Virus record (IMG/VR): IMGVR_UViG_3300029305_003192
From: a virus
Lineage: Duplodnaviria > Caudoviricetes
DNA: 64,000 nt
Reading direction: 5' to 3' (one strand)
Shown: in pieces, positions 1 through 64,000 of the stretch
How positions within the stretch are numbered: position 1 is the stretch's first letter
Layout of the letters: each line of letters starts with the position of its first letter
Position numbers and translations under genes: made by a program
The notes under the pieces: generated by a model
What the model saw: only the letters and a program-made list of their open reading frames with translations
Told to the model about the DNA's origin: nothing
The model's database searches: none

Positions 1-2
1 GC

Positions 3-3000
3 CATGGTGGTCCTATTAATAGAGGAGTGGACTTCGTATCTGATAAGCTTCAGGGAGTCTTACTGAATCTTATATACGGTGGCCTCAAGTCCTATGATGT
101 CGGAAGTCAGAATATCCCTAATGACCAGGTAGCTAATATTCACAAGGGTGAAATGATTATCCCTAAGGATGTCGCCGACCAGATTCGTGCCGGTAATTTT
201 GACAATGCGCAGGTTAAGGAATGGCTTAATATCACAGCAGGTTCTGTTGAGAATAGCACATCCGTACTATCGTCCATTCAGAGCATGTTCGTCGGTAACT
301 CTAAGACCAAGTCTAAGACTCGTAAAGCTATGGGTGCTATGGTCGAATACGCCGATGACTATTATAAGGTAGCTATCGATGCTGAAGCTATCAAGGATGG
401 CGACCTCAGAGGTATCTGGGTATCCATGCTCGAAAACATGGCTAACCAGACAGCTATTCTCGCACATAATGCCGAAAGAGATGCAGGATTCGATGATAAG
501 GACGGTCGTAGTGACCTTTCTAAGAGAATTCTCGGTGAGAAGGATAAGAATGGCCTCTATAAAGGCACTATGTTTAGTCAATATGCTAACATAGGTCTTG
601 ACTTTAAGAATGCCATCAGACATGCCATGTATGGCGAAGAGTATATTACGTCAGAAGGCGTTAAGGTCGCTAAATCGGATGATACAGTTCTCTCTACTTT
701 ATCTAAGGGTATGAAGAAAGCTGGTGATACAGCTCTTTCATATATCTTTGGAGAAGATTATAAAAATACCAAACAGTTCAAGGCAGTATCAAAAGGCTAT
801 AGTGAACTCAAGGCAGGTATTACTGGTAAAGCATCAGACGGAGTTCAGCTGACTCCGGATGAAGAAAAGGCTGTCGAAGAAGCACTTCAGCAGACAGCTG
901 ATAAGGGACTTGAACTTAATAAGAAACTCATTGGTCACGTTAAGGGTGGCCTGTTAGGTGCAATTACCGTAGGTGGTATTGGTCTTATGGGTGGCGGTGG
1001 TGTAGTGCCAATGCTTCTCGGAGCAGGTGGACCTATTGGTGGTGCAATTATCGGTGCGGGTCTTTCTATTCTCACTAGAAACGAATCCTTCATGGATAAG
1101 ATGTTCGGTGAGATGAAGGATGGTGAACGTGTCGGTGGCGTAATCTCCAAGGAGATGCAGGAAAGATGGAAAGACCTCGGTAGTAAGCTCCTTGGTCCGG
1201 CAGTACTTGGTGCAGCTGGTTCATTTATCTTCCCTAAACTTACTAGAGGTATACTTGGACCGGTTGGTTCATTTATGCTTGGTACTGGACCTATCGCAGG
1301 CGCTGCACTTGGTATAGGTGCATCTCTCATCATGAAGAGCCAGCCAGTGCAGGATTTGCTCTACGGTGAAGAGGGTAAAGGTGGTAATACCGGATTAGTT
1401 GGTAGTGTTAAGAACGCTGCAAAGGATTTCTGGAATAAGAATAAGCAGCATGCGGGTGCTATGGGACTTGGAGGTATCGGTGGTGCTCTCCTAGGTCTCA
1501 AGGGTGCTGGTGCATTAGGACTTGGTGGATTCGGTTTAGTCGGTAGCATTGTGGGCATGTCTATCCTCGGTGCATCATTCGGCCTTAAAGCCACATCTGA
1601 TAAGTTTAAAGACTTCCTCTTTGGTTCCAGAAAGTTTAAGAGAGATAAGAATGGAAATCTCGTTCCAGACGGACGTGATGGTGATGGCCTTATCGGTAAG
1701 ATTTCTCGTAAGTTCATTACTAGTGTCATGACACCTGCTCGAGTATTCGCACGTTCCATTTCACGTAACTTCACAGAGTGGATTCGATATGATGTTGCAC
1801 ATCAGCTCAAGTCTGCATTTGAACCATTTACCCTTGCTATCAAGGGTGGCGTCCAGGGTATTGCTGACGGCATGCATGCCGTTACCGATAAACTCATGGA
1901 CCTCGCTAAGAAAATCACTAACCCGATTAAGAAAATCGTCGGTGGGCTTCTTAAATTTGCTGGTAAGACAGTAATGGGCGGTCTTAAGACAGGTGCATCT
2001 ATTGCCGGTGGTGTAATATCTGCACCTCTTAAAGTATTAGGACACTTTGGTCGTAGATTCTCCAAGAAATACGATCCAACAGTTGCTGCTAATAATAAGA
2101 AATTCCGTTTTGGATATACCGATGCGAGTGGTAAAAAGCATCGAGGATTCTGGAACCCTCTTCAGAGGCTTGCTGATGCAAGGGATGCGTTCCTCGATAG
2201 CGATGGGGGCTTCTTTGACGCTCTTGCTGCGGGTGGTCATATGCTCAACCCATTCACTGCATATGCTGATGCTAAATATCAGTACTCCAAGGATACGGGA
2301 TATAATAATGCTGCATTCTTAGGAGGCTTCTTCGGTGCAGCTGGTCAGAAGCATCGACAGATTAAGAAGGCTAATAGACGTAAAGATAAAATGGAGAGCA
2401 GGATTGCCGATTGGACAGCAGAGTGGGCAAAGAAGGACAACTGGAACGATAAGGTTATCCTCAATAAGAAGGAACTCAATGCACGTAATAGCCGTCTCAG
2501 AAAGATAATGGGTAAGGACTACGATAAAGTCCTTGATAGATTCGGTAATAAGAGCGGTTCTCTTACCAGTGAAGAGATGATTCAGTTCATGTACGACCCA
2601 TTTGGTAAGAAGAAAAGCGAAAAGGATGCTCAGGCTAATACAGCTAAAAAGGCAAATACATTCCTTCAGGATATCAAGCATATCGCATACGAAATACTCC
2701 AGTTCGTCTCTGGTGGCAAACCAAAAGGCGCCCCTTTATCAGGACCAGTTGCTAAGATTGGTAATGCGTTGGCTCCTAAAGGTGGTTCCAAGAGAAAACA
2801 GTCCAGAAATAAGGGCGCTGTCGACAGTAGCATGTACGACTTCATGAAGCAAGCAAAAAGTAGAGGCTTCGGCAGTATTAGTGCAATTGCCAGTGCTACT
2901 GGTATAGATGTAAACGACCTCAAAAATTTCCTTGCTGGAAATCGTGACGCGATTAGTGGTAAAGCCAGACGATCGATGTTTAAACAGATGGGTTATATCG

Positions 3001-6000
3001 ACACATCAACGTTCGGTGGTAAAGTAAAGAAAGCATTTACAACTCAGCATGCACTTGCTAAATATATAACCGACGGTCAATATCGTAAATCGGTAAATCA
3101 AAAACTTGAAAGTAAATCCAACGTGTTTAAATATGCATTGAATGCTGGATACCGTAAGAGTTTACATCAGCAGTATAATGTTACGAGTAGTAAGAGTCTC
3201 CTCGATTGCGTAATAGATGCTGGTTATTTCTATGGCATTAAGCAGGATAAGAAGGTCGATTATAGAAAATTATCAGCTGATACAGGAATCGACCCCGACA
3301 AACTGAAGAACCTCCTTGAGGGTCGAGAAGATGACTTGAAGGATGATGAGAGGACTATATTATATGATAAGGTAGGGTACGTCGGTGATAAGTTCCAGGC
3401 CGGTAAACTTATCAAGAACATGATAGGAACTAAGGTTAAGAATAAAGTCAATTCGATAAAAACCACCCTATATAATAAGACACAGCCATTACGTAATGCC
3501 GCTAAGAAAGTCCAGAGTGGAATCGGCGTAATTAAAGGCAAGATCGCTCCTCTTCAAGATAAGGGTAAGGAACTGTTTAAACAAGCATCAGAAGCTGCGA
3601 AGTTTAAGCTCGACAATAAGATGACCAGTAAACAGAAAGAATTCATGCATAAATATCTCACACCATATGAGATAAAGATATTCAAGCAACTGTCTATATC
3701 TGAGCGTAATAACATAATGAGATTGTGGGCTACTGATGATGGTCGCTCTGCAATAGCAGCATTGCAGCAACATGGCAAGGAGCTTAAGAAAAAGACAGAT
3801 GCCAATCGTAAGAAGCTCGGTCGTAATGTAGCAATGACTGATGAAGAAAAAGCTACATTTGAATGGCTCAAGGTCAACGCTAAGAAATCTAAATTAGAGC
3901 CAGATGTACAGAAGACATGTCTTAAGGTATACCGTAAGATGACATCTACCGAAAGGGCAGAAATTGAGGTATATCGTAAAAACAAAGACGTTGTGGGAGC
4001 ATTCACATATCTTAAAGACCATGCAGGAAAGATTAAATCGTTTGCTGAACGAGTTAAAGGCGCTGCGGGCGCTCTAAAGGCAGGTGCGTCCACGATAGCT
4101 GGTAAAGCCGCTGCGGGCGCATCCTCTATATTCGGTGCATTATTTGGAACAACAGGAGGTCTCAAATCCCTCGCTGGTATAGCGATAGGTGCAGGCGTCA
4201 TGTTCCTCTTTAATAAATTCCCAGGAATTATGGAGAGTATCAAGACTATTATTGGTAATATCAAGGATTGGTTCATGGAAACTGCATGGCCATTTATTAC
4301 TGATAAGATAGTTCCGGCTGCCAAGAAGATCTTTGAAGGAATCGGAACTGTAGTAGAGAAAATTTTCAACTTCATTGCCAACCCGGAAGAAGAGGGTGCT
4401 GCACTTTCTTCAAACTGGTTTACAGGAATGGATAAATCCGCAGAACAGTTGAAGGCTGAATCTGATACAGCTGCGAAGTATGGTTTATCAACTACAGAAG
4501 AAATGCTTAATTATGCGACTGGAGACCATGGAATATGGACTAGTGACATTGGTGATGGTGGTCTTGCAGAAATCGTTGGTAAAAAGGCGGGTTCTAAGTA
4601 TACAGCTAAGGATGGACTTATTGCAGCATATGTAGTTATCGGTAATGAGTACATGTTATACAATAACCCATTTATAGCACCGACAGTCGAGCAGTTGTCA
4701 GCATTTATCGAAGATCCTAAAATCTTAAAAGCCGTTAAGAAGTTCTATAAAGAAATTGCAACACAACGTGGAATTAAACCGAAGAAGTATGATGATACAT
4801 CGGCTTCCGATAGAAAAGCTGCTCTTCAGCAAGCTGTACAGTATCTGGAAGGTAAGTATGGTGGTCATAGAAACGTTCAAATCAACATGAATAACGCCGC
4901 TGGTATTACTATGGAACAGGCTGCTGCTAATGCAGCCGCAGAAGCATCAGGTAGTGTCGGCTCAGGCCACTTCATGCAGACTGACCCAAGATGGGCAAAT
5001 GCTAGATATGCAAATGCTGGTCGTGGTAATTTCTCCACTATGGGTAATGGTGGATGTGGACCTACTGCACTTGCTAATGCGGCAATGAGCCAGGGTGTAT
5101 CCACTAATCCTATGGCAGTAGCGCGTCTCTCCAGAAACGGCGGATATGCAGTAGGTGGGGGTACATCTGCTGGTCTATTCACTAACGGTGCTCGAAGACT
5201 TGGTCTTCAGTCTACAGCAATTGGAGCAGGCTCAATTAAGCGAGCACTTAGTAATGGTAACAGTGTCGTATTTGCTGGAAAGGGTAATGGCCTCTATACT
5301 AGAGCTGGACATATTATGTCTGCTCGTGGTATCGATAGACACGGAAATGTTATCGTTGATGACCCAATGAGACGCAATTCGGTAAGCGTCCCACTATCGA
5401 CTCTTGGTAGAGGTATGACTCATGCATGGTCTATTGGACGTGGCGGTGAGACATATACTGATAACAAGGGTAATGTTTATGAGAAGATAACCAGTTTTGA
5501 CCAGCTTAGTGCTGCAGCTAAGAAGAAAGATCTTACTAACTACTCCGACCAGGACCTCGGTATGCTCATGGCTAAATGCCAGAATGGCGAAGCCGATATT
5601 AATATAGCAGAATTTTACTTCCTTACATCACAACGAGAGATCAATAGAAAGAATGGTCTTGCAGACATGAGCTCTATGGACTATCATATCTCACTGCGTG
5701 GTGACGATAGTATGTTATATAATAACGTGCTTATGTACAACCAGACTAACGAGAAATGGAAGGATAAATTCCTCGTATACACTAATGACACATCAACTAT
5801 CGGTAATGCAGGATGTGTAGTTACTGCATTCGGCTCATTATTGGCCAACTTAACAGGACTCAACTATAGACCTGACTTTATGACAAATGCCATTGCCGGA
5901 AAGACTCGTACTGGCAATAGCCTGATTACTATTCTGGGAAATAGTAGATCCCCAAGTATTTCCAATGCAACGCCTCAAAGATTTCTCATTAATGGGCATA

Positions 6001-8252
6001 CGCATGGCCAGGCAACTAACAGTGAGGCAATTTATCCGAACTGGTATGAGCCACATGAAGGACCTTTTATGGGTAGTATGGATTGGTCTACTGGAACGAT
6101 GACGTATCATAGGAATAATGATGAGCTCAGGTTCCTCGATACTATCTCGTCTGGACCATTCGTTATCTACGGTGGTTCGATTTATAATAAGGATATGGAT
6201 AAAGTTTCTACTTATGGAACTGAACCAGGCACATATGCATCATCAATCTCTGGTTATACTCATATGCATCCGTTCTATCGCCCATCTGATGGAAAGATGT
6301 ATACTAACCACGCATACTTGGTAGTACCTAAAACATTTGGTGGAGCTTCATCCGTAGCTCAGCAGGAATATTATCTGTATGACCCAGGAAGTGGCCAGCT
6401 TGAAAATCAGGGACGTGCATTATCTTACAGTGCATTATTCTCACCACATGGTGGTGTACAGTCAGTATTCGGATTTTCCGGTTTGGCTAGTACTCCATTT
6501 GGCGGAGTTCTCGGTAAAGAACCTGCCGTGGAAGACCTCAATTGGTGGCAAAGTATGTATAATGCTGACGATCTTGCGGAACTTTATAGGACATCGTCCG
6601 AGCATACTCGTAGGAAGTATCAGTATGAAAATTCATGGACTGGCACAGATACATCAACCGATGAGTCCTCAGACGACAGTCTTCTGACAAAAATTATGAA
6701 TGCTCTCAGTGGTCTTGGTGATATTGCGATGGGACTACTGGGTAAAATATTTGGTGGTAAGGGAGACCTTCCAACCATGACCGATTATGCCAACCAGTCA
6801 GTTTATAACAACGGTGGAAGCGGAAGCGGTGGTAGTGGTGGATCCGGTTACGTTAGCAACGACGGTTCAATCTACTATAAGGGTGAGAAGGTCAGCAGTC
6901 GTGCTCTCACGATGGACCTCTCTAAATACTCGGACTATGACATTGCTATGTTACAGCAGCGAATTATGAAGGGTACCGAAGACGGTCTTACTATGAATGA
7001 TTTCTATTATCTGACAGATAAGAGAAATAATCCCCATAAGCGTGTATCTAAGTCGATTGAAGCTATAACAAGCTCTATCGCATCATTATACCCTAATGGT
7101 GCGGATGTTACACCATATACATCATTACCAGGTTGGGCAACCGCCCTCAGCGATCATTACAACTACAATAAACTCGGAACTATATCTACTGCTCCAATTC
7201 AGTCGACTAAGTTCACAGCAAACGATATAAATGCTATCATGAATGCGATGCTCCGAATCTCATCTGACCGTGAGGGTGGATATTTCGGAATAGCTAATTT
7301 CAATAGTGCTTATGCGGACTCTGATGGATATCCCGCATTTGGTATCAGTGGATTCAACGGTCATTATGGAGGGGCGCAGGAAGTTCTTGGAAGAATGGTT
7401 GCATCCGGAGAACTGTCTGAAGAAGACAGGGCTATCGCACTGGAGCTCATTGATGAAGTGGGCAGAACGTATACAGGAAACAACCCATTCAACAAAAATA
7501 AACTCGATACACTGATTCGTAAATATTCGAATGTCAATAAGTATGCACAGGACGGTTATGCATACCAGCTCATGCAGAACTCAGCACGTCACGTGTTTAG
7601 TGCATATGATAACGGAACACTTCGTAGCGTTGAAGAGATGATTATGCTTAATCAGCTCTCACCTTACGGACCAGCACATATTCCAGCAATTCTTGGTTTA
7701 CCAGGTGCTGGAAGTTGGGCAGAAACTACTGCTCCTAATAACCTCAAGACACTTAAGTTTAGTAGTGATCCACTTACAAACCTCGCATACACAATGAACG
7801 ATTATTATACACGTAATACTTCAGCTTGGACTAAGTATTCTTATATGAAGAATGAGCTGAAGGAAGCGTATAAGAATCTCGGAGGAACGGAAGCTCTTGG
7901 TTTCGGCGGTGGTATCGCAGACTCGCTCAATTCCGGTTCTTATGATATCGTAGACACACCTGTCGCTATCGGTAGAACACCTAGAGTTGAAGTTGACTCT
8001 GCACCAGTTACTACAAGACTCGACGTAATTATCAACTATCTCAGACAGATTGCCAATACTGCTAGACAAAACCGAGCAGAAACGGCGGCAACTAATTTGG
8101 ATATCGGACACGGAGCTATTGTTGAAAAGCGTAGCATGTCCAGTTCTGGTTCCAACAATATGCCGGCAACACCGGTATATACAGACATTAAGAACAGTGA
8201 TAGAATGAAAGCGATTCATGATAGAATAGCCAGAAGTCCTAGACCTGTATAA
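3..8252 (+). CDS. Giant tape-measure / tail-associated protein with two C39-like cysteine peptidase domains and a lysozyme-like C-terminal domain; 5'-truncated by the window
   Basis: Frame is open from nt 3 (HGGPINRG precedes the GTG at 27). Long Gly/Ala-rich hydrophobic repeats typical of TMPs. C39-like motifs QTDPRW..GCGPTA..GH..VDDP (~4968-5440) and NQTNEKW..AGCVVTA..NH..YDP (~5730-6480). Confidence 0.75.
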   Translation, partial: HGGPINRGVDFVSDKLQGVLLNLIYGGLKSYDVGSQNIPNDQVANIHKGEMIIPKDVADQIRAGNFDNAQVKEWLNITAGSVENSTSVLSSIQSMFVGNSKTKSKTRKAMGAMVEYADDYYKVAIDAEAIKDGDLRGIWVSMLENMANQTAILAHNAERDAGFDDKDGRSDLSKRILGEKDKNGLYKGTMFSQYANIGLDFKNAIRHAMYGEEYITSEGVKVAKSDDTVLSTLSKGMKKAGDTALSYIFGEDYKNTKQFKAVSKGYSELKAGITGKASDGVQLTPDEEKAVEEALQQTADKGLELNKKLIGHVKGGLLGAITVGGIGLMGGGGVVPMLLGAGGPIGGAIIGAGLSILTRNESFMDKMFGEMKDGERVGGVISKEMQERWKDLGSKLLGPAVLGAAGSFIFPKLTRGILGPVGSFMLGTGPIAGAALGIGASLIMKSQPVQDLLYGEEGKGGNTGLVGSVKNAAKDFWNKNKQHAGAMGLGGIGGALLGLKGAGALGLGGFGLVGSIVGMSILGASFGLKATSDKFKDFLFGSRKFKRDKNGNLVPDGRDGDGLIGKISRKFITSVMTPARVFARSISRNFTEWIRYDVAHQLKSAFEPFTLAIKGGVQGIADGMHAVTDKLMDLAKKITNPIKKIVGGLLKFAGKTVMGGLKTGASIAGGVISAPLKVLGHFGRRFSKKYDPTVAANNKKFRFGYTDASGKKHRGFWNPLQRLADARDAFLDSDGGFFDALAAGGHMLNPFTAYADAKYQYSKDTGYNNAAFLGGFFGAAGQKHRQIKKANRRKDKMESRIADWTAEWAKKDNWNDKVILNKKELNARNSRLRKIMGKDYDKVLDRFGNKSGSLTSEEMIQFMYDPFGKKKSEKDAQANTAKKANTFLQDIKHIAYEILQFVSGGKPKGAPLSGPVAKIGNALAPKGGSKRKQSRNKGAVDSSMYDFMKQAKSRGFGSISAIASATGIDVNDLKNFLAGNRDAISGKARRSMFKQMGYIDTSTFGGKVKKAFTTQHALAKYITDGQYRKSVNQKLESKSNVFKYALNAGYRKSLHQQYNVTSSKSLLDCVIDAGYFYGIKQDKKVDYRKLSADTGIDPDKLKNLLEGREDDLKDDERTILYDKVGYVGDKFQAGKLIKNMIGTKVKNKVNSIKTTLYNKTQPLRNAAKKVQSGIGVIKGKIAPLQDKGKELFKQASEAAKFKLDNKMTSKQKEFMHKYLTPYEIKIFKQLSISERNNIMRLWATDDGRSAIAALQQHGKELKKKTDANRKKLGRNVAMTDEEKATFEWLKVNAKKSKLEPDVQKTCLKVYRKMTSTERAEIEVYRKNKDVVGAFTYLKDHAGKIKSFAERVKGAAGALKAGASTIAGKAAAGASSIFGALFGTTGGLKSLAGIAIGAGVMFLFNKFPGIMESIKTIIGNIKDWFMETAWPFITDKIVPAAKKIFEGIGTVVEKIFNFIANPEEEGAALSSNWFTGMDKSAEQLKAESDTAAKYGLSTTEEMLNYATGDHGIWTSDIGDGGLAEIVGKKAGSKYTAKDGLIAAYVVIGNEYMLYNNPFIAPTVEQLSAFIEDPKILKAVKKFYKEIATQRGIKPKKYDDTSASDRKAALQQAVQYLEGKYGGHRNVQINMNNAAGITMEQAAANAAAEASGSVGSGHFMQTDPRWANARYANAGRGNFSTMGNGGCGPTALANAAMSQGVSTNPMAVARLSRNGGYAVGGGTSAGLFTNGARRLGLQSTAIGAGSIKRALSNGNSVVFAGKGNGLYTRAGHIMSARGIDRHGNVIVDDPMRRNSVSVPLSTLGRGMTHAWSIGRGGETYTDNKGNVYEKITSFDQLSAAAKKKDLTNYSDQDLGMLMAKCQNGEADINIAEFYFLTSQREINRKNGLADMSSMDYHISLRGDDSMLYNNVLMYNQTNEKWKDKFLVYTNDTSTIGNAGCVVTAFGSLLANLTGLNYRPDFMTNAIAGKTRTGNSLITILGNSRSPSISNATPQRFLINGHTHGQATNSEAIYPNWYEPHEGPFMGSMDWSTGTMTYHRNNDELRFLDTISSGPFVIYGGSIYNKDMDKVSTYGTEPGTYASSISGYTHMHPFYRPSDGKMYTNHAYLVVPKTFGGASSVAQQEYYLYDPGSGQLENQGRALSYSALFSPHGGVQSVFGFSGLASTPFGGVLGKEPAVEDLNWWQSMYNADDLAELYRTSSEHTRRKYQYENSWTGTDTSTDESSDDSLLTKIMNALSGLGDIAMGLLGKIFGGKGDLPTMTDYANQSVYNNGGSGSGGSGGSGYVSNDGSIYYKGEKVSSRALTMDLSKYSDYDIAMLQQRIMKGTEDGLTMNDFYYLTDKRNNPHKRVSKSIEAITSSIASLYPNGADVTPYTSLPGWATALSDHYNYNKLGTISTAPIQSTKFTANDINAIMNAMLRISSDREGGYFGIANFNSAYADSDGYPAFGISGFNGHYGGAQEVLGRMVASGELSEEDRAIALELIDEVGRTYTGNNPFNKNKLDTLIRKYSNVNKYAQDGYAYQLMQNSARHVFSAYDNGTLRSVEEMIMLNQLSPYGPAHIPAILGLPGAGSWAETTAPNNLKTLKFSSDPLTNLAYTMNDYYTRNTSAWTKYSYMKNELKEAYKNLGGTEALGFGGGIADSLNSGSYDIVDTPVAIGRTPRVEVDSAPVTTRLDVIINYLRQIANTARQNRAETAATNLDIGHGAIVEKRSMSSSGSNNMPATPVYTDIKNSDRMKAIHDRIARSPRPV

Positions 8253-8256
8253 AAAT

Positions 8257-8290
8257 AATGAGGATAAGCCAATTGGCTTATCCTCATTTT
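8257..8290 (+). terminator. Intrinsic terminator hairpin
   Basis: Perfect inverted repeat aatgaggataagcc-aatt-ggcttatcctcatt followed by T, directly after the TMP stop. Confidence 0.8.
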
Positions 8291-8301
8291 ATCGTTCCGG
8301 T

Positions 8302-8313
8302 AACAACGCTTTA
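8302..8313 (+). promoter_or_regulatory. Putative late promoter AACA-N6-TA
   Basis: AACA-ACGCTT-TA upstream of the 8341 structural gene; matches the AR9 late consensus. Confidence 0.65.
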
Positions 8314-8340
8314 ATATGCTAATGAAAGAGGTGTATTTTT

Positions 8341-10305
8341 ATGGCAGACGAATCAGATATCAATGTTCGTCCTCTCTCGGAGGACGAACAATTTAAAATA
8401 CAAATCACAAATGATGCCGCATCACACGGAGGTTCGGGTCTATCAGGATATAGTGCCCCGAACGAAAGATTGACGAACAGGACGCATACCTCTATTCCCG
8501 AGGGCACATATACTGTTACCGGTAGAAGTAACTATGATACGTCATGGGTATGTATAAGTGTAAACGGAAAAGATGTATGGATCAAGCTCAACGGCGGAGG
8601 ATATATTGATGAGGATGGTACTCCATATTTTAATTCACAATATTATTCCGAGGAAGACCGTGATAAAGCACTGAAAAGTGAACTTGATATACTTGGTACT
8701 ATGAACTTTGAACAGTGGGCCACGGATAGTTATGATGAACGTACAGTAGGTGAGCTTGCGGGTAGTAATGAATGTATAGTGTACACTACCAATCAAGATG
8801 GACAGACATACAATATGCGCGAGAAGGTTGTAATGCACAGTACAAGCAGTCAGATCGAATATGGATCGGTATATGCACATTATATAACCTTGGCGACTAA
8901 AGCATATGGTGCACCACCGCAATGGACACCATATGTTGATCCTCGAGTAGGTGAACTGAGATTATCATCAAACCACGTGTTTCTATTGGGAAGAAAGTAC
9001 TTGGAGACCGTAATATCAGCTCCAACTATATTGTCGTTATGCCCAGGTGTAATCAAATATAACTCAGCTCTTGGTGAACTCTTAGGTGAGAATTTCGATA
9101 ATATGACCCCTGAAATGTTTCAGGCAGACAGTTCGGGTAAAATTATCGAGTTCCAGCCGTGTTGGTACTCCGACGTAGAAGGTGGTAACCACGGTTACCT
9201 CAAATATGTAATTACGTTAAATAAAGCTGCGTTAATATCGATGAACCGTACAGAATATAAGACCGGTGAAATTGAACTAAAGAAGCGAGAATTCCCTGGT
9301 TCATCGCAAACATATTACAATACTGAGCAAGTGTGGTATGATTGGAATAATTCGGACAATGACGTTACTCGCATATTCGGCGATACCGGGGGAGAGAACG
9401 CTATTTTAGACACCCTCTCAGCAATGGGTAATGCAGCAGCGGGATTTCTCGAATCCTTATATACATACAAATACGTTCATTTTTACTGCTCTGGTAATAA
9501 TTCAACACGTGAAAATTTCGAGACTAGTGTCAGAAGCTCTATGATTGAGGATCTCATAAACTCATCGGTAGGCTCTGCAGTTAAGGATGTAGCGTATTTC
9601 ATGGGTGGTATTATCGATGCCGATACTACACAGCAATTGGAAGAATGGGCCGATACCACATCTAAATCACTTGGCTCTCTCGGTAACCTTGTATCTATGG
9701 CGACCGAGGTATTTAAAGGTGCCCGATTAATATTCCCACAGATTGTCGATGACTGTACATTTGGTAGAGATGCACAGTTTACAGTTAGATTTGTTGCAGG
9801 TTCATCAGATATTGAAGCAAGATATCTGATGAGATGTGAGTTTAATCATCTTCTCGCATTGGTATTGCCAAGACAGGTTAAAGGTAAGATTGATATGTAT
9901 ACTACACCATTTCTTGTACGCGGCCTTTGTAAGGGACGTTGGAACTGTGAGATGGGTGTTATAACAGGATTCCAGGTGACGTATGGTGGGCAGGATGATG
10001 GTGCATGGACGCAGGATTCACAGCCAACCGAAATTGAAGCTACGTTCTCAGTTACTCCATTATATTCTAAGCTTGTTATGTCTTCATTCGACGATGCATC
10101 GACATGGTTCCTGAGAAATACTGGTATGATTGAATATGTCATGACGAACTGTGGTGTTGACTTGAGATTATCTCAGCTTGATATGAAGATGGAAATGGCC
10201 GTAGCTATGGGAGCTGAAGCTGCCAATCCCATGCGTATGTCAGACGGTATCATGGGTAAAATCTATAATCTGGCTCAACCGCTTCGTAACTTATTCAACT
10301 TCTAA
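8341..10305 (+). CDS. Virion structural protein, probable baseplate / tail-tube initiator
   Basis: Follows the TMP. C-terminal PFLVR..CEMGVITGFQVTYG..W..P.EIEATFSV resembles T4 gp48/gp54-type tube-fold proteins. Late promoter upstream. Confidence 0.5.
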   Translation: MADESDINVRPLSEDEQFKIQITNDAASHGGSGLSGYSAPNERLTNRTHTSIPEGTYTVTGRSNYDTSWVCISVNGKDVWIKLNGGGYIDEDGTPYFNSQYYSEEDRDKALKSELDILGTMNFEQWATDSYDERTVGELAGSNECIVYTTNQDGQTYNMREKVVMHSTSSQIEYGSVYAHYITLATKAYGAPPQWTPYVDPRVGELRLSSNHVFLLGRKYLETVISAPTILSLCPGVIKYNSALGELLGENFDNMTPEMFQADSSGKIIEFQPCWYSDVEGGNHGYLKYVITLNKAALISMNRTEYKTGEIELKKREFPGSSQTYYNTEQVWYDWNNSDNDVTRIFGDTGGENAILDTLSAMGNAAAGFLESLYTYKYVHFYCSGNNSTRENFETSVRSSMIEDLINSSVGSAVKDVAYFMGGIIDADTTQQLEEWADTTSKSLGSLGNLVSMATEVFKGARLIFPQIVDDCTFGRDAQFTVRFVAGSSDIEARYLMRCEFNHLLALVLPRQVKGKIDMYTTPFLVRGLCKGRWNCEMGVITGFQVTYGGQDDGAWTQDSQPTEIEATFSVTPLYSKLVMSSFDDASTWFLRNTGMIEYVMTNCGVDLRLSQLDMKMEMAVAMGAEAANPMRMSDGIMGKIYNLAQPLRNLFNF

Positions 10306-10395
10306 TACCACTTTAAATATGTAAACGACCTCCGAAATATATTTAATGAGTATATATTCTCGCTAAGACTAATTACGAGAGGAGGAACTTACAGA

Positions 10396-11055
10396 TTGTC
10401 AAAAGCAATAGATAGACTGAAGGATGAATATGACAGAGTATTTGGTCATATACCGGATGATCCCAGTGGTCAATTAGAGTATCTGTGTAGTGAGTGGAAT
10501 ATCAGTCAGAATGACATTGATAAATTCCGTACCGATGTAGAACGATTTATCACCATGAAGACTGATAAGATTATGCTATCGCTACCAGTTACTCCATTGG
10601 CATCTAGACGTCCACGTTCATCTTCAGACGGACACTTCTATGTGCCCGATATCGAAAAACACCGAAAACTCGTACAAAGCTATATCGACTATAAAGGCAT
10701 AGTATTCACATTATGTCATATAGATATCGATATCTACGTCGAAATTCCGTCGGCTATGACGAAGAAAGAAGCATACCTTGCCCAGATAGGTCTGGTAAGA
10801 CCAACAGGTTCAGACTGGGATAACTATGCGAAAACATATTGCGACTGTATACAAAATGTGCTGATAACAAACGATAACCTGATTATCAGTGGTACATGCC
10901 GTAAGTTCTACTCAGTTAAACCGAGAGTTGAAATCGAGATTGAATATCAACCTTCGTTTGATTGTAAGTATAATGAGCGGCGAATTACTAAGAGCAAATC
11001 GTATTTGCAGAATATCGAAAGGGTGAAGTATAATGAGTACACGAGAAAAGACTGA
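10396..11055 (+). CDS. RusA-like Holliday junction resolvase
   Basis: RPR motif, DWDNYAKTYCD (RusA DxDNxxKxxxD) and C-terminal KFYSVKPRVEIEI; TTG start with GGAGGA SD. Confidence 0.75.
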   Translation: MSKAIDRLKDEYDRVFGHIPDDPSGQLEYLCSEWNISQNDIDKFRTDVERFITMKTDKIMLSLPVTPLASRRPRSSSDGHFYVPDIEKHRKLVQSYIDYKGIVFTLCHIDIDIYVEIPSAMTKKEAYLAQIGLVRPTGSDWDNYAKTYCDCIQNVLITNDNLIISGTCRKFYSVKPRVEIEIEYQPSFDCKYNERRITKSKSYLQNIERVKYNEYTRKD

Positions 11056-11269
11056 CTATCGAAAGAATAAGAAGTCTATATGCGAGATTTGCGAGAATCT
11101 CTTCTCCAAGTTTAATGGAGACTTTATATCTGTACCGAATAAGACTTGCAAAGAGGTAAACGACTTACTCGGATATGCATGTAGTGATAAACCAGCACTA
11201 CAGAATGTCGATGTGTCTAAATACCTCTACGTTGTCGAAGTTAACGGAACGACGATGATAAGAAAGTAA
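11033..11269 (+). CDS. Small hypothetical protein
   Basis: Overlaps the resolvase 3' end and ends just before a terminator. Confidence 0.55.
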   Translation: MSTREKTDYRKNKKSICEICENLFSKFNGDFISVPNKTCKEVNDLLGYACSDKPALQNVDVSKYLYVVEVNGTTMIRK

Positions 11270-11277
11270 TCAGTTTA

Positions 11278-11313
11278 ATATCCAGTAACCACTACGGTTA
11301 CTGGATATTTTTT
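11278..11313 (+). terminator. Intrinsic terminator
   Basis: atatccagtaacc-actac-ggttactggatat followed by a T tract. Confidence 0.85.
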
Positions 11314-11336
11314 GTTCTTATAATAGCCTCCTCCAA

Positions 11337-11348
11337 AACAACGACATA
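11337..11348 (+). promoter_or_regulatory. Putative late promoter AACA-N6-TA
   Basis: AACA-ACGACA-TA upstream of the portal gene. Confidence 0.65.
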
Positions 11349-11382
11349 ACAATTTACACTCACAAAGAAGAGGTGTTAATAA

Positions 11383-13650
11383 ATGGCTAAACGAAATACG
11401 AAAGGACCAATCAATACTCTGGTTCAGAAATTGATTCAGTCCATTGACCCCGATAAGATATCGGATTTAAATATAACCGACCGTGGTGACACGTTTAAGA
11501 AAATTATCAATAATGAGCTTGAGCTCACTAAAGGTATCTCCGATGGTAGTATCGTTGACTTCAGTCGTAGCCTGAATTCTGATATAGTAACCAAGAAGAA
11601 TGCCGGTGATAAGTGGGGAAGTCCAGAACTCACAGGAGATGTTATTGAGTATATCAATAAGAATACCTCTAGCATGTTCCAGGACTTTGCTGAGAATGAA
11701 CGAAACCGTTATATCCAGTATAATGATTACAACTTCATCTCGAAGTTCGTTCCAAAGATTGGTCAGGCGCTCAGAATGATACTGACCCATATCGTATCGT
11801 CTGATGACCTCACTAATACATTCAAGCGTCAGCTTGAATTCGGCTCACTCGATGTCGATGATACACAGACACTTAAGTTGGCACTCGAGAAGTTTGAGAA
11901 GGAAAACAAGCTCCTCTACAAGCTTGAGAATCTCGCATATAAGAATACACTCATCATGGGCGAATATTATGTGTACGCAATTTCATATAAGGACCTCTTT
12001 ACCAACTATGCCAAGCTTCTTGCTAAGAAGCGTGAAGCGTCTGGTAAGGTTAAAGATAAGAAAACTAAGAAGTCCATGGGTTATGCTATGGAGTCTTATA
12101 TGATAAGTGATGATGAGTATAAAGCTCTTGAATCGGCATACTCGAGCAGTGCCTCGGATAATGATCCATTGCGTAGCCCAAAATCCAGCTCCTTTAGAGA
12201 GGACTATGGTAGAGGTGCTGTTGTTACATGTTATGATTCCGAAATTCCATTCATTTTTGATGAAGATGTAGAATCGGATGACCCTAATCTCTATGAGAAG
12301 AAACTTGCTACTGCTCTCGAAGCAGTTGAGAGAAGTGGTGCCGCTCAGAAGACCAAGACATCTGTTGATGGAGTTGCCGATGGTACTTACGGACTCGGTG
12401 GTTCATATGATATCGCGGGTACATACATAAAGTTTATCTCCGCGAGAAATATCGCACCAGTAGAAGTACTTGGTAACGTTGTAGGCTACTTCTATATCAG
12501 CCATACCACAATTGATAAGGCTAAGAAGACTGTATCGATTGGTAATATTCATATCTCGTCTATGAAGAAGCGTTCTCCTATTGAGGATATCGCGAAATCT
12601 ATGACTGAGAAGATTGCTCAGAAGTTCTCTGATAAGTTCGTTGCATCCAATACTCAGTTTAAGCATCTGATTGCTGACTGCATCATGGCTGCAGGCGTAA
12701 CTAATACGGAGTATAAAGTACAGTTTATCCCTGCTGAGAATATCATACACTTTAAGGTGGATGATGATGAGAATTCTCGTGGTCAGTCTATCCTTAAGGA
12801 TGCCATCCAGCCAGCTAAGACTCTTGCAGCAGTTAATATGAGAAAGGTACTCAACTACCTTAATAAGTCTGGTGATAAGACCGTAATGACAGTAAGAGGT
12901 GGTAATGCTGACTTCAGCCGTAAGAATCAGGCCATGCGTATTATCCGTAATATGCAGGAGCAGAATATCGTCGTATCTGACCTGCTTGGCGATTGTAATA
13001 ATATCTTCCATAAGTATGCTGCAGATGGCAACATCATGATGCCAACATCAAGAACTGGTCAGAAACTGGTTGAACTTGAGAAGATGGATGGTCAGCAGAT
13101 TGATATGAACGTTGAGTGGGAGAAGGAGCAAGAGAATGAGATACTTACAGCGATGGGTGTCCCACCACTGCTTCTCGATACTCATCTTCAGGCAGACTTT
13201 GCCCGTGCATTTACTACGGCACATGTTGGTTTTGCCGGTACTATTGCTAAGTGGGATGGTGACCTCGAAGAACCAACAACTCAGCTATATAAGATAATTA
13301 TACAGAATCTGGACATCTCGGAAGAGCTTAAGACACGAGTGCTCCCAGTATTCGCGTTTAAGTTACCAAGACCGAAGTTTGCTGCAACACAGACAGGTGT
13401 TGAATCTATTCAGCAGGGTGTTCAGATGGCTGAGCAGTATATTCAGCTCAAATATGGTGAAAGTCCTGATGAAAATATGAAGGATGTTATCCGTGAAGTT
13501 AAGTTCGCAATTGTTCGTGAGAACTGTGCAACTATTCCTTGGGAAAGATACGACGAACTCGCTAAGAAGATTGAGATGGAATTCATTAGCATCAAGGATG
13601 ATGTTAAGGATACTAGTATGAGTTCGGACAGCGGAATGGATGAATTCTAA
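11383..13650 (+). CDS. Portal protein (jumbo-phage / T4 gp20-like)
   Basis: 755 aa; FIPAENIIHF..RGQSILKDAIQPAK..; ILTAMGVPPLLL; late promoter upstream. Confidence 0.75.
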   Translation: MAKRNTKGPINTLVQKLIQSIDPDKISDLNITDRGDTFKKIINNELELTKGISDGSIVDFSRSLNSDIVTKKNAGDKWGSPELTGDVIEYINKNTSSMFQDFAENERNRYIQYNDYNFISKFVPKIGQALRMILTHIVSSDDLTNTFKRQLEFGSLDVDDTQTLKLALEKFEKENKLLYKLENLAYKNTLIMGEYYVYAISYKDLFTNYAKLLAKKREASGKVKDKKTKKSMGYAMESYMISDDEYKALESAYSSSASDNDPLRSPKSSSFREDYGRGAVVTCYDSEIPFIFDEDVESDDPNLYEKKLATALEAVERSGAAQKTKTSVDGVADGTYGLGGSYDIAGTYIKFISARNIAPVEVLGNVVGYFYISHTTIDKAKKTVSIGNIHISSMKKRSPIEDIAKSMTEKIAQKFSDKFVASNTQFKHLIADCIMAAGVTNTEYKVQFIPAENIIHFKVDDDENSRGQSILKDAIQPAKTLAAVNMRKVLNYLNKSGDKTVMTVRGGNADFSRKNQAMRIIRNMQEQNIVVSDLLGDCNNIFHKYAADGNIMMPTSRTGQKLVELEKMDGQQIDMNVEWEKEQENEILTAMGVPPLLLDTHLQADFARAFTTAHVGFAGTIAKWDGDLEEPTTQLYKIIIQNLDISEELKTRVLPVFAFKLPRPKFAATQTGVESIQQGVQMAEQYIQLKYGESPDENMKDVIREVKFAIVRENCATIPWERYDELAKKIEMEFISIKDDVKDTSMSSDSGMDEF

Positions 13651-13670
13651 CAAAAAAAAATATCAATAAC

Positions 13671-13695
13671 CCCCAGAAGCATTATGCTTCTGGGG
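13671..13695. terminator. Bidirectional terminator between convergent genes
   Basis: ccccagaagca-tta-tgcttctgggg with an A tract on the left. Confidence 0.75.
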
Positions 13696-13701
13696 TATCT
13701 T

Positions 13702-14751
13702 TTAGAACTTTATTGGTGATTCCAAGAAGAGCTCACCGAATCTATCGCTATCAATAGTAATGGTAGCTTGTCCTTCGTGTATATTGAATACCTGCCAATC
13801 TGCGGTAAACCCAGATATTCCGGCATGACCTCCACCATTACAGCACTCTCCAATAATGGTGGTGTCGTATTTATTAGAGTATAATGTATATGCCCATTCG
13901 CCTTTGTTGTTAATGTATTCCTTGATGGCGAAATCGTATTCTGTTTCCTTTCCGAATAACTCATAGTTGCCTACGTTAGTATTTACGATTACACAATTAC
14001 CAAAACAACATCCTTTACCTGTCTTAGCACTCTTTACCGTGAGTACGAATCGTCTGGCATTTCTCATAATGTGTGGATAAAGAATATTATTTTCATACCA
14101 TACGATTGATTTACCCTCGCTGATTATCTTATCCACAAAGTCTGTATCACCTTCAAGGCTATCCCATGCACATGGACTTTTAATCTTACTAAGATTCAAT
14201 CTCAGAGAACCCTTAAAGAATTCAAGTGAACCCTGATATTCATTCTTATATAAGTCGTGGTCATCCACGAGCTTATAAACCGTAGGCATACCTCTCATCG
14301 TGAAGTACATATCCCATGCCAAGAATGTTGCAGAGTGATCAACGTTTACATGTTTATGAAATGCACATGTGCCATTAATCTTATACTTCGATAAGCACCT
14401 TTCGCTTGACAGGTGATGGTCAATATAATCGACTCCGACATGTGGAAGTGATGCAATATCGTCAATAATTGCGAAATCGTCTACCGTTGAGATTGCTACA
14501 TCAACAATGATAACCTTCTTAAGGTTCTCGCATGCTGAAACTGCACCGGCGATATTCTTAGCAGCATTCTTAAGGCTGCTAATTGCCATTGGCCATATAT
14601 AACGGTCACTATAACCGCATTCAATGAGATGCTTAAGCGCAATACGTGCAGCAGCTGCTCCGTCATTATCATCATGAAATGCGATGATTGCTGTTGTATC
14701 ACTATTAAGTGTATTCACTGGGTATTTTCTTATAAAGTCATATCTAGTCAT
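13702..14751 (-). CDS. DHH/DHHA1 phosphoesterase (NrnA-like), paralog 1
   Basis: HDDNDG, IVDV, IDHH, DHDL and GGGHAGISGF motifs; start reassigned to the ATG at 14751 behind GGAGG. Confidence 0.85.
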   Translation of the reverse strand: MTRYDFIRKYPVNTLNSDTTAIIAFHDDNDGAAAARIALKHLIECGYSDRYIWPMAISSLKNAAKNIAGAVSACENLKKVIIVDVAISTVDDFAIIDDIASLPHVGVDYIDHHLSSERCLSKYKINGTCAFHKHVNVDHSATFLAWDMYFTMRGMPTVYKLVDDHDLYKNEYQGSLEFFKGSLRLNLSKIKSPCAWDSLEGDTDFVDKIISEGKSIVWYENNILYPHIMRNARRFVLTVKSAKTGKGCCFGNCVIVNTNVGNYELFGKETEYDFAIKEYINNKGEWAYTLYSNKYDTTIIGECCNGGGHAGISGFTADWQVFNIHEGQATITIDSDRFGELFLESPIKF

Positions 14752-14792
14752 TATTATTTTCCTCCATTTTATCTTATCCATACATACTTTAA

Positions 14793-14823
14793 ATCCCGAG
14801 ATATCAACACGATATCTCGGGAT
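14793..14823 (-). terminator. Hairpin between the DHH paralogs
   Basis: atcccgagatatc-aacac-gatatctcgggat. Confidence 0.65.
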
Positions 14824-14830
14824 AATCTAA

Positions 14831-15958
14831 TCAATTCATAGCTATTGCTTCATGTGCATTTTCCTGCCACTCCGTATCAATTTCTGTCTGCCTTTTCAGA
14901 TACATATATATTACATCTGACTCGAGGCCGGTTATTGTCATATAAGCCGTACCGTTGAGTTCTTTATTTGTATATACGTCATCCATGATGTTACGATTTA
15001 ATGTAAATCCACCGGCGCCTGGATGTCCACCACCACCGAAGAATTTACATATCGGTGTAATGTCATACTTATCAGAATATATGGTATATGTATAATCACC
15101 ATTCTTATTCTGGAAGTACTTGATGCACAGATCAAAGTCTTTATATCCCTCGCCATTCTTACCGAACAGTGCACTATTACCCCAACTGGAGTTGATAACT
15201 GCACAATTGTGGAAGTAAAATCTTTCGGCTTCAGATTCCAGCGCTACTTTGATTATCTGCATATTGCGACCGATCATAGGACATATTGAGCCATTGATGT
15301 ACTGACCGATAATATCACCGGCAGATACAATCTGGTCGATATGTTCACCCCAGATGGTTCCATCTGCAATCAGATCATCCCACAGAGGGTCCTTGATATC
15401 ATGCAGTGGGAAGAGTCCCGAACCATTGAAGAATTCGAGGGAACCTTCAAGTTCATGAGCGAAAATATCGTGGTCTGATATGAGCTCAAGTACCTGTGGT
15501 ACGTCTGTACTGATCAGTGCCTGCCAAGCAAGTTTAGCAGCAGATACATTTGTATCCAGTATTACATGCTGAAATAATGCCTTGTTATAATGGATACCGT
15601 TGTAGTCAATACCATCAAATAACTTCATATATGCATCAACTGATGTCTTATGATGATCAATCCAAGTCGTGTCGATGTCGAAGTTAACTTCGCGGATAAC
15701 CTCACCAAGACGAATAATATCTTCGGCTGTCGGGATACTGAGGTCAACGATAAAGATATGACCGATTTCATTTTCGTCGGTATTATATGAACGGATCATG
15801 TGCTCGATTAGATCAATCTGACCACCATTCAGTGTGACGTAGATACAGTTGATATCTTTGTCATCATAACCTAAAGCTCTGCATTTGTTGAGACATACTT
15901 TTGCTGCACCATAACCATCATTATCAGTATGGTGAAAGATAAGTGCGATTTTACCCAT
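14831..15958 (-). CDS. DHH/DHHA1 phosphoesterase, paralog 2
   Basis: HHTDNDG, IVDL, IDHHKT, DHDIF, GGGGHPGAGGF; shares GSLEFF.G with paralog 1. Confidence 0.88.
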   Translation of the reverse strand: MGKIALIFHHTDNDGYGAAKVCLNKCRALGYDDKDINCIYVTLNGGQIDLIEHMIRSYNTDENEIGHIFIVDLSIPTAEDIIRLGEVIREVNFDIDTTWIDHHKTSVDAYMKLFDGIDYNGIHYNKALFQHVILDTNVSAAKLAWQALISTDVPQVLELISDHDIFAHELEGSLEFFNGSGLFPLHDIKDPLWDDLIADGTIWGEHIDQIVSAGDIIGQYINGSICPMIGRNMQIIKVALESEAERFYFHNCAVINSSWGNSALFGKNGEGYKDFDLCIKYFQNKNGDYTYTIYSDKYDITPICKFFGGGGHPGAGGFTLNRNIMDDVYTNKELNGTAYMTITGLESDVIYMYLKRQTEIDTEWQENAHEAIAMN

Positions 15959-16184
15959 TATTATTTCCTCCTTTATTATATCCACCGTTTGTCATAGCGG
16001 TTGATAACGTCATAAGACCCATTAATGAATTCCAGGCCTTCTTACTTTTCTCTTCTTCCTCTCGGAAGAATTCTTCCCTCTCTTCGGGAGAGAGGGATTT
16101 GATATATTCTTCGCGGGCTTTCTGCTTACGTTCTTCATTAAGCTGATATTTGACTTGTTGGGCACGCTTTCCCATCTTAGCCAT
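15951..16184 (-). CDS. Small hypothetical protein
   Basis: GGAGG SD; packed into the operon. Confidence 0.6.
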   Translation of the reverse strand: MAKMGKRAQQVKYQLNEERKQKAREEYIKSLSPEEREEFFREEEEKSKKAWNSLMGLMTLSTAMTNGGYNKGGNNNG

Positions 16185-16718
16185 TTATATAAAACCTCCA
16201 ATCGTTCTGAATATCTCACATACATCACATGACACGAATGAGTCCATTATGCCGAATATATGAGGTCGCTGTGCGGTATACTTCATTATCAGTTCACTGC
16301 TTCCTAAATGTGATGCCGGGATTATATGTTCGTATATACGTAATATACATCTACCCTCAGTTTTAAGAACGATAGTATCAACACCAACAGGACACTCGGT
16401 CAATCCTATTGGAAAGTATAACGCGGGGGTAAATTGATTCTTCGACTTAAAGTTGTTAAGTGAATAAGCTATCAGAGGACCTTTGTCGAATTCAGCATCA
16501 CTCACCAATGATACTTTAAATCTTGATATTTCAGAAAGATAGTCCATTATTTCTTTAATCTTATAGCTGATACCATTTGACGATATAGTATCATGAATAT
16601 CAAACATTCCGAGGTCGCGAACGCCATCAGAATATTCAACATCTTTACCAATCAATGCAACGTCACTACGGATGTCACATATCTTATTGATCATTTTTAT
16701 AACTTCGTGTCTATCCAT
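16185..16718 (-). CDS. Hypothetical protein, paralog of 16736-17254
   Basis: Shares LAY..PALYFP..L.T..P..FG.M...DVC.IF.TIG.FI with its neighbour. Confidence 0.75.
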   Translation of the reverse strand: MDRHEVIKMINKICDIRSDVALIGKDVEYSDGVRDLGMFDIHDTISSNGISYKIKEIMDYLSEISRFKVSLVSDAEFDKGPLIAYSLNNFKSKNQFTPALYFPIGLTECPVGVDTIVLKTEGRCILRIYEHIIPASHLGSSELIMKYTAQRPHIFGIMDSFVSCDVCEIFRTIGGFI

Positions 16719-16735
16719 AATATTTCTCCTTTACA

Positions 16736-17254
16736 TTATATAAAACTGCCGATTGTTTTGAAGATATCACATACATCGAACATCATCTTTGGCGGCATCA
16801 TACCAAAGACATATGGATGAGAGCCGAATACTTCGAGCATCTTTTCCTCGGTAGATATACGCATCGCGTTTATTTCATACATATATACCCCCAGTATTCC
16901 CTTTGATCCTGTACGAAGACCGATACACATAATATCATTATCATCGTTTATATGTACTGGGAAATATAATGCGGGTAAATCCTTAACGGTCTGGATACCT
17001 TTACCCTCATAATATGCGAGACGTGGTAATTCTGTCAACTCATCATACAATAATACATTTATGTCCGTGCATTCTGACAACCTTCTGAATAAATATACAA
17101 TGGTGTCCGTAACGAGATAATTCTCTGGGGTCGGCATTACGTTCTCAATAAATCGTGGATATGTATAATCCGCGGTTTCTGGTTCAGCTGCAGATGCTCG
17201 TTCGTATACTGCACGCAATATTTCCTGTATCTCGAGTCTGTCTTTTCTTGTCAT
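16736..17254 (-). CDS. Hypothetical protein, paralog of 16185-16718
   Basis: Same shared motifs; start MTRKDR behind GGAGG. Confidence 0.75.
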   Translation of the reverse strand: MTRKDRLEIQEILRAVYERASAAEPETADYTYPRFIENVMPTPENYLVTDTIVYLFRRLSECTDINVLLYDELTELPRLAYYEGKGIQTVKDLPALYFPVHINDDNDIMCIGLRTGSKGILGVYMYEINAMRISTEEKMLEVFGSHPYVFGMMPPKMMFDVCDIFKTIGSFI

Positions 17255-17259
17255 AATAA

Positions 17260-18378
17260 TTACCTCCATTCTATATCAATTGCATTATCATTGAACGTAA
17301 TAGTACAGTTGAGCTTAACGTTTAGAGCAACATTGATATGATCATCAGTTCGCTCAACTGTTATAAGTGGACTGGATACTGGTATCGACTCATCACTAGC
17401 CGGTTGAGTATTATCTGGTTCGGATACATCATGCACAGCACCAGCCTTTTTGTCATAAGGGTTTGCTACCGGTATCTCAGTTTTATATGGGTAGTTTTTC
17501 GGCTTTTTAATACCCTTATTATTTGCAGGAGGGTAATCAGGGATAATTTCATCATCCGAAACGACCAGATCATAATTTGGGGTATAGCTACTGAAATCAT
17601 AAGCTTTAAAGTCGTCTGCTCTGCTGGCTCCAGATATCCATGCTCTGACTGCACAACCAGTAACTCTGTACTTCTTTGCAATTTCATCTACTGGATATCC
17701 TTTAAGTATATCATTAGCAATCATATCAATATACTTATCCAATGGAAGTTTAACAACTTTTCCACCGCGTTTACTAGCCGGAGGTAGATGAGCTAATCTA
17801 TCTCCTACCACATGTTTCCATGTTTTACCATACCTGATATTCGATATAGTCATAGGATCTACGCCGAAATCAGTAGCGATGCTAGTGATACTATTATTAG
17901 CGAGAAGTCTCTGCACGATTACTTCGACATTATCCGCTGATAATTTAGTTGGGCGTTTGCTAATGATCCGCTTGGGTGTATCGGTATTTATTACCTCAGA
18001 TTTTGATTCATCATTTGGTGACTTGGTATCTATTACTGGTTCCGAATCTAATAAATCGACTACTTCGTTATCAGTCGTATCACTAACCGATTCATGTACA
18101 GTTTCACCCTCACTAATTTCTGGTATGACTTTCGGTTCGTCTTGTTCGTCCTTCTTGGCATTGCTTTCAATGACTTTGTAACCAGGCATTGTTGGATACA
18201 TAGTCCTAATTGATTCTTCCAGAGACTTCTTCCTTGAGAATTTCTCAGGATGTTGTCTAAATGCTTCAATGTCAGTTTTAAGTACGCCGGTCATTTTAGA
18301 GATGTCAGCGTTAGATGACCCTCTAGCAATCATTTCTTTAATCAGTTCGCGATTGCTACTGTCAATCTTGTTTGCCAT
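17260..18378 (-). CDS. Multi-HTH DNA-binding protein
   Basis: Three HTH-like segments: GSSNADISKMTGV, SITSIATDFGVDPMTISNIRYGKTWKHV and GYPVDEIAKKYRVTGCAVRAW. Confidence 0.6.
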   Translation of the reverse strand: MANKIDSSNRELIKEMIARGSSNADISKMTGVLKTDIEAFRQHPEKFSRKKSLEESIRTMYPTMPGYKVIESNAKKDEQDEPKVIPEISEGETVHESVSDTTDNEVVDLLDSEPVIDTKSPNDESKSEVINTDTPKRIISKRPTKLSADNVEVIVQRLLANNSITSIATDFGVDPMTISNIRYGKTWKHVVGDRLAHLPPASKRGGKVVKLPLDKYIDMIANDILKGYPVDEIAKKYRVTGCAVRAWISGASRADDFKAYDFSSYTPNYDLVVSDDEIIPDYPPANNKGIKKPKNYPYKTEIPVANPYDKKAGAVHDVSEPDNTQPASDESIPVSSPLITVERTDDHINVALNVKLNCTITFNDNAIDIEWR

Positions 18379-18440
18379 ATGGCAGTCCTCCTTTGATTTT
18401 TAAAGTCCTACTGGTAATTCCTACTACTACCAGCCTTATA

Positions 18441-18474
18441 ATGATATATGCTTTGCAATAGTATTTGAAAAGAC
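18441..18474 (-). promoter_or_regulatory. Putative early-type promoter (GTCTTT-N18-CATATATCAT)
   Basis: Recurrent intergenic motif upstream of non-structural genes. Confidence 0.55.
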
Positions 18475-18481
18475 ACTAAAA

Positions 18482-18513
18482 ATCCCCAGTAACTCTACGG
18501 AGTTACTGGGGAT
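18482..18513 (-). terminator. Terminator of the sheath-tube operon
   Basis: atccccagtaactc-tacg-gagttactggggat with an A tract on the left (U tract on - strand). Confidence 0.8.
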
Positions 18514-18519
18514 AATTTA

Positions 18520-19407
18520 TCAGTTACCTGTACCGTCAACACCCTGAAGGTCGAGCTGGTAGTTGATAGCATCTGCAGGATTTGCAGTGCCTTCAGCATC
18601 GAGAACCTTGAAGTCGAGGTAGTTGTATCTGAGCTTCTGCTTGGAGAGATAGTAGTAAGCGAGGTCGTTTACATATCTACCTTCATACTTGGTAACCTTG
18701 AAAGGAATATCAAGTGCAACTTCACCTCTAGAACCAGACTCGTAGTTGAGGTGGGACTTAGAGATTCTTGTTGGGAAGCAGTGTGCGAAGAGACAAGCAT
18801 ATTCGATATATCTTGCTGTAGGGTCGAGGTCCATGTAGATGAACTCACATGTGTGATACTTTTCACCGTAATCAACTGTGAGGGAATTCTCAGTGTTGTC
18901 AAGAGCACCATGATAGTGTGCAACACCGGACTGTGGGTCACGCATACCTGTCATCCAGGTTTCGATGAACTCACGTACAGGAGAACCAGACTGTTCGTAA
19001 AGTGTGATAGTGATTTCATCAGTATCATCCTTTACTGCGGAGATATTGGAGAATGACTGAGCTGCCCAACCACCTTCGAGAGTGATTACGTCAGCAGACA
19101 CGTCGCCGATACCTGTTACAGACTTGTAACCTGTTTCAATGTAGGACTTAAAGTTAGATGTAAGGCTCTTAAACTGAAGGTCCATGAACTTTGGTACTGT
19201 GTGCATGAAGAGTCTCGAAATACCAGGAACGTAAGGAGTCATGGAGTCGAGGTTCTTCTGTGTAACGTCAATACCCTGAATGAAGTAAGAGAACTTGTTA
19301 TAGTTTTTATCATTCTTCTTGATGGCCTTATCAGCCTCAGTTATGGAAGCGGACTGAAGTCTTGTACCATAGTTGCTGAGGGAGCCTGTAGTTGTATTAT
19401 CTGCCAT
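18520..19407 (-). CDS. Tail tube protein (probable)
   Basis: Directly downstream of the sheath; ITITLYEQSGSPV..W..DP..G....CFP pattern of T4 gp19-type tube proteins. Confidence 0.7.
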   Translation of the reverse strand: MADNTTTGSLSNYGTRLQSASITEADKAIKKNDKNYNKFSYFIQGIDVTQKNLDSMTPYVPGISRLFMHTVPKFMDLQFKSLTSNFKSYIETGYKSVTGIGDVSADVITLEGGWAAQSFSNISAVKDDTDEITITLYEQSGSPVREFIETWMTGMRDPQSGVAHYHGALDNTENSLTVDYGEKYHTCEFIYMDLDPTARYIEYACLFAHCFPTRISKSHLNYESGSRGEVALDIPFKVTKYEGRYVNDLAYYYLSKQKLRYNYLDFKVLDAEGTANPADAINYQLDLQGVDGTGN

Positions 19408-19427
19408 AATTCAATTTCCTCCTTCCC

Positions 19428-21440
19428 TTAAATATCAAGACGGTTAACGTCGATATCCACCTGGAGATACTTGATAAGAGGCTTGTTCTGGATAGCAATG
19501 TAGAGGTGGAGTACACCAAGCTCTGCTTCAGCTTCGGTTCTGTCGAAACGAGCTGTGATAGAACGTACCTGAGCCGCAGCATACTTAGATGTGAGGTTCG
19601 CAGTATCTCTGTTGAATGTATTGATATCGGATGTCTCATTGAAGTTGTACAGATATGTACAAATAAGCTTTTCAACGTCCTTCTTGATAGCAAGAGCGAT
19701 GAGAGCATTATTTTCTTCGGAGAGGTTGGATACAACATAGTCGTCGGATTCAGCAAACTGATTATCACCAACAAGACCAGAGTATCTGGTTGTCTGTGTA
19801 GCACGCATTACATTACCCTTAGGGTCGATTGCTGCATAGTTTACGTGAGCGTCAACGAGCTTGTCGAGGATATCCTGATCGATACTGTCGTCGAACACTG
19901 GGAAGACAGTATTAGGAAGGAATGAGTCAATTACACCATACTTGGAGTTAGCATATGGAATATGATAACCGCCATAGCCGTTCCAGTGTTTAGGAAGAGC
20001 CTGAGCAAGGTGATATGTAGAAGATACTGTAATAACCTTCTTGTTATATGGGTCCTTAATCTTACCCATATATCCGTCGATAGACATTGTCCACGTGTTA
20101 ATGATATTATCATATGGTATGGTATCATTATATACGTTTTCACGTGACTGGAGGTCAGTACCGAGGTCGAAGTAAATTCTGAAGTCCTGAGTTCTACCAG
20201 CGCCAGGATCACCAGTAACGAGACCGGCAAGAGCCTCCTTAACTTTAGTGCTGAAGTCTGCATCACATGCATAATCCAGAGGACAACGATACTTAGAAAG
20301 GATATTTCTATCGATATTACCCTTGAATGCCTCGATAAACTGTGCATCAATAGCTGCCTGTCTGTCAGGGTTAGTCATATCGAATGCACCGTCAGTACCT
20401 CCGGCGAGTTTAATACCGTAAGGGTCATCGAAGTGGAATGGACTCGAAGAATGAATCTCATATCCAGTAATACCAACATCACCCTCTGCACTTGTAACGG
20501 TGAATGGCTTAGCAGCTTCCTTAGAGATACCGAGGATTGGGTCAAACGTATATGTTGTCAAGGCTGTTTCCTTATCGATGTACTGCTGATACTTAGTGAA
20601 AATGGTATCAAGTACGGATGTGTTTACATACATGTCAATGAGGTTAGAACCTTCAGATCCACCGTATGTATTAATCACGTTCTCCATGAAGAGAGAAGTT
20701 GAACCTACAATAGCATCAGGATGAAGCGTACATCTGTACTGCTCAACCTGTTTTGTACCCTCATAGATATCAATGTAGTAATTCTTATACTTGGATGTCT
20801 TGTCGGCACGACTGTGGTTGGAAATACGAACAGAGAAGTTGTTACCACATTCGCCTCTACCCTTATATGCGAATGACATAAAGTGCATAACCTGCCACTC
20901 TTCATTTACTACAGGTTCATCGGGCAATTCCAGAGTTTGGATGGCGTAAATTGTATCATCGCCGATAGCCTTACACTCTTCAAGAACATCTTCAACTTTC
21001 GGAGCGAGATTCTTGAGCTGGTTAAGATCACGAAGATCGGTAGAATGCTTAGTGATGAAACGAATGTACAATTTCTTACCAACCTGCTTATAGCAGATGT
21101 AAATGTGTGCGTTTGCATACATAGCATCTTTAGCTGTGAGTCGAAGAACCTGGAGGGTTACAAGACCTGTGGACGCAGCGGCTCTTGTGTTAAGGTGAGC
21201 CTGACCATACTTGGAGCAAGGACCGTGACCAAAGCGATCGTCGTATTCATCAATACCATGTTCAATGGTAATAATCTTACCGTCTTCACCCTTTGGGGAG
21301 AGGCCTACAGCCAAAAACTTATAGTTACCTGATGTATCGGTCGTATATCTTCTGACAGAATTGTCATTGATACGGGTCTCTATATGTGGATAGAGATGAC
21401 CTGGCAGTGTAACTGAAGTAATTGTAGCTATATTTGCCAT
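19428..21440 (-). CDS. Tail sheath protein
   Basis: 670 aa; N-terminal HPHIETRINDNS..GLSPKG, LAGGTDG, sheath-like C-terminus (LSEENN..YLYNFN..LHLYIAI..IKYLQVDIDVNR). Confidence 0.8.
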   Translation of the reverse strand: MANIATITSVTLPGHLYPHIETRINDNSVRRYTTDTSGNYKFLAVGLSPKGEDGKIITIEHGIDEYDDRFGHGPCSKYGQAHLNTRAAASTGLVTLQVLRLTAKDAMYANAHIYICYKQVGKKLYIRFITKHSTDLRDLNQLKNLAPKVEDVLEECKAIGDDTIYAIQTLELPDEPVVNEEWQVMHFMSFAYKGRGECGNNFSVRISNHSRADKTSKYKNYYIDIYEGTKQVEQYRCTLHPDAIVGSTSLFMENVINTYGGSEGSNLIDMYVNTSVLDTIFTKYQQYIDKETALTTYTFDPILGISKEAAKPFTVTSAEGDVGITGYEIHSSSPFHFDDPYGIKLAGGTDGAFDMTNPDRQAAIDAQFIEAFKGNIDRNILSKYRCPLDYACDADFSTKVKEALAGLVTGDPGAGRTQDFRIYFDLGTDLQSRENVYNDTIPYDNIINTWTMSIDGYMGKIKDPYNKKVITVSSTYHLAQALPKHWNGYGGYHIPYANSKYGVIDSFLPNTVFPVFDDSIDQDILDKLVDAHVNYAAIDPKGNVMRATQTTRYSGLVGDNQFAESDDYVVSNLSEENNALIALAIKKDVEKLICTYLYNFNETSDINTFNRDTANLTSKYAAAQVRSITARFDRTEAEAELGVLHLYIAIQNKPLIKYLQVDIDVNRLDI

Positions 21441-21515
21441 ATTAATTCCTCCTTTTATAGTAATAAATTTTCATACCCTAATAATAGCGTACCAGAGTAC
21501 GTAGATTGGATATTT

Positions 21516-21527
21516 TAAATAACTGTT
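21516..21527 (-). promoter_or_regulatory. Putative late promoter AACA-N6-TA
   Basis: AACA-GTTATT-TA on the - strand upstream of the sheath. Confidence 0.65.
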
Positions 21528-21555
21528 CGTCTTCACCTGTAGAGGGTGATTACCA

Positions 21556-22317
21556 TTACATCCAGAGAACCGCCTCGATTGGTGAACGGTTTTGCTCAAG
21601 ACCACGTCTACTAATATTGACAGAGGTGGTCATCATACGAGACATATGCTCGAATATCTGGGAAGAGAATACAGACGAAACAGATACTACGCTTCGGATA
21701 TTATACGGCTCATAGTTATTCTTAGACATATCCTTGCCATATTTCAAACGGAACGGCTGACGAGGATTCTGTCTATCACGATAAAGTTCGCTGATAATAC
21801 ACTGGAGATAAGCATCCGGAACTCCTGGACTACATCCATTGATTTCCAGATTCATCTTCCACGCCTTGAAAATATCTTCATACTTAATAGTACGAGGAAT
21901 CTGGCCGCGTACCAGAATGTTAAGAAACTTAGTGCAGTTATCGATATTCTGTGGGCACTGGAGTGGCATAAGAATATCTCCTGTGGTATATTTAAGGACG
22001 ATAAATTCCTCCGGTTCTTCGCCAGGATATAATGCAATCTTCCTAGATTCAGAACCCGAAGGATTGGTAATAATGAGCTGGGGGTAGTTTAATGTATACA
22101 GTTTGGAATCTTCAATCTTATCTTCAGGTGTCATCGCTACTCTAGCATTAACGAGTGCGATAATCTTGAAAGATTCACCGACGGATGTAGCTACTGCAGA
22201 ATGCTCGATATCTTTATCGATTCTATCTGGTGAGAAGAGAATCTTTGGAATATAAAGTTCCAGTCTATCGGCTTCTACAACCACGTTACCATCTTTAATC
22301 TTAGTAAATGTAGCCAT
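21556..22317 (-). CDS. Split RNA polymerase beta-prime C-terminal fragment (probable virion RNAP)
   Basis: YLQCIISELYRD..PFR and SSVFSSQIFEHMSRMMTTSV resemble beta' region H (H.EVIVRQM / SFISAASFQETTRVLTEAA); late-type promoter upstream. Confidence 0.6.
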   Translation of the reverse strand: MATFTKIKDGNVVVEADRLELYIPKILFSPDRIDKDIEHSAVATSVGESFKIIALVNARVAMTPEDKIEDSKLYTLNYPQLIITNPSGSESRKIALYPGEEPEEFIVLKYTTGDILMPLQCPQNIDNCTKFLNILVRGQIPRTIKYEDIFKAWKMNLEINGCSPGVPDAYLQCIISELYRDRQNPRQPFRLKYGKDMSKNNYEPYNIRSVVSVSSVFSSQIFEHMSRMMTTSVNISRRGLEQNRSPIEAVLWM

Positions 22318-22377
22318 TAGAAACCTGCCTCCTTGTCATTGAGTTTAATCATATTATCTTCCTCCTTCTGTTAAACT

Positions 22378-22389
22378 TATGAAGTTGTC
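22378..22389 (-). promoter_or_regulatory. Putative late promoter variant GACA-N6-TA
   Basis: GACA-ACTTCA-TA just after a terminator. Confidence 0.5.
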
Positions 22390-22409
22390 ACGATTGTGAC
22401 TCAAAAGGA

Positions 22410-22453
22410 CAAAAAAAAAACAAATGAGAGCAGGTGGGATTCTTCCCACCTGC
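22410..22453 (-). terminator. Intrinsic terminator
   Basis: gcaggtggga/tcccacctgc stem with an A10 tract (U tract on - strand). Confidence 0.75.
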
Positions 22454-22465
22454 CCATATCTGTAG

Positions 22466-22858
22466 TTACTTCAGAAAGTCTGGAAGGTCCTTCTTAGTTG
22501 GTGCCTTCGGTCTTTCATTATCCTGGGTTCTAGAGCGATATACCCCAGGAATCATTTCCTCATCGTCGCCGTCTGCACCGCCAATAGCATTCTGATAGCA
22601 GATGTAAGCTGCCTCAGCAGAACGCTTTGATACTCCTTCGAGTGTCAGATCGATTTTAGTGTTACCTGATGCAAGCAGAGTAACACTATTGATTCTTGCG
22701 AACCCGATACAACCGACCTCCTTAACAATGACTGGAACGGTGCGTTCCATGTTATAAAGGAGATGACCTTCCTTGTTTATAACCAGGTTATCTCCAACTC
22801 TCAGGTCAATCTTGCGTCTTTCCTTGTCTGTCAATGTGATGAAAGATTCGATCTTCAT
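22466..22858 (-). CDS. Hypothetical protein
   Basis: 130-aa ORF with GGAGG SD. Confidence 0.65.
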   Translation of the reverse strand: MKIESFITLTDKERRKIDLRVGDNLVINKEGHLLYNMERTVPVIVKEVGCIGFARINSVTLLASGNTKIDLTLEGVSKRSAEAAYICYQNAIGGADGDDEEMIPGVYRSRTQDNERPKAPTKKDLPDFLK

Positions 22859-22873
22859 TTGTTCATTCCTCCA

Positions 22874-23365
22874 TTATGATCTTATTATATCAACCCCCGA
22901 TGTGTAATCGAGGATGGATTCTAATACATACATCTCCCCTTCAGTAGAAGGAGTGATACCATTAATGCCATGCTTTTTAAGACATCTTGCAAACTTGGTC
23001 TTTGCTGATGCTAAAGCAATCATCCATGCCCATCTATCTGGAGCAATACACTTCAGCTTCCAGGACATGTTCGGATAATCGTATAGTGGATAGTTCTCTC
23101 TGAGGATTCTTCTACCTACTATATTAGGTATAAGCTCGAAGAGAATTATCTTCTTTTGATATGGATGAGTTCTCTCATATTCTTTCAGACGATAGTTCTC
23201 CATCTGAAATGTATCGGTTACTACAATATCAAATTCCTCAAACTTTCGTGAGTTCATATCGTAAGTACCAACTACCGCAATCTTCGCGGCTTTATGTGGG
23301 AGTCTCATCTCCCTTTGCTCCAAGGCATACGACTGAAGTTTATAGAACAATTCGGTCTTGTTCAT
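22874..23365 (-). CDS. Hypothetical protein
   Basis: Start MNKTEL behind GGAGG. Confidence 0.6.
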   Translation of the reverse strand: MNKTELFYKLQSYALEQREMRLPHKAAKIAVVGTYDMNSRKFEEFDIVVTDTFQMENYRLKEYERTHPYQKKIILFELIPNIVGRRILRENYPLYDYPNMSWKLKCIAPDRWAWMIALASAKTKFARCLKKHGINGITPSTEGEMYVLESILDYTSGVDIIRS

Positions 23366-23433
23366 AGCTTTCAACCTCCTCAAAAAATTGGCGGTGAGGT
23401 GGGGTCAACACCCCGCCGCCATGTGATGAACTA

Positions 23434-24051
23434 TCAGGTTGTGATAGCCGCGAGTTCGTCGAATACTTCTTCGAAACTATCTTCGAGTTCGATTCCTTCG
23501 TCCTCGATGTCGATGTTTCTGAGTGCCTTTCTGACACCCTTGAAATATTTCATCTCAAGATTTCTAGAAATCTTGTCATGCTTTGCAAGCACATTGAAGA
23601 CTGTGATTGCAAGCATCTTCTTCTCCGCTGTAGATTCAGCCAGGTAGCGGATAGCGAATTCCTCCGCGTCGAGGTTTGCGGTCATGAAGTTGTGTTCATT
23701 AGCATAGAAGTATGCCTTCGCAGCCTCGTAGCGATTGATAATGACACGGGCCTTCTTACTGTAACGGAAACAGTTCTGTGATTTCTTACCCATGATGATG
23801 ATCACTGCACCGCTAGGTACAGTTACTACATCACCATCATGACAGATGTTGATTGTATCCGTAGTAACAGCGGCAGTCATGTGACCGCGGAGTCCGTCTG
23901 AAGCCTTGAGGTATTTCGCCTCAGTGATTATGGTGTACACTGGTGTCATTACACCATTGCCATAGTCCGTACGGTAGTTGGCGATGAGTTCACCGTTGAT
24001 TGATCCTCTGATGATTGCACATTCCTTTTTCTTGTTTGTCTTCTTTGCCAT
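23434..24051 (-). CDS. Hypothetical protein
   Basis: Start reassigned to MAKKTNKK (24051) behind AGGAGG; promoter motif upstream. Confidence 0.65.
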   Translation of the reverse strand: MAKKTNKKKECAIIRGSINGELIANYRTDYGNGVMTPVYTIITEAKYLKASDGLRGHMTAAVTTDTINICHDGDVVTVPSGAVIIIMGKKSQNCFRYSKKARVIINRYEAAKAYFYANEHNFMTANLDAEEFAIRYLAESTAEKKMLAITVFNVLAKHDKISRNLEMKYFKGVRKALRNIDIEDEGIELEDSFEEVFDELAAITT

Positions 24052-24116
24052 AAAGCATTTCCTCCTAAATTTAATTTGGTTTATTCTGGGGCTTATGTAT
24101 CCCCGCTTGCAACGTA

Positions 24117-24149
24117 ATGATATATACTTTCCAATGCCTTTTAAAAGAC
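24117..24149 (-). promoter_or_regulatory. Putative early-type promoter (GTCTTT-N17-TATATATCAT)
   Basis: Exact recurrent motif. Confidence 0.6.
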
Positions 24150-24150
24150 T

Positions 24151-24190
24151 AAAATTACCCCTAACCCGAGTGATGGTTAGGGGTAATTTA
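24151..24190 (-). terminator. Terminator hairpin
   Basis: aaattacccctaacc...ggttaggggtaattt. Confidence 0.75.
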
Positions 24191-24583
24191 TCATGTTGAC
24201 TTCTTGCGTTTACCTTTAAAGAGACCTCCGAGTACATCGAACAGTGTACCCTTATATCCCTTCCAAAGGTAATCCGACATATTGGGAGGTGTTGTCTTTC
24301 GAGCATTGAGTTTCTTCTGTACTGCCCTCAGATGTTTAATAACCGCATCATCGGCAGCGTATGTGCCCTGAGTTTCAAATCTCTGATTGAGAGTTGCTTT
24401 GATACATACCATCTTATGGATAGATGGGTCTATCTCTGCAGTCTTGTGAAGGTAAACGCGTACGGTAGTTGCACCGATACCGTAATCCTCAGCAAGAGAG
24501 CGGATAGTTGTTGATGAGGACAGCACATAGTCGAATACGATATTCCAATATGTGTTATCATCTACAGCCATTACGTTAAGCAT
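24191..24583 (-). CDS. SpoIIID-like HTH transcription regulator
   Basis: YVLSSSTTIRSLAEDYGIGATTVRVYLHKTAEIDPSIHKMV aligns by eye with SpoIIID YIVETKKTVRVIAKEFGVSKSTVHKDLTERLPEINPDLANEV. Confidence 0.55.
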   Translation of the reverse strand: MLNVMAVDDNTYWNIVFDYVLSSSTTIRSLAEDYGIGATTVRVYLHKTAEIDPSIHKMVCIKATLNQRFETQGTYAADDAVIKHLRAVQKKLNARKTTPPNMSDYLWKGYKGTLFDVLGGLFKGKRKKST

Positions 24584-24614
24584 TGGAATTCACCTCATTA
24601 ATGTAGATTTAGTG

Positions 24615-27266
24615 TCATGAAAGAACGATTATCTTTCCGTGCCTATTAATGAGGTGTTCGTCGGCAGATGTTGTAATGATATCTACCGGGTAGCCTTCAA
24701 AGATGTCGTTATGGGTAATGAAGAATGCTTGCTCGGCATTAATCTTCTTAAAGTACTGAGAGAAGATGAGTAATAATGAGCGACGGCTTACATTATGAAT
24801 TGGACCATCGACTTCGTCAAGTAACGGGATGTTATATTTAGAAGAGCTCTTCATCATCAGAGCAAATGATAATGCTATTGAGATAATGGCTCTTTCACCC
24901 TGGGATGCAGAAACTACATCATCGATAATACGCCCACCTTTACTATACGGAATACGGAATTCCTTATCATTGATTACGAATTCACATACCTCCACATCAG
25001 GAAGTACATTGGCGAGCATATCATTTATGTCGTCGACACAGTCATTCAGGAACGACTGTACATATATGAGTGGGATGCCGTTCTTCGGCGAAGATGCCTT
25101 GATGATGAGATTAAGTATCTTGAGTTCATTTGCTATATCGGCAAATTCTCTCTGATAATCAATAACCGTGTTGAGTTTAATAATACCAGCAGTGAGCTCG
25201 CCATCAATAGCTCTAACCTCACCCTGCAGAATAGTGAGAGTGTCCTCAAGGGATTTAATTCTGTCTTTATTACTCAATACGATACCGTGTCTGTCATCGA
25301 GCTTCTTGAGTTCCAACTGAGCGTTCTCAATATCCCGAATACTTGTCTGTATTTCATCCTTGATCTTATTGATATTCTTAAGACAGTCATAGGACCTATT
25401 GAGAGTAGCCTGGTATTCAGTGATGGATTTATTAGCTTCCTCAATATTCCTGATAGCTTCCTTATTAGAACGAATCTGCTCAACCACCGCTTTATATTCA
25501 GCCTGAATTTTCTCAACTGATACATCGAGGGTGCTATCGAGACTTCTTCTGAGTTCAATACTCTTAACTTCCGCTATTGCGAGCTTCTCACGCTTGACAC
25601 ACTTCTCAAGAGTGTCTATAATGACATCATTATCATACCATATACGAGAGGTATTCTTACTGAGAATCTTATCCACTGATGTGATAGATAGAGCCCCTAT
25701 ATTTCGAAGTTTGTTTGCAACACCGTTGAATATCTTACGACACTGCTCAATACGGTTCCATACTACTGGGTATGATGAGAGCTCATCAATTCTACTATTC
25801 AGATAGTCAATTTCATTTTGTATCTTGGTAATCTTTGTCCTCATCTCATTCTTATCCGTGGTACTCTTTATAGTATTAGGATGAGTATAGAAGAATGGAC
25901 ATGTTGAGAATATCTTACACTCCTTAGGCAATGCGAGCTCATCAGATACATCATAACTATCCACGTACTTTATATTGGCAGCTGACCTCTGGAGCTTGTA
26001 TATTTTACCCTGTATCATGTCTATCTGATGTCTAGCACCAGATACCATCTCGGAATTGCCTTTAAGAAGAGCATGAACGACATCAGGATTCTCAATAACT
26101 ACCGCATTAAGTTCAATGTCCATAACCCTAAGCTGACCAATGATTGTATTGATTTCTTCAGAGTTGTATTCACATTCGAAGCCCTCAATATCTGCTCGCA
26201 GTGATTCTATCTCTTCAAGATACTTCTTATACTCAGCCTGTAACTGAGCAATATAATCGTCATTAGCAGATGTCTGTAGCAAGTGCTCGAGTTCTATTCT
26301 TCGCTTCTCCTGCTGTTGATTATCCATATTCAATGAACTGATGAGTGCATTGTTATTCTGGATATCAGCATCAGCTTTACCGAGCTCTCTATTGATGTTA
26401 TCAAGAGTGCCATACTGCTCCAAGAGAAGGTCTATTTCAAACTGCTTGGAAGTTATCTTGTCGGTGAGAGATGATATCAGGGTGCGTAGATAATCCATAC
26501 GAGCTTCATACTCAGTTACGGTTTTGCCTTCAAGATATATTTCACTTTCCGTTCTGAGTGAGCTGAGTTCATCATTAGTAGCAGCGACTCTTCCCTCCGC
26601 AAGTTTCAACTGATTAGCGAGTTCTTCATTACGACCACGCATTATTGCGATATCATCTTCACTCACACCGTTGAGTTTACGGGCGATAAGCTGTGACTGA
26701 GCAGTCAATCCTCTAGCTCTCTCTTTCATATCCTTGTGTATAGTAAGATATGTCTCAACATCTGTCTGTCTACGAGCAATATACTCCTTACGTTCGATAG
26801 TCGGCATATCTATGACGTTAGCTACATTAGGACCGAGTCTGAGAAGTCTTGTCAAATCTGCAGAGAATCCGAGCTCCGCTTCAACTATCTCTCTGAATGA
26901 GTTCTGATTACCATTCTCATTCAACTCAACGCCGTTCTTCTCGATGAATGACTTCACGGCATGATGGTCCTTCGTCCAAGTATACTTATGGACTATTCGG
27001 TATATGTCTCCATCGTCATTATATACAATCTCCTTCTTACCATTCTCTCCCGAGATGATAATAGGATTGGAATTTCTTTCATCGAGAGTTCCCACATGTG
27101 CATAGGGTATAAGATGACTAAGTATTGTGGTCTTACCAGAACCCATTGGTCCTACCAATAGCATAATCTGGTTCTCACACTTTGTCAGGTCTATGTGTAG
27201 TTTTCGTTTACCCATACCAGTTTCGATAGCTATAAAGTTCTCAAAGAGAACTGATTCTATCTTCAT
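24615..27266 (-). CDS. SbcC/Rad50-like SMC ATPase (recombination nuclease subunit)
   Basis: Walker A GPMGSGKT, long coiled coil with central CKIFSTCPF, signature ASQGE, Walker B LLDEVDG, H-loop ITHN. Confidence 0.9.
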   Translation of the reverse strand: MKIESVLFENFIAIETGMGKRKLHIDLTKCENQIMLLVGPMGSGKTTILSHLIPYAHVGTLDERNSNPIIISGENGKKEIVYNDDGDIYRIVHKYTWTKDHHAVKSFIEKNGVELNENGNQNSFREIVEAELGFSADLTRLLRLGPNVANVIDMPTIERKEYIARRQTDVETYLTIHKDMKERARGLTAQSQLIARKLNGVSEDDIAIMRGRNEELANQLKLAEGRVAATNDELSSLRTESEIYLEGKTVTEYEARMDYLRTLISSLTDKITSKQFEIDLLLEQYGTLDNINRELGKADADIQNNNALISSLNMDNQQQEKRRIELEHLLQTSANDDYIAQLQAEYKKYLEEIESLRADIEGFECEYNSEEINTIIGQLRVMDIELNAVVIENPDVVHALLKGNSEMVSGARHQIDMIQGKIYKLQRSAANIKYVDSYDVSDELALPKECKIFSTCPFFYTHPNTIKSTTDKNEMRTKITKIQNEIDYLNSRIDELSSYPVVWNRIEQCRKIFNGVANKLRNIGALSITSVDKILSKNTSRIWYDNDVIIDTLEKCVKREKLAIAEVKSIELRRSLDSTLDVSVEKIQAEYKAVVEQIRSNKEAIRNIEEANKSITEYQATLNRSYDCLKNINKIKDEIQTSIRDIENAQLELKKLDDRHGIVLSNKDRIKSLEDTLTILQGEVRAIDGELTAGIIKLNTVIDYQREFADIANELKILNLIIKASSPKNGIPLIYVQSFLNDCVDDINDMLANVLPDVEVCEFVINDKEFRIPYSKGGRIIDDVVSASQGERAIISIALSFALMMKSSSKYNIPLLDEVDGPIHNVSRRSLLLIFSQYFKKINAEQAFFITHNDIFEGYPVDIITTSADEHLINRHGKIIVLS

Positions 27267-27288
27267 TTTATCACGTCCTTTCTATGCG

Positions 27289-27298
27289 ATGATATATA
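27289..27298 (-). promoter_or_regulatory. Early-type motif TATATATCAT
   Basis: Directly upstream of the SbcC SD. Confidence 0.55.
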
Positions 27299-27304
27299 TC
27301 TTCA

Positions 27305-27335
27305 CAAAAAAGAAGGGTGGGATTATCCACCCTTC
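27305..27335 (-). terminator. Terminator of the MRP-leader gene cluster
   Basis: gaagggtgg/ccacccttc stem plus A tract. Confidence 0.75.
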
Positions 27336-27340
27336 AGATA

Positions 27341-27448
27341 TCAGAATATCCACAATTCGCATGATCCGAATATATACTGAATTGTCTTGCGACTCTTTCG
27401 TAGTTGACGTAGATACCCTTTTCGACGTCGACGTCTTACTGGACGCAT
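27341..27448 (-). CDS. 35-aa Arg-rich peptide MRPVRRRRRKGYLRQLRKSRKTIQYIFGSCELWIF (not in the ORF track)
   Basis: Translated by hand; overlaps the previous gene's stop, has an AGGTG SD, ends before the terminator and matches the neighbours' leader. Confidence 0.7.
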   Translation of the reverse strand: MRPVRRRRRKGYLRQLRKSRKTIQYIFGSCELWIF

Positions 27449-27780
27449 TGAGTTACACCTGCTTCTGATATATTTAGAACGTATTCACTGAAGTACTGTC
27501 TGTTCGATTTCAGCTTTATCAGGTTAGTATTCTTACTCAATACATGGAAGAGCATCGATACTGCAGTCATGTGAGCTTTTACGATATCTGGACACTCGTT
27601 CACATCGGTATGGAACGTTGCGTTATTATCTTTCACTGTCGAGACATACATACCCTTTGGAGTGCAGTTATCACCTGAATGTGTAGCATGTACATATGCC
27701 CGTAATTGACGGATAACCTGTTTAGTGTGACGTATACGCGTCAGTGTGCCCTTTGCCATTCTTCGTCTTCTTGGTCTCAT
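27436..27780 (-). CDS. MRP-leader small protein
   Basis: Starts MRPRRRRMAKGTLTRIR. Confidence 0.75.
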   Translation of the reverse strand: MRPRRRRMAKGTLTRIRHTKQVIRQLRAYVHATHSGDNCTPKGMYVSTVKDNNATFHTDVNECPDIVKAHMTAVSMLFHVLSKNTNLIKLKSNRQYFSEYVLNISEAGVTQCVQ

Positions 27781-27782
27781 AA

Positions 27783-28121
27783 TTAGCCCTCCTCTATATT
27801 TTCTATACTATGCACGCGTACGTGCTCTTCGATATACTTAGAATATGGATTCGCCAACATGTGTAGTGTAGGTTCATTATTAGCAACTGCATTATCGAGT
27901 GCTTCTATTATTGATACACCTTCGATCGTGTATTTGGATTCGTCCGTGCCGTCAGAGAATATTACAGACAGTACACGATCACCATCATCTGAGTACTCCG
28001 GCATGAATGTGAAGTTGCAGCATAAATCACGAATGTGGTTTGAATACCACTCGATAAATTTACGGTTCTTACGCATAAATCGCAGATACCCTTTCTTCCT
28101 TCTTTGTCTTCTTGGTCTCAT
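27783..28121 (-). CDS. MRP-leader small protein
   Basis: Starts MRPRRQRRKKGYLRFMRKNRKFI; GGAGGA SD. Confidence 0.75.
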   Translation of the reverse strand: MRPRRQRRKKGYLRFMRKNRKFIEWYSNHIRDLCCNFTFMPEYSDDGDRVLSVIFSDGTDESKYTIEGVSIIEALDNAVANNEPTLHMLANPYSKYIEEHVRVHSIENIEEG

Positions 28122-28123
28122 AA

Positions 28124-28507
28124 TTATTCCTCCTTTACAATACCGTCATAACTCTTAATTGGTCCAATAGGGTCCTTTATTCCCTCTAACCAATCTCTGC
28201 GATAGCCGTTTATTCGCTCCACCAGCTGCTCTGTCGGGTCTTTCGATTCATCTACGATAGATTTAGAATACGGCAAGTAGTAGTATGCAGGAACCGATAG
28301 TAATGACTCTTTAAACGTTTTCACAAAATGCTCAGATGTATATAGCAGTACAAACTCGCCATCTGGTGCTTTTGCATATAAATTACCGTGAATATTGGTT
28401 ACCTCCAGTGATCTTACTGGAGGTAACCCAAGACGCTTTATCACGTATGAATTCTTTCGAATGATTGTACGTACGCCCTTCTTCAGGCGTTTTCTTTTAG
28501 GTCTCAT
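28124..28507 (-). CDS. MRP-leader small protein
   Basis: True start MRPKRKRLKKGVRTIIRKN at 28507 (ATGA overlap, GGAGGA SD). Confidence 0.75.
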   Translation of the reverse strand: MRPKRKRLKKGVRTIIRKNSYVIKRLGLPPVRSLEVTNIHGNLYAKAPDGEFVLLYTSEHFVKTFKESLLSVPAYYYLPYSKSIVDESKDPTEQLVERINGYRRDWLEGIKDPIGPIKSYDGIVKEE

Positions 28508-28815
28508 GTATTTTCTCCTCCTGGCATTGAAACTTGATATGCCCACTTAACTGACATCTGTGGTAGTATGGGCATAATCTGTTCGGATTCTGATATATTA
28601 TTGGAACTCGGGCATGGCTCTTTCTTACATACAAATACCGTTAATTTACCGAAATTGTCTGGGTCATATGTCACAAAGTGCGTATATAGAGGGTTCATAT
28701 ACTCTTCGTGGTGATTTATATAATACTCCATTAGTGTTCGATGAATAGCCTTTTCCACACCTTTAAAATCACGTAACAACCTTCGATAACCCGGAGAGCG
28801 CCTGTAGTGCCTCAT
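28504..28815 (-). CDS. MRH-leader small protein
   Basis: Starts MRHYRRSPGYRRLLR; similar to 28820-29110 over its N-terminal half. Confidence 0.75.
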   Translation of the reverse strand: MRHYRRSPGYRRLLRDFKGVEKAIHRTLMEYYINHHEEYMNPLYTHFVTYDPDNFGKLTVFVCKKEPCPSSNNISESEQIMPILPQMSVKWAYQVSMPGGENT

Positions 28816-28819
28816 GAAT

Positions 28820-29110
28820 TTACCTCCTTCTTTTCCGCACGTAGTTTCTCAGAGATAATAATTGAGGGTCATTAGATTTTATACATATCATCCTCTTATC
28901 GATTTTATCGCTATTGAAGTATATAGTGCGGAGCCAGATGTTACCAGTAGATATATTGGAAGATACTCGGTGTCTAAATATCCAATTATCGTACTCTTCG
29001 GGATAATACTGAAGCAGATACGATATCATATGTCTATGATCTATCTTCTCTACTTTACGTGCGATTTTTATATTCCGCCTTGAGCCCGGGGAACGTCGGT
29101 AGTGTCTCAT
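28820..29110 (-). CDS. MRH-leader small protein
   Basis: Starts MRHYRRSPGSRRNIK; AAGGAGG SD. Confidence 0.75.
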   Translation of the reverse strand: MRHYRRSPGSRRNIKIARKVEKIDHRHMISYLLQYYPEEYDNWIFRHRVSSNISTGNIWLRTIYFNSDKIDKRMICIKSNDPQLLSLRNYVRKRRR

Positions 29111-29124
29111 ATAACAATCCCTCC

Positions 29125-29883
29125 TTAGGGTATATTGAACGAATCTTCACTAGATACGATAATCTTGCCTGCACCATCAATAGTAGATGCACCATCAGTG
29201 GTTTCGGTCACGATAGGATTCTGCATGTCAATAGGTAAGTGGTTTATTTCTCTCTGAATCTCTGGAGCAGTGAGAGATTTACCTACAGGGTTCTCTGGAT
29301 CGAGCTCGTAGAGGATAATGGAATATCCCAGCTTGAGTGCCTGACAACCTCTATCCATAAGCAGGAATGAGATATTACCATCTTCACTTCTCATTACAGA
29401 GGAGAAGTTAAAGAATGCGTTTCTATCACTGAAACCATCCTTAACTTCTTCGATAGATACATGCTTGGCATGAAATGCCTGCTTGAGAGCACGCTTGAGG
29501 ATATTATCCTTTGTAGTAATCTCTGGAATAGTAAGCTTTGTGCTCTCGTTGTATACGTGCTGGATATTCTTCTTATCCTTAAGAACCACCAGCATGTTAC
29601 CCGGCTCCATGTTAGATACATGTGTTTTGATGAGATAGTCAGCACGCTCATCTGGGTCTGGATGAACGAATTCATGGAATCCGTCACTGTCCACGTAAAT
29701 ACCCGGCTCAATTGATGACTTCTTTATCTTACCACGGTAGAGGAAGAACACATCGTCATCTCCGTAATCTTCTCTGAAGATATACGCTTTACCATACTCA
29801 GGGACTGTACGATCTTTATCATACAGCTCCATATCATAGACTCCTGTGTTGGTAACGATAATATTTTTGCTTGTTTCACTCAT
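29125..29883 (-). CDS. Hypothetical protein, possible C-terminal HTH
   Basis: 252-aa ORF with AAGGAG SD. Confidence 0.65.
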   Translation of the reverse strand: MSETSKNIIVTNTGVYDMELYDKDRTVPEYGKAYIFREDYGDDDVFFLYRGKIKKSSIEPGIYVDSDGFHEFVHPDPDERADYLIKTHVSNMEPGNMLVVLKDKKNIQHVYNESTKLTIPEITTKDNILKRALKQAFHAKHVSIEEVKDGFSDRNAFFNFSSVMRSEDGNISFLLMDRGCQALKLGYSIILYELDPENPVGKSLTAPEIQREINHLPIDMQNPIVTETTDGASTIDGAGKIIVSSEDSFNIP

Positions 29884-29900
29884 GATTAGTATCTCCTTTG

Positions 29901-30527
29901 TTATTTTGATGCAAATGGGTTTCTATTTGGCATAGGTGTACTTGTACCCGGATTATATGCAGGATGCATGGGAGAGTCAGTCCATCTAGCCATAAGCATG
30001 TAGAGCATCAACTCTCGACTGAAGTCGAAGTTGGTAATTATATGAGAAAGTGATAGTAACTCATCAACTGTCAGGCATGCATAATTGTCAGTCTCGTTAA
30101 TGACTATGATGACTCCCTCATAACGCTTCAGGTCGTCGCGCTCTACAACCACGGGACGAATTTCCAGAAAGCTATGAGTATATTTTCCGGAGTATGCCGA
30201 GGTCTTCAGGTCATTGTAGTCGTTATTGAAGTACAACTGCCCTGTATCGGATTTGACGAAGAGGTCCTTCTTTTTCTCATCGAAGAACCACTCCAGGGCA
30301 GTACCTAATGCATTGATAAGCTGGACGTGATGGTCCCAACCAATAGTGAACTTTGCACGATTTATTGCAATTTCAAGCTTAACTGACGATGGAATAGTAG
30401 TACATTTCCACTCAGAGTTGTCTGATGGGTTAAACCACGTTCTATCGGTAAATCCTATATTAGCCGCCTTAGATCGGACTACAAAGTCTCCGAACTTTAC
30501 AAGCAGGCGTTCATATAACTGCATCAT
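29901..30527 (-). CDS. Hypothetical protein
   Basis: Coupled to the helicase stop. Confidence 0.65.
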   Translation of the reverse strand: MMQLYERLLVKFGDFVVRSKAANIGFTDRTWFNPSDNSEWKCTTIPSSVKLEIAINRAKFTIGWDHHVQLINALGTALEWFFDEKKKDLFVKSDTGQLYFNNDYNDLKTSAYSGKYTHSFLEIRPVVVERDDLKRYEGVIIVINETDNYACLTVDELLSLSHIITNFDFSRELMLYMLMARWTDSPMHPAYNPGTSTPMPNRNPFASK

Positions 30528-32014
30528 TCCACCTCCTTATCATCCATCTTCAATACGAACATGTCTTTTACTTTAGAGCCTTTAAGGTAGTTAGCCACTC
30601 TATTCATTTTTGCCTGACAGTAGGTAAATCCTATGTCATATAGCATCCAGACAAATGAATTCAGACCTTCTATAGGACGACATCGTCCAGCTACCTGGTT
30701 TGTGTTTACCATATCAATCGGGACTGTCGATATGACATATCTAATCTCCGGGTCAACCACATCAACGCCGATTCCAAATGAGCCATAGATAGATACGATT
30801 ACGTCTGATAGCAGCGTAGCCTCTTTTTCATCATCGTCCACCTTACTATGAAATCTACCTACAGTAAAGATATCTTTATATCTTTCTGCTAGATAGGATG
30901 TGAGGCTATCGGTATGGTCAATGGTGTATAATAATATCAGTATCTTATAATGAACTCCGTCTGGATTTGCATGAAGTATCTGGTCGATGATTCGGCAGAT
31001 ATACATTGTGGTCAGCCCTTTATTCCATTGGTATTTAGCATACTCAGTGTGTGACCAGTTATACTTCCCACCTTGTATCTGCATAAGGTCTCCAGCCTTT
31101 GGATTACTGTCATATGTCACAAATGTCGCAATAATATGTCTGAGCTTATTGATTTCGTCATCATTGAGACGAAGCATCGGAACATTGTAGAATACATCAG
31201 TGAATGCACGAGATGCATTCAAGTTACCCCTAGTAGCATCTGCCGATAGATATAGAGTATGGGCTATATTTGTAGTAGCATTGAGCTTAACCGTAGAGCC
31301 CAGATTTAAATGAGCTTCATCAATTATCTTCAACCCTATACCGATATCATCAATCAGAGAACTGAATTCATACCATGAATTAGATTTAGCAAACGATGAT
31401 ATGGTTGCAGGAGTTGCTAGGAAGAAGTCATAATCATCATATCTCAACTTTCCATTTATCAGCTTCTTAATAACGTCTGAACCGCTAAGATGTAGCACCC
31501 TGCTACTACCAGCGGTTGATATTTTATCAATGGTCTTTTCCCACTGCTGGAGTATCTTAAGGCTCTTACATACAACCAAGGTCTTAGTCCTTAGATGTAA
31601 GCTAAACGACACTCCGAGAAATGTCTTCCCGAACGCAGTGGGCACATTCAGGAAGACCTCACGTGATTTATTTCCTATAAGTCTCGTCATGATGTCTACC
31701 TGGTTATCACGTAACTTTACTGTATCCTTCAAGCGACTCTCCATATTCGAGCGTCTGAAAGGATGCATCCTGATAACCTTGTAATTTGGAAACCACGCTT
31801 TTAATTTGCTCAGTGATACGTAATGGGAGAGGAAGCAACAGTCTTTCTCTATCGGAAATCCCGTGGTGAAATTCCTCTTATGATATACATTATCATAGTA
31901 CGAGCAAATGTTTTCAAGTTCGGGACACTGTCCTTTGATATACGGATATATAGCAATACCGTTCTGATATACCAGTATGGTATTGTGATTGTCAAAGTTA
32001 TTGCTAAATGACAT
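30524..32014 (-). CDS. SF2 DEAH-box helicase (UvsW-like)
   Basis: LRDNQ Q-motif, VPTAFGKT, IIDEAH, LSAD, QVAGRCRP. Confidence 0.85.
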   Translation of the reverse strand: MSFSNNFDNHNTILVYQNGIAIYPYIKGQCPELENICSYYDNVYHKRNFTTGFPIEKDCCFLSHYVSLSKLKAWFPNYKVIRMHPFRRSNMESRLKDTVKLRDNQVDIMTRLIGNKSREVFLNVPTAFGKTFLGVSFSLHLRTKTLVVCKSLKILQQWEKTIDKISTAGSSRVLHLSGSDVIKKLINGKLRYDDYDFFLATPATISSFAKSNSWYEFSSLIDDIGIGLKIIDEAHLNLGSTVKLNATTNIAHTLYLSADATRGNLNASRAFTDVFYNVPMLRLNDDEINKLRHIIATFVTYDSNPKAGDLMQIQGGKYNWSHTEYAKYQWNKGLTTMYICRIIDQILHANPDGVHYKILILLYTIDHTDSLTSYLAERYKDIFTVGRFHSKVDDDEKEATLLSDVIVSIYGSFGIGVDVVDPEIRYVISTVPIDMVNTNQVAGRCRPIEGLNSFVWMLYDIGFTYCQAKMNRVANYLKGSKVKDMFVLKMDDKEVE

Positions 32015-32859
32015 TAGCTCACTCCTTTAAATAAGAAGGTATGTCTGATATATGATATATCAGACTCATACGGCTCTCTTAATGAGAGTTGTGGATAGTT
32101 CTGGTACTTCAGAATCGAATTCTTAAATACGACTGATATGAAGTTGACCAATCTGTTATTATGTGCTTCGGCATGGCTTATAACGCCATTATCAGTTGCC
32201 TGCTCGGACAGAATTAATTTGAGATACTCTGGGTCCATAGTAAATGATGCGTCCTCACCATTAATAGTACCGCAATAATCAGTCATTACCGCAACAGGCT
32301 CGAATATATACTGAGTATAGTCTCCTGACAAGATATCTCCACATGTATCGTTGAGCTCCTTCATACTAGAGCTACAAACGTCTTTAAAACTATCGTAATC
32401 GCGGTAGAAGAAATCCTGTCTGAGTGATGGCACTCTCATATCCATAAGAACCCTCTTACGTGCTCGGTGCTGAATCATTAATTCTGGGACTGTACCAGGA
32501 GGCATTAATCTCTTCCAATTGTCACTGGCAATTGAATCGAATCGGTTCACATTATCGATGCCTCGGTTGGTATTCCAATCGCGCTCTATTTCACGAACGC
32601 GCTTGATTGCATCATGCGCCATCTTGATGGATTGAATTGGATGGATTTCTCTTGATATCTCCACACCATCAAGGTTGAATCCTGTCCTCTTAACTTCGTC
32701 TTCGATTGATTCGGTTCTCCACGACTCCATACCTTTAGCAATCTCCGGGTGCTCAAGGATGTCACTGAGTCTAAACTTAGGCATGAAATCTGGGTCACAC
32801 CTAACCTGCTTATGTTGGTCCATATTTAATGAGCCATCCTTACCGAAATAATCTGCCAT
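32014..32859 (-). CDS. Hypothetical protein
   Basis: 281-aa ORF, AAGGAG SD, TAATG coupling to the helicase. Confidence 0.65.
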   Translation of the reverse strand: MADYFGKDGSLNMDQHKQVRCDPDFMPKFRLSDILEHPEIAKGMESWRTESIEDEVKRTGFNLDGVEISREIHPIQSIKMAHDAIKRVREIERDWNTNRGIDNVNRFDSIASDNWKRLMPPGTVPELMIQHRARKRVLMDMRVPSLRQDFFYRDYDSFKDVCSSSMKELNDTCGDILSGDYTQYIFEPVAVMTDYCGTINGEDASFTMDPEYLKLILSEQATDNGVISHAEAHNNRLVNFISVVFKNSILKYQNYPQLSLREPYESDISYIRHTFLFKGVS

Positions 32860-32936
32860 ATTTTACATCTCCTTTTTATAGTCATCTCACGCGGGGTGAG
32901 TGTTGTAATAATATACAATCGAAATTTAAGTTGATA

Positions 32937-32970
32937 AATTACCGACTGATGATATCATCAGTCGGTAATT
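32937..32970 (-). terminator. Palindromic hairpin after the RNAP beta' gene
   Basis: aattaccgactgatgat|atcatcagtcggtaatt perfect palindrome. Confidence 0.7.
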
Positions 32971-32974
32971 GTAT

Positions 32975-35101
32975 TTAGAATCTATCGAATCTATCCTTGC
33001 GGTCAAGAGTTGGATGGTCATCAGGCAGAACGTCTGCAAGATTTGTAGCAAAGAGTGGGTCGATAGATGACGGCTCTGTCTTTGTATAGAATCTTGGGTC
33101 GAGTAACTGCTTTCTGAGATTTGTCTGACGCATGGAGTCGATAGGCGATGCTGAATTAAACAGTGAGTCATTAATAGACAAAATCTGATAATCATCATGG
33201 TCTCCAGTAGGTCCGAAGTCCGGGAAGGAGTATATATCAGAACGCTTTCTGATAAGACCACGGATAATCATTTCGTCATGTACTGCATCGATGCGGATAT
33301 CAGATTCAAACTTATTAGCAAGCATATTCTGACACAGCTCATCGATAGTAGTATTTGCGGTAGCTGCTTTAGTATTGATAAGTGCCTTGATACGTGCAGT
33401 AGAGTCAATACTGTCTTCAGATGAAACTGATACGTTGAAGATACTATCGGTTGCATCAATATCGTCAAATGCCACGAGTAACTGCTTTGTGCTCTTAGAA
33501 CGCTTAATGAGAGCCTTCAGTGAGTCTGAGAAGTACAGCTTAATTTCATGGTCAGGTACGACGTTGTAGATAACATTAGAACGTGCATCCACTACCTTAT
33601 ATTCTGTACAGTAGTACTGTACATTGTCATCAGAATCTTCTTCCTTGAAGATTTTATCGATAAGGAGATACTGGTCCTGGTCAGTGCTAGTATCGTCCTT
33701 GAGAACGATATCAGATGAGATGAATTCAAAGTCGCGATTGAATTCCTCGTTGAATGCGATGGACTCGGAGTTGGTCTGGTTAATATGCTTTGACTTCAGA
33801 GTACGCTGCTTCAATGGCTCCGTCTCAACGATACCCGCATAAGCACCAGCAGATGCAAGGTTCTGGTTATTTGAGAAGAGTTTACCGTAGCAGTACATAC
33901 AAACCATTCCATTATCAGAGTTACATGTACATGGACTTCTGAACTGAAGAGTTCTTCCGATGAGGTGCTGGTCCTTAAATCTGTCAACACACTTCATCTT
34001 ATTTCCATCCTGGTCGTCGTAATAATAACGGCCATTAAGTGCTGTTAACCACTGCTGGTCAATGATGGTGTACTGAAGCGTTCTTGTAGAGTCGCACATC
34101 TCATAGTCTGTTCGGAGAAGGACATGTGCAGCACTGTTAGCAACACGTTTAGCATATGTGCCTGGGTCCTTCATGTTAATCTTAGAGTCGATTGTAGCCT
34201 TACGAGCAGCCTGAGCATCAATAAGGAAGTCAGCCGGAGTAATCATACCATCAACGAAAATGTTGTGATTAATCATATATGGAATTACGTGACCGTCAAG
34301 GTCAGGCTTAAATCCAACGCCGACCATAACTTCCTGGAACTGACCCATAGACATAATCTTACCTGCCTTAAAGATAGGTGCCAGGTCGCAATCACTGTTA
34401 CGGATAATATCAGCAAGTTCATTGGTACGCTCTTTAAAGAATGCCTCAATTTCACTTGGCTGCCAATCCGGATTTGGTTTCTCTGTCATAATCTCCACAA
34501 TACGTGGATGTTTCTCTGCAGTCTTGCAGATGTTATATACGGAAAGTCCGCCACCTGCAATAATTGAGATATACTTAGCAACTGCAGTTATATTAAAGAT
34601 GATTTCATCGATGATTGCTGACATTGTATCTGAGTCAACCTCAATCTGTCTTACATATTTCTCATCAATGAAGTCATTGATAGCCTCGATAGGTTTATCG
34701 ATAAAGTTATATATGTAAGATTCGTCCATGATGTCCACAGAGTCTGTAGCAGCAAATGCATACCACAGAATCATGTTGGATAAGAAGTGTCTCATCTGAA
34801 GAGAATATGGCTTGGTCTTATCGGACTTACGAATCTTAAAGTGAATAATTCTTGTGCGGACTTCTTCATATTCGAAGCCCCACTTACATAAATCCCACAG
34901 GTTCTGGTATACTACGGACCAAGTGGTTTTATTCTGAAGAATCTCCTCGAGGTATAACATCTTATGAGGACCATAAAGTTCCATCAGCTCCTCGAATGGA
35001 AGAGCCGGTGGACCACTGTAGTTTATCTTCTGCAGAGCTTTCTTCTCGGATTTGCTCAGCGTGCTGGTAGCAACATGCTGAGCGAGCTTTGATTTTCCCA
35101 T
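32975..35101 (-). CDS. Split RNA polymerase beta-prime C-terminal subunit (probable non-virion RNAP)
   Basis: Bridge-helix-like AARKATIDSKINMKDPGTYAKRV, Zn site DC..RSPCTCNSDNGMVCMYCYG, trigger-loop-like EPLKQRTLKSKH, AVHDEMIIRGLIR. Confidence 0.85.
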   Translation of the reverse strand: MGKSKLAQHVATSTLSKSEKKALQKINYSGPPALPFEELMELYGPHKMLYLEEILQNKTTWSVVYQNLWDLCKWGFEYEEVRTRIIHFKIRKSDKTKPYSLQMRHFLSNMILWYAFAATDSVDIMDESYIYNFIDKPIEAINDFIDEKYVRQIEVDSDTMSAIIDEIIFNITAVAKYISIIAGGGLSVYNICKTAEKHPRIVEIMTEKPNPDWQPSEIEAFFKERTNELADIIRNSDCDLAPIFKAGKIMSMGQFQEVMVGVGFKPDLDGHVIPYMINHNIFVDGMITPADFLIDAQAARKATIDSKINMKDPGTYAKRVANSAAHVLLRTDYEMCDSTRTLQYTIIDQQWLTALNGRYYYDDQDGNKMKCVDRFKDQHLIGRTLQFRSPCTCNSDNGMVCMYCYGKLFSNNQNLASAGAYAGIVETEPLKQRTLKSKHINQTNSESIAFNEEFNRDFEFISSDIVLKDDTSTDQDQYLLIDKIFKEEDSDDNVQYYCTEYKVVDARSNVIYNVVPDHEIKLYFSDSLKALIKRSKSTKQLLVAFDDIDATDSIFNVSVSSEDSIDSTARIKALINTKAATANTTIDELCQNMLANKFESDIRIDAVHDEMIIRGLIRKRSDIYSFPDFGPTGDHDDYQILSINDSLFNSASPIDSMRQTNLRKQLLDPRFYTKTEPSSIDPLFATNLADVLPDDHPTLDRKDRFDRF

Positions 35102-35113
35102 AGTAATTCTCCT

Positions 35114-36952
35114 TTATTTTAAGTCAATATTAACCTGAGGATAACTCTTACGAGCTTCAGGTACCTTTTCGATAATCTCGATGGTCTCATTTGCGATATC
35201 GAAGAGGTCGTTGTATGCTTTAAGTGCTTCATCAAAGTGCTCCTTATTATCATAAGGCAATTCGATATTCCACTTAGCATCGGAAGAGATATCGATAACT
35301 TCACCAGTATTGATATCTACTGGCTGGATGTCTTCTTCAGTATATACTGATTCGCCGATAACATCTTTCCATGTCTTAACGTCCTTATATGTATCATACA
35401 TCATGTGGGAAGGTTCCCATGTTGGTGTAAAGTAGAATCTGTCGTAGATGTTGACGAATGGTGTAAATGAACCGCTCATACCGATATCGCTATTTGATGT
35501 ACAGTTAGGGTCGATGATACCTACGAAACTTGGATGGATGTCACGCATCTTGAGGATAACATTCTTCGTAGATTTCTCACCAAGTGCTTCAGGACCCTTT
35601 GTACTGTATGCGAGGTCAAGAAGCATAGTACAGTCATTTACGACATCATCTGGTTTGATAAGGTCCGAGAGATTTCTCATACCGTTAAGTATGATGCATG
35701 AGCTATAGTTGAAGAGCTCGAGGAGCGAATCGATATCGTTCTGTCTTGAGTCAGAAAGCTTTGAAATGAGTGAGTTAATCATTTCGGAAATCTTTCGACC
35801 AAGTGTAGAATCTACGATATATTCGTTCTTACGAATTCTCTTAGTAGTCACGTCAATATTGTCTTTAGCCTTGAGCTCGTCATAGTCCATCATCATCCAA
35901 CGAAGTACACAGTAGATGTTCTCCTTATGTGCTTCAGGGAGTCTAAGGCTTCTGATAGTGAGCTCTTTAAGATGTCTTTCAAACATGAGAAGTGTCGTCT
36001 TACCCTTCTCCTTGAAAGCAGTGAGACTCTTATCCTTTGCAATAGAACCTACCAGACCGAGTCTACAAATCCAGTAGTTCTTGTCATATACATTCTCCCA
36101 TGTGACTGGATGATCACGATTTGAGAGATGGTAGAGCATACCAGTCATAGACTGAATAAACTCATTATTATCAAAGAGCTCCTTGCTAACCTTAATGAAG
36201 AGCTCATCGAGTGGGAAATAATAATACTTCTCCTTAGCACTCTCACGTACAGTCTGTACGATAGTAATGGCGTCCTTTACGCCAAAGAATGCAATGGTGT
36301 CATATATACCAACCTTGGCACTCAGTACGAGCAGAGGATTGAGGAATTTATTCTTCTGCTTACCAACTCTTGCTTTAGGTCCACGACGCTTCTTAGATGA
36401 GTCCATCGCAATAGAATACTGCTTGAATGTATATGGATTACCATCAATATCTGTCATTGGACGGTTGGCCTGCTTATAGAGGGTAAGGGGCATTCTACTC
36501 TTAAGAGTAATACGACCGCGCTGAGTATATACAGACGCCTCAACGAGCTGCCATATAGCCTTAGCCCTCTTATTATTCATGAGGAAGAAGCCATCCATAG
36601 GCTTCGGAAGGAGGATGGATTTAACAATCTTTCGCTCCTCCAGATTGGTACGTACTGTGAAGTAGAACTTCATCTCAGTACAGATATCTTCATAGATATG
36701 CTTGAAGTTCGGAATTGGGTCATTCTGTTTCTTCTTCTTGTAGTTAATGTTGATACGATGCTCGTTCATGTTAATCTCGTCCATATCATTGATAACTTCA
36801 TATTTATCAAGAGTGATATTTTCGATAGCTTCGTATTCTTTCATGATACAAACTACCAATTCCTCAAATGAGTAGTCATTTTCCGACCTCAGGAATTCGT
36901 CATTATAGTCTTCCGTAGTCGGATGTTCGTAAAGGTGAATGTAATCTTTCAT
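35114..36952 (-). CDS. Split RNA polymerase beta N-terminal subunit (probable non-virion RNAP)
   Basis: LLPKPMDGFFLMN..QLV and STKGPEALG..MRDIHPSFVGIIDPNCTSNSDIGMSG (beta region D: RDVHPSHYGR.CP.ETPEGPNIGL). Confidence 0.85.
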   Translation of the reverse strand: MKDYIHLYEHPTTEDYNDEFLRSENDYSFEELVVCIMKEYEAIENITLDKYEVINDMDEINMNEHRININYKKKKQNDPIPNFKHIYEDICTEMKFYFTVRTNLEERKIVKSILLPKPMDGFFLMNNKRAKAIWQLVEASVYTQRGRITLKSRMPLTLYKQANRPMTDIDGNPYTFKQYSIAMDSSKKRRGPKARVGKQKNKFLNPLLVLSAKVGIYDTIAFFGVKDAITIVQTVRESAKEKYYYFPLDELFIKVSKELFDNNEFIQSMTGMLYHLSNRDHPVTWENVYDKNYWICRLGLVGSIAKDKSLTAFKEKGKTTLLMFERHLKELTIRSLRLPEAHKENIYCVLRWMMMDYDELKAKDNIDVTTKRIRKNEYIVDSTLGRKISEMINSLISKLSDSRQNDIDSLLELFNYSSCIILNGMRNLSDLIKPDDVVNDCTMLLDLAYSTKGPEALGEKSTKNVILKMRDIHPSFVGIIDPNCTSNSDIGMSGSFTPFVNIYDRFYFTPTWEPSHMMYDTYKDVKTWKDVIGESVYTEEDIQPVDINTGEVIDISSDAKWNIELPYDNKEHFDEALKAYNDLFDIANETIEIIEKVPEARKSYPQVNIDLK

Positions 36953-37052
36953 TTATTTAGCCTTCCTTCTCGCCTATCAACCGGCGAATTCTTATACCTT
37001 TTTAAGACCAATAGTACATTTTTAGCTCTAAATTATCTATGTACCGAAAAGA

Positions 37053-37088
37053 AATCACACATGACCAGAAATCTGGTCATGTGTGATT
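37053..37088 (-). terminator. Terminator hairpin
   Basis: aatcacacatgaccaga-aa-tctggtcatgtgtgatt. Confidence 0.7.
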
Positions 37089-37098
37089 ATATTAATCA

Positions 37099-38370
37099 TT
37101 ATACGCATTCGTTGGTACAGATGATTACGTTTCCATCTTCGGTAACGGCCCTAGGGTATGCACCATCGGTCATATTATATATATTCGGAAATGGATTATG
37201 AAGCCCGTCGATCAGTACATCTGGATCATGAACCAACTGTTCGATATCTTCGAAGCTAAGAGCATGTGAATCTATAGTACGTAATCCGGATATATCATCA
37301 AGTTCATCCGCATCAATATGATATAACTCCACCAGAGATATTACTTCATCCTTAGGCTTATCAATATATCTCGAGATAGCAACTTCATTGTTTAAGAAGC
37401 ATACTTTAACCTCAGGCTTCGGTGCTATGAGTGAAAAGTACGTTGATCTCGGAACTGCAAATTCTACCATAAACTGAGAGAATCGGCGAGGTGCTACTCC
37501 ACGGTATTTCTGTTCAGTGTCTGCTGTAAATACCAGATATCCAGATCTCGCAATATTGGCTGATATTGGGGCAACTGCTGTACCCATATTAGTTGTACAT
37601 ATTTCTCGATCGGATATAAATCTCATATTATCGTTAATAATTTTGAGCAAACTCCTTCCTCGTGATGAGTATACCGATTTATCAAACTCGTGGTTAATAA
37701 ATGCAAAATCGTCAAGCGGAATGAAACATTTAATATATTCTCCGTTTTTACAGTCATCATCACTGAAATGTGTACATAACGACAGTCTTCCGATATCATA
37801 TTCCGGCTCATTATATCTTGAACCATATACCTCCTTCTTAATAGAAATTCCCCTTCTTTCAGCATCGACCTTCTCGACTGCGTCGATAGTATCTGCAACT
37901 TCTCTTACGGCCTTAGCGAATCCTTCTGGAAGGATAGCACCATTCTTATGAGTAGCGAGGATTTCATTCTTGATACCTTCGAAATCCTTATAGAGGCCCA
38001 TCGTTCTCTCGTCTGGAAGAGCTGCCTTAGTAGCTTCTTTTTCTTCCGTATGAGCGATGATTACTGAAGCTGTCTTAACCTCCGGAAGTACAACTTCTTC
38101 CTTTACGGGTTCAACAATTTCCGCTTCTACGACTTCAACATCATGCACAGGAATATTGACTGCATTATTATGTGTAGCTACATTAGAAGCCTTCTGCTGC
38201 TTCTTGGCCTTCTTCTTACTCTTCTTAGAGTTTACCTTGTTAGTGCCAATATGCGGATTTGCCATCGCCGATTCAATAGCAGCCATAGCTGAACTTGGGA
38301 TTGATACTCCGCCCGAATTTGCGAGGGGAATAAGTGGTGTAGGTGCTGTTTTGTTGATAATTGTTGCCAT
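37099..38370 (-). CDS. Hypothetical protein with low-complexity N-terminus
   Basis: Start MATIINK behind AGGAGG. Confidence 0.65.
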   Translation of the reverse strand: MATIINKTAPTPLIPLANSGGVSIPSSAMAAIESAMANPHIGTNKVNSKKSKKKAKKQQKASNVATHNNAVNIPVHDVEVVEAEIVEPVKEEVVLPEVKTASVIIAHTEEKEATKAALPDERTMGLYKDFEGIKNEILATHKNGAILPEGFAKAVREVADTIDAVEKVDAERRGISIKKEVYGSRYNEPEYDIGRLSLCTHFSDDDCKNGEYIKCFIPLDDFAFINHEFDKSVYSSRGRSLLKIINDNMRFISDREICTTNMGTAVAPISANIARSGYLVFTADTEQKYRGVAPRRFSQFMVEFAVPRSTYFSLIAPKPEVKVCFLNNEVAISRYIDKPKDEVISLVELYHIDADELDDISGLRTIDSHALSFEDIEQLVHDPDVLIDGLHNPFPNIYNMTDGAYPRAVTEDGNVIICTNECV

Positions 38371-38399
38371 GGTAAAAATACCTCCTAAAATAAAATTGT

Positions 38400-38427
38400 A
38401 TCCCGTAAGCGTCATCGCTTACGGGAT
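38400..38427 (-). terminator. Hairpin
   Basis: atcccgtaagcg-tcat-cgcttacgggat. Confidence 0.6.
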
Positions 38428-38447
38428 TATGGTTTATAAATGTGATG

Positions 38448-39188
38448 TTAACGCTCGGTCTTTGAGTCAGACTTTACGTTAAGTTTTGAATCCTTTGAAG
38501 GGTCACATGTGAATGTGAATGCATCCTTCTTAGGTTTATACTCGACCTTAATAGTCATGACGTCGAGTAATTCAATTTCGCACGAGTGCGCGGAATTGCC
38601 AGCCGCATTACGCATTGCGACTAACGTAGCATGCTGAATGAAAAGCAGTGCTACGATGTATATTGACCAGTCCTCGGGATTAACCCCGAACTTATAACCA
38701 GTCAATAACTTTGCTGTCTGGGTCTGGATGAAGCCGAGTGTTATTCGGTCTTCCTCACTGAAGTTCTTGACTACTGGGACATGGATAATACTGCCTCCCA
38801 GTGCGATGTCAAGCATACCAAGATTGATTGGTGTACGATTTACAATTGCATTCACAATCTCACCTGGACTTATTGTACCAACGCGATTACCTGTCTTCTC
38901 GGCAGTGTCGTTGGTTCTGGAATCAGGCTCCAGTATTAAGAGTCCTCCCACATCTAAATAGTCGTGGGTATCCAGATATACGGTACACATATAAAGATAC
39001 ATGACCGTGATGGTGTAGAGCATGTATGGTTCACCACTCAGGTCTAAACCACAATGCTTGAGTATGGGGTCATTGATAACTCCACGCTCAATCTCTTTAA
39101 TAAGGGCTTCTTGAATACCCTTCTTTGGGCGTAAGTTTTTCTTACCGCCCTGTTTGTCCAACTTTCTTACGTTATCCATTTTGACCAT
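38448..39188 (-). CDS. Hypothetical protein
   Basis: 246-aa ORF; TATATATCAT motif at 39214-39223 upstream. Confidence 0.65.
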   Translation of the reverse strand: MVKMDNVRKLDKQGGKKNLRPKKGIQEALIKEIERGVINDPILKHCGLDLSGEPYMLYTITVMYLYMCTVYLDTHDYLDVGGLLILEPDSRTNDTAEKTGNRVGTISPGEIVNAIVNRTPINLGMLDIALGGSIIHVPVVKNFSEEDRITLGFIQTQTAKLLTGYKFGVNPEDWSIYIVALLFIQHATLVAMRNAAGNSAHSCEIELLDVMTIKVEYKPKKDAFTFTCDPSKDSKLNVKSDSKTER

Positions 39189-39228
39189 CCTTTCTGCTTT
39201 AATAGTCGATAGAATGATATATACTCAT

Positions 39229-41412
39229 TTATCGAATTTTAGATAGAAAATTATCGATATCCTCTCGTCGGATAATTGGCATTCGGTGCTTTCGAGCCTT
39301 CTGTAACTTCTCAGTGTTAGCGCTTGTATTTGCCGCAATCAGTGCTATACAGTCCTTATTGAAGCCAGATATCAATTCATATCCTCGTTTATTGAGCTCT
39401 GCACGAATCTCTGCTTTGGCATCTTTACCAAAGTCTGTACATGCAAAATTACCGATGAACTTCTGAGACTCTACGATGGTAAACTCATCGAGCAGTCCCA
39501 TTATCTCTTCACTGTTATCGGCGAAGAATGATGCAACTTTTCTTGCACTGGATGGTCCTATGCTCTTAGCATCCATCATTCTGTCCATGATGGTGAATGA
39601 CCAGCCCTTCTTAAGGAGTCTTATCAATTCCTCGATAGATGTGATGTTTGCAATCTTCTTAGCAGTCTCAAGGCCAACACCAGGAATATTGAGTGCGTTG
39701 ATAAATTCAGCCTCTGTTATAGAACGCTTATACAAGCTCTCAATCTCACTAATGAATGCATCGATGTTATTATTACCCCATCCTGATACACGGGACATCT
39801 TCTCACGGAAAGCTTCTCTATCATATTTGATAGCTTTAATGAGGTCAAGTGGACTTGAAATGTGTGTATTGTCATATACATCTCCAAACGATTCATCGGA
39901 GAATCCTTCCATACCCAGACGGGTAGCAAATTCAATAAGTCTTCCTACAACTCTGCGAGAACAGTCCTTATTCGGACATACGCAGTAGTTACTTCCGACT
40001 TTATTACCGTGCTCATCGATGGTAGATGTATGATTAAGTGTGGAACCACAGTATGGACATTGCATACTGAATTTAAGTCTCTCACCGCCGTTATATTTAA
40101 CGACTCTCTTAAGCATTGGGATTACGTCACCAGATGATTCGATTTCAACCTCATCACCGATATGGATATCAAATGACATAGCCTTACTCATAGTTGAAAG
40201 AGATACATCCGTTACTACGGTCTCATTAACGATAGTCTCTGTAATCTTAAGCATCGGTGTGGCTCTACCACCTCTACCGATACTCATATAACCGTATTCC
40301 ACTATACCAGTACCGAGCTTGTCGTTAATCTTAAAGGCATATGAGCAGCTCATGGCATCGTCTCTGAATCCTTTATATGAGAACATCGGAGCTCCTGTTA
40401 TGTCACCACGATAACTGTCATAATCTGACTCTGGAGTAACATATGCTACAACACCATCAGTTCTGAATGGATAGTCAGTACTATGGTATTTATCCATAAG
40501 CTCTCTTGTTAATGAGAGTAACTCCTTTCGGAACTCTCTTTCGTCTGTCTTTGACATATAATAACCTATAGACTTCTTATGTGGTCCAAGGCATCTGTCG
40601 GTACCAATGAAGCTATAGAAATTACCATCCTTGATAACCAGTGGCATTATTGTGATATGGTTACCATACTTGATATTCTTAGGGCTTCCTACAATACCGC
40701 TTATTGCGGAACGTGGATTTGCATATATGCCCTTAAGATGCTCGAAGTCTTCTCTACTACAAAGAACTTCACACTTAATGGCACCTTTCTCAATGTGTCG
40801 TGCAAGCTTCTCGATCTCGTCAAAGTTCTTAGCTTGCTTGAGGAGCGGGAGGATGTTCTGACCTTTCGCTCCATCTTTTCTTGTAACTGCATTGACAACC
40901 CAGCCATCGACAACGTTGATACATGCAGATACACCATCGTACTTCGGAGCAAATATCACTCTAGCGTCTCCGAACATATCGATGAATTTATAGAGGTTAT
41001 CAATAAACTCTCCAATATCATGAGTCTTATTGATAGAACCCACCATATCAGGGTTCATGTGTGGAATTATATCCCACTTGGATTCCGTCTCCATACCAAC
41101 TGGCTCAAAGTCTGTAGTTGTAATCATTGGATGACCATATCTCATATAGATCTTCATGAGTTCATCATACTTAGAGTCGGATACCAGCAGATATGAATTC
41201 TTGCTGTATGTGTATACAATCATACACAGATTAATAAACTTCTTGAGAACTTGGTCACTAATGATATAACCATTCTCGTCCATATCAGTCACGTAGTCGA
41301 CATAACGGTCGAACTCAAACTGATAATTTGCCAATGCGGCGACTTCAATGTTACCATTCTTCAAGTCTTTGTAAATGGTATTGATTCTTTTCTCAACTGA
41401 ATTAATTGCCAT
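39229..41412 (-). CDS. ligA: NAD-dependent DNA ligase
   Basis: SDSKYDEL, PKYDGVS adenylation motif, NPRSAISG, TDGVV, GDVIP, CPYCG..C...C Zn finger, HhH and C-terminal BRCT; start MAINSV. Confidence 0.9.
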   Translation of the reverse strand: MAINSVEKRINTIYKDLKNGNIEVAALANYQFEFDRYVDYVTDMDENGYIISDQVLKKFINLCMIVYTYSKNSYLLVSDSKYDELMKIYMRYGHPMITTTDFEPVGMETESKWDIIPHMNPDMVGSINKTHDIGEFIDNLYKFIDMFGDARVIFAPKYDGVSACINVVDGWVVNAVTRKDGAKGQNILPLLKQAKNFDEIEKLARHIEKGAIKCEVLCSREDFEHLKGIYANPRSAISGIVGSPKNIKYGNHITIMPLVIKDGNFYSFIGTDRCLGPHKKSIGYYMSKTDEREFRKELLSLTRELMDKYHSTDYPFRTDGVVAYVTPESDYDSYRGDITGAPMFSYKGFRDDAMSCSYAFKINDKLGTGIVEYGYMSIGRGGRATPMLKITETIVNETVVTDVSLSTMSKAMSFDIHIGDEVEIESSGDVIPMLKRVVKYNGGERLKFSMQCPYCGSTLNHTSTIDEHGNKVGSNYCVCPNKDCSRRVVGRLIEFATRLGMEGFSDESFGDVYDNTHISSPLDLIKAIKYDREAFREKMSRVSGWGNNNIDAFISEIESLYKRSITEAEFINALNIPGVGLETAKKIANITSIEELIRLLKKGWSFTIMDRMMDAKSIGPSSARKVASFFADNSEEIMGLLDEFTIVESQKFIGNFACTDFGKDAKAEIRAELNKRGYELISGFNKDCIALIAANTSANTEKLQKARKHRMPIIRREDIDNFLSKIR

Positions 41413-41454
41413 CGTATCATTCCTTTCATAATATTGTGGTATTTGCTCATAACG

Positions 41455-41487
41455 ATGATATATATTTTTCAATATTTACGTAAAGGT
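41455..41487 (-). promoter_or_regulatory. Putative early-type promoter (ACCTTT-N17-TATATATCAT)
   Basis: Recurrent motif upstream of the ligase. Confidence 0.55.
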
Positions 41488-41543
41488 TTTTACGGTGATA
41501 AATTAATACAAAATTTCATAAAACTTAGAGGAGGAAATAAGTT

Positions 41544-42218
41544 ATGACTAAGAAGTGCAAATCATTCATCTTCATCATCAACGGCTCTAACGGCGTAGGA
41601 AAGGACACATTTATCGACAAGTTCAGAGACGAATTACGTGACTATGAATATCTCAATATATCATCTATCGACGTGGTTAAGAACATGCTTCGAAAAAATG
41701 AAATATGGGATGGGCAGAAAGATGAAAAGGGCAGACAGTTACTCGCCGAAGTAAAGGCTGCTATCAATAAGTATTCGGACTTCATCAACACCGATATCAT
41801 CATGAGGGTTGGTAGATGGAGACCAAGAACTATGATGAATAGTATCGCATTCATCCATGTAAGAGAACCCGAGCAGATCGGGATACTGTCACAGAGGCTT
41901 GAGAGTGCCTTTGGTGAGTTCTCTATGGTAGGTACTATTCTTATCAAGAGAGCATCTGCAGAGGCTGCTGCTAACAATGACGCAGATATGAATGTAGAGA
42001 ATTACAAGTACGATATCGTGCTCGAGGATAAGAACGATGAGTTCAAGTCTGCAGTGAATAATCTGACTGGATTAATTCGTATGATTAATCCTACAAGTAT
42101 CCCTCATGAGGAGGAAGTATCTGCAATGAGTCCGGAGGATAAGGCCGAGATAGATAAAATCAGAGAAAGTGCAGATGCACTACTCCCAGCCGATCCGAGT
42201 GGTAATCCATTACAATAA
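41544..42218 (+). CDS. P-loop nucleotide kinase (dNMP kinase-like)
   Basis: IINGSNGVGKDTF Walker A, GRQLL, IHVREPEQ; GGAGGA SD. Confidence 0.65.
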   Translation: MTKKCKSFIFIINGSNGVGKDTFIDKFRDELRDYEYLNISSIDVVKNMLRKNEIWDGQKDEKGRQLLAEVKAAINKYSDFINTDIIMRVGRWRPRTMMNSIAFIHVREPEQIGILSQRLESAFGEFSMVGTILIKRASAEAAANNDADMNVENYKYDIVLEDKNDEFKSAVNNLTGLIRMINPTSIPHEEEVSAMSPEDKAEIDKIRESADALLPADPSGNPLQ

Positions 42219-42231
42219 AAATAACAAAAGA

Positions 42232-42258
42232 AACACCGGGAGCAATGCTCCCGGTGTT
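42232..42258. terminator. Bidirectional terminator
   Basis: aacaccgggagca-a-tgctcccggtgtt between convergent genes. Confidence 0.75.
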
Positions 42259-42262
42259 AGTA

Positions 42263-42736
42263 TCAGACTGGTAATATCACCAGCCCGAAACTTTCTACAA
42301 GGCCTCTTTCTACAAGCCAACGTATATCAATGTATACTTTTCTCGTTTCATAACGAGGGCTTTCGGTAGGTTCTATAGGACCACCGAAGTTCGCGCGGAC
42401 CCTTCCACCGCGCCTACCGTTAGATCTAGATCTACGGCGTTCAATAGTCTCGAACATAGGCACATTGAGTGCCTGGTGAATACTCACCCATTCGTCATAT
42501 GTGATGTTTGAGCCGTTTTCGTTGATGGGTCGGCCTCTTTTAAAGAGGCGATAGCCGAATACGGCTATGTGCTCAGTTCCCATATTTAACTGCCAGGCTT
42601 CAAGCGAAGCCTGGATTTCTCCAGGGCTCATACCTGATTCATGTGGCTGTACCACGAAGCCAGCATAATACGCTCTAAGGAGCTTGCTGCTGCGGTTGAT
42701 AACTTTTGATAAACCACGGTTTCTCTTAGGTCTCAT
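42263..42736 (-). CDS. MRP-leader protein (isolated copy)
   Basis: True start MRPKRNRGLSKVINRSSKLLRAYY at 42736 behind AAGGAGG; TATATATCAT at 42820-42829. Confidence 0.7.
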   Translation of the reverse strand: MRPKRNRGLSKVINRSSKLLRAYYAGFVVQPHESGMSPGEIQASLEAWQLNMGTEHIAVFGYRLFKRGRPINENGSNITYDEWVSIHQALNVPMFETIERRRSRSNGRRGGRVRANFGGPIEPTESPRYETRKVYIDIRWLVERGLVESFGLVILPV

Positions 42737-43015
42737 AGGACCTCCTTTCTCCACCTTGCGGTGGTATGGCAGTTATATTTGACAGGGACTACCGACCCTC
42801 ATGTTATTATTACACTAATATGATATATATGCAGTATATGATGAAATCACGCCCATTTAAATTATACCACGAGCGGAACTATCTGGTAGGTGAATAACTA
42901 AAGATTATCCCAAGTAATCCTTTCACGTAAAGACCGATACCATTGGTATCGGTCTTCTTCCTCCGCCCTAGGGTGCATACAAAAAAGACAACGGTATTAC
43001 CGTTGTCTCGATTAT

Positions 43016-43366
43016 TTAAGTTGCACCACATGTTGGACATGCGGTAGCACCGTCAGGCACGCCGTTATGACAGAATGGGCACGGTGTGAACTGAAGAACT
43101 GTCTGTCTACAGTACTCTCCAGTATCCTTATTGTAATGCATAGCCACGAGGGTTATACCTCTGAAGTTGCAGACTGTAACCACTGCAAGCATCGCAGGTG
43201 TTAGACCAGTGACATACACCTTCAGATACCTGGCATTGCTGGGTATGGCATTGTTCGCAGTCTCTATCAGGGACTGAAAGTCCATTGGGTCGATACCCTC
43301 TGGGAATATAGTGTCCTTTGCTGGTGTTTCATGCCTACCGGCACAAAGTGTAAATTCGTAATTCAT
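43016..43366 (-). CDS. Small alpha/beta protein with C-terminal double zinc ribbon
   Basis: GRHE..VYVTGLTPAMLAV..MHYNKDTGEY then CPFCHNGVPDGATACPTCG. Confidence 0.7.
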   Translation of the reverse strand: MNYEFTLCAGRHETPAKDTIFPEGIDPMDFQSLIETANNAIPSNARYLKVYVTGLTPAMLAVVTVCNFRGITLVAMHYNKDTGEYCRQTVLQFTPCPFCHNGVPDGATACPTCGAT

Positions 43367-43378
43367 AATGATTACCTC

Positions 43379-44170
43379 CTATCTGACTCTATATAATTTA
43401 TGACGCATATGGGCCGAATGCTGCCTTAAGAATTCCTTCTCAAGTTGGCTATTTATCCTAAGACATGAGTCATTAATCACATCAGAGTTAAATAATTCGT
43501 CCGCCACCGTCGCATAATATGGACGTCCTCGATACATATCATACGGGCCATATTTGTCATACATGCCAAATGATGCACATATGCGTCTAAATAATATGAA
43601 TGCAGATACGTCATCTCGAAGATCGTAGGTAGTGAACACTTCATACAATGATTTAGCAATAAGCTTCTCACCTTTACCTACAAGGTCACGGCAGTCTTTC
43701 TTCATGCATAATTCATGATGTCTGAATCTACATATCAGTTGCATCCAAGTATACGCAAATGGTCTATATCCAGAATATAATGCAGAGCACGGGCCGCTGC
43801 TATATCCATCGAATAATACCCTAAACGACTTGGAATTGGGTGCCCTGAGTTTAGAAATTTTACTGGGATGCTTATTACCGACTATATGCCTTGCTGTTTC
43901 TTGACAACGGTGTATGATCTGCCCAATCTCATCATACGTCATTCCGTCACGATATCTGTACAGTATACAGTGAACCTCTCGTTCTGATAATAATGCGAGC
44001 CAGTTGATAACCGATTCACGTTTAATATTAGGAAGTATATGCTCCCTAATCACATTAACGTCGTATGCCCATGCTGCGGCAATAACACCGCTTATCCAGG
44101 AGATATCATCTCCTACAAGATTATCAATCTCGTCGATCGGCATTTTCTTTGTTAAACTTAAATCTTTCAT
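43379..44170 (-). CDS. Protein with a sigma-70 region-4-like HTH
   Basis: LSEREVHCILYRYRDGMTYDEIGQIIHRCQETARHI..KLRAP. Confidence 0.6.
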   Translation of the reverse strand: MKDLSLTKKMPIDEIDNLVGDDISWISGVIAAAWAYDVNVIREHILPNIKRESVINWLALLSEREVHCILYRYRDGMTYDEIGQIIHRCQETARHIVGNKHPSKISKLRAPNSKSFRVLFDGYSSGPCSALYSGYRPFAYTWMQLICRFRHHELCMKKDCRDLVGKGEKLIAKSLYEVFTTYDLRDDVSAFILFRRICASFGMYDKYGPYDMYRGRPYYATVADELFNSDVINDSCLRINSQLEKEFLRQHSAHMRHKLYRVR

Positions 44171-44225
44171 TTTTTATTTCCTCCGTTTATATGTATTACT
44201 GATACTCCTACATATCAGCAATAAT

Positions 44226-44257
44226 ATGATATATACTTTCTAGGCACTTTTAAAGGC
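44226..44257 (-). promoter_or_regulatory. Putative early-type promoter (GCCTTT-N16-TATATATCAT)
   Basis: Recurrent motif. Confidence 0.6.
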
Positions 44258-44385
44258 AACAATAATAATAATGGGTTGTAGGACATGTCACAGGCCTGCG
44301 CGGCAACCCTCTTATTTCCTTTTCTATTGTACCACGGAGCCCCACCCTAGCGGGACCCGTGGTACTTAGTTATATAAGCACAAAT

Positions 44386-44416
44386 ATCCCGAGTAAGCAT
44401 TTAGCTTACTCGGGAT
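44386..44416 (-). terminator. Terminator after the polyprotein gene
   Basis: atcccgagtaagc-attta-gcttactcgggat. Confidence 0.7.
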
Positions 44417-44426
44417 TTAAAGTGTC

Positions 44427-47400
44427 TTATGGGACCATGTAACCGCCAGTTAATTCGATATCTTCAGAGTCTTCCCAGTCTGCATTATATGTCAAACTAG
44501 AATGTTCCAAGGCTTCGATATTCTGGGTCTTAATAATATCATCGAATATTTCCTTCGTACGAATCTCTGCCTTGAGTTTATCGTAATTCTTAATCATACC
44601 ATTACATACGAAGAATGTACCGCGTAAATCTGCAAGACTACCTGGGCTATACAGGCTTGGGTCTCTATCGAGAATACCCTGCTTACCAGAGTTAATTACG
44701 AGAGCAACAAACTGAGAGCAGAAGAGATTCTCTGGATCAGTCTTAGGGTTATTGAAGATATAGTTGATGAGTCCTCCTACATTGTAACGGTACTTCTCAC
44801 GATGAGCGAAGATGTTATCAACTGTATTCTTCACTGCCTTTATCTGAGACTCCTCAAAGAACATGACGTGGAGTGCATACTCAGTGCTTGGAGGATATGA
44901 GAAATGATTTGCCTTTGGATTGAACGATTCAATACCTGCACCGAATCCTCGGGCATTAATGATACCTTTCTTGACAACCTTATTACCAAACGTGAAGCAC
45001 TCACCCATACTTGGGTCAAATGAGATGAACGAATGTGACCAGTTCTCCTTAGTAAAACTACGAATAACTGTACCAAGTGGTGAGATATTCTTCATAAGTC
45101 CTATATAAAGCGGATAATATCTCTTGCCCTGATAGGACTGCCATAAGCGGTCGTTAAACTTAATGGGTTCATATACAAACTCGGGCATTGCTGACTCCTT
45201 TGCTACTATTCCAGAATAGGGCACGTTTGGAGCCCAGCCTGTCATTACCGAATCCTCGGCAGGTTTATAATATTTACCGAATCGATTATTCTCGCCAATA
45301 TTGATATCAGTAATACCGAACTCGGTAATCTTAGCATTGATTGCATCTGCAAGTTCCTTCTCTCTGTCCTCATTGACATAATTAAAGAACTTGATAGCAA
45401 GCATAACATGCTCAGCATCTGGCATTGGGTACTTCTTTATATCAGGAAGTCCAAAATCAGTACGTTCCTTAGAAGTTAATGCAGACTCAAGTGCAAGAAG
45501 ATATCCTTTATCGTTATCATGGGTTGCATATTTAGCATTAATTCCCTTGTCAGTTATAGGCTTAAATCCATATTTAGTATACATCTTATGTGCTACTTCG
45601 TTATCACTGTCGACTCTAAGAGCATTGCCCTTCATAGTCTTAACCGCGAAATTGAGTAACTGACTGCCAAGACCATAACCCTGGTACTCTGGACGAATTT
45701 CGAGGGTTGAAATCCAGTTATAATCTGGGTCTTTAAAGCTCACACAAGCATCACCAACGAGTTTATCGCCATCTAACCAGATACGGGAATCATGGGTTTC
45801 ATCTGCCGGCCATGCGTGCTTAAGCATTTTAGATTCTGCTTCATATTTCTTAAGCAGTGCCGGTGTCATCTTAAGACACGTGAAATCGGACAACGACTTC
45901 TTACCTTTAGATGTATAATCTTTAGATATGTTAGATTTCATTGATGATTCAGTAGCCGGCTGTGGTACATGCTCAAATACACTAGCTTCTTCAACTTCGT
46001 CCGCATGGAAGATATCCCATATTACAGATGATGCTGATGATTCAAGTGCTGTGGACTTCTCAGCATTGGTACGCATAAACTTTCTTAACTTATCAAGATT
46101 GTGATCATCCTGTGCATACCACGCCTTCATCTCGGCACGCTGTTGTTCGTCGTAGACATTGGCCTCGCGAATAGTCATACGTTTTAACGAAGTATGTTTT
46201 GACGTACCCTTAATAATCATAGGCTTGTCCTTGAGATATTCATGATCTATTCTCGCTGAGATATGAATGCCTTCCCATATAAATAACAACTCAGGTCTCT
46301 TGGTACAGTAATCAAGAAGCCAATTAAATGCACTATTGAACTTTGCGCGTTTTGTATCAAAAGAATCATCTTTCTCATAAACGCATCCTGTTTCAGCATA
46401 CATCTTACGGAATATCTGACTGACATTTTTCTGATATCCATTAGGATTCCATTTCTCATCCTGACCAAATTCACGTGTTATACGGTCGAGTTCAATATAG
46501 AACGCATCGTGAGATTTCGAAAGTTCTTCACCAAGGGTGGATTTACCAGAACCGGAAAGACCTGTGATATAGAGAATATTCTGACCTTTCTTTCTCTGCC
46601 ACTTATCGATATTGAAGTACTCGTCCTTATGATTGATAAATGCTGACTCAGTAGCAGGAGCCATACGATACATTACTTCAGTCCTACCCATATACTCATC
46701 AGTAATCTGAAGCCCATATTTCTCATACATACCAATGGCCGGAGTATTTGATTTGCGTACTTCAAGATACTTACCTCCGAGATTATTAATGGCGTAATCC
46801 AAAAGCATCGTTCCATATCCCTTACGACGTTCATTTTCATCAACCACAAGAAGTTCAATACAACCCGTATCCTGTGATATACTGAAGAAGCCTACGGGAT
46901 ATGATTTACCATCATAAAGACCGTAGCATGATATTTTGCTGAATGCCTTTGGGTTGGCTTTAAATCGTAAAAGATATGCGTCTCGCGTCATGCTAAGTGT
47001 TGATGAATCAGGAATCTTTTCGATGTCGGATTTGGTCATTGGTTTTATCTTAATACTACCAGATGCCGCTTCGGTAGCCGGAAGAAGTTCCATCTCAACT
47101 CGCTTAACCATATCATCATCTATAGCCAGCTTGCACTCAAGAAGGAATCTATAGAAGTCCTGATATTCCTTATTAACCACCTTGAAGTAGTTAACCTTAG
47201 GATTCTTAATCATTACTTCGTCCTTAACCTTTTCGGTCTTTCTGTCATATTCGACAATATGTGTGGCATGACTCTCGTTATCACCGCCATCCTTAATCTC
47301 TATCTCAAGATTGAGGTCTGGGATATAGAAGTCAGGAATATAGAAGTGCTGCTTACCTTCATACATGTATGTGTAAGTATGAGGGGATGGTCCCATAATA

Positions 47401-47855
47401 TCCTTCGACTTGAGTCCGAGTACGAACTCACATGTCATAAGGAAATCCTTCTCATAAGATGAGAGGTATAATACAGAACCACCATCTCTGAATTTATACG
47501 GCTTGCTCTTAGAAGCAAGCATTTTTCTCTGCTGGTCTGGGTCATTTAAGAGGTGTGGTACACCATATTTATCGACCATTCTCTTCTTTGCCTCAGCACA
47601 GTATTTCTTTTTGCAATTAGGGTCCGAGCAGTACCTGGAGTATTTACCAGTAGTCTCATTCCATTCAGTTGGTTTATGACACTGCACACATGAACCATGT
47701 GTCTTTCCAGTGTCCACATAATAAAAATAACGAGCAACTGAATATCCATCCGGAATTGTATCCGGATGGAGTCTTTCAATATGCTCACCCCAGCCTGAGA
47801 GAGATTTGAATCTCATACCACAGACAGGGCATTTATATACACTAACCTTTCTCAT
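44427..47855 (-). CDS. Multi-enzyme protein (Zn-finger + PD-(D/E)XK nuclease, GNAT, P-loop kinase, GNAT, small helical domain, permuted NlpC/P60); candidate protease-processed virion polyprotein
   Basis: CPVC..H....H; YLSSYE..YIPDF..EIEIK; RRKGYG..N.PAI.MYEKYG; GLSGSGKS; YQGYGLG..N.VA..MYTKYGF; FGLP..KKYPMPDAEHV; WSHSFI..Y.YN..FCSQFV; linkers PATEA/PATES/ALES/AKES. Confidence 0.8.
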   Translation of the reverse strand: MRKVSVYKCPVCGMRFKSLSGWGEHIERLHPDTIPDGYSVARYFYYVDTGKTHGSCVQCHKPTEWNETTGKYSRYCSDPNCKKKYCAEAKKRMVDKYGVPHLLNDPDQQRKMLASKSKPYKFRDGGSVLYLSSYEKDFLMTCEFVLGLKSKDIMGPSPHTYTYMYEGKQHFYIPDFYIPDLNLEIEIKDGGDNESHATHIVEYDRKTEKVKDEVMIKNPKVNYFKVVNKEYQDFYRFLLECKLAIDDDMVKRVEMELLPATEAASGSIKIKPMTKSDIEKIPDSSTLSMTRDAYLLRFKANPKAFSKISCYGLYDGKSYPVGFFSISQDTGCIELLVVDENERRKGYGTMLLDYAINNLGGKYLEVRKSNTPAIGMYEKYGLQITDEYMGRTEVMYRMAPATESAFINHKDEYFNIDKWQRKKGQNILYITGLSGSGKSTLGEELSKSHDAFYIELDRITREFGQDEKWNPNGYQKNVSQIFRKMYAETGCVYEKDDSFDTKRAKFNSAFNWLLDYCTKRPELLFIWEGIHISARIDHEYLKDKPMIIKGTSKHTSLKRMTIREANVYDEQQRAEMKAWYAQDDHNLDKLRKFMRTNAEKSTALESSASSVIWDIFHADEVEEASVFEHVPQPATESSMKSNISKDYTSKGKKSLSDFTCLKMTPALLKKYEAESKMLKHAWPADETHDSRIWLDGDKLVGDACVSFKDPDYNWISTLEIRPEYQGYGLGSQLLNFAVKTMKGNALRVDSDNEVAHKMYTKYGFKPITDKGINAKYATHDNDKGYLLALESALTSKERTDFGLPDIKKYPMPDAEHVMLAIKFFNYVNEDREKELADAINAKITEFGITDINIGENNRFGKYYKPAEDSVMTGWAPNVPYSGIVAKESAMPEFVYEPIKFNDRLWQSYQGKRYYPLYIGLMKNISPLGTVIRSFTKENWSHSFISFDPSMGECFTFGNKVVKKGIINARGFGAGIESFNPKANHFSYPPSTEYALHVMFFEESQIKAVKNTVDNIFAHREKYRYNVGGLINYIFNNPKTDPENLFCSQFVALVINSGKQGILDRDPSLYSPGSLADLRGTFFVCNGMIKNYDKLKAEIRTKEIFDDIIKTQNIEALEHSSLTYNADWEDSEDIELTGGYMVP

Positions 47856-47875
47856 AGGTCAATCTCTCCTATCAG

Positions 47876-49189
47876 TTAGAATTTTGCATTGATACGTCCG
47901 AGCTTAGGTGCAGCAGCTGCATTAACATCGAGATAATCGCTCTTCTTATAATTTGTCTTGGCAACAGTATTTGACACCGTCTTAGCCGCATTGGCTATAC
48001 CCCTACCAGCATTCTGGGCTTTACGTTTAACGCCCTTTCTGAATCCGAGCTCAAGTTTATCCTCATCATTAGTAAGATTACGGTCAACTGCATGCTCCTT
48101 AAACTTTCTAAGAAGTTTCTTATCCTCAACATCACTCGCTCCACCAAGGCACGCCTTAACTACCATACGGCAATTAACAAGCTGCTCCGTATATGATGAT
48201 ACAAGGAAGTTTACCATAGTAGAGAAGAAGTTGAGACTCTTAGTCATATTGAGAATCGATGTTGCGGAACCCTTCTCTGCAGTCTGCTGGGAGTTATTAG
48301 TAATGCTCTCAATATCACTCTTCATCTTATCCTGATACATCTTGAGTCTGTCGATGAAGTGATGACAGTTCTGTATACGGGTATTGAAGTTCATGATGAA
48401 CTTAGAGCAGTTATTATACAGCTGCTGGTCAAGCACCATCTCAACACTACCCTCACCTTTAGGAGCATTCTCGTTGTTATCAACAGATGCTGATATCTGC
48501 ATACCTCGATGCTTCTGTTGAATGGCTTTGATTAGATGAGAGAACGTTTCGACTTTACCAAATTCAGAACCAAGAACTCTAGCCACTTCCTTCGCAGTGT
48601 TAGCATGTACTGGCTTCTTCTTATATTCGTCCATCTTGGTATTATATTCCTCAGCGGACATCTGACCATTAATGGACTTACGATAGAGACCGATACAAGC
48701 AGTGAGGTCGTTGGTATATTCATTATATACCCTATCAAGTGCCTGCACCGCCTTATTAAGAATATCAAAGTTGTATCTTCGATTCTTCTTAACCAAGTCG
48801 AATCGGGGTTTATACTTCTTCTGAAGCTCCTTGATTTCTCTGTCATATGCAAGCTTTGACTGAGAAATATACTGAAGCTTACCCTTGATATTAGTGATGA
48901 CCTTCATTACCATATCCTGGAGGAACTGGAATATCTTCTTTATCTTCTCGATAAGATTGAAGTCTTTCTTCTCATTAGCTTCTCCAGATGCAGTGGGTTT
49001 AGCTTCATTCTTATTATCAGTAGTATTTGGTGCAGTGGTAGATGTATTGGTCGTAGATGCATTAGACGGGGTACCAGTCTGACCAGCTTCTTCCATTGCA
49101 GGACTCATTGGAATATCGTTAATGATTGCGTCCAATAAGTCATTATTGAAACGGTAGCTTTCAATAGCTTCCGATAATATAGCATTCAT
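47876..49189 (-). CDS. Probable internal head (virion) protein with an AxE-delimited propeptide
   Basis: N-terminal AIES and PAMEE followed by a low-complexity linker and a helical body (IEKIKKIFQFLQDMV); late promoter upstream. Confidence 0.55.
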   Translation of the reverse strand: MNAILSEAIESYRFNNDLLDAIINDIPMSPAMEEAGQTGTPSNASTTNTSTTAPNTTDNKNEAKPTASGEANEKKDFNLIEKIKKIFQFLQDMVMKVITNIKGKLQYISQSKLAYDREIKELQKKYKPRFDLVKKNRRYNFDILNKAVQALDRVYNEYTNDLTACIGLYRKSINGQMSAEEYNTKMDEYKKKPVHANTAKEVARVLGSEFGKVETFSHLIKAIQQKHRGMQISASVDNNENAPKGEGSVEMVLDQQLYNNCSKFIMNFNTRIQNCHHFIDRLKMYQDKMKSDIESITNNSQQTAEKGSATSILNMTKSLNFFSTMVNFLVSSYTEQLVNCRMVVKACLGGASDVEDKKLLRKFKEHAVDRNLTNDEDKLELGFRKGVKRKAQNAGRGIANAAKTVSNTVAKTNYKKSDYLDVNAAAAPKLGRINAKF

Positions 49190-49217
49190 ATCGCTTATTC
49201 CTTTCGATAAAAAATAT

Positions 49218-49229
49218 TAATGGTTTGTT
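49218..49229 (-). promoter_or_regulatory. Putative late promoter AACA-N6-TA
   Basis: AACA-AACCAT-TA between a terminator and the 49189 start. Confidence 0.65.
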
Positions 49230-49242
49230 ACGGGGAATAAAT

Positions 49243-49274
49243 ATGAGGGTTACCCATTGTAGGGTAACCCTCAT
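49243..49274 (-). terminator. Terminator hairpin
   Basis: atgagggttaccc-attgta-gggtaaccctcat. Confidence 0.75.
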
Positions 49275-49279
49275 TACTA

Positions 49280-49819
49280 TTATAAACGAGTTTCTATCAT
49301 AAGCTGTATGCTATATGTACTATTACCAGGATGAACCAGTATGTCAACTGGACGATGGTCTGGGTCGGCTTCTTTACCTTTATACAGATTAGCATTTATG
49401 ATAAGGAGTCTTTCGAACTTACTCAGATCAACTCTAGTATCATTCTTCATACGGTTGACGTACTCAATGACCGCTCTCGAGCCGAAATGTAGAACCGTAT
49501 CAACATATGCGTCTCTACCATCACGGTAATCATCATAATCAATTTCTCGACCAGAAGCTTTAGCTTTGCTATCAACCCTGCGATTATGATCGATGATTGC
49601 AGTCAGATGATGTAGTAAATATACGAGCACTGCATGTGAGTTGATATTTTCAGGATTACCTATAAATTCTGGAAGACAAATGTCCGTACCTTCGGATATA
49701 TCTGAGCTATTAACGAAGAAGTCGGAATAGCTATAGATATCTTTCGTGATGATTCTATGCTTAATAGCATCATCATTATCAGTATCTGATGAAATAGTAA
49801 ATCTTATATCGTCTGTCAT
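49280..49819 (-). CDS. Hypothetical protein
   Basis: TAATG-coupled to the RNAP beta gene. Confidence 0.65.
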   Translation of the reverse strand: MTDDIRFTISSDTDNDDAIKHRIITKDIYSYSDFFVNSSDISEGTDICLPEFIGNPENINSHAVLVYLLHHLTAIIDHNRRVDSKAKASGREIDYDDYRDGRDAYVDTVLHFGSRAVIEYVNRMKNDTRVDLSKFERLLIINANLYKGKEADPDHRPVDILVHPGNSTYSIQLMIETRL

Positions 49820-52227
49820 TACTTCTTATCCTCCTTCTCCGACACTGTAATCATATCCTGATACTGTCCATAGATAGCATCGCGAACACAGCGTACGATG
49901 TATGATGGAATCTCAAGGAACTTGAAATCTTCAGAGTTCTTGATATCCTTAAAGATAGCTGGGTCACCTGGTGTTGCACCGTCTCTGAGAGCACGGGTGT
50001 ATCTGTCAACCAGGAATACATAGTATTTACGGTTAATCGGCGTATCGATAAAGGTATAGCCATACACCTTTATGAACTGACGGATATTCGCAATTTCATC
50101 TTCTCTTAATGAAAGATTGGTCACGAATTTATATCCGATACCCATAACCTTAAGACGAGCCTTGAGTGCAAGTACGTTATCGTTAACGTAGTTACTCTTA
50201 ATCTTAAATGAACCAATATTCATTGGGTCACCTGTAGCACTGATAATCTTACCAAGTGCCTTACGTCCAAGTACAGATGTACGTGTCCATACATTATGCT
50301 CTGCGAGTACTACTGGAGCAATCTGTGTCTGAAGGTCAGCGATTTCTGAAATACATACAGGTGTATTACTATTACATATACGATTCTCCTTCTTATCAGA
50401 TGACTTAGTAGGTAAACCCGCCTTAGATGTAGTACCAGTTGAACGTGCAGAGAAGTTCTTGTTGGATGTCTGCTTGAGCAGGAACATGTACTTGTATCCG
50501 ACAACCATCTTCTTCATGAGAGGTTTCTTCATTCCGAAGATGTTTACATAGAGCTGGTATGGCTCTACAATATCGGCATAGATCTTATAGAGTTTCTGGA
50601 ACGCGTCGAATCTGAGCTGAGCTGCAGGAGACTTAATGAAATAGTATCCATCTCTCTCAACGGATTCGACAATCTTACGCTTGATTTCCTTATCTTCAAC
50701 GTATGTGTCACCATCAACTCTTACCCTGAACTGGTGTAAGAATACCTTACACTGTTCGGCGTTGATATAGCCAATGAATCTGAGAATTTCGTCCATCTTA
50801 GTGTCAACATTATCAAGTGTAGTAATCCACTTACGGTGACATTCGGCAAGGAAGTTGAGGTCAACTTCATACAACTGGTCGGTATTCTCACGACGGAACG
50901 CACCTGTAGCATTGAGCACAATATCAAGTGGTGTACCGTCTTCCATGTAGTACATACTTTCATCATCAACGATGTCAATATGTGTGTTATTGAGATTGCT
51001 TACATCGATACCGAGGGACTCGACCAGAAGACTTGTGAATGTATCGAATTCTTCCTTGTCGATTTCCTCGTTAGGACCTCCATCACCGATAACCTTGGAA
51101 ACTACACCTTTATCACCATAACGTCCTACGAACTTACAACCTTCCTTAGGGAAGCAGGTTGTTTTTGTCTTGAAGACCAATACGATGTTAGAGAAGGGCT
51201 TGTCTCTCATTTTCCATTTCTTCGTTGGGTCATTATATCTATCGAAACGCTTACGCTGGAATGTGACATTATCTGTGTAGCGAGAACCACTCTGCTTAAT
51301 CTTAGTAGCAGCTTCGAACACCCTATCAGCGTATGTGCAGCAATATTCATAGTATTTAATGAGCTGTGCGTTATAAATTGTGTCTGGGATGGGTTCATCC
51401 CCATTATAGTACACATCGATGTCATATACTACTGTGCCGAGCTTGGTACAGTATTTATTGTCAGTATTGCAGATATCATGAACGTTCTTCTCACGGAAGT
51501 CATATGTTGCATACATGGAGTTATATCTTCTGGTAGCACAAAGAATCTCAACGTCATTGATTACTTCACCTACGTCAGGGAAGGATTTATCTCCATGAAT
51601 AAAGAGGAGAATATCGTTGTCGTTGATAGATACTGTAGTCTGTCCTACTTCAACATATCCAAAGTCCTTAAGATATCCGCGACGGATTTTGATACCGTCT
51701 TCATATGTCGCTACGTCGTTACTGTATGCGACTAAAGCATTCTTACCAAGACGATAGTTCATATGTTCATCATATGATGTAGACTTGAAGAGAATTGGGT
51801 CGGTTGTCTTATCGCCAACATTGAGGCTATCCATGCCTTCAGTATTATACTGATAGCCAAAGCTCTCTGCAATGTATCTAGCCTGCTGCTTCTCAATCAT
51901 ATCATATGTATCAGTCTCAGCGTTGTAGAGAATGAGCATATATACATTATCGTCTCCGAATTTTTGAATTTTGTCAACTACTTCCCATTCGCCTTTGAGT
52001 TCTTTATAGGCGTGAGAGTATTTACCAAATGCACGTTCATGTCCTGTCTGAACACGTGCGATGTCTGGATTAAGAAGTGTCACGTACTGCTTCTGGTTCT
52101 GAGTAGCCATGAAGAGACGTGAGCCGTTGGAGCCACCTGGGTACAAGATAGAACTTGGACCATAGCAATGCTCCATATTACTTATGCGGTGATTAACTTC
52201 CTCGTATACGCTTTTATCATATCCCAT
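49819..52227 (-). CDS. Split RNA polymerase beta C-terminal subunit (probable non-virion RNAP)
   Basis: SRLFMATQNQKQ, LGKNALVAY..YEDGI, GCKFVGRYGDKGVVS, DGTPLDIVLN..RREN, VGYKYMFLLKQ..FSARSTG. Confidence 0.9.
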   Translation of the reverse strand: MGYDKSVYEEVNHRISNMEHCYGPSSILYPGGSNGSRLFMATQNQKQYVTLLNPDIARVQTGHERAFGKYSHAYKELKGEWEVVDKIQKFGDDNVYMLILYNAETDTYDMIEKQQARYIAESFGYQYNTEGMDSLNVGDKTTDPILFKSTSYDEHMNYRLGKNALVAYSNDVATYEDGIKIRRGYLKDFGYVEVGQTTVSINDNDILLFIHGDKSFPDVGEVINDVEILCATRRYNSMYATYDFREKNVHDICNTDNKYCTKLGTVVYDIDVYYNGDEPIPDTIYNAQLIKYYEYCCTYADRVFEAATKIKQSGSRYTDNVTFQRKRFDRYNDPTKKWKMRDKPFSNIVLVFKTKTTCFPKEGCKFVGRYGDKGVVSKVIGDGGPNEEIDKEEFDTFTSLLVESLGIDVSNLNNTHIDIVDDESMYYMEDGTPLDIVLNATGAFRRENTDQLYEVDLNFLAECHRKWITTLDNVDTKMDEILRFIGYINAEQCKVFLHQFRVRVDGDTYVEDKEIKRKIVESVERDGYYFIKSPAAQLRFDAFQKLYKIYADIVEPYQLYVNIFGMKKPLMKKMVVGYKYMFLLKQTSNKNFSARSTGTTSKAGLPTKSSDKKENRICNSNTPVCISEIADLQTQIAPVVLAEHNVWTRTSVLGRKALGKIISATGDPMNIGSFKIKSNYVNDNVLALKARLKVMGIGYKFVTNLSLREDEIANIRQFIKVYGYTFIDTPINRKYYVFLVDRYTRALRDGATPGDPAIFKDIKNSEDFKFLEIPSYIVRCVRDAIYGQYQDMITVSEKEDKK

Positions 52228-52257
52228 GATCCTTTTACCTCCTAGAAATTTAAGTCA

Positions 52258-52434
52258 TCATTTAGCAACGAACTTGTTGCAATTAGATATTGCTCCAGAG
52301 CAATTCATACACTTGCTAACGGGGCAATTCTTATCTTTTCCAGTAGGTCCATGGTCACACTGCATACACTTGCAAGTTGCACACGTGCCAGGGTCATTAA
52401 TTCCTCCCATGAGGAGGTTAGCAATAATACCCAT
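52258..52434 (-). CDS. 58-aa Cys-rich protein (not in the ORF track)
   Basis: MGIIANLLMGGINDPGTCATCKCMQCDHGPTGKDKNCPVSKCMNCSGAISNCNKFVAK; AAGGAGGA SD. Confidence 0.7.
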   Translation of the reverse strand: MGIIANLLMGGINDPGTCATCKCMQCDHGPTGKDKNCPVSKCMNCSGAISNCNKFVAK

Positions 52435-52462
52435 AATTCTTATTCCTCCTTTAATAAAAGTT

Positions 52463-52493
52463 AAACGACCTAATCGTTATGATTAGGTCGTTT
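52463..52493 (-). terminator. Terminator hairpin
   Basis: aaacgacctaatc-gttat-gattaggtcgttt. Confidence 0.7.
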
Positions 52494-52505
52494 TAAGCGT
52501 ATAAA

Positions 52506-53087
52506 TTAACTCTCGTGAAGCACGAGTTTCTTAACTGCTATCTTGAGCATTTCTCTGATTTGGGATTTAGCCACAATAATACATCCGGGTTCGAACGTAG
52601 TATCACTTTCGTTGAATTTTGGCGGATCTACTAGCATACACGAATGGGTAATTGGATGAAGAATGAATACTCTACCGAAATCATCGAGCATTTTCATGAA
52701 TCCTTCAGTGAGAGCATCAATCGCCAGACCATTAAATGGTTCAACCATTCGGGCAAGGTCTAAACATGGTATATTGATACGAACGAGAGGGTCTACCGTA
52801 AATGCCGCAGCTGAGTCGCTAGTATCCTCAAATTCGATCCACGATGCATCGGATATACTGAGAGATATTCGTCCCCTATCTTTATCGATATCCATTTTAC
52901 AAATAAACTTTGCAAGCTGCACACTATCGAAATGGATAAACATCCAGCAAAGCCTTTCAGGATGCTTTTCTATATCGAATTTCCTAGGAGCCTCAAACGT
53001 AAACTGTGATTTAGACGTCGAAGTTATTAACACATCTGCCAAGATGTGATGAGATTCATATAAAGCCGTAGGGCATATAGTAGTCAT
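52506..53087 (-). CDS. Hypothetical, member 5 of a five-gene paralog array
   Basis: IPCLDLARM..AIDALTEGF. Confidence 0.7.
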   Translation of the reverse strand: MTTICPTALYESHHILADVLITSTSKSQFTFEAPRKFDIEKHPERLCWMFIHFDSVQLAKFICKMDIDKDRGRISLSISDASWIEFEDTSDSAAAFTVDPLVRINIPCLDLARMVEPFNGLAIDALTEGFMKMLDDFGRVFILHPITHSCMLVDPPKFNESDTTFEPGCIIVAKSQIREMLKIAVKKLVLHES

Positions 53088-53627
53088 TTACAAGACACAT
53101 CCTCTCTTATTACACTCAAAGATATTTCTGACTGCGATATCAAAGATATCAAACAACTGCTGTTCATCGAATTCTGGAGGCTCGATTGTGATTAGCGTAT
53201 TATTCGCATCCATCATATATGATGGTAGCTCACTAAGTATCATATGCTGAAATTCTTCCACCAGTATATCAATAGCGTATGAACGGCATCGGTCATTGAA
53301 CGATACTAGATCATATATTGGTATTTGTACCTCTGTAATCTTGGTACTATCTGACAAGGAATTGCCTTCAGCAACCATTAATCGTATAACGTTGAGTTCA
53401 ACAATGTCGTTGCGGTAAGAACCCATAAACACTGTCATTCTGGAAATGACTTCGTTACTTAAGAGCGATTCTGTTGTCAGATTAACTTGTATCGTCGTAA
53501 TTATGCTCGTACTATGATTATCAGTAATCGTTTCAATTGGAACGATTGTCATATTGGCTCTAGCTTTCGGTATAAACGTGTAGTTATATTTGATACACTT
53601 GATGTTAGTTACATTTGACATAAGCAT
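53088..53627 (-). CDS. Hypothetical, member 4 of the array
   Basis: IPIYDLVSF..AIDILVEEF..LP. Confidence 0.7.
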   Translation of the reverse strand: MLMSNVTNIKCIKYNYTFIPKARANMTIVPIETITDNHSTSIITTIQVNLTTESLLSNEVISRMTVFMGSYRNDIVELNVIRLMVAEGNSLSDSTKITEVQIPIYDLVSFNDRCRSYAIDILVEEFQHMILSELPSYMMDANNTLITIEPPEFDEQQLFDIFDIAVRNIFECNKRGCVL

Positions 53628-53644
53628 TCTCCTTTGATTTAATA

Positions 53645-54214
53645 TTAGTGGGCAACGGATACCGCAGATGCAATAGCCTCGCGTAACTGAGTGGTTGTAG
53701 TAATTTGCTCTCCCAGTGTCAGAGGTGCACTACCAATTGTTAAAACGCACCTCTCAACCGCTTTAACCATATTACCATTACCCGTAACTACAAACGGTAA
53801 TTGGAATGTGACTATATCAGCAAGTTCCTCGGCGAGTATTTGCTTCGCATGCTGCATCATACGACCTCCAGAACGCATCAGATTAATGAGCGGATAGGCC
53901 GATTCATGTATCAGATAACAATCGTCCGGTCTTGGTAATGGGCGTTCATCGACGTTAATTTTATCATATATCTGCAAGTATACATCTAGGTTACCACTAC
54001 CTTTCCCAGGTGTTGCTAACCATACTTCCATATATTTGATCGGGTTTCCGTCCAGATAAATGACAAGGTTGACTAATCTCTGAGTATGATTCAAATCCTT
54101 ATTATAGCGGGCCTCTTCTTCAGAGATGGCATATAAAGCCATCTCTACACTAGACTGAGGAGTCAATAAATTTCCCACATCAATACAGTTGATTTTTCTT
54201 ATAGGCGATGCCAT
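53645..54214 (-). CDS. Hypothetical, member 3 of the array
   Basis: YPLINLMRS..AKQILAEEL..LP. Confidence 0.7.
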   Translation of the reverse strand: MASPIRKINCIDVGNLLTPQSSVEMALYAISEEEARYNKDLNHTQRLVNLVIYLDGNPIKYMEVWLATPGKGSGNLDVYLQIYDKINVDERPLPRPDDCYLIHESAYPLINLMRSGGRMMQHAKQILAEELADIVTFQLPFVVTGNGNMVKAVERCVLTIGSAPLTLGEQITTTTQLREAIASAVSVAH

Positions 54215-54777
54215 TATACTCTCCTCCTTTTAGTGGTTTCGGGAATATCATCGGTTTCAGCACCATACCTATGTACGAGTGTATGAATGATATCAGGTTT
54301 CATATCTGCATTCTGGAAAGCATTATCCTTGCCATTACCGTCTGTATCAAGAATGCGAATAACACCCATTTTGTCTTTGATTACTATTGGAAGTAACAGG
54401 TTGGCAAACATCCATCTGATTTCTTCTTCGATAATCATTGCAGTATATTCAGTATACCTGCTATTGCCACATACACGTGTGAGCTGTCTGATTGGGAGCT
54501 GGTCAGAGGTGCAAAGAATTGTCTTTTCCATACCCCTCATGGTAAACATCTGGATGCAGAATGTGTCTATCGCGTCATTGCTCGAGTTAGGTACCAGCTC
54601 CAAATCTACATGGATTGTAGCAATCTCCCCACCCGACTCGTTGTCAATGTTTATCTCAAGCATCGATGGTGCTTGTTTCACTTCTCCCTCTGTAACGGCC
54701 TCTCTTCCAACCCAGACACAGATGCCTGAGTCGGTTTTAAATATTTCCTCTGTTTCGATATAGAATGCATGTTTCAT
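54214..54777 (-). CDS. Hypothetical, member 2 of the array
   Basis: LPIRQLTRVC..TEYTAMIIEEEI..LLP..H.YGA. Confidence 0.7.
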   Translation of the reverse strand: MKHAFYIETEEIFKTDSGICVWVGREAVTEGEVKQAPSMLEINIDNESGGEIATIHVDLELVPNSSNDAIDTFCIQMFTMRGMEKTILCTSDQLPIRQLTRVCGNSRYTEYTAMIIEEEIRWMFANLLLPIVIKDKMGVIRILDTDGNGKDNAFQNADMKPDIIHTLVHRYGAETDDIPETTKRRRV

Positions 54778-54796
54778 TTCAAATACCTCCATTATT

Positions 54797-55342
54797 TTAG
54801 CAACTCATAAGTGTTATCGAATCTGCACCATACGCGTGTATCAGGATATAACGTATCGCGTCGATGAGATTGAAATTGTTAATATAATCTGCCTGCTTAC
54901 CCTGAGGTCTGATTAGGTGTCGTTTATGAGTAGGATTCATATCCGTGACTATCATGGGAAGCATCTGCGTTGTAATAGCATGTTTGATCTCATGCTCCAG
55001 CATATAACATACATACTCAGTACCGCGTCCATTACATAACTTGGTTAGCTGTACTCCCGGAATAAATGGTGTCGCACAGATAAAATCCGTCCCGCCATCA
55101 CTATTCGCAACTCTTGATATCGTGGCGTGGAAATCACCGTACTCACTCTTATCGATATCAATATTAAATACATCAATCACCGGTCCTTCGGGATATGTGT
55201 GAATACATAACTGACATACTCTTTTATCCTTGCCGAATACTCCTCCCATGTACGACTCCGCCGATGATTGGATTGTGAACACTGGGTCACAACTGTCAAA
55301 TGTGGGGTCATCTGAAATTACCATCCATGCTTTTTGCATCAT
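54797..55342 (-). CDS. Hypothetical, member 1 of the array
   Basis: IPGVQLTKLC..TEYVCYMLEHEI..MLP..HAYGA. Confidence 0.7.
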   Translation of the reverse strand: MMQKAWMVISDDPTFDSCDPVFTIQSSAESYMGGVFGKDKRVCQLCIHTYPEGPVIDVFNIDIDKSEYGDFHATISRVANSDGGTDFICATPFIPGVQLTKLCNGRGTEYVCYMLEHEIKHAITTQMLPMIVTDMNPTHKRHLIRPQGKQADYINNFNLIDAIRYILIHAYGADSITLMSC

Positions 55343-55373
55343 AATTTTTACTCTCCTTTGATTCATATTTTAT

Positions 55374-56657
55374 TTATGCCTGGCTAATGATTTTAAGCTT
55401 ACCATCACTACCTTCAGTAACATTCGCTGGAACGAGGTTGCCTGCCTCATCAATAACGAAGAGCTTACTGGAGTCAATGTTGGATACAGCTGTCTCATTA
55501 TCCTTACAGCCTGCGATAGCGTCGAGTGCTGGCTGGATTGCAGCAAGCACTGCATTTCGGAACTTCTCGTCCTCCTCGAACTGCTTTCCGAATGTATTCT
55601 TAGCAAACTTTGTCACTTCTTTGTCAGTGTTAGCGAAGTAAAGAGCCTGTCCTCTACCCTCAATAAGACCGGCGTCCTTAGCGAACTGGTAGATTGAGTA
55701 TATAGGATCATATCCAATATCTTCTCTGAATACGAGGTTTACTTCACCACCGATGAATGCTGTCTTAGACTTCGCAACCTGTACTGAACACAGGAATCCG
55801 TCAAATCCATACTCTTCGACTGTGAACGCTTTAGCCTTAGCCGCAGATGGGTTCATACGGAACATTGATGATGCATAGAAGATTGGAGCTTCACCTCTTG
55901 GGAGAGCTTCAGTATCCTTAAGCATCATAAGCTGTGGCTTGGAGAAGTCAAACATATTAGCCTTAATCTTCGGTCTGAGGTGATTGATAGCGATAACGAT
56001 GATATTGTACTTAGCACAAACACCGAGCATCTTCTTATAGAACTGACCGATTTCCTTAGTTTCACGGTTAGCTGCCATACCACCTTCGAGTTCATCAACA
56101 CTGGTATCTTTAGATACGAAGGATGGTAATGAGTCGATGATAATGACCGTTGGTACATAGACTTTTACCTTATCCTTACCGAATACCCTACCATCGATGG
56201 AGTACATTGCAGCCGAACCAAGTTCTTCCTTTTCTTTAGCAATAGCATTGATTTGTGCCATTACTGTCTCAATATACGCATCGTCGTCGTTAAGAATGAT
56301 ACGTGGGTCATCTTCACTACTCTTTGTAATCTGATGAATACGTGGCTTGAATGCAGTATGCTCGCAGTCAGCAACCACCATAAGACCGTCTTCGAAGCCA
56401 TTGATGATATTATACGCCATCTGTGTGGCAAGCGTTGATTTACCGCCACCGGAACCTCCGATGATGGTAATGAACTTACCTCCCATAACGCCTGGGAGTA
56501 CAGTTACGTGTTCGGTACCATCAGCATCTTTATGATATACCTTAAACGCATTAACATAGTCGAGTGGTAAGAACCCCGTACTGTAGTTAGCGAAGATATT
56601 ATCAAACTTGAAGATACCTTTCTTGTCATTCTTTCTTAAATTATCAATAAGTGCCAT
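55374..56657 (-). CDS. RecA/UvsX-like recombinase
   Basis: YSTGFLPLD, Walker A GGSGGGKST, IIIDSL, IAINHLR, PRGEAPIFYAS, VAKSK. Confidence 0.85.
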   Translation of the reverse strand: MALIDNLRKNDKKGIFKFDNIFANYSTGFLPLDYVNAFKVYHKDADGTEHVTVLPGVMGGKFITIIGGSGGGKSTLATQMAYNIINGFEDGLMVVADCEHTAFKPRIHQITKSSEDDPRIILNDDDAYIETVMAQINAIAKEKEELGSAAMYSIDGRVFGKDKVKVYVPTVIIIDSLPSFVSKDTSVDELEGGMAANRETKEIGQFYKKMLGVCAKYNIIVIAINHLRPKIKANMFDFSKPQLMMLKDTEALPRGEAPIFYASSMFRMNPSAAKAKAFTVEEYGFDGFLCSVQVAKSKTAFIGGEVNLVFREDIGYDPIYSIYQFAKDAGLIEGRGQALYFANTDKEVTKFAKNTFGKQFEEDEKFRNAVLAAIQPALDAIAGCKDNETAVSNIDSSKLFVIDEAGNLVPANVTEGSDGKLKIISQA

Positions 56658-56659
56658 AT

Positions 56660-56845
56660 TTATCCTTCTCCTTTCACTATTAAAGCACTTGAGCGTGCAC
56701 TGTGTATTATTGATATCAGGTCGAAAATAAAGTCGACCTTACGCCCATCTGATAACTGGTTAAATTCCGAGTCATTAGAGCATCTCAATAGCTCAGACTC
56801 AATGAATTCTGCAGTGTCATTTGGTTTGTGTGTTACTAATCCCAT
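56660..56845 (-). CDS. Small hypothetical protein
   Basis: GGAGG SD; packed against RecA. Confidence 0.55.
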   Translation of the reverse strand: MGLVTHKPNDTAEFIESELLRCSNDSEFNQLSDGRKVDFIFDLISIIHSARSSALIVKGEG

Positions 56846-56872
56846 TTTAGCATCCTCCCTTAGTTAAAGTCA

Positions 56873-57280
56873 TTATTCGTCTACCTCCACGAGTTCGTAT
56901 CTTACCTTAGCAACTCCATGATGTTCAAGGTCCCAATATGCCTTCTGGCATACTACTCGATAACACTCATCACCCTCGCATTCAAAAGTACCTTCAAGTA
57001 CCTTTGGAACATAGCAATGACAAGGTGTATCGAATATGCTGAACGGGTCGAGACTTGTAGACACAAAGAAGTCTCTCCTGTCACAATGACTGCAAGCAGT
57101 ATTCGTTACCGGGACAAGCGCGGACATTTTACTTCTTGTAGCATACGATTCGCTTGCAATCTTATTGAGCTTCTCGACCTTCTCACTTGCAAGTGGTTCG
57201 GTCATAAAGGTCTGACTTACGAACGTCTTTGTGGTAGTATTGTGGGTTTCGACAATTTCCATGATTTTGTAATGCTTCAT
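56873..57280 (-). CDS. Hypothetical Cys-containing protein
   Basis: Start MKHYKI behind GGAG; CSHC..CHC..C....C....C. Confidence 0.6.
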   Translation of the reverse strand: MKHYKIMEIVETHNTTTKTFVSQTFMTEPLASEKVEKLNKIASESYATRSKMSALVPVTNTACSHCDRRDFFVSTSLDPFSIFDTPCHCYVPKVLEGTFECEGDECYRVVCQKAYWDLEHHGVAKVRYELVEVDE

Positions 57281-57351
57281 GTGTTTACTCTCCCCTTTAG
57301 ACAAAGCAATTATATATGGATATAAAAAATTTACGTATATCGTATCATGTT

Positions 57352-57390
57352 TAATTACCATCAAAGGCATAACTCCTTTGATGGTAATTA
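57352..57390 (-). terminator. Terminator hairpin
   Basis: taattaccatcaaagg...cctttgatggtaatta. Confidence 0.7.
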
Positions 57391-57397
57391 GTTGATA

Positions 57398-58183
57398 TTA
57401 CTTGCTTCTGATGATATCGCTCACACGAGCATTTCTTATGATATTAGAAGCGACTCTCTTGAGGACCTTATTGGCAATGGTCTTCTTCTCATATGGATAG
57501 TCGGTTGGATAGAGAGTTGTATCATTGCAACCTTCATATCTAACCTTAAGTGCAGTAGCGCTCTCAGCCGGTGTAAGCTGAATATGAATAGTTCTCTGAT
57601 GGAATGATGTCTTACCTTCTGGATTATCGAGAATCTTCTGAGCAAGCTGCTTGCCAATGGTTGATTCGGAAATAGTGATCTGATGGTCTTCAGATTCCAT
57701 ATTAACATTGGCAATGAGTACGAGAATCTTGTTGTATGTTGCCTTATCTTCTGCAACATCCTTTGACTCATCACTCCACATGAATGTCTTATCCTTGCTG
57801 CAGATAACGGTAGCCTTCATGATATCAACGCCTGTTGTATCAAGGGAAGTAACCATTCTCTGGACTGGAATAGCAATGAAGTATGTTACAGACTTACCTT
57901 CCATAGAAGCACATGGTCCTTCGGATAAGATGGATGTAACGTTGCACAGTCCCTTCTTGGATTCGTCACGAAGGTATGCATGTACACGCTTAGACCAGAA
58001 TGCATCGATTTCTGGAGAATCGTTGTAGTTGTCAGCGATAATGGTGATAGGACCATCTTCCTTGAGGTCACGTGGCTCAACGTTAGTCGGTTCTCTGAGA
58101 ATTGTGTCGAGTGCGAAGAGGTCGCAATCTCTCTTGTTTTTGTAAAGTTCTGCGGTGAAAAGGGCTTTGTTAATGAAATTCAT
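57398..58183 (-). CDS. Hypothetical protein
   Basis: 261-aa ORF with AAGGAG SD. Confidence 0.65.
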   Translation of the reverse strand: MNFINKALFTAELYKNKRDCDLFALDTILREPTNVEPRDLKEDGPITIIADNYNDSPEIDAFWSKRVHAYLRDESKKGLCNVTSILSEGPCASMEGKSVTYFIAIPVQRMVTSLDTTGVDIMKATVICSKDKTFMWSDESKDVAEDKATYNKILVLIANVNMESEDHQITISESTIGKQLAQKILDNPEGKTSFHQRTIHIQLTPAESATALKVRYEGCNDTTLYPTDYPYEKKTIANKVLKRVASNIIRNARVSDIIRSK

Positions 58184-58252
58184 ATTTACTCTCCTTTATA
58201 TAAAAAAGAACGGATGAGTGGAGTACTCCTCCCACCCGTTCTTCATAATTAA

Positions 58253-59251
58253 TTAATCGATAAGGTTTGATACAGACAGAGGTCTGAAGAGATCATCAAA
58301 CTTGTCTCTATATCTGCAAATTGTCTTAGTGAGATTCGGATAAGCCGACTCACTGAGGCTTCTGAGGTCTACGCGAACCTCATGTTCGCCATTTTCGAGA
58401 GCTCTTGCAAGTCTCTTGATATAAACTTCAAGTACATGCTCTCGTGAATTGTTATCAGCTCTGTCGAGTGTATCGAGAGCGAACGCTGTAAGGGAATCCC
58501 ATACCTTGCGTACCTTCTTACTTGACAGTGATTCGATATGTTTGTTGGTTTCGAGTAAGATGAAGCTTGCAACTTCGTATCTTGACTCCTTGCCAAACAG
58601 AGTATCGAAGAACAGCTTCCAATCAACATCATCAAGGTCAGTATCACGATGGTCAATCATCTGATACATATTGGCAAGTACTGTATTGAGGTACACGCCA
58701 ACCTTAGGATTGTTGATGAAGCATGGGTCTGGCACCTGCTTGAGTGCCATCTTGCATACTGCCTTAGGAAGACCAGTTTCCTTAGCGAGCTTCTTAGCAT
58801 CCTTCTTAACAATGCTAAGGAGTGCATCGTTGAGTCTTTCAACGATTTCTGCATATTTGCGTACCTGGTCCTGTTTTGATTCTGCTTCTCTCTTCTTAAG
58901 ATCACCTTCAGCAAACTGTCTGTCGATGCCCTTATAAGCGGCATTAATTGAATCGATGCCGAAATTTACTACAGACAGCAGGAATGTTGCTGTAGAACGA
59001 CCGAACTTATTAGGTTCGTCTTCGATAAGCTCGCAGAGAAGTTCGAGCTTGCGTGGGTTGTCACAGATACCACCGTATACACCTTCAATGATGCCGGAGT
59101 AGTCTGTTATCTCACCTTTAGATGGATTAAATAACCATCCGTAGAAATCTGTGGAGCGAAGATACTCTCTCATGATCTTCTTCCACTTTTCTGCCTTCTT
59201 GATGTCCTTCTGGACAAAGTCCAGAAACATATTAGCATTGAACACTTTCAC
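58253..59251 (-). CDS. Hypothetical helical protein downstream of the tubulin gene
   Basis: GTG start behind GGAGGA; 332 aa. Confidence 0.7.
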   Translation of the reverse strand: MKVFNANMFLDFVQKDIKKAEKWKKIMREYLRSTDFYGWLFNPSKGEITDYSGIIEGVYGGICDNPRKLELLCELIEDEPNKFGRSTATFLLSVVNFGIDSINAAYKGIDRQFAEGDLKKREAESKQDQVRKYAEIVERLNDALLSIVKKDAKKLAKETGLPKAVCKMALKQVPDPCFINNPKVGVYLNTVLANMYQMIDHRDTDLDDVDWKLFFDTLFGKESRYEVASFILLETNKHIESLSSKKVRKVWDSLTAFALDTLDRADNNSREHVLEVYIKRLARALENGEHEVRVDLRSLSESAYPNLTKTICRYRDKFDDLFRPLSVSNLID

Positions 59252-59284
59252 GTTCCTCCTTAAAAATTAGATTAGATAGTAGTT

Positions 59285-59314
59285 GCACCCAATGTGAAAT
59301 ATCACATTGGGTGC
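59285..59314 (-). terminator. Hairpin after the tubulin gene
   Basis: gcacccaatgtga-aata-tcacattgggtgc. Confidence 0.65.
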
Positions 59315-59337
59315 TTTCCTATCATATATCTTTGAAA

Positions 59338-60537
59338 TTAAAGACTGGATGTAAGGAAGTCTGGAAGTTCTTCAACTTCTTCATTTCCTACATTGTTTGC
59401 AGAACCCAGAATTTTGTCAACCTGTGGGTTCTTTGCATATGAAGCAAATGCCTTTGCATTATCAGCAATGCTGTAGCTTCTTTCCTTAATGGAATCCTCA
59501 TATGCATTGACTCTCTCGATACAACGATTGAGTCTGTCGTATGGCATACTCTGACCTGATACCAACATACCAAACTTAGCAGTTGGCTGGTCAGTGATTC
59601 CATAGTTTACAAAGATTTCGAACGGCTCACCGAGAGCATTGAAGAGTTCGGAATAGTCTGCCTTCTTAACTGGGTCGTCGATATTATCATCGACTTCGAG
59701 GCAGATGCCGAAATACTTCGAAAGCTTGTCTCTCTGTGGGTTTACTACAGATGTCTTTGCAAGACGAGTTGTAATAATCTTCTGAATACCATTATCAGAG
59801 ACCTCACTCATCTTGATACCTTCTGCAGAGAATGCTGTAATCATACCCTTACAGGAAATGATTGTGAGCATATTACGCTCATCAATCATACCATACTTTG
59901 TCATGATTGCATAATCGCCGCGAACTGTCTTAACGGCTCCTACGATATCTGCCGCTACCATGGTGTAAGATTCCTCAATATTATACTCAGTATACTTCTC
60001 GAGGTCGAATACCATGTATGGAATGTTCTTGCTCTTGTTGATAAGTTCAACTTCAGAGAAGAACTGAATAGCATTCTGCTGGCTATTGATAGACTCGGAG
60101 AGTCTTGGAAGGATACCAATCAGAATGATATTTTTACTAGGGTACTTGCTGGAAAGCTGGAATGCGATAGTTGGTGCAATACCAGAACCAGTACCGCCAG
60201 CGGTGGATGCAATCACGAAGATTACATCCTTATCGCTTACAAAGTCAACGAATTCGGGACCACTCATAAGCTTCTGAGACTGGTCCCATTCGCTATAGAG
60301 CTTCTTAGCGATTTCTCTGTTACGACCAGCACCTCTACCAAGAGATGCTGAGTCTTCGATGATGTAGCTTCTTACACCCTGAGGAACCACGGTATTGTCC
60401 AGGTCCCTTGCGGATGAGTTAATAAGAATGGTTTCTACACCATTCTTGTGAAGTTCGACGCCGGCCTGACCGCCGCCGTTACCAATACAGATTGCACCGA
60501 CTTTAAGTGCAACCTGATTAATTCTCTCCGTTGTCAT
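59338..60537 (-). CDS. Tubulin/FtsZ-family GTPase (PhuZ/TubZ-like)
   Basis: IGNGGGQ, INSSARDL, GAGRNREIA, tubulin signature AGGTGSG, T7-loop-like IDERN, acidic tail ELPDFL. Confidence 0.9.
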   Translation of the reverse strand: MTTERINQVALKVGAICIGNGGGQAGVELHKNGVETILINSSARDLDNTVVPQGVRSYIIEDSASLGRGAGRNREIAKKLYSEWDQSQKLMSGPEFVDFVSDKDVIFVIASTAGGTGSGIAPTIAFQLSSKYPSKNIILIGILPRLSESINSQQNAIQFFSEVELINKSKNIPYMVFDLEKYTEYNIEESYTMVAADIVGAVKTVRGDYAIMTKYGMIDERNMLTIISCKGMITAFSAEGIKMSEVSDNGIQKIITTRLAKTSVVNPQRDKLSKYFGICLEVDDNIDDPVKKADYSELFNALGEPFEIFVNYGITDQPTAKFGMLVSGQSMPYDRLNRCIERVNAYEDSIKERSYSIADNAKAFASYAKNPQVDKILGSANNVGNEEVEELPDFLTSSL

Positions 60538-61462
60538 TGCTTTCTTCCTCCTCAGGAATATTAGTTTCTTTTACGCTTTCGTCTTCAGCGATATCTTCAT
60601 CAAAGAGTTCATCGCCTTCAGGGCAGTATTCCTCATCATCAGATGGGCCGCAATCCTCATTTACAAATTCCTCAATATCCTCTTCATCAGAGTTATCTGT
60701 GAAGATATCATCATCTGGGTCGTCAACACCTTCGAGGAGAATATCCAATGGTTTTGATTTGATGACCTGGAAATCATATAAATAGTATTTCGTTGGATCC
60801 ATCTCTCTCTTGCATTTCTCCTCGACTTCCACCGATGGTGGGGCGATTAGGCATACTGCCTTAGAAGCATACTGGTCGCTCTTGTCGACAATATCATCAA
60901 CAGTTATTGGGCTGTTGATGAATTCCGCATGCTCGAAGAGCTTGTTAAACATCTTAAGCTTGCGAATTTCAAAGCATCTCTCGCCGCAGATGGTGAAATA
61001 GCTGGTATCAACATATTCATCGATGATGGATCGGATCACCCTTTCAAGGATGACCACTATTGAGTCATTGGTATCAAGAGCACATGCCTCATCGAACCTA
61101 TCCGCCTCCATACCAACTATTTCGAAGGTACATTTATTCTTACCTTCGGGTATGACTTTAACACCCTTCTTTACGGACATTCCAGTATAATCCCTGAGGT
61201 CCATCAGGAATGATACAGTCTCCCAGTCGTCGGTTGCCCCGTGAAGGAATACCTCTGGCCAAATACATGGTATGCTCGGTTTCGGCTGACTTTCATTCCC
61301 AATCGGGTTTGATAAAATTGGATTAGCCACAGCGCCATATGTGCTATTGAATTTAATCTGCTCCATACTGTTACGTAATGAGAGCATATCGTTCTGCTTA
61401 CGCAGATATTTAACCTTCTTACGGAGTTTCTTAAATTCCTTCTTCGATATCTTCTTAGCCAT
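60518..61462 (-). CDS. Hypothetical protein with basic N-terminus and very acidic C-terminus
   Basis: Start MAKKISKK behind GGAGG. Confidence 0.65.
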   Translation of the reverse strand: MAKKISKKEFKKLRKKVKYLRKQNDMLSLRNSMEQIKFNSTYGAVANPILSNPIGNESQPKPSIPCIWPEVFLHGATDDWETVSFLMDLRDYTGMSVKKGVKVIPEGKNKCTFEIVGMEADRFDEACALDTNDSIVVILERVIRSIIDEYVDTSYFTICGERCFEIRKLKMFNKLFEHAEFINSPITVDDIVDKSDQYASKAVCLIAPPSVEVEEKCKREMDPTKYYLYDFQVIKSKPLDILLEGVDDPDDDIFTDNSDEEDIEEFVNEDCGPSDDEEYCPEGDELFDEDIAEDESVKETNIPEEEESNDNGEN

Positions 61463-62225
61463 TGTTTTCTTCCTCCTCTTTGATTGTGAAGTCGATATTC
61501 TTAGTATCGTATATTGGGTTATACTCAAATGTCATAACCAGCTTCATGAGCTGGTATTCATAAGAGTACCCATTTTTTGGGACTTCGGCAGATTCGTAGA
61601 TCATAAAGTCGTCGTCGGTATTGATGTCCTCAAAGTCATTGACACCACGCAGTACTTCAAAGTCATCGACATCATCGACCATTGATGTTACCGATGCTGC
61701 GAGATTTACCAGGTTGATATTATCGGGCTTATAAGTATCAACGCTTTCGAGCAGTCTTCTCACCGCTGCGTCAATGACAGACGATGCGGTGTTGTATGAA
61801 AGACGGAGCTGATTTTCGTCATATTCACTTGATGTAGCGAAGTTGAATACTACACTCTTATCATCTTCACCATTTGGATTGAAGCTAAAGTATCTTGTGA
61901 CTGAATCACCGAGATGGTCGATGAGAACTGCTGTAAATGTCATGATGTAACCATATGGTGTTGTAAGCTTTGCAATCTTGCCGAGATTTACCTTATCGAA
62001 GTAGAAACGCATAGTTTCATCATCGTTAGGTCCACATGTCGTAGTTTCTACTGGTGACACGCGTACTTCTGGAACTCTGATTACGTCGTCTTCTTTCGGC
62101 TTATTACCGAACTTCTCAGCAATGACCATATCAGTCAATGTGCGCTGGTTGGTAGCCATATCAGCTACCAGTTTTTCAAGTGTTTTTACTCTCTTCTCGA
62201 GAGTCTTTTTGGTTTTCTTACCCAT
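61455..62225 (-). CDS. Hypothetical protein
   Basis: Start MGKKTKK; TATATATCAT at 62290-62299 upstream. Confidence 0.65.
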   Translation of the reverse strand: MGKKTKKTLEKRVKTLEKLVADMATNQRTLTDMVIAEKFGNKPKEDDVIRVPEVRVSPVETTTCGPNDDETMRFYFDKVNLGKIAKLTTPYGYIMTFTAVLIDHLGDSVTRYFSFNPNGEDDKSVVFNFATSSEYDENQLRLSYNTASSVIDAAVRRLLESVDTYKPDNINLVNLAASVTSMVDDVDDFEVLRGVNDFEDINTDDDFMIYESAEVPKNGYSYEYQLMKLVMTFEYNPIYDTKNIDFTIKEEEENNG

Positions 62226-62303
62226 AAGTAAAACCATCCTTTCTGTTAATATTTTCGAAAATATTGATGGCGTCATCGTCATCTAAGCAATGATATATAC
62301 TTT

Positions 62304-62338
62304 AAAACCCCATAGCCACTGTAGGGCTATGGGGTTTT
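62304..62338 (-). terminator. Terminator hairpin
   Basis: aaaaccccatagcc...ggctatggggtttt. Confidence 0.8.
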
Positions 62339-62345
62339 ATATTAG

Positions 62346-63077
62346 TTACTTAGCTTTCTTTCTTGGAGATGCAAGCAGTTTACTACCACTAATGATGTTA
62401 GTCTTCATACCTGCAGAGGTATAATACACATCAAGGGTATTGACTGCCGTCTTATCCTCAGGCAATGATTCGAGTTCACCAAGATAACATACGCCATCTG
62501 TAGCGATTCTGTTATATGCCTGGTTCTTAGCCATCTCATCATCGGCACGGAATCCGAGGAATTCCTTAAGAGTATTATTAGCACCATATGCACTGAGGGC
62601 ATATGTCTCAACATTAGAGATTCTCGCATTCTTATCCTGACCAGATACCTGACCAGTTATAGAGCTTCTCTTATTGATACTTGTGGAACCGCTGTTCTTA
62701 TGATGAACCGTCTGTGGAAGACGTTTCTCGTGTATATAACCAACCGGAACTTTATCCGGTGTAACAACTACTGGTCCGTCTTTACCATTCAGATGTGGAA
62801 TACATACCCTTTCATAAAGAGGGATACCAAAGAGGTCTGCGGCCTTCTGAATATATTCAAGTTTCGCCGGTCGTTCATATTCGTCGATCTCCCAGTAGAA
62901 GTTGTGCTCAAATGCTTCGTCGAGCCAAAGTACCCACTTATCGAATTCCTTATCGGATACCTTGTCCCACTTTTCATGATAGAATTTAGTATTAGTACCT
63001 GTAGGGTCTAATGCATTGAAGAGTTTATCCAGGTCCGCCATGAAATCGGCTCTGGCCTTATTTGAGTATGTGGGCAT
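62346..63077 (-). CDS. Split RNA polymerase beta extreme C-terminal fragment (probable virion RNAP)
   Basis: VPVGYIHEKRL..RSSITGQV..ARISNVETYALSAYGANNTLKEFLGFRADD aligns with beta [47 protein letters not shown]. Confidence 0.85.
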   Translation of the reverse strand: MPTYSNKARADFMADLDKLFNALDPTGTNTKFYHEKWDKVSDKEFDKWVLWLDEAFEHNFYWEIDEYERPAKLEYIQKAADLFGIPLYERVCIPHLNGKDGPVVVTPDKVPVGYIHEKRLPQTVHHKNSGSTSINKRSSITGQVSGQDKNARISNVETYALSAYGANNTLKEFLGFRADDEMAKNQAYNRIATDGVCYLGELESLPEDKTAVNTLDVYYTSAGMKTNIISGSKLLASPRKKAK

Positions 63078-63091
63078 AATTAATCCTCCTT

Positions 63092-64000
63092 TTATCTCTT
63101 CGTCGATACTACAAGGACGAAGTAAAGATAGATTGCCTTACGATAACGATTAAGAGTATCAGGTCTTGTAGATGACCTATATGTATTGGAACCTCTTGAA
63201 AGCCATACATGACTAAGTTCCTTAATACGAATAATATTCTTATCGTTACTATTACCCTTCTTATAAATCGAGTCGCCGGCAACGAAGAACTTGTTAGAGT
63301 TTACATCACTCTTAGTTGCCTTCGGATATTCTTCAAAGAATAACTGGAAGAGGCAGTTATAGAACTCACGAACTTCACGAGCATTATTCTCATCATGTAA
63401 TAGAGAAATACATGTACGAAGTTCATTATCTGCAACTGCACAAAGTTTCGCAACTGTTGATACTACCTGGGTATTGACGCGTTCCTGGAAGAACTGCATT
63501 GTATACTGACCAGCAAGGGTATCGACAAGTGCAATGTGACTCTCTCTATCAACAAGAAAATCACCTTCGTCATTACGTTCTATAGCTTCGAAGTAACGAT
63601 TACCTTTATCGTAGTTCTTCTGATACTCACCACGGATAGACCTCATCTTATGTGCAACACGAGTCTTGAATGCGTTGATAAGATTAATGATATCCATATC
63701 GCCACATTCCTTGAGGTTTGTCTTGTATGTAGTACAAGCTACTGCCATTGTATCGTCGAGCATGCCTTCAAGCGAGCCACACTTCTTGAGGTCAAATTTG
63801 TTAGTCATATTATTGACTGTGAACTTCATACAGTCCATATTGATATTGGATTCTGAGATGAAGAATGTCGTATATACACTGAAATAGAACGAGTATGCAT
63901 AGTATAGATAAACTGCTCTGAACTTCTCGGGCTGGTCCATATAATGCGACATAGCCATGATAAGGGCAACTCTGATAGGAATGATATTAGCAGCATCACC
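63092..64000 (-). CDS. Hypothetical protein, 5'-truncated by the window
   Basis: Frame stays open from 63958 to 64000 (GDAANIIPIRVALI). Confidence 0.65.
   Translation of the reverse strand, partial: GDAANIIPIRVALIMAMSHYMDQPEKFRAVYLYYAYSFYFSVYTTFFISESNINMDCMKFTVNNMTNKFDLKKCGSLEGMLDDTMAVACTTYKTNLKECGDMDIINLINAFKTRVAHKMRSIRGEYQKNYDKGNRYFEAIERNDEGDFLVDRESHIALVDTLAGQYTMQFFQERVNTQVVSTVAKLCAVADNELRTCISLLHDENNAREVREFYNCLFQLFFEEYPKATKSDVNSNKFFVAGDSIYKKGNSNDKNIIRIKELSHVWLSRGSNTYRSSTRPDTLNRYRKAIYLYFVLVVSTKR

Follow-up and report, generated by a model that had tools for sequence, protein, structure and literature searches.

A hypervariable array of small genes with basic N-terminal leaders in an AR9/PBS1-like phage

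Six small genes at positions 27341 to 29110 of the window, the 64,000-nucleotide stretch of viral DNA analyzed here, occupy a locus that comparison with relatives shows to be hypervariable and bounded by two almost invariant genes. The nearest phages by comparison are jumbo phages of the AR9/PBS1 type. The explanation preferred here, tentatively, is a hypervariable accessory-gene array whose products have a common polyanion-binding N-terminal arm and diversifying bodies. The small accessory genes constitute a lineage-specific, translationally coupled tandem family of an AR9-like jumbo phage, in which each protein retains an N-terminal module of about 25 residues while its body (70-100 residues) evolves far faster than the neighboring genes.

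A sequence-only reading had described the six genes as consecutive, tightly packed minus-strand open reading frames. The ORF listing confirmed this arrangement and the N-termini quoted for them. The genes, lettered A to F, a possible dispersed member (gene G) and the bordering features are as follows.

29125-29883, minus strand: conserved 252-aa gene directly upstream of the array, with a 14-nt gap; left anchor of the variable locus
28820-29110, minus strand: gene A, 96 aa, MRHYRRSPG-type start; basic along its full length, C-terminus KRRR; paralog of B
28504-28815, minus strand: gene B, 103 aa, MRHYRRSPG-type start; found in every relative seen
28124-28507, minus strand: gene C, 127 aa, start MRPKRKRLKKG
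27783-28121, minus strand: gene D, 112 aa, start MRPRRQRRKKG; acidic body, net charge -12
27436-27780, minus strand: gene E, 114 aa, start MRPRRRRMAKG
27341-27448, minus strand: gene F, 35 aa, leader plus a 12-residue hydrophobic tail; AGGTG SD
27302-27335, minus strand: intrinsic terminator, a T run after a 9-bp stem that includes 6 GC pairs
27289-27298, minus strand: early-promoter-like motif ATATATATCAT-N6-G, preceding the SbcC-like gene
24615-27266, minus strand: SbcC-like ATPase, 883 aa; right anchor of the variable locus
42263-42736, minus strand: gene G, possible dispersed member, 157 aa, start MRPKRNRG; strong SD
42820-42829: early-promoter-like motif of gene G, its own, besides the strong SD

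Adjacent array genes are separated by 4 nt (A/B), share an ATGA overlap (B/C), meet at TAAttATG (C/D and D/E) or overlap by 13 nt (E/F). A GGAGG-type SD, replaced in F by AGGTG, lies at every array start, inside the terminal codons of the gene before it. The longest open reading frame of gene C begins with a GTG at 28546; the start called in the relatives is the SD-preceded ATG at 28507. The array comes last (3') in a transcription/replication operon, after RNAP beta-like subunits and a helicase, and its neighboring genes encode DNA and RNA enzymes. A strong terminator 5 nt past F closes this operon ahead of the SbcC-like gene. The AR9 early promoter consensus is AAATATATATTAT-(6N)-G (PMC5312081), and the promoter-like motif before the SbcC-like gene appears to mark the downstream border of the transcription unit of the array. 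Gene G contains a second, internal Arg/Gly-rich stretch. Other tandem paralog pairs in the window are a DHH pair, a 177-aa pair and a 189/192-aa pair; tandem duplication is common in this phage genome.

Between relatives the proteins flanking the array are 94-100% identical (99.6-100% for the 252-aa upstream protein, 99.3-99.7% for the SbcC-like protein), and the array proteins 65-92%. Orthologue bodies are already about 40% divergent in comparisons that show about 1% difference in the flanking proteins. Gene sets of three, five or six genes were found (B-C-D, B-C-D-E-F or A-B-C-D-E-F), with A missing in three relative lineages and E in the L001 and L008 lineages. The indel of gene A is of unit length and bounded exactly by A-leader and B-leader DNA. 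Alleles of D and E have a dS of 0.8-1.2, far above the 0.15-0.4 of the flanks, which implies allele replacement; the E allele of L005 is only 66% identical, with a dS of 1.24. Gene C is conserved in its N- and C-terminal parts, and its middle segment is indel-prone and mosaic. Bodies are thus gained, lost and mosaically replaced between otherwise near-identical phages, and the array grows and shrinks most likely through tandem duplication and unequal recombination between leader-coding repeats.

Substitution patterns show the array genes to be real coding sequences. The dN/dS values were 0.14-0.43, with a synonymous excess in all genes (p = 0.033 to 7e-7); gene B gave 0.27-0.28, and gene F is conserved in L005 with 4 synonymous and 2 non-synonymous changes. 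Spurious ORFs were rejected on the basis of dN/dS below 1, the SDs and the coupling. The leaders of orthologues had a dN/dS of 0-0.29, even at a dS of 1-1.5, and the bodies 0.21-0.53; summed orthologue counts gave an Nd/Sd of 0.61 for leaders versus 1.55 for bodies. In four of five flanking genes dN/dS was 0.01-0.07, and in the 130-aa gene beyond SbcC 0.11-0.14. Since the dN/dS of the body is below 1, positive selection is not demonstrated, and rapid body change could reflect relaxed constraint instead of an arms race.

Comparison of paralogs places the conservation of the leader at the protein level. Only 3-9 of the 10-16 identical leader residues share a codon, Arg is encoded by CGN in F versus AGA in D and E, and nucleotide identity between D and E is restricted to the first 21 nt. 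Because identical residues mostly differ in codon and leader dN/dS is low, these data show a leader constrained as protein, under purifying selection. A DNA-level repeat, a regulatory element or recent gene conversion was rejected as the source of the conservation, as codons differ and synonymous divergence is high. An A-rich, unstructured translation-start bias was likewise rejected, as F specifies the same peptide with CGN codons.

Similarity among C, D, E and F is limited to residues 1-26 in blastp. Their leaders, MRPxRxRxxKG plus a basic helix, gave z = 4.9-11.5 against composition-preserving shuffles, and their body pairs gave z = -1.3 to +1.7, which is chance level. Family profiles without the leader, compared by hhalign, gave probabilities of <1%, the bodies being unlike. 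A and B are alike over residues 1-50 and weakly further on (leader z = 13.5; body z = 3.2, identity 28%), and are ordinary paralogs of each other. The divergence past about 25 aa that had been described for all but the two MRH genes is thus borne out, with body z near 0 in C-F and 3.2 in A/B. Comparison of the MRH leaders (A/B) with the MRP leaders (C-F) gave z = 3.4 for B-D and no significant value for the remaining pairs. As the two are only marginally alike, the array is described as having two leader classes, not one; the common MR(P/H) leader proposed for all six genes holds within C-F and within A/B, and only marginally across them. The leader of gene F is 64% identical to that of D, and the gene is essentially a leader-only stub; it may be just a truncated gene copy. 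The leader of gene G gave z = 3.2-4.8 against the leaders of C, D and E.

The N-termini were ranked among about 1,290 Met-started ORFs of at least 30 aa on the 72-kb contig, and array genes supplied four of the six and six of the twelve most basic ones. Over residues 2-25 the proteins C-F carry a net charge of +10 to +12, mostly due to Arg; A and B carry +6 to +7. Residues 2-10 are Arg, Lys, Pro or Gln only, with no hydrophobic residue among them, and an Arg-rich N-terminal segment of 10-25 residues, as in proteins of the ARM type, is present. For the leader, AlphaFold2 (AF2) with the all-family alignment predicted a coil and then a helix from residue 12 (pLDDT 72-75). The architecture proposed from this has three parts: residues 2-10 form a flexible Arg/Lys tail, Gly11 is invariant, and a basic helix spans residues 12 to about 30. 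A Tat or Sec signal was rejected, in agreement with the sequence-only reading: a hydrophobic h-region of 7-20 residues does not follow the basic stretch, and in the sequences read directly the charged residues run on to about position 25.

From these features we infer nucleic-acid binding by the leader and a host-interaction role of the bodies. The module would act as an arm of the ARM or protamine type with affinity for polyanions, DNA or RNA, and would tether the various bodies to nucleic acid of the phage or the host; the bodies would be effector parts that face the host and diversify, as at a locus engaged in an arms race. The Arg-dominated composition, the very high charge and the DNA/RNA-enzyme neighbors point indirectly to such an arm; against it, the array proteins match no known DNA- or RNA-binding family and no solved structure. 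The strong acidity of the D body (-12) could neutralize the D leader.

The early phage proteins lambda N, P22 N and HK022 Nun have about 100 aa. In ARM proteins conservation and nucleic-acid binding are confined to an Arg-rich stretch of about 20 residues at the N-terminus; from phage to phage the remainder is too divergent to be recognized. The array proteins share an Arg-rich N-terminus with the lambda N type, without sequence similarity, but stand in tandem, five to six per genome, and their bodies are predicted, at low confidence, to be folded alpha/beta, whereas those of ARM proteins are disordered. The phiX174 J protein and the protamines are small basic DNA-condensing peptides. Gene F resembles them, without being homologous, in its basic N-terminal part, hydrophobic C-terminal tail and P-R-R-R-R-type runs.

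Two further roles would make use of the helix itself. As an oligomerization or docking helix, the leader would bring the bodies together on one common partner, either the phage replication/transcription machine or other array members. The conservation of hydrophobic positions 13, 16 and 23 on one face of the helix is in keeping with this role, as is the co-translation of the array genes from a single operon in fixed order. However, helices as positive as these (net charge at least +10) should be mutually repulsive unless a polyanion is present, and the hydrophobic moment of the leaders is not significantly above that of shuffles except in B. Docking is considered improbable. A membrane-targeting amphipathic helix for anionic lipids is more doubtful still. 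The helix is basic and has some hydrophobic periodicity (muH 0.5-0.7 in the leaders of B, C, D and F), but residues 2-10 lack a hydrophobic anchor, the muH values of A, E and G are not significant, Arg is strongly favored over Lys, and the genomic context is one of nucleic-acid enzymes.

An exhaustive search of 1.84 billion proteins with the leader profile retrieved this phage lineage and one distant, single-copy homologue of C only. Matches in word-based and exhaustive profile searches were limited to B, C, D, E, G and this distant C homologue (P0022), and neither kind of search found a leaderless homologue of any array body. These searches show the array family to be restricted to this phage lineage. 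Profile searches of Pfam, PHROGs and NCBIfam gave a best E of about 0.007, far below the curated cut-offs, and a PDB sequence search of the array proteins gave no match; the earlier remark that no described family was recognized therefore stands, and the family appears to be undescribed so far. There was no match to 50,697 phage records by megablast of the locus or tblastn of D. Nothing was found in an IMG/VR scan using SbcC or in metagenome contigs, a set that may lack near relatives, scanned with the C alignment and with P0022, and the ESM Atlas gave no usable match for D and C. The genes neighboring the distant C homologue have no counterpart within the 72-kb contig; a 79-aa protein among them hits a functionally uncharacterized PHROG, and the remaining ones match nothing.

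The AF2 model of D made with its own-family alignment is of low confidence (mean pLDDT 56.7, pTM 0.37), as is its topology, H-H-E-E-E-H-H; Foldseek found no match for it in the PDB at E <= 0.001. With the all-family alignment the mean pLDDT was 54.8 and the pTM 0.24, and confidence rose for the leader alone. In the MAFFT all-family alignment a near-invariant Pro and Gly follow the helix, in a P-D-x-G-x-V-L-like hairpin.

Plain divergent paralogy was weighed against these results and is judged less likely than the shared arm. A single small ancestor would have been duplicated in tandem, with the N-terminal helix as the slowest-evolving piece of a common fold, for example as the main contact with one common partner, and C, D and E would have drifted past recognition. 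The pair A/B can be seen as an intermediate state; its bodies decay faster than its leaders, so that C, D and E may be old tandem paralogs with a constrained N-terminus. The similar sizes of the proteins (96-127 aa, the 35-aa F aside), the near-invariant Pro and Gly, the rapid change of orthologue bodies relative to the flanks, the further tandem pairs in the window and the lack of a leaderless body homologue are all consistent with this. Against it, body-body comparisons are at chance, the all-family alignment gave no gain for the D body in AF2, F retains the leader alone, and the Pro/Gly columns are possibly an alignment artefact.

The earlier proposal of an address tag on variable cargo can be divided. 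A basic N-terminal module on sequence-dissimilar bodies stands on blastp, hhalign and the shuffles. The address tag is one among several readings and is unproven. Bodies with the leader are of just about five types and come from a single phage lineage. In its strongest form, which is rather unlikely, the leader would be more than the conserved end of one fold: it would be a portable address by which exchangeable effector bodies are brought to the phage genome, in the capsid and/or at entry; recombination at leader DNA would swap cargo between phages, and F would serve as a competitor or filler.

About equally doubtful is a virion-packaging tag, acting via DNA or core binding, with proteins that are ejected with the genome as early anti-defense effectors in the manner of T4 internal proteins. 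The basic, protamine-like leader fits packaging, and F resembles small basic DNA-packaging peptides such as phiX174 J. In T4, too, small proteins that are dissimilar and poorly conserved begin with a short conserved stretch (PMC9026906). However, the array shares its operon with helicase and RNAP genes and not with head genes, and the alignments of C, D, E and F contain no conserved Glu or other common cleavage motif at or after the leader end; a Glu near this end occurs among C-F in D only (position 24), and in A and B at position 21. The T4 CTS is a portable peptide of about 10 residues without Arg enrichment, and it terminates at a Glu-specific prohead-protease site, that of gp21 (PMC9026906). 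An arms race against host restriction has been put forward to explain why the T4 internal proteins vary (PMC9026906).

The array thus resembles T4 IPI, IPII and IPIII with their CTS in having a short conserved N-terminal peptide on dissimilar small, often basic proteins, and in the poor conservation of the genes between close phages. It differs from the CTS in the length of the module (about 25 residues), its charge of +10 to +12 (C-F) and the lack of a common cleavage motif, and from the internal proteins in its unrelated lineage and sequences and in its setting of replication and transcription genes.

It is very improbable that the leader directs import into a phage nucleus or a replication compartment, the latter also raised in the sequence-only reading. 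The leader resembles a classical basic NLS, and the window encodes a PhuZ-like tubulin (phrog_4733, E = 1.4e-6). The nearest phages are nevertheless AR9/PBS1-like, and AR9 is placed outside Chimalliviridae, the chimallin-encoding family (PMC13282480); no chimallin-like protein was found among the large ORFs scanned in the window. The leader occurs on about five proteins only, none of them a replication or transcription enzyme, and in nucleus-forming phages cargo is reportedly selected by residues of the folded surface, with no terminal signal (PMC12908238).

Polymorphic effector and toxin cassettes share with the array a conserved 5' module, variable 3' modules, recombination at the conserved part, strain-variable gene number and orphan fragments, of which F would be the counterpart. 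Unlike these cassettes, the array has no secretion or trafficking domain and no toxin/immunity pairs, and it encodes tiny proteins in a phage context.

Hypervariable small-gene loci of phages are where anti-defense and host-takeover functions tend to occur, and jumbo phages outside the nucleus-forming group are little explored. If the array proteins are nothing more than rapidly drifting paralogs, this is an accessory region of the ordinary kind. If the leader is a portable docking arm, it would provide a simple handle for pull-downs, localization and cargo-swap work, and the array would be a second, chemically different case of the T4-style design of a common N-terminal tag plus a variable effector. 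As a portable address, it would represent a phage effector cassette system, an analogue of the T4 CTS based on DNA affinity.

The six consecutive minus-strand open reading frames (ORFs) proposed in the sequence-only reading are all present in the ORF listing, at the positions it gave and with the N-termini it quoted. They are designated A to F; G is a possible dispersed member outside the array.

Features of the array and of the candidate dispersed member
28820-29110, minus strand, array gene A (ORF listing)
28504-28815, minus strand, array gene B (ORF listing)
28124-28507, minus strand, array gene C; the ATG preceded by a Shine-Dalgarno sequence was chosen, the longest ORF running from GTG 28546
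27783-28121, minus strand, array gene D (ORF listing)
27436-27780, minus strand, array gene E (ORF listing)
27341-27448, minus strand, array gene F (ORF listing)
27335-27312 plus T run, minus strand, strong intrinsic terminator starting 5 nt past the F stop
42263-42736, minus strand, stand-alone gene G (157 aa, start MRPKRNRG)

The junctions, read from the DNA, are a 4-nt gap (A/B), an ATGA overlap (B/C), TAAttATG (both C/D and D/E) and a 13-nt overlap (E/F). Every array start is preceded by a GGAGG-type Shine-Dalgarno sequence placed within the last codons of the gene before. The C-terminal residues KRRR, PGGENT, VKEE and IEEG of array genes are encoded by the next gene's Shine-Dalgarno sequence (window 27780-29125, minus strand), so that translational coupling in part determines how the proteins end. 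The array begins 14 nt after a 252-aa gene and has no ATATATATCAT-N6-G motif of its own; it therefore forms the last part of a longer operon, which runs from RNAP beta-like subunits through a helicase, a 208-aa gene and the 252-aa gene to the array. Such a motif does occur after the terminator, ahead of an SbcC-like gene, and resembles the AR9 early-promoter consensus AAATATATATTAT-(6N)-G (PMC5312081). Exact copies of TATATATCAT lie on the minus strand of the window at seven positions (24117, 27289, 39214, 41455, 42820, 44226 and 62290). The three inspected (27289, 42820 and 62290) are between listed ORFs, upstream of the next minus-strand gene, and two copies read in sequence match the AR9 early-promoter layout of AT-rich box, 6 nt and G. 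With one mismatch permitted, 22 copies were found versus 19.9 in shuffles, which is no excess; the motif is therefore informative only in its exact or extended form.

In all-against-all blastp, C, D, E and F are alike only over residues 1-26, and A and B only over residues 1-50. Against composition-keeping shuffles, the leaders (the common basic N-terminal ~25 residues) of C-F scored z = 4.9-11.5 and their bodies (the remainder) z = -1.3 to +1.7; the A/B pair scored 13.5 and 3.2, respectively. Profile-profile probabilities among the four body families, leaders removed, were below 1%. The MRH leaders of A and B and the MRP leaders of C-F are only marginally alike (B-D z = 3.4), and the array is accordingly read as two classes. 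One leader across all six genes had been proposed; this holds for C-F, on dissimilar bodies, but not for A and B, which are ordinary paralogs. Among ~1,290 Met-started ORFs of the 72-kb contig, the array accounts for four of the six, and six of the twelve, most basic N-termini.

Between orthologues, dN/dS was 0-0.29 in leaders, even with dS up to 1-1.5, and 0.21-0.53 in bodies; summed Nd/Sd was 0.61 and 1.55, respectively, the counts being added over orthologue pairs that are not independent. Paralogs use the same codon at only 3-9 of 10-16 identical leader residues (leader Arg codons are CGN in F, AGA in D and E), and in every array gene synonymous changes outnumber those expected under neutrality (p = 0.033 to 7e-7). 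Together, low dN/dS, codon differences and synonymous excess show that the genes are real and that it is the peptide sequence of the leader that is conserved. Its retention as a DNA or RNA element is ruled out by the codon differences at identical residues and by the low leader dN/dS despite high dS.

Proteins with 63-94% identity to D gave access to syntenic contigs, in which the interval from the same 252-aa gene to SbcC contains A-B-C-D-E-F (the window, L006 and L007), B-C-D-E-F (L005) or B-C-D (L001-L004 and L008-L010). Identity to the window's proteins is 94-100% for the flanking genes, where dN/dS is 0.01-0.07 in four of five and 0.11-0.14 in the 130-aa gene on the far side of SbcC; for the array genes it is 65-92%, at dN/dS of 0.14-0.43. 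Gene A is an exact one-unit indel with end points inside the opening ~26 nt of the leaders of A and B (blastn), and two lineages lack E, F and the D C-terminus together. D and E alleles have dS of 0.8-1.2, a several-fold rise over the 0.15-0.4 of the flanks, which indicates allele replacement by recombination. The middle of C (about residues 56-95) takes at least four indel or mosaic forms among the window's C (28124-28507, minus strand) and homologues P0010-P0020, namely two inserts unrelated to each other, a hybrid that combines them, and clean deletions, while the N- and C-terminal parts are conserved; this resembles an insertion-tolerant loop or recombination hotspot inside a 127-aa protein.

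A word-indexed leader-profile search matched nothing but C-, D- and E-type proteins from this phage lineage. When 1.84 billion cluster representatives were searched exhaustively (hmmsearch, 40-position leader profile), six proteins matched, of B, C, D, E and G types plus P0022, a distant homologue of C (99 aa, 40% identical to the window's C, the leader visibly its best-kept part), which is solitary, in a different gene context, on short contigs. Neither search found the leader on other cargo, and no leaderless homologue of any body was seen. The leader of G scores z = 3.2-4.8 against C, D and E, and G has its own ATATATATCAT-N6-G early-promoter-like motif (42820-42829) and a strong Shine-Dalgarno sequence; it has no family match. 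G also contains a second, internal Arg/Gly-rich stretch, RRRSRSNGRRGGR. Array proteins had no match in Pfam, PHROGs, NCBIfam, PDB sequences or the ESM Atlas; the sequence family is undescribed, as had been supposed.

The contig encodes split RNAP beta-like subunits, tail sheath, NAD-ligase, UvsX-like recombinase, PhuZ-like tubulin and SbcC-like ATPase. The SbcC-like protein is most similar, at 26-28% identity, to proteins of AR9/PBS1 and of Staphylococcus and Yersinia jumbo phages; the source is accordingly a distant AR9-like jumbo phage. A protein identical to E occurs on a 239.6-kb metagenomic contig and many others, so that the phage measures ~240 kb and is common in its habitat. The tubulin/PhuZ-like protein (59338-60537, minus strand) matches phrog_4733 (E = 1.4e-6); the nearest relatives of the phage are AR9-like and non-chimallin. 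An unusual multi-enzyme fusion, a 1142-aa ORF (44427-47855, minus strand), has PHROG matches to an endonuclease-like N-terminus, two GNAT acetyltransferase regions, a P-loop ATPase/kinase-like part and an enoyl-CoA-hydratase-like region. A very long ORF (at least 2,749 aa; 3-8252, plus strand) extends past the window start. Tandem paralogs are two DHH phosphoesterases (33% identity; 13702-15985, minus strand), two 177-aa proteins (27%; 16185-17269, minus strand) and a 192-aa/189-aa pair (29% over 90 aa; 54214-55366, minus strand) in a run of five similar-sized genes (52506-55366).

Folded by AF2 with its own-family alignment, D reached a pLDDT of 56.7 (element order H4-18, H20-33, E37-43, E49-56, E61-66, H69-80, H86-109), and Foldseek found no match for this first model. 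As a check for a common fold, D was folded with an alignment of all families, in which a near-invariant Pro and Gly line up after the helix. Mean pLDDT was 54.8 (versus 56.7) and pTM was lower; confidence rose only in the leader (pLDDT 72-75; coil at residues 1-11, helix from 12). Plain old paralogs sharing one fold, for which the A/B pair, the equal sizes of the members and the further tandem paralogs within the window speak, are the likeliest of the alternatives to a nucleic-acid-binding arm, at a rather low probability. The helical hydrophobic moment of residues 12-29 is clearly above shuffles only in B, and leader residues 2-10 include no hydrophobic residue; a docking or oligomerisation helix is improbable and a membrane helix more so.

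T4 already provides an example of small, rapidly changing phage proteins from a variable locus that have an N-terminal module in common (PMC9026906). A packaging tag like the T4 CTS agrees with this pattern; unlike the CTS, the array leaders lack a cleavage feature, alignments revealing no common Glu or other cleavage motif past the leader, and such a tag seems unlikely. Import into a phage nucleus is hardly credible, since the phage is AR9-like, AR9 is stated to lie outside the chimallin-encoding family (PMC13282480), and chimallivirus cargo is reportedly selected by folded-surface residues, not a terminal signal (PMC12908238).

Sequence comparison establishes that these small genes are real, that the array is hypervariable and restricted to one phage lineage, and that constraint falls on the cationic first ~25 residues of the proteins. 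The leaders of C-F have a net charge of +10 to +12 and those of A and B one of +6 to +7; body net charge runs from -12 (D) to +8 (A). The leader is tentatively interpreted as an ARM- or protamine-like nucleic-acid-binding arm, in keeping with its chemistry and with the DNA and RNA enzymes encoded nearby. Duplication, together with unequal recombination at the leader repeats, would account for the turnover of the array; the leader module would bind nucleic acid, and the arm may thus keep the diversifying bodies on DNA or RNA.

Follow-up and report, generated by a model that had tools for sequence, protein, structure and literature searches.

The locus analysed here raises the question of what is gained by joining six distinct modules in one protein with a short recurring motif at the joints. 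The gene, P0001, lies in a window of 64,000 nucleotides (the whole stretch of viral DNA that was analysed), and an identical protein is also encoded on a 239.6-kb metagenome contig. We consider it likely that P0001 is a capsid-cargo polyprotein of an uncultured AR9/PBS1-like jumbo phage, cut by the head protease.

Modules and joints of the P0001 chain

An earlier note on this DNA had described six modules in the 1142-aa ORF, and the reading frame, domain matches and folds bear this out. The order is zinc-finger PD-(D/E)XK nuclease, GNAT, P-loop kinase, GNAT, DUF6582-like module and YiiX-type permuted papain-like domain:

44427..47855, minus strand: candidate polyprotein gene P0001, single ORF, 1142 aa
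47070..47855, minus strand: module 1 (aa 1-262), C2H2 and C4 zinc fingers and PD-(D/E)XK nuclease, the conserved 'carrier'
46647..47069, minus strand: module 2 (aa 263-403), GNAT acetyltransferase, Pfam Acetyltransf_10/FR47 at 313-387
46041..46646, minus strand: module 3 (aa 404-605), P-loop kinase with AAA_18/AAA_33 matches
45948..46040, minus strand: 31-aa spacer peptide (aa 606-636), disordered, between sites 3 and 4, pLDDT <50 in both models
45486..45947, minus strand: module 4 (aa 637-790), second GNAT, Pfam Acetyltransf_1 (E 2e-26) at 679-766
45195..45485, minus strand: module 5 (aa 791-887), small helical DUF6582-like module
44505..45194, minus strand: module 6 (aa 888-1117), YiiX/YaeF-type permuted papain-like (Peptidase_C92-like) domain

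Module 1 matches the Pfam families zf-C2H2 (aa 6-30) and DUF7487 (PF24308; aa 73-188, 28.9 bits against a cut-off of 27) and the PHROG endonuclease family phrog_15137 (aa 6-242, E 4e-53). Its AlphaFold model has high pLDDT across aa 1-242 and the D...(D/E)xK catalytic motif is intact, with D175, E186 and K188 invariant in 25 relatives. The 'T4 gp4/TnsA-like' label first attached to this nuclease could not be confirmed, the closest match by fold being Vsr with a Z score of only 8.1. The two GNATs have AcCoA-binding motifs at 343-348 (R-R-K-G-Y-G) and 724-730, and PF00583 matches P0001 above threshold over two stretches (92.8 bits). The region of the first GNAT is poorly modelled; the fold of the second is confirmed (VIA Z 11.5 across aa 657-830), with RimI/Naa-type protein N-acetyltransferases as its nearest neighbours (Foldseek 5isv, 2cnm). 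Module 3 has a Walker A motif, G-L-S-G-S-G-K-S, at 432-439 and a fold like that of the T4 polynucleotide kinase domain (1ltq, Z 10.0) and nucleotide kinases. The DUF6582 (PF20223) match of module 5 is weak (E 0.003-0.06), and the same family is annotated on many relatives. For module 6, the best fold matches by VIA are 2if6_B (Z 13.0, rmsd 2.8, 144 aligned) and 3kw0_A (Z 12.2), and His941 and Cys1046 are invariant, His preceding Cys as a permuted catalytic dyad. With the gathering score as threshold, P0001 has no match to PF05708 (Peptidase_C92), and 7 of 23 relatives match it weakly (best E 0.005); judged from its model, module 6 is a distant YiiX-YaeF/Peptidase_C92 relative by fold and not a family member by sequence.

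The motif positions first reported for P0001 were all correct on re-checking the sequence (arrows mark the predicted cut):

47067..47081, minus strand: linker site 1, P-A-T-E↓A (aa 259-263)
46644..46658, minus strand: linker site 2, P-A-T-E↓S (aa 400-404), exactly on the boundary of the confidently modelled kinase fold
46038..46049, minus strand: linker site 3, A-L-E↓S (aa 603-606), pLDDT dropping from 93 to 31 across it
45945..45959, minus strand: linker site 4, P-A-T-E↓S (aa 633-637)
45483..45494, minus strand: linker site 5, A-L-E↓S (aa 788-791), where the last GNAT strand ends
45192..45203, minus strand: linker site 6, A-K-E↓S (aa 885-888), within the pLDDT<50 segment 866-893
44502..44513, minus strand: site 7, A-L-E↓H (aa 1115-1118), preceding a 25-aa disordered acidic tail

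The six A-x-E-[SA] sites compare with about 0.6 expected, a count reached in 0 of 200,000 shuffles. In a comparison of ORFs within the phage's 72-kb contig, P0001 has five A-x-E-S motifs against 0.32 expected, and the ORF that comes next, encoding the portal protein, has three A.E[SA] sites. The AlphaFold models place all seven A-x-E sites at module or domain edges or in disordered segments, so the proposed coincidence of motifs with module boundaries holds. Segments with pLDDT<50 in the first model are exactly 243-404 and 606-645, so that the kinase domain is enclosed to the residue by E403↓S404 and E605↓S606; those of the second model are 596-640, 866-893, 961-969 and 1119-1142, with E636, E887 and E1117 inside them or at their edges. 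E790↓S791 is the last residue of the second GNAT fold and, since it abuts the last strand in the model, may be poorly accessible to a protease, while E262 falls in a poorly modelled stretch where the structural context of site 1 is uncertain. Elsewhere in the chain, a motif-like G-I-E-S (974-977; A-H-E-S in relatives, conserved) lies inside the YiiX-like fold, adjoining a low-confidence loop, an observation that speaks against the cleavage reading.

Relatives of P0001 and their linkers

At least 760 representative relatives (762 at E<=1e-30) have the nuclease first and variable cargo behind it. The nuclease is N-terminal in 150 of 150 representatives among the matches listed and also in 134 near-length relatives, and the cargo includes GNAT, kinase, SNF2 helicase, NUDIX, metallophosphatase, transglutaminase-like, DUF6582 and YiiX-like modules. 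Nearly all relatives have x-x-E-[SGA] 10-25 aa past the nuclease, and at the position of site 7 they show A-Y-E↓A. The suggestion that homologues of the nuclease would have different cargo joined by the same kind of linker is thus upheld across the relatives; we found no description of this nuclease-carrier polyprotein family in the literature. Standalone proteins annotated as 'endonuclease fused to N-terminal Zn finger' (AR9 g233, PBS1, phiR1-37 g237, Staphylococcus jumbo phages) are 35-43% identical to aa 1-240 of P0001 but end after the nuclease (~240-265 aa), without the cargo that P0001 has.

When 70 relatives were cut in silico at A.E↓[SAG], the fragments matched one another end to end within narrow length ranges, as in the DUF6582-like family (91-97 aa across 27 proteins, ordinal positions 1-10), the family of the first GNAT (n=15, 141-161 aa) and the kinase family (n=44, ordinal positions 1-7). 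Fragment order was variable, with only the nuclease fixed, at position 0. Of the homology breakpoints, 20.7% lie no more than 5 aa from a motif, compared with 4.0% of random positions, and there is a breakpoint peak at aa 400-409 of P0001, linker site 2. The linkers double as standard junctions for evolutionary module swapping, much as the earlier note had supposed in calling the ATES linker a slot for exchanging cargo. In an independent set of 127 new representatives, the cargo regions show enrichment of 5.0x for A-x-E-S and 5.1x for V-x-E-S, followed by I (2.9x) and L (1.8x) at P3, while the other seven P3 residues tested range from 0.7x to 1.5x; enrichment at P1' is 3.2x for S, 1.8x for A and 1.5x for G. 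Across 288 polyprotein linkers the commonest P4 residue is P, S occupies P1' in 230, and either A or V stands at P2'. The predicted enrichment is thus strong in these polyproteins, and the motif is present also in the portal, the capsid protein and the protease tail. All the computational checks suggested in the earlier note favour its reading.

Module swapping at linkers is demonstrable, and it is equally a feature of a different explanation, in which P0001 is an uncleaved multidomain 'polyvalent' enzyme that works or is delivered whole and A-x-E-S is a linker or recombination junction. Full-length multi-enzyme polyvalent proteins are known, for example N4 virion RNAP, ArdC and TraC1 (PMC5512222). 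We nevertheless think this unlikely. The motif is conserved at the peptide level with varying codons: the three P-A-T-E sites of P0001 differ synonymously, so selection acts on the peptide. Moreover, the 31-aa spacer (aa 606-636) between two sites would have no obvious role in an uncleaved protein.

The head protease and its other predicted substrates

Cleavage by the head protease fits these joints. Because its joints match the cutting site of the head-maturation protease, the chain probably enters the capsid and is then cut into separate enzymes. The cognate S77/S80 protease and capsid gene were not found in the phage's 72-kb contig (~30% of the genome), and the protease link therefore rests on the relatives and the portal. 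Such a protease is present in the relatives G003, G004, G005, G007 and G008; the clade's enzyme belongs to phrog_3014, head maturation protease (PF03420/PF20034), with His and Ser invariant. In 115 of 120 protease homologues a P-[AV]-[ML]-E↓S-A site lies 30-60 aa from the C-terminus (with P at P4 in 99, A at P3 in 81 and V there in 32, S at P1' in 107, and A at P2' in 98), and this extended consensus is common to the polyprotein linkers and the clade protease's own C-terminal site. In SPN3US, gp245 cuts after A-X-E and prefers S at P1' and either V or A at P4; it removes its own C-terminal propeptide of 64 residues, and the portal loses a 254-aa propeptide (PMC10052503). That P4, P3, P1' and P2' preferences agree with both the protease's own conserved site and SPN3US specificity argues further against an uncleaved enzyme.

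The same phage encodes a second candidate:

11383..13650, plus strand: portal protein of the same phage, by tblastn to AR9 and BpSp 'portal vertex protein'

This portal has A-x-E-[SA] at aa 235-239, 248-252 and 311-315, its T-A-L-E↓A aligns with T-A-L-E↓S of the G004 portal, and it is predicted to be another substrate of the same protease. In G004, a complete relative, the capsid protein precursor has A-V-E↓S-A at 102-106, where homology to the AR9 capsid protein begins; an unannotated 431-aa protein, a candidate scaffold, has nine sites (p 1e-12), and the polyprotein ranks second among the ORFs by motif enrichment.

Another protease could be responsible, namely the chain's own papain-like module (YiiX-like or transglutaminase-like) or some enzyme other than the prohead protease. 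For polyvalent proteins, processing has been proposed to go through in-built peptidases (PMC5512222), and 55 of the 70 motif-rich relatives have a papain-like module (YiiX-like in 54, transglutaminase-like in 29). However, the remaining 15 have neither, and the same motif occurs in the portal, capsid protein and protease, all of which lack such modules. Solved YiiX/NlpC-P60 relatives are amidases and are not known as Glu-specific endopeptidases, which also counts against self-processing. We therefore regard this route as very improbable and retain the prohead protease as the preferred candidate.

Predicted late expression and comparison with known systems

P0001 is the second gene of a two-gene unit, P0002-P0001, flanked by hairpin terminators:

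49245..49272, minus strand: hairpin and T-run ending the upstream transcription unit, as read from the sequence
49218..49229, minus strand: AACA-N6-TA, a late promoter motif of AR9 type (non-virion RNAP), 28 nt upstream of the start of P0002
47876..49189, minus strand: upstream gene P0002, 437 aa, with a 20-nt gap to the polyprotein gene
44382..44414, minus strand: hairpin and T-run terminator directly past the polyprotein stop codon, as read from the sequence

It had been claimed that P0001 is co-transcribed with a head-like gene from an AACA-N6-TA promoter. The promoter and the co-transcription are supported; the 'head-like' description was conjecture, and Pfam and PHROG searches of P0002 gave no match. 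P0002 may still be head-like: an Atlas lead below threshold points to internal head proteins of phiKZ (phiKZ_IP, 0.87), and the protein has a conserved N-terminal leader in which A-I-E↓S (aa 8-11) and A-M-E↓E (31-34) are invariant, then an S/T/N-rich linker and a helical body. The promoter motif, which follows the AR9 late consensus (PMC7598289), is rarer than expected in the window (20 against 49) and occurs there also upstream of the portal, virion protein and sheath genes; it is found in 35 of 53 distinct upstream regions of relatives against a background of 9%, and AR9 g233 likewise has it. These sequence patterns suggest that P0001 would be expressed late with the structural genes.

Late expression alone would also suit an unpackaged cytoplasmic fusion, perhaps of a nuclease and accessory enzymes that act on host or phage DNA, in which the motif enrichment would have nothing to do with head assembly. 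The genes around P0001 serve replication and transcription (NAD ligase, RNAP beta-like, UvsX-like) and P0001 lies outside the head cluster, which counts against packaging; two shallow virion proteomes, with 23 and 15 proteins detected, did not include the standalone nuclease homologues BpSp gp288 and DC4_00081, respectively; and P0001, unlike known substrates, has no N-terminal propeptide or capsid-targeting leader, the chain starting with a folded zinc finger and the first site lying at aa 262. Set against this, the standalone homologue phiR1-37 g237 is annotated 'phage structural protein', the promoter type is found also at the genes for portal, sheath and virion protein, P0002 in the same transcription unit has an N-terminal leader that looks cleavable, and the motif statistics and protease match tell against this reading too. 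We give the cytoplasmic fusion little credence and favour a packaged polyprotein.

Among known kinds, those nearest to P0001 are Alt and the internal proteins of T4, the ejection proteins of phiKZ/SPN3US and the 'polyvalent proteins'. Like the substrates of phiKZ gp175/SPN3US gp245 (MEROPS S80), the P0001 family combines an A/S/G-x-E-type motif (S preferred at P1', V or A at P4 in the known systems) with a related S77/S80 protease in relatives, genes predicted to be late and the motif in portal and capsid precursors. Known substrates, however, lose an N-terminal propeptide (the protease a C-terminal one), whereas P0001 has up to seven predicted sites between whole enzyme domains and its N-terminal module is a conserved enzyme instead of a discarded propeptide. 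T4 IPI-III and Alt have a capsid-targeting sequence, are cleaved by gp21 after L/I-x-E and are injected with the DNA. Head-packed enzymes or effectors, trimming by a prohead protease after Glu and injection are likewise proposed for P0001; distant relatives have [VIL]-x-E-S linkers like the T4 sites, and P0002 has a short leader ending A-I-E↓S. But T4 places one cargo per gene behind a leader of ~10 aa, and P0001, in which no such leader cut after x-x-E was found, has several behind a 262-aa nuclease carrier. Polyvalent proteins are large chains of unrelated effector-type domains with predicted DNA co-delivery (Iyer et al., 2017; PMC5512222), and they share with the P0001 family GNAT, SNF2 helicase, peptidase and nuclease domains and extensive mosaicism among relatives. 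Their processing was proposed to use in-built zincin-like MPTase domains, whereas the joints of P0001 have the motif of a trans-acting head protease; P0001 has no match to a zincin-like (MPTase) domain and has the YiiX-like papain-fold module, though 15 of the 70 motif-rich relatives have no papain-like module of any kind. The family also differs in its carrier, a ZnF-REase-fold nuclease, and in its phages, which are AR9-like jumbo phages.

We infer the packaging, cleavage and ejection of P0001 and the targets of its enzymes as follows. The phage's non-virion RNA polymerase would transcribe P0001 late, together with P0002, and the N-terminal zinc-finger nuclease would act as the constant carrier that brings the chain into the prohead. 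There, an S77/S80-type head-maturation protease would cut after Glu at [P]-A-x-E↓[S/A] linkers, freeing the nuclease, first GNAT, P-loop (polynucleotide/nucleotide-type) kinase, 31-aa spacer, second GNAT, DUF6582-like module and YiiX-like amidase/peptidase, which might then be available for ejection with the DNA.

There is an even chance, in our view, that this reflects general plug-and-play capsid loading in AR9-like jumbo phages, in which a constant nuclease carrier takes any number of cargo enzymes on head-protease linkers, and thus one late gene would deliver a customisable set of injected enzymes. If true, that set would comprise acetyltransferases, kinases, SNF2 helicases, NUDIX enzymes, phosphoesterases and papain-like amidases, and the family's hundreds of cargo modules would amount to an inventory of first-minute effectors for host takeover or anti-defence.

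Architecture of the polyprotein and placement of its linkers

The polyprotein P0001 is encoded by a single uninterrupted ORF of 1142 aa on the minus strand of the window (44427-47855), with genes for an NAD-dependent ligase, an RNAP beta-like subunit and a UvsX-like recombinase as neighbours. The window belongs to a 72,250-bp IMG/VR phage contig estimated to represent 30% of the genome, and a 239.6-kb metagenome contig carries a protein identical to P0001; a megablast search of the phage collection returned no DNA match. The nearest cultured relatives are AR9/PBS1, phiR1-37, Listeria LPJP1 and the Staphylococcus jumbo phages. These match aa 1-240 of P0001 only (35-43% identity), and the matching protein in each case is a standalone 'endonuclease fused to N-terminal Zn finger'.

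Modules of P0001 detected by profile search (positions in the protein)
aa 6-30, zf-C2H2
aa 6-242, phrog_15137 endonuclease (E 4e-53)
aa 73-188, DUF7487 (above threshold)
aa 313-387, GNAT1
aa 432-439, Walker A of a P-loop NTPase/kinase
aa 679-766, GNAT2
aa 799-832, DUF6582 (weak match)

The structure was predicted as two AlphaFold models, one per half, built on family alignments; two half-length alignments were used, full-length MAFFT alignment of the shuffled fragments being inconsistent. Together with profile and fold searches, these models bear out the domain list of the earlier note. The kinase module resembles the T4 polynucleotide kinase domain and nucleotide kinases (Z 10.0-9.6), and the modelled GNAT2 resembles RimI/Naa-type protein N-acetyltransferases. 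The C-terminal module is predicted to adopt a YiiX/YaeF-type permuted papain-like fold (2if6_B, Z 13.0; 3kw0_A, Z 12.2), with His941 and Cys1046 invariant and a weak sequence match to Peptidase_C92. Across 25 diverse relatives the nuclease keeps D175, E186, K188 and both zinc-binding clusters unchanged. The label 'T4 gp4/TnsA-like' given to this domain was not confirmed, its top fold match being Vsr (Z 8.1). GNAT1 (aa 263-403) was poorly modelled by AlphaFold.

All seven linker motifs lie where the earlier note had placed them. P0001 contains six A-x-E-[SA] sites against approximately 0.6 expected, and none of 200,000 shuffles reached six; a contig-wide excess was rejected, as the other ORFs hold about 15 sites versus about 12 expected. 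It had been proposed that the motifs lie between folded domains, and most of the predicted cuts (↓) do fall at domain edges or in disordered segments of the models. Low-confidence segments span aa 243-404 and 606-645 in the first-half model, and aa 596-640, 866-893, 961-969 and 1119-1142 in the second-half model. In these models E403↓S404 and E605↓S606 bound the kinase fold, disordered linkers hold E636 and E887, E790↓S791 marks the final residue of GNAT2 and E1117 begins a disordered tail. E262 follows the final nuclease helix, and its structural context is uncertain because GNAT1 is badly modelled. A G-I-E-S sequence (aa 974-977; window ~44925-44936) is a caveat: it falls within the YiiX-like fold, adjoining a loop of low confidence, and many relatives have A-H-E-S at this position. 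Cleavage here, if it occurs, would be internal and perhaps activating; alternatively, the site may go unused. We also considered that the linkers might be pure DNA recombination scars. The three P-A-T-E sites of P0001 are written in different synonymous codons, and the constraint therefore acts on the peptide, which led us to reject this explanation.

A constant nuclease with variable cargo

An initial IMG/VR scan returned standalone nucleases only, that of the relative G003 included. A word-indexed search recovered 134 relatives of P0001 (628-1999 aa), and an exhaustive profile search 762 representatives (E<=1e-30). Among the matches listed from these 762, 150 of 150 carry the nuclease N-terminally, and 122 of 127 new representatives exceed 300 aa. 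The cargo behind it includes GNATs, P-loop kinases, 700-aa SNF2 helicases, NUDIX, metallophosphatase, transglutaminase-like, DUF6582-like and YiiX-like domains, and several unknowns. Almost all relatives carry x-x-E-[SGA] 10-25 residues past the nuclease, with A at P3 for the lineage of P0001; other lineages have V, I, M or L. The 127 new representatives form an independent set. In their cargo parts, enrichment is 5-fold for A-x-E-S and V-x-E-S, 2.9-fold for I-x-E-S and 1.8-fold for L-x-E-S, and the seven other P3 residues tested give 0.7-1.5; the preferred P1' residue is S (3.2x), followed by A and G.

In 20.7% of cases a BLAST homology breakpoint is no more than 5 aa away from A.E[SA], compared with 4.0% for random positions (five-fold). 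When 70 motif-rich relatives are cut at A.E↓[SAG], the fragments match one another end to end and fall within narrow length ranges: kinase (44 members), DUF6582-like (27; 91-97 aa), YiiX-like (17), SNF2 (17), GNAT types and others. Cargo fragments occupy ordinal positions 1-12, invariably behind the nuclease (54 members). The variable cargo on a common type of linker that the earlier note had anticipated among relatives of the nuclease is thus found. Such polyproteins could, with low probability, be self-processed by their papain-like modules, but these modules are absent from 15 of the 70 motif-rich relatives. Cleavage in trans by a head protease is the favoured reading.

Further ORFs of the window also stood out, the first two entries below by comparison with the relatives G003, G004 and G007.

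3-8252 (+), giant ORF of >2749 aa, open at the window start, without a PHROG match; 28-31% identity over 370-540 aa to ORFs of ~3300-3700 aa in all three relatives
13702-14781 (-) and 14831-15985 (-), adjacent DHH-phosphoesterase paralogues (phrog_4771) with no counterpart in the three relatives
54214-55366 (-), part of a run in which five ORFs of 179-193 aa follow one another; 54214-54792 and 54797-55366 are neighbouring weak paralogues (29% over 90 aa), and the remaining ORFs of the run are unrelated by BLAST

Predicted late expression and the head-maturation protease

In AR9, late promoters follow the consensus A(-11)ACA-N6-U-A/G(+1) (PMC7598289). The corresponding AACA-N6-TA is strongly under-represented in the window, with 20 copies against 49 expected and at least 20 in 100 of 100 shuffles. 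It occurs upstream of portal, virion structural protein and sheath genes, and 28 nt ahead of the start of P0002, the gene upstream of P0001.

AACA-N6-TA copies, several just 5' of virion genes, and the upstream gene
8302-8313 (+), AACA-N6-TA
11337-11348 (+), AACA-N6-TA
21516-21527 (-), AACA-N6-TA
49218-49229 (-), AACA-N6-TA ahead of P0002
47876-49189 (-), P0002, of no known family

Such rarity and placement fit an AR9-type late promoter that is counter-selected elsewhere. Among relatives, the motif is present in 35 of 53 distinct upstream regions, against a background of 9%, mostly 27-38 nt before the start. Hairpin terminators stand ahead of the P0002 promoter motif and after the P0001 stop codon, and the two genes are separated by 20 nt. 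As read from the sequence, the motif, flanking hairpins and close spacing support the earlier proposal of a promoter and transcription unit shared with the upstream gene.

P0002 has only five close homologues, and P0002-like genes stand beside the polyprotein in its closest subclade only. The family shares a conserved, acidic/hydrophobic leader of 34 aa in which A-I-E↓S (8-11) and A-M-E↓E (31-34) are invariant; behind it lie an S/T/N-rich linker that is hypervariable and a helical body. This is how a cleavable head-protein leader would be expected to look, and P0002 may be an internal head protein. It has no Pfam or PHROG match and no match in phages; an Atlas lead to phiKZ_IP (phiKZ internal head proteins), whose score of 0.87 lies below the reliable range, was unconfirmed in Pfam scans of the family.

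The SPN3US protease gp245 cuts after A-X-E, favouring V or A at P4 and S at P1', and removes its own 64-residue C-terminal propeptide as well as a 254-residue portal propeptide (PMC10052503); phiKZ gp175 (MEROPS S80) cleaves after S/A/G-x-E (PMC5694885). Complete IMG/VR relatives encode a protease matching Peptidase_S77/S80 and phrog_3014, with His and Ser invariant in five sequences, and a protease-profile search returned 426 homologues. Of 120 homologues, 115 have a P-[AV]-[ML]-E↓S-A site at a distance of 30-60 aa from the C-terminus, and a second conserved site near the C-terminus reads F-E-T-V-M-E↓S (AR9-like clade proteins P0122-P0241; loci L110, L111, L112 and L113); the pair suggests two-step removal of a tail of ~40-70 aa. 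In the polyprotein linkers P is the commonest P4 residue, S occupies P1' in 230 of 288 and P2' is A or V, an extended consensus common to linkers and protease C-terminal site, of which A-P-A-T-E↓S-A in P0001 is a near copy. A PF03420 search of the 72,250-bp contig (~30% of the genome) found no protease. None of the 426 protease homologues could be linked to this phage, and P0205, a candidate among them, sits in another gene order.

Other predicted head proteins carry comparable sites. The portal (window 11383-13650, +) has more A.E[SA] sites than any contig ORF after P0001, with three A-x-E-[SA] at aa 235-315, before the conserved body. T-A-L-E↓S in the portal of G004 aligns with T-A-L-E↓A in that of the window within an otherwise diverged stretch, and by analogy with SPN3US gp81 the window portal likely has a long N-terminal propeptide. 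G004, a complete 220-kb genome, is syntenic with the window around the polyprotein. In its capsid precursor, A-V-E↓S-A stands at 102-106, at the start of homology to the AR9 capsid protein, and its 1681-aa polyprotein is the second most motif-enriched ORF. An unannotated 431-aa protein without a PHROG match (L114, the G004 sequence, 18314-19609, -) has nine A-x-E-[SG] sites (p 1e-12) and three tandem M-S-A-F-E-S units ~21 aa apart; it looks like a scaffold or core protein degraded at maturation. Separately, the G004 RNAP beta-like subunit (phrog_2986; L114:4459-6096, +) has A-M-E↓A at aa 59-62 and profile homology from aa 70, and may carry the propeptide of a virion RNAP subunit.

Proposed packaging and the meaning of the family

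The sole virion evidence for the family is a GenBank note that labels phiR1-37 g237 a structural protein; two shallow virion proteomes do not list the standalone nuclease homologue. P0001 lacks an N-terminal leader, and its nuclease carrier would target it to the prohead, a role we infer because the nuclease is always in first position. Capsid cargo is the best available interpretation and passed every computational test run; we regard packaging, cleavage and ejection of P0001 as reasonably probable. The same logic applies to T4 Alt and internal proteins and to the phiKZ/SPN3US ejection proteins, and the 'polyvalent proteins' described by Iyer et al. (PMC5512222) have this kind of architecture. 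A full-text literature search found no description of the polyprotein family, DUF7487 or DUF6582. The novelty lies in a combination of three features: the nuclease carrier is constant, a single gene encodes many cargo enzymes, and every joint bears a trans-acting head-protease motif.

If P0001 is packed and cut, the protease motif would be a sequence rule for the enzymes that a giant phage injects with its DNA, and hundreds of candidate injected effectors would be named with their boundaries already marked. The family would also offer a template from nature for filling large capsids with foreign proteins, each placed behind the carrier and between two linkers. Finally, the family illustrates that module exchange can co-evolve with protease specificity: P3 changes from A to V, I or L across lineages.
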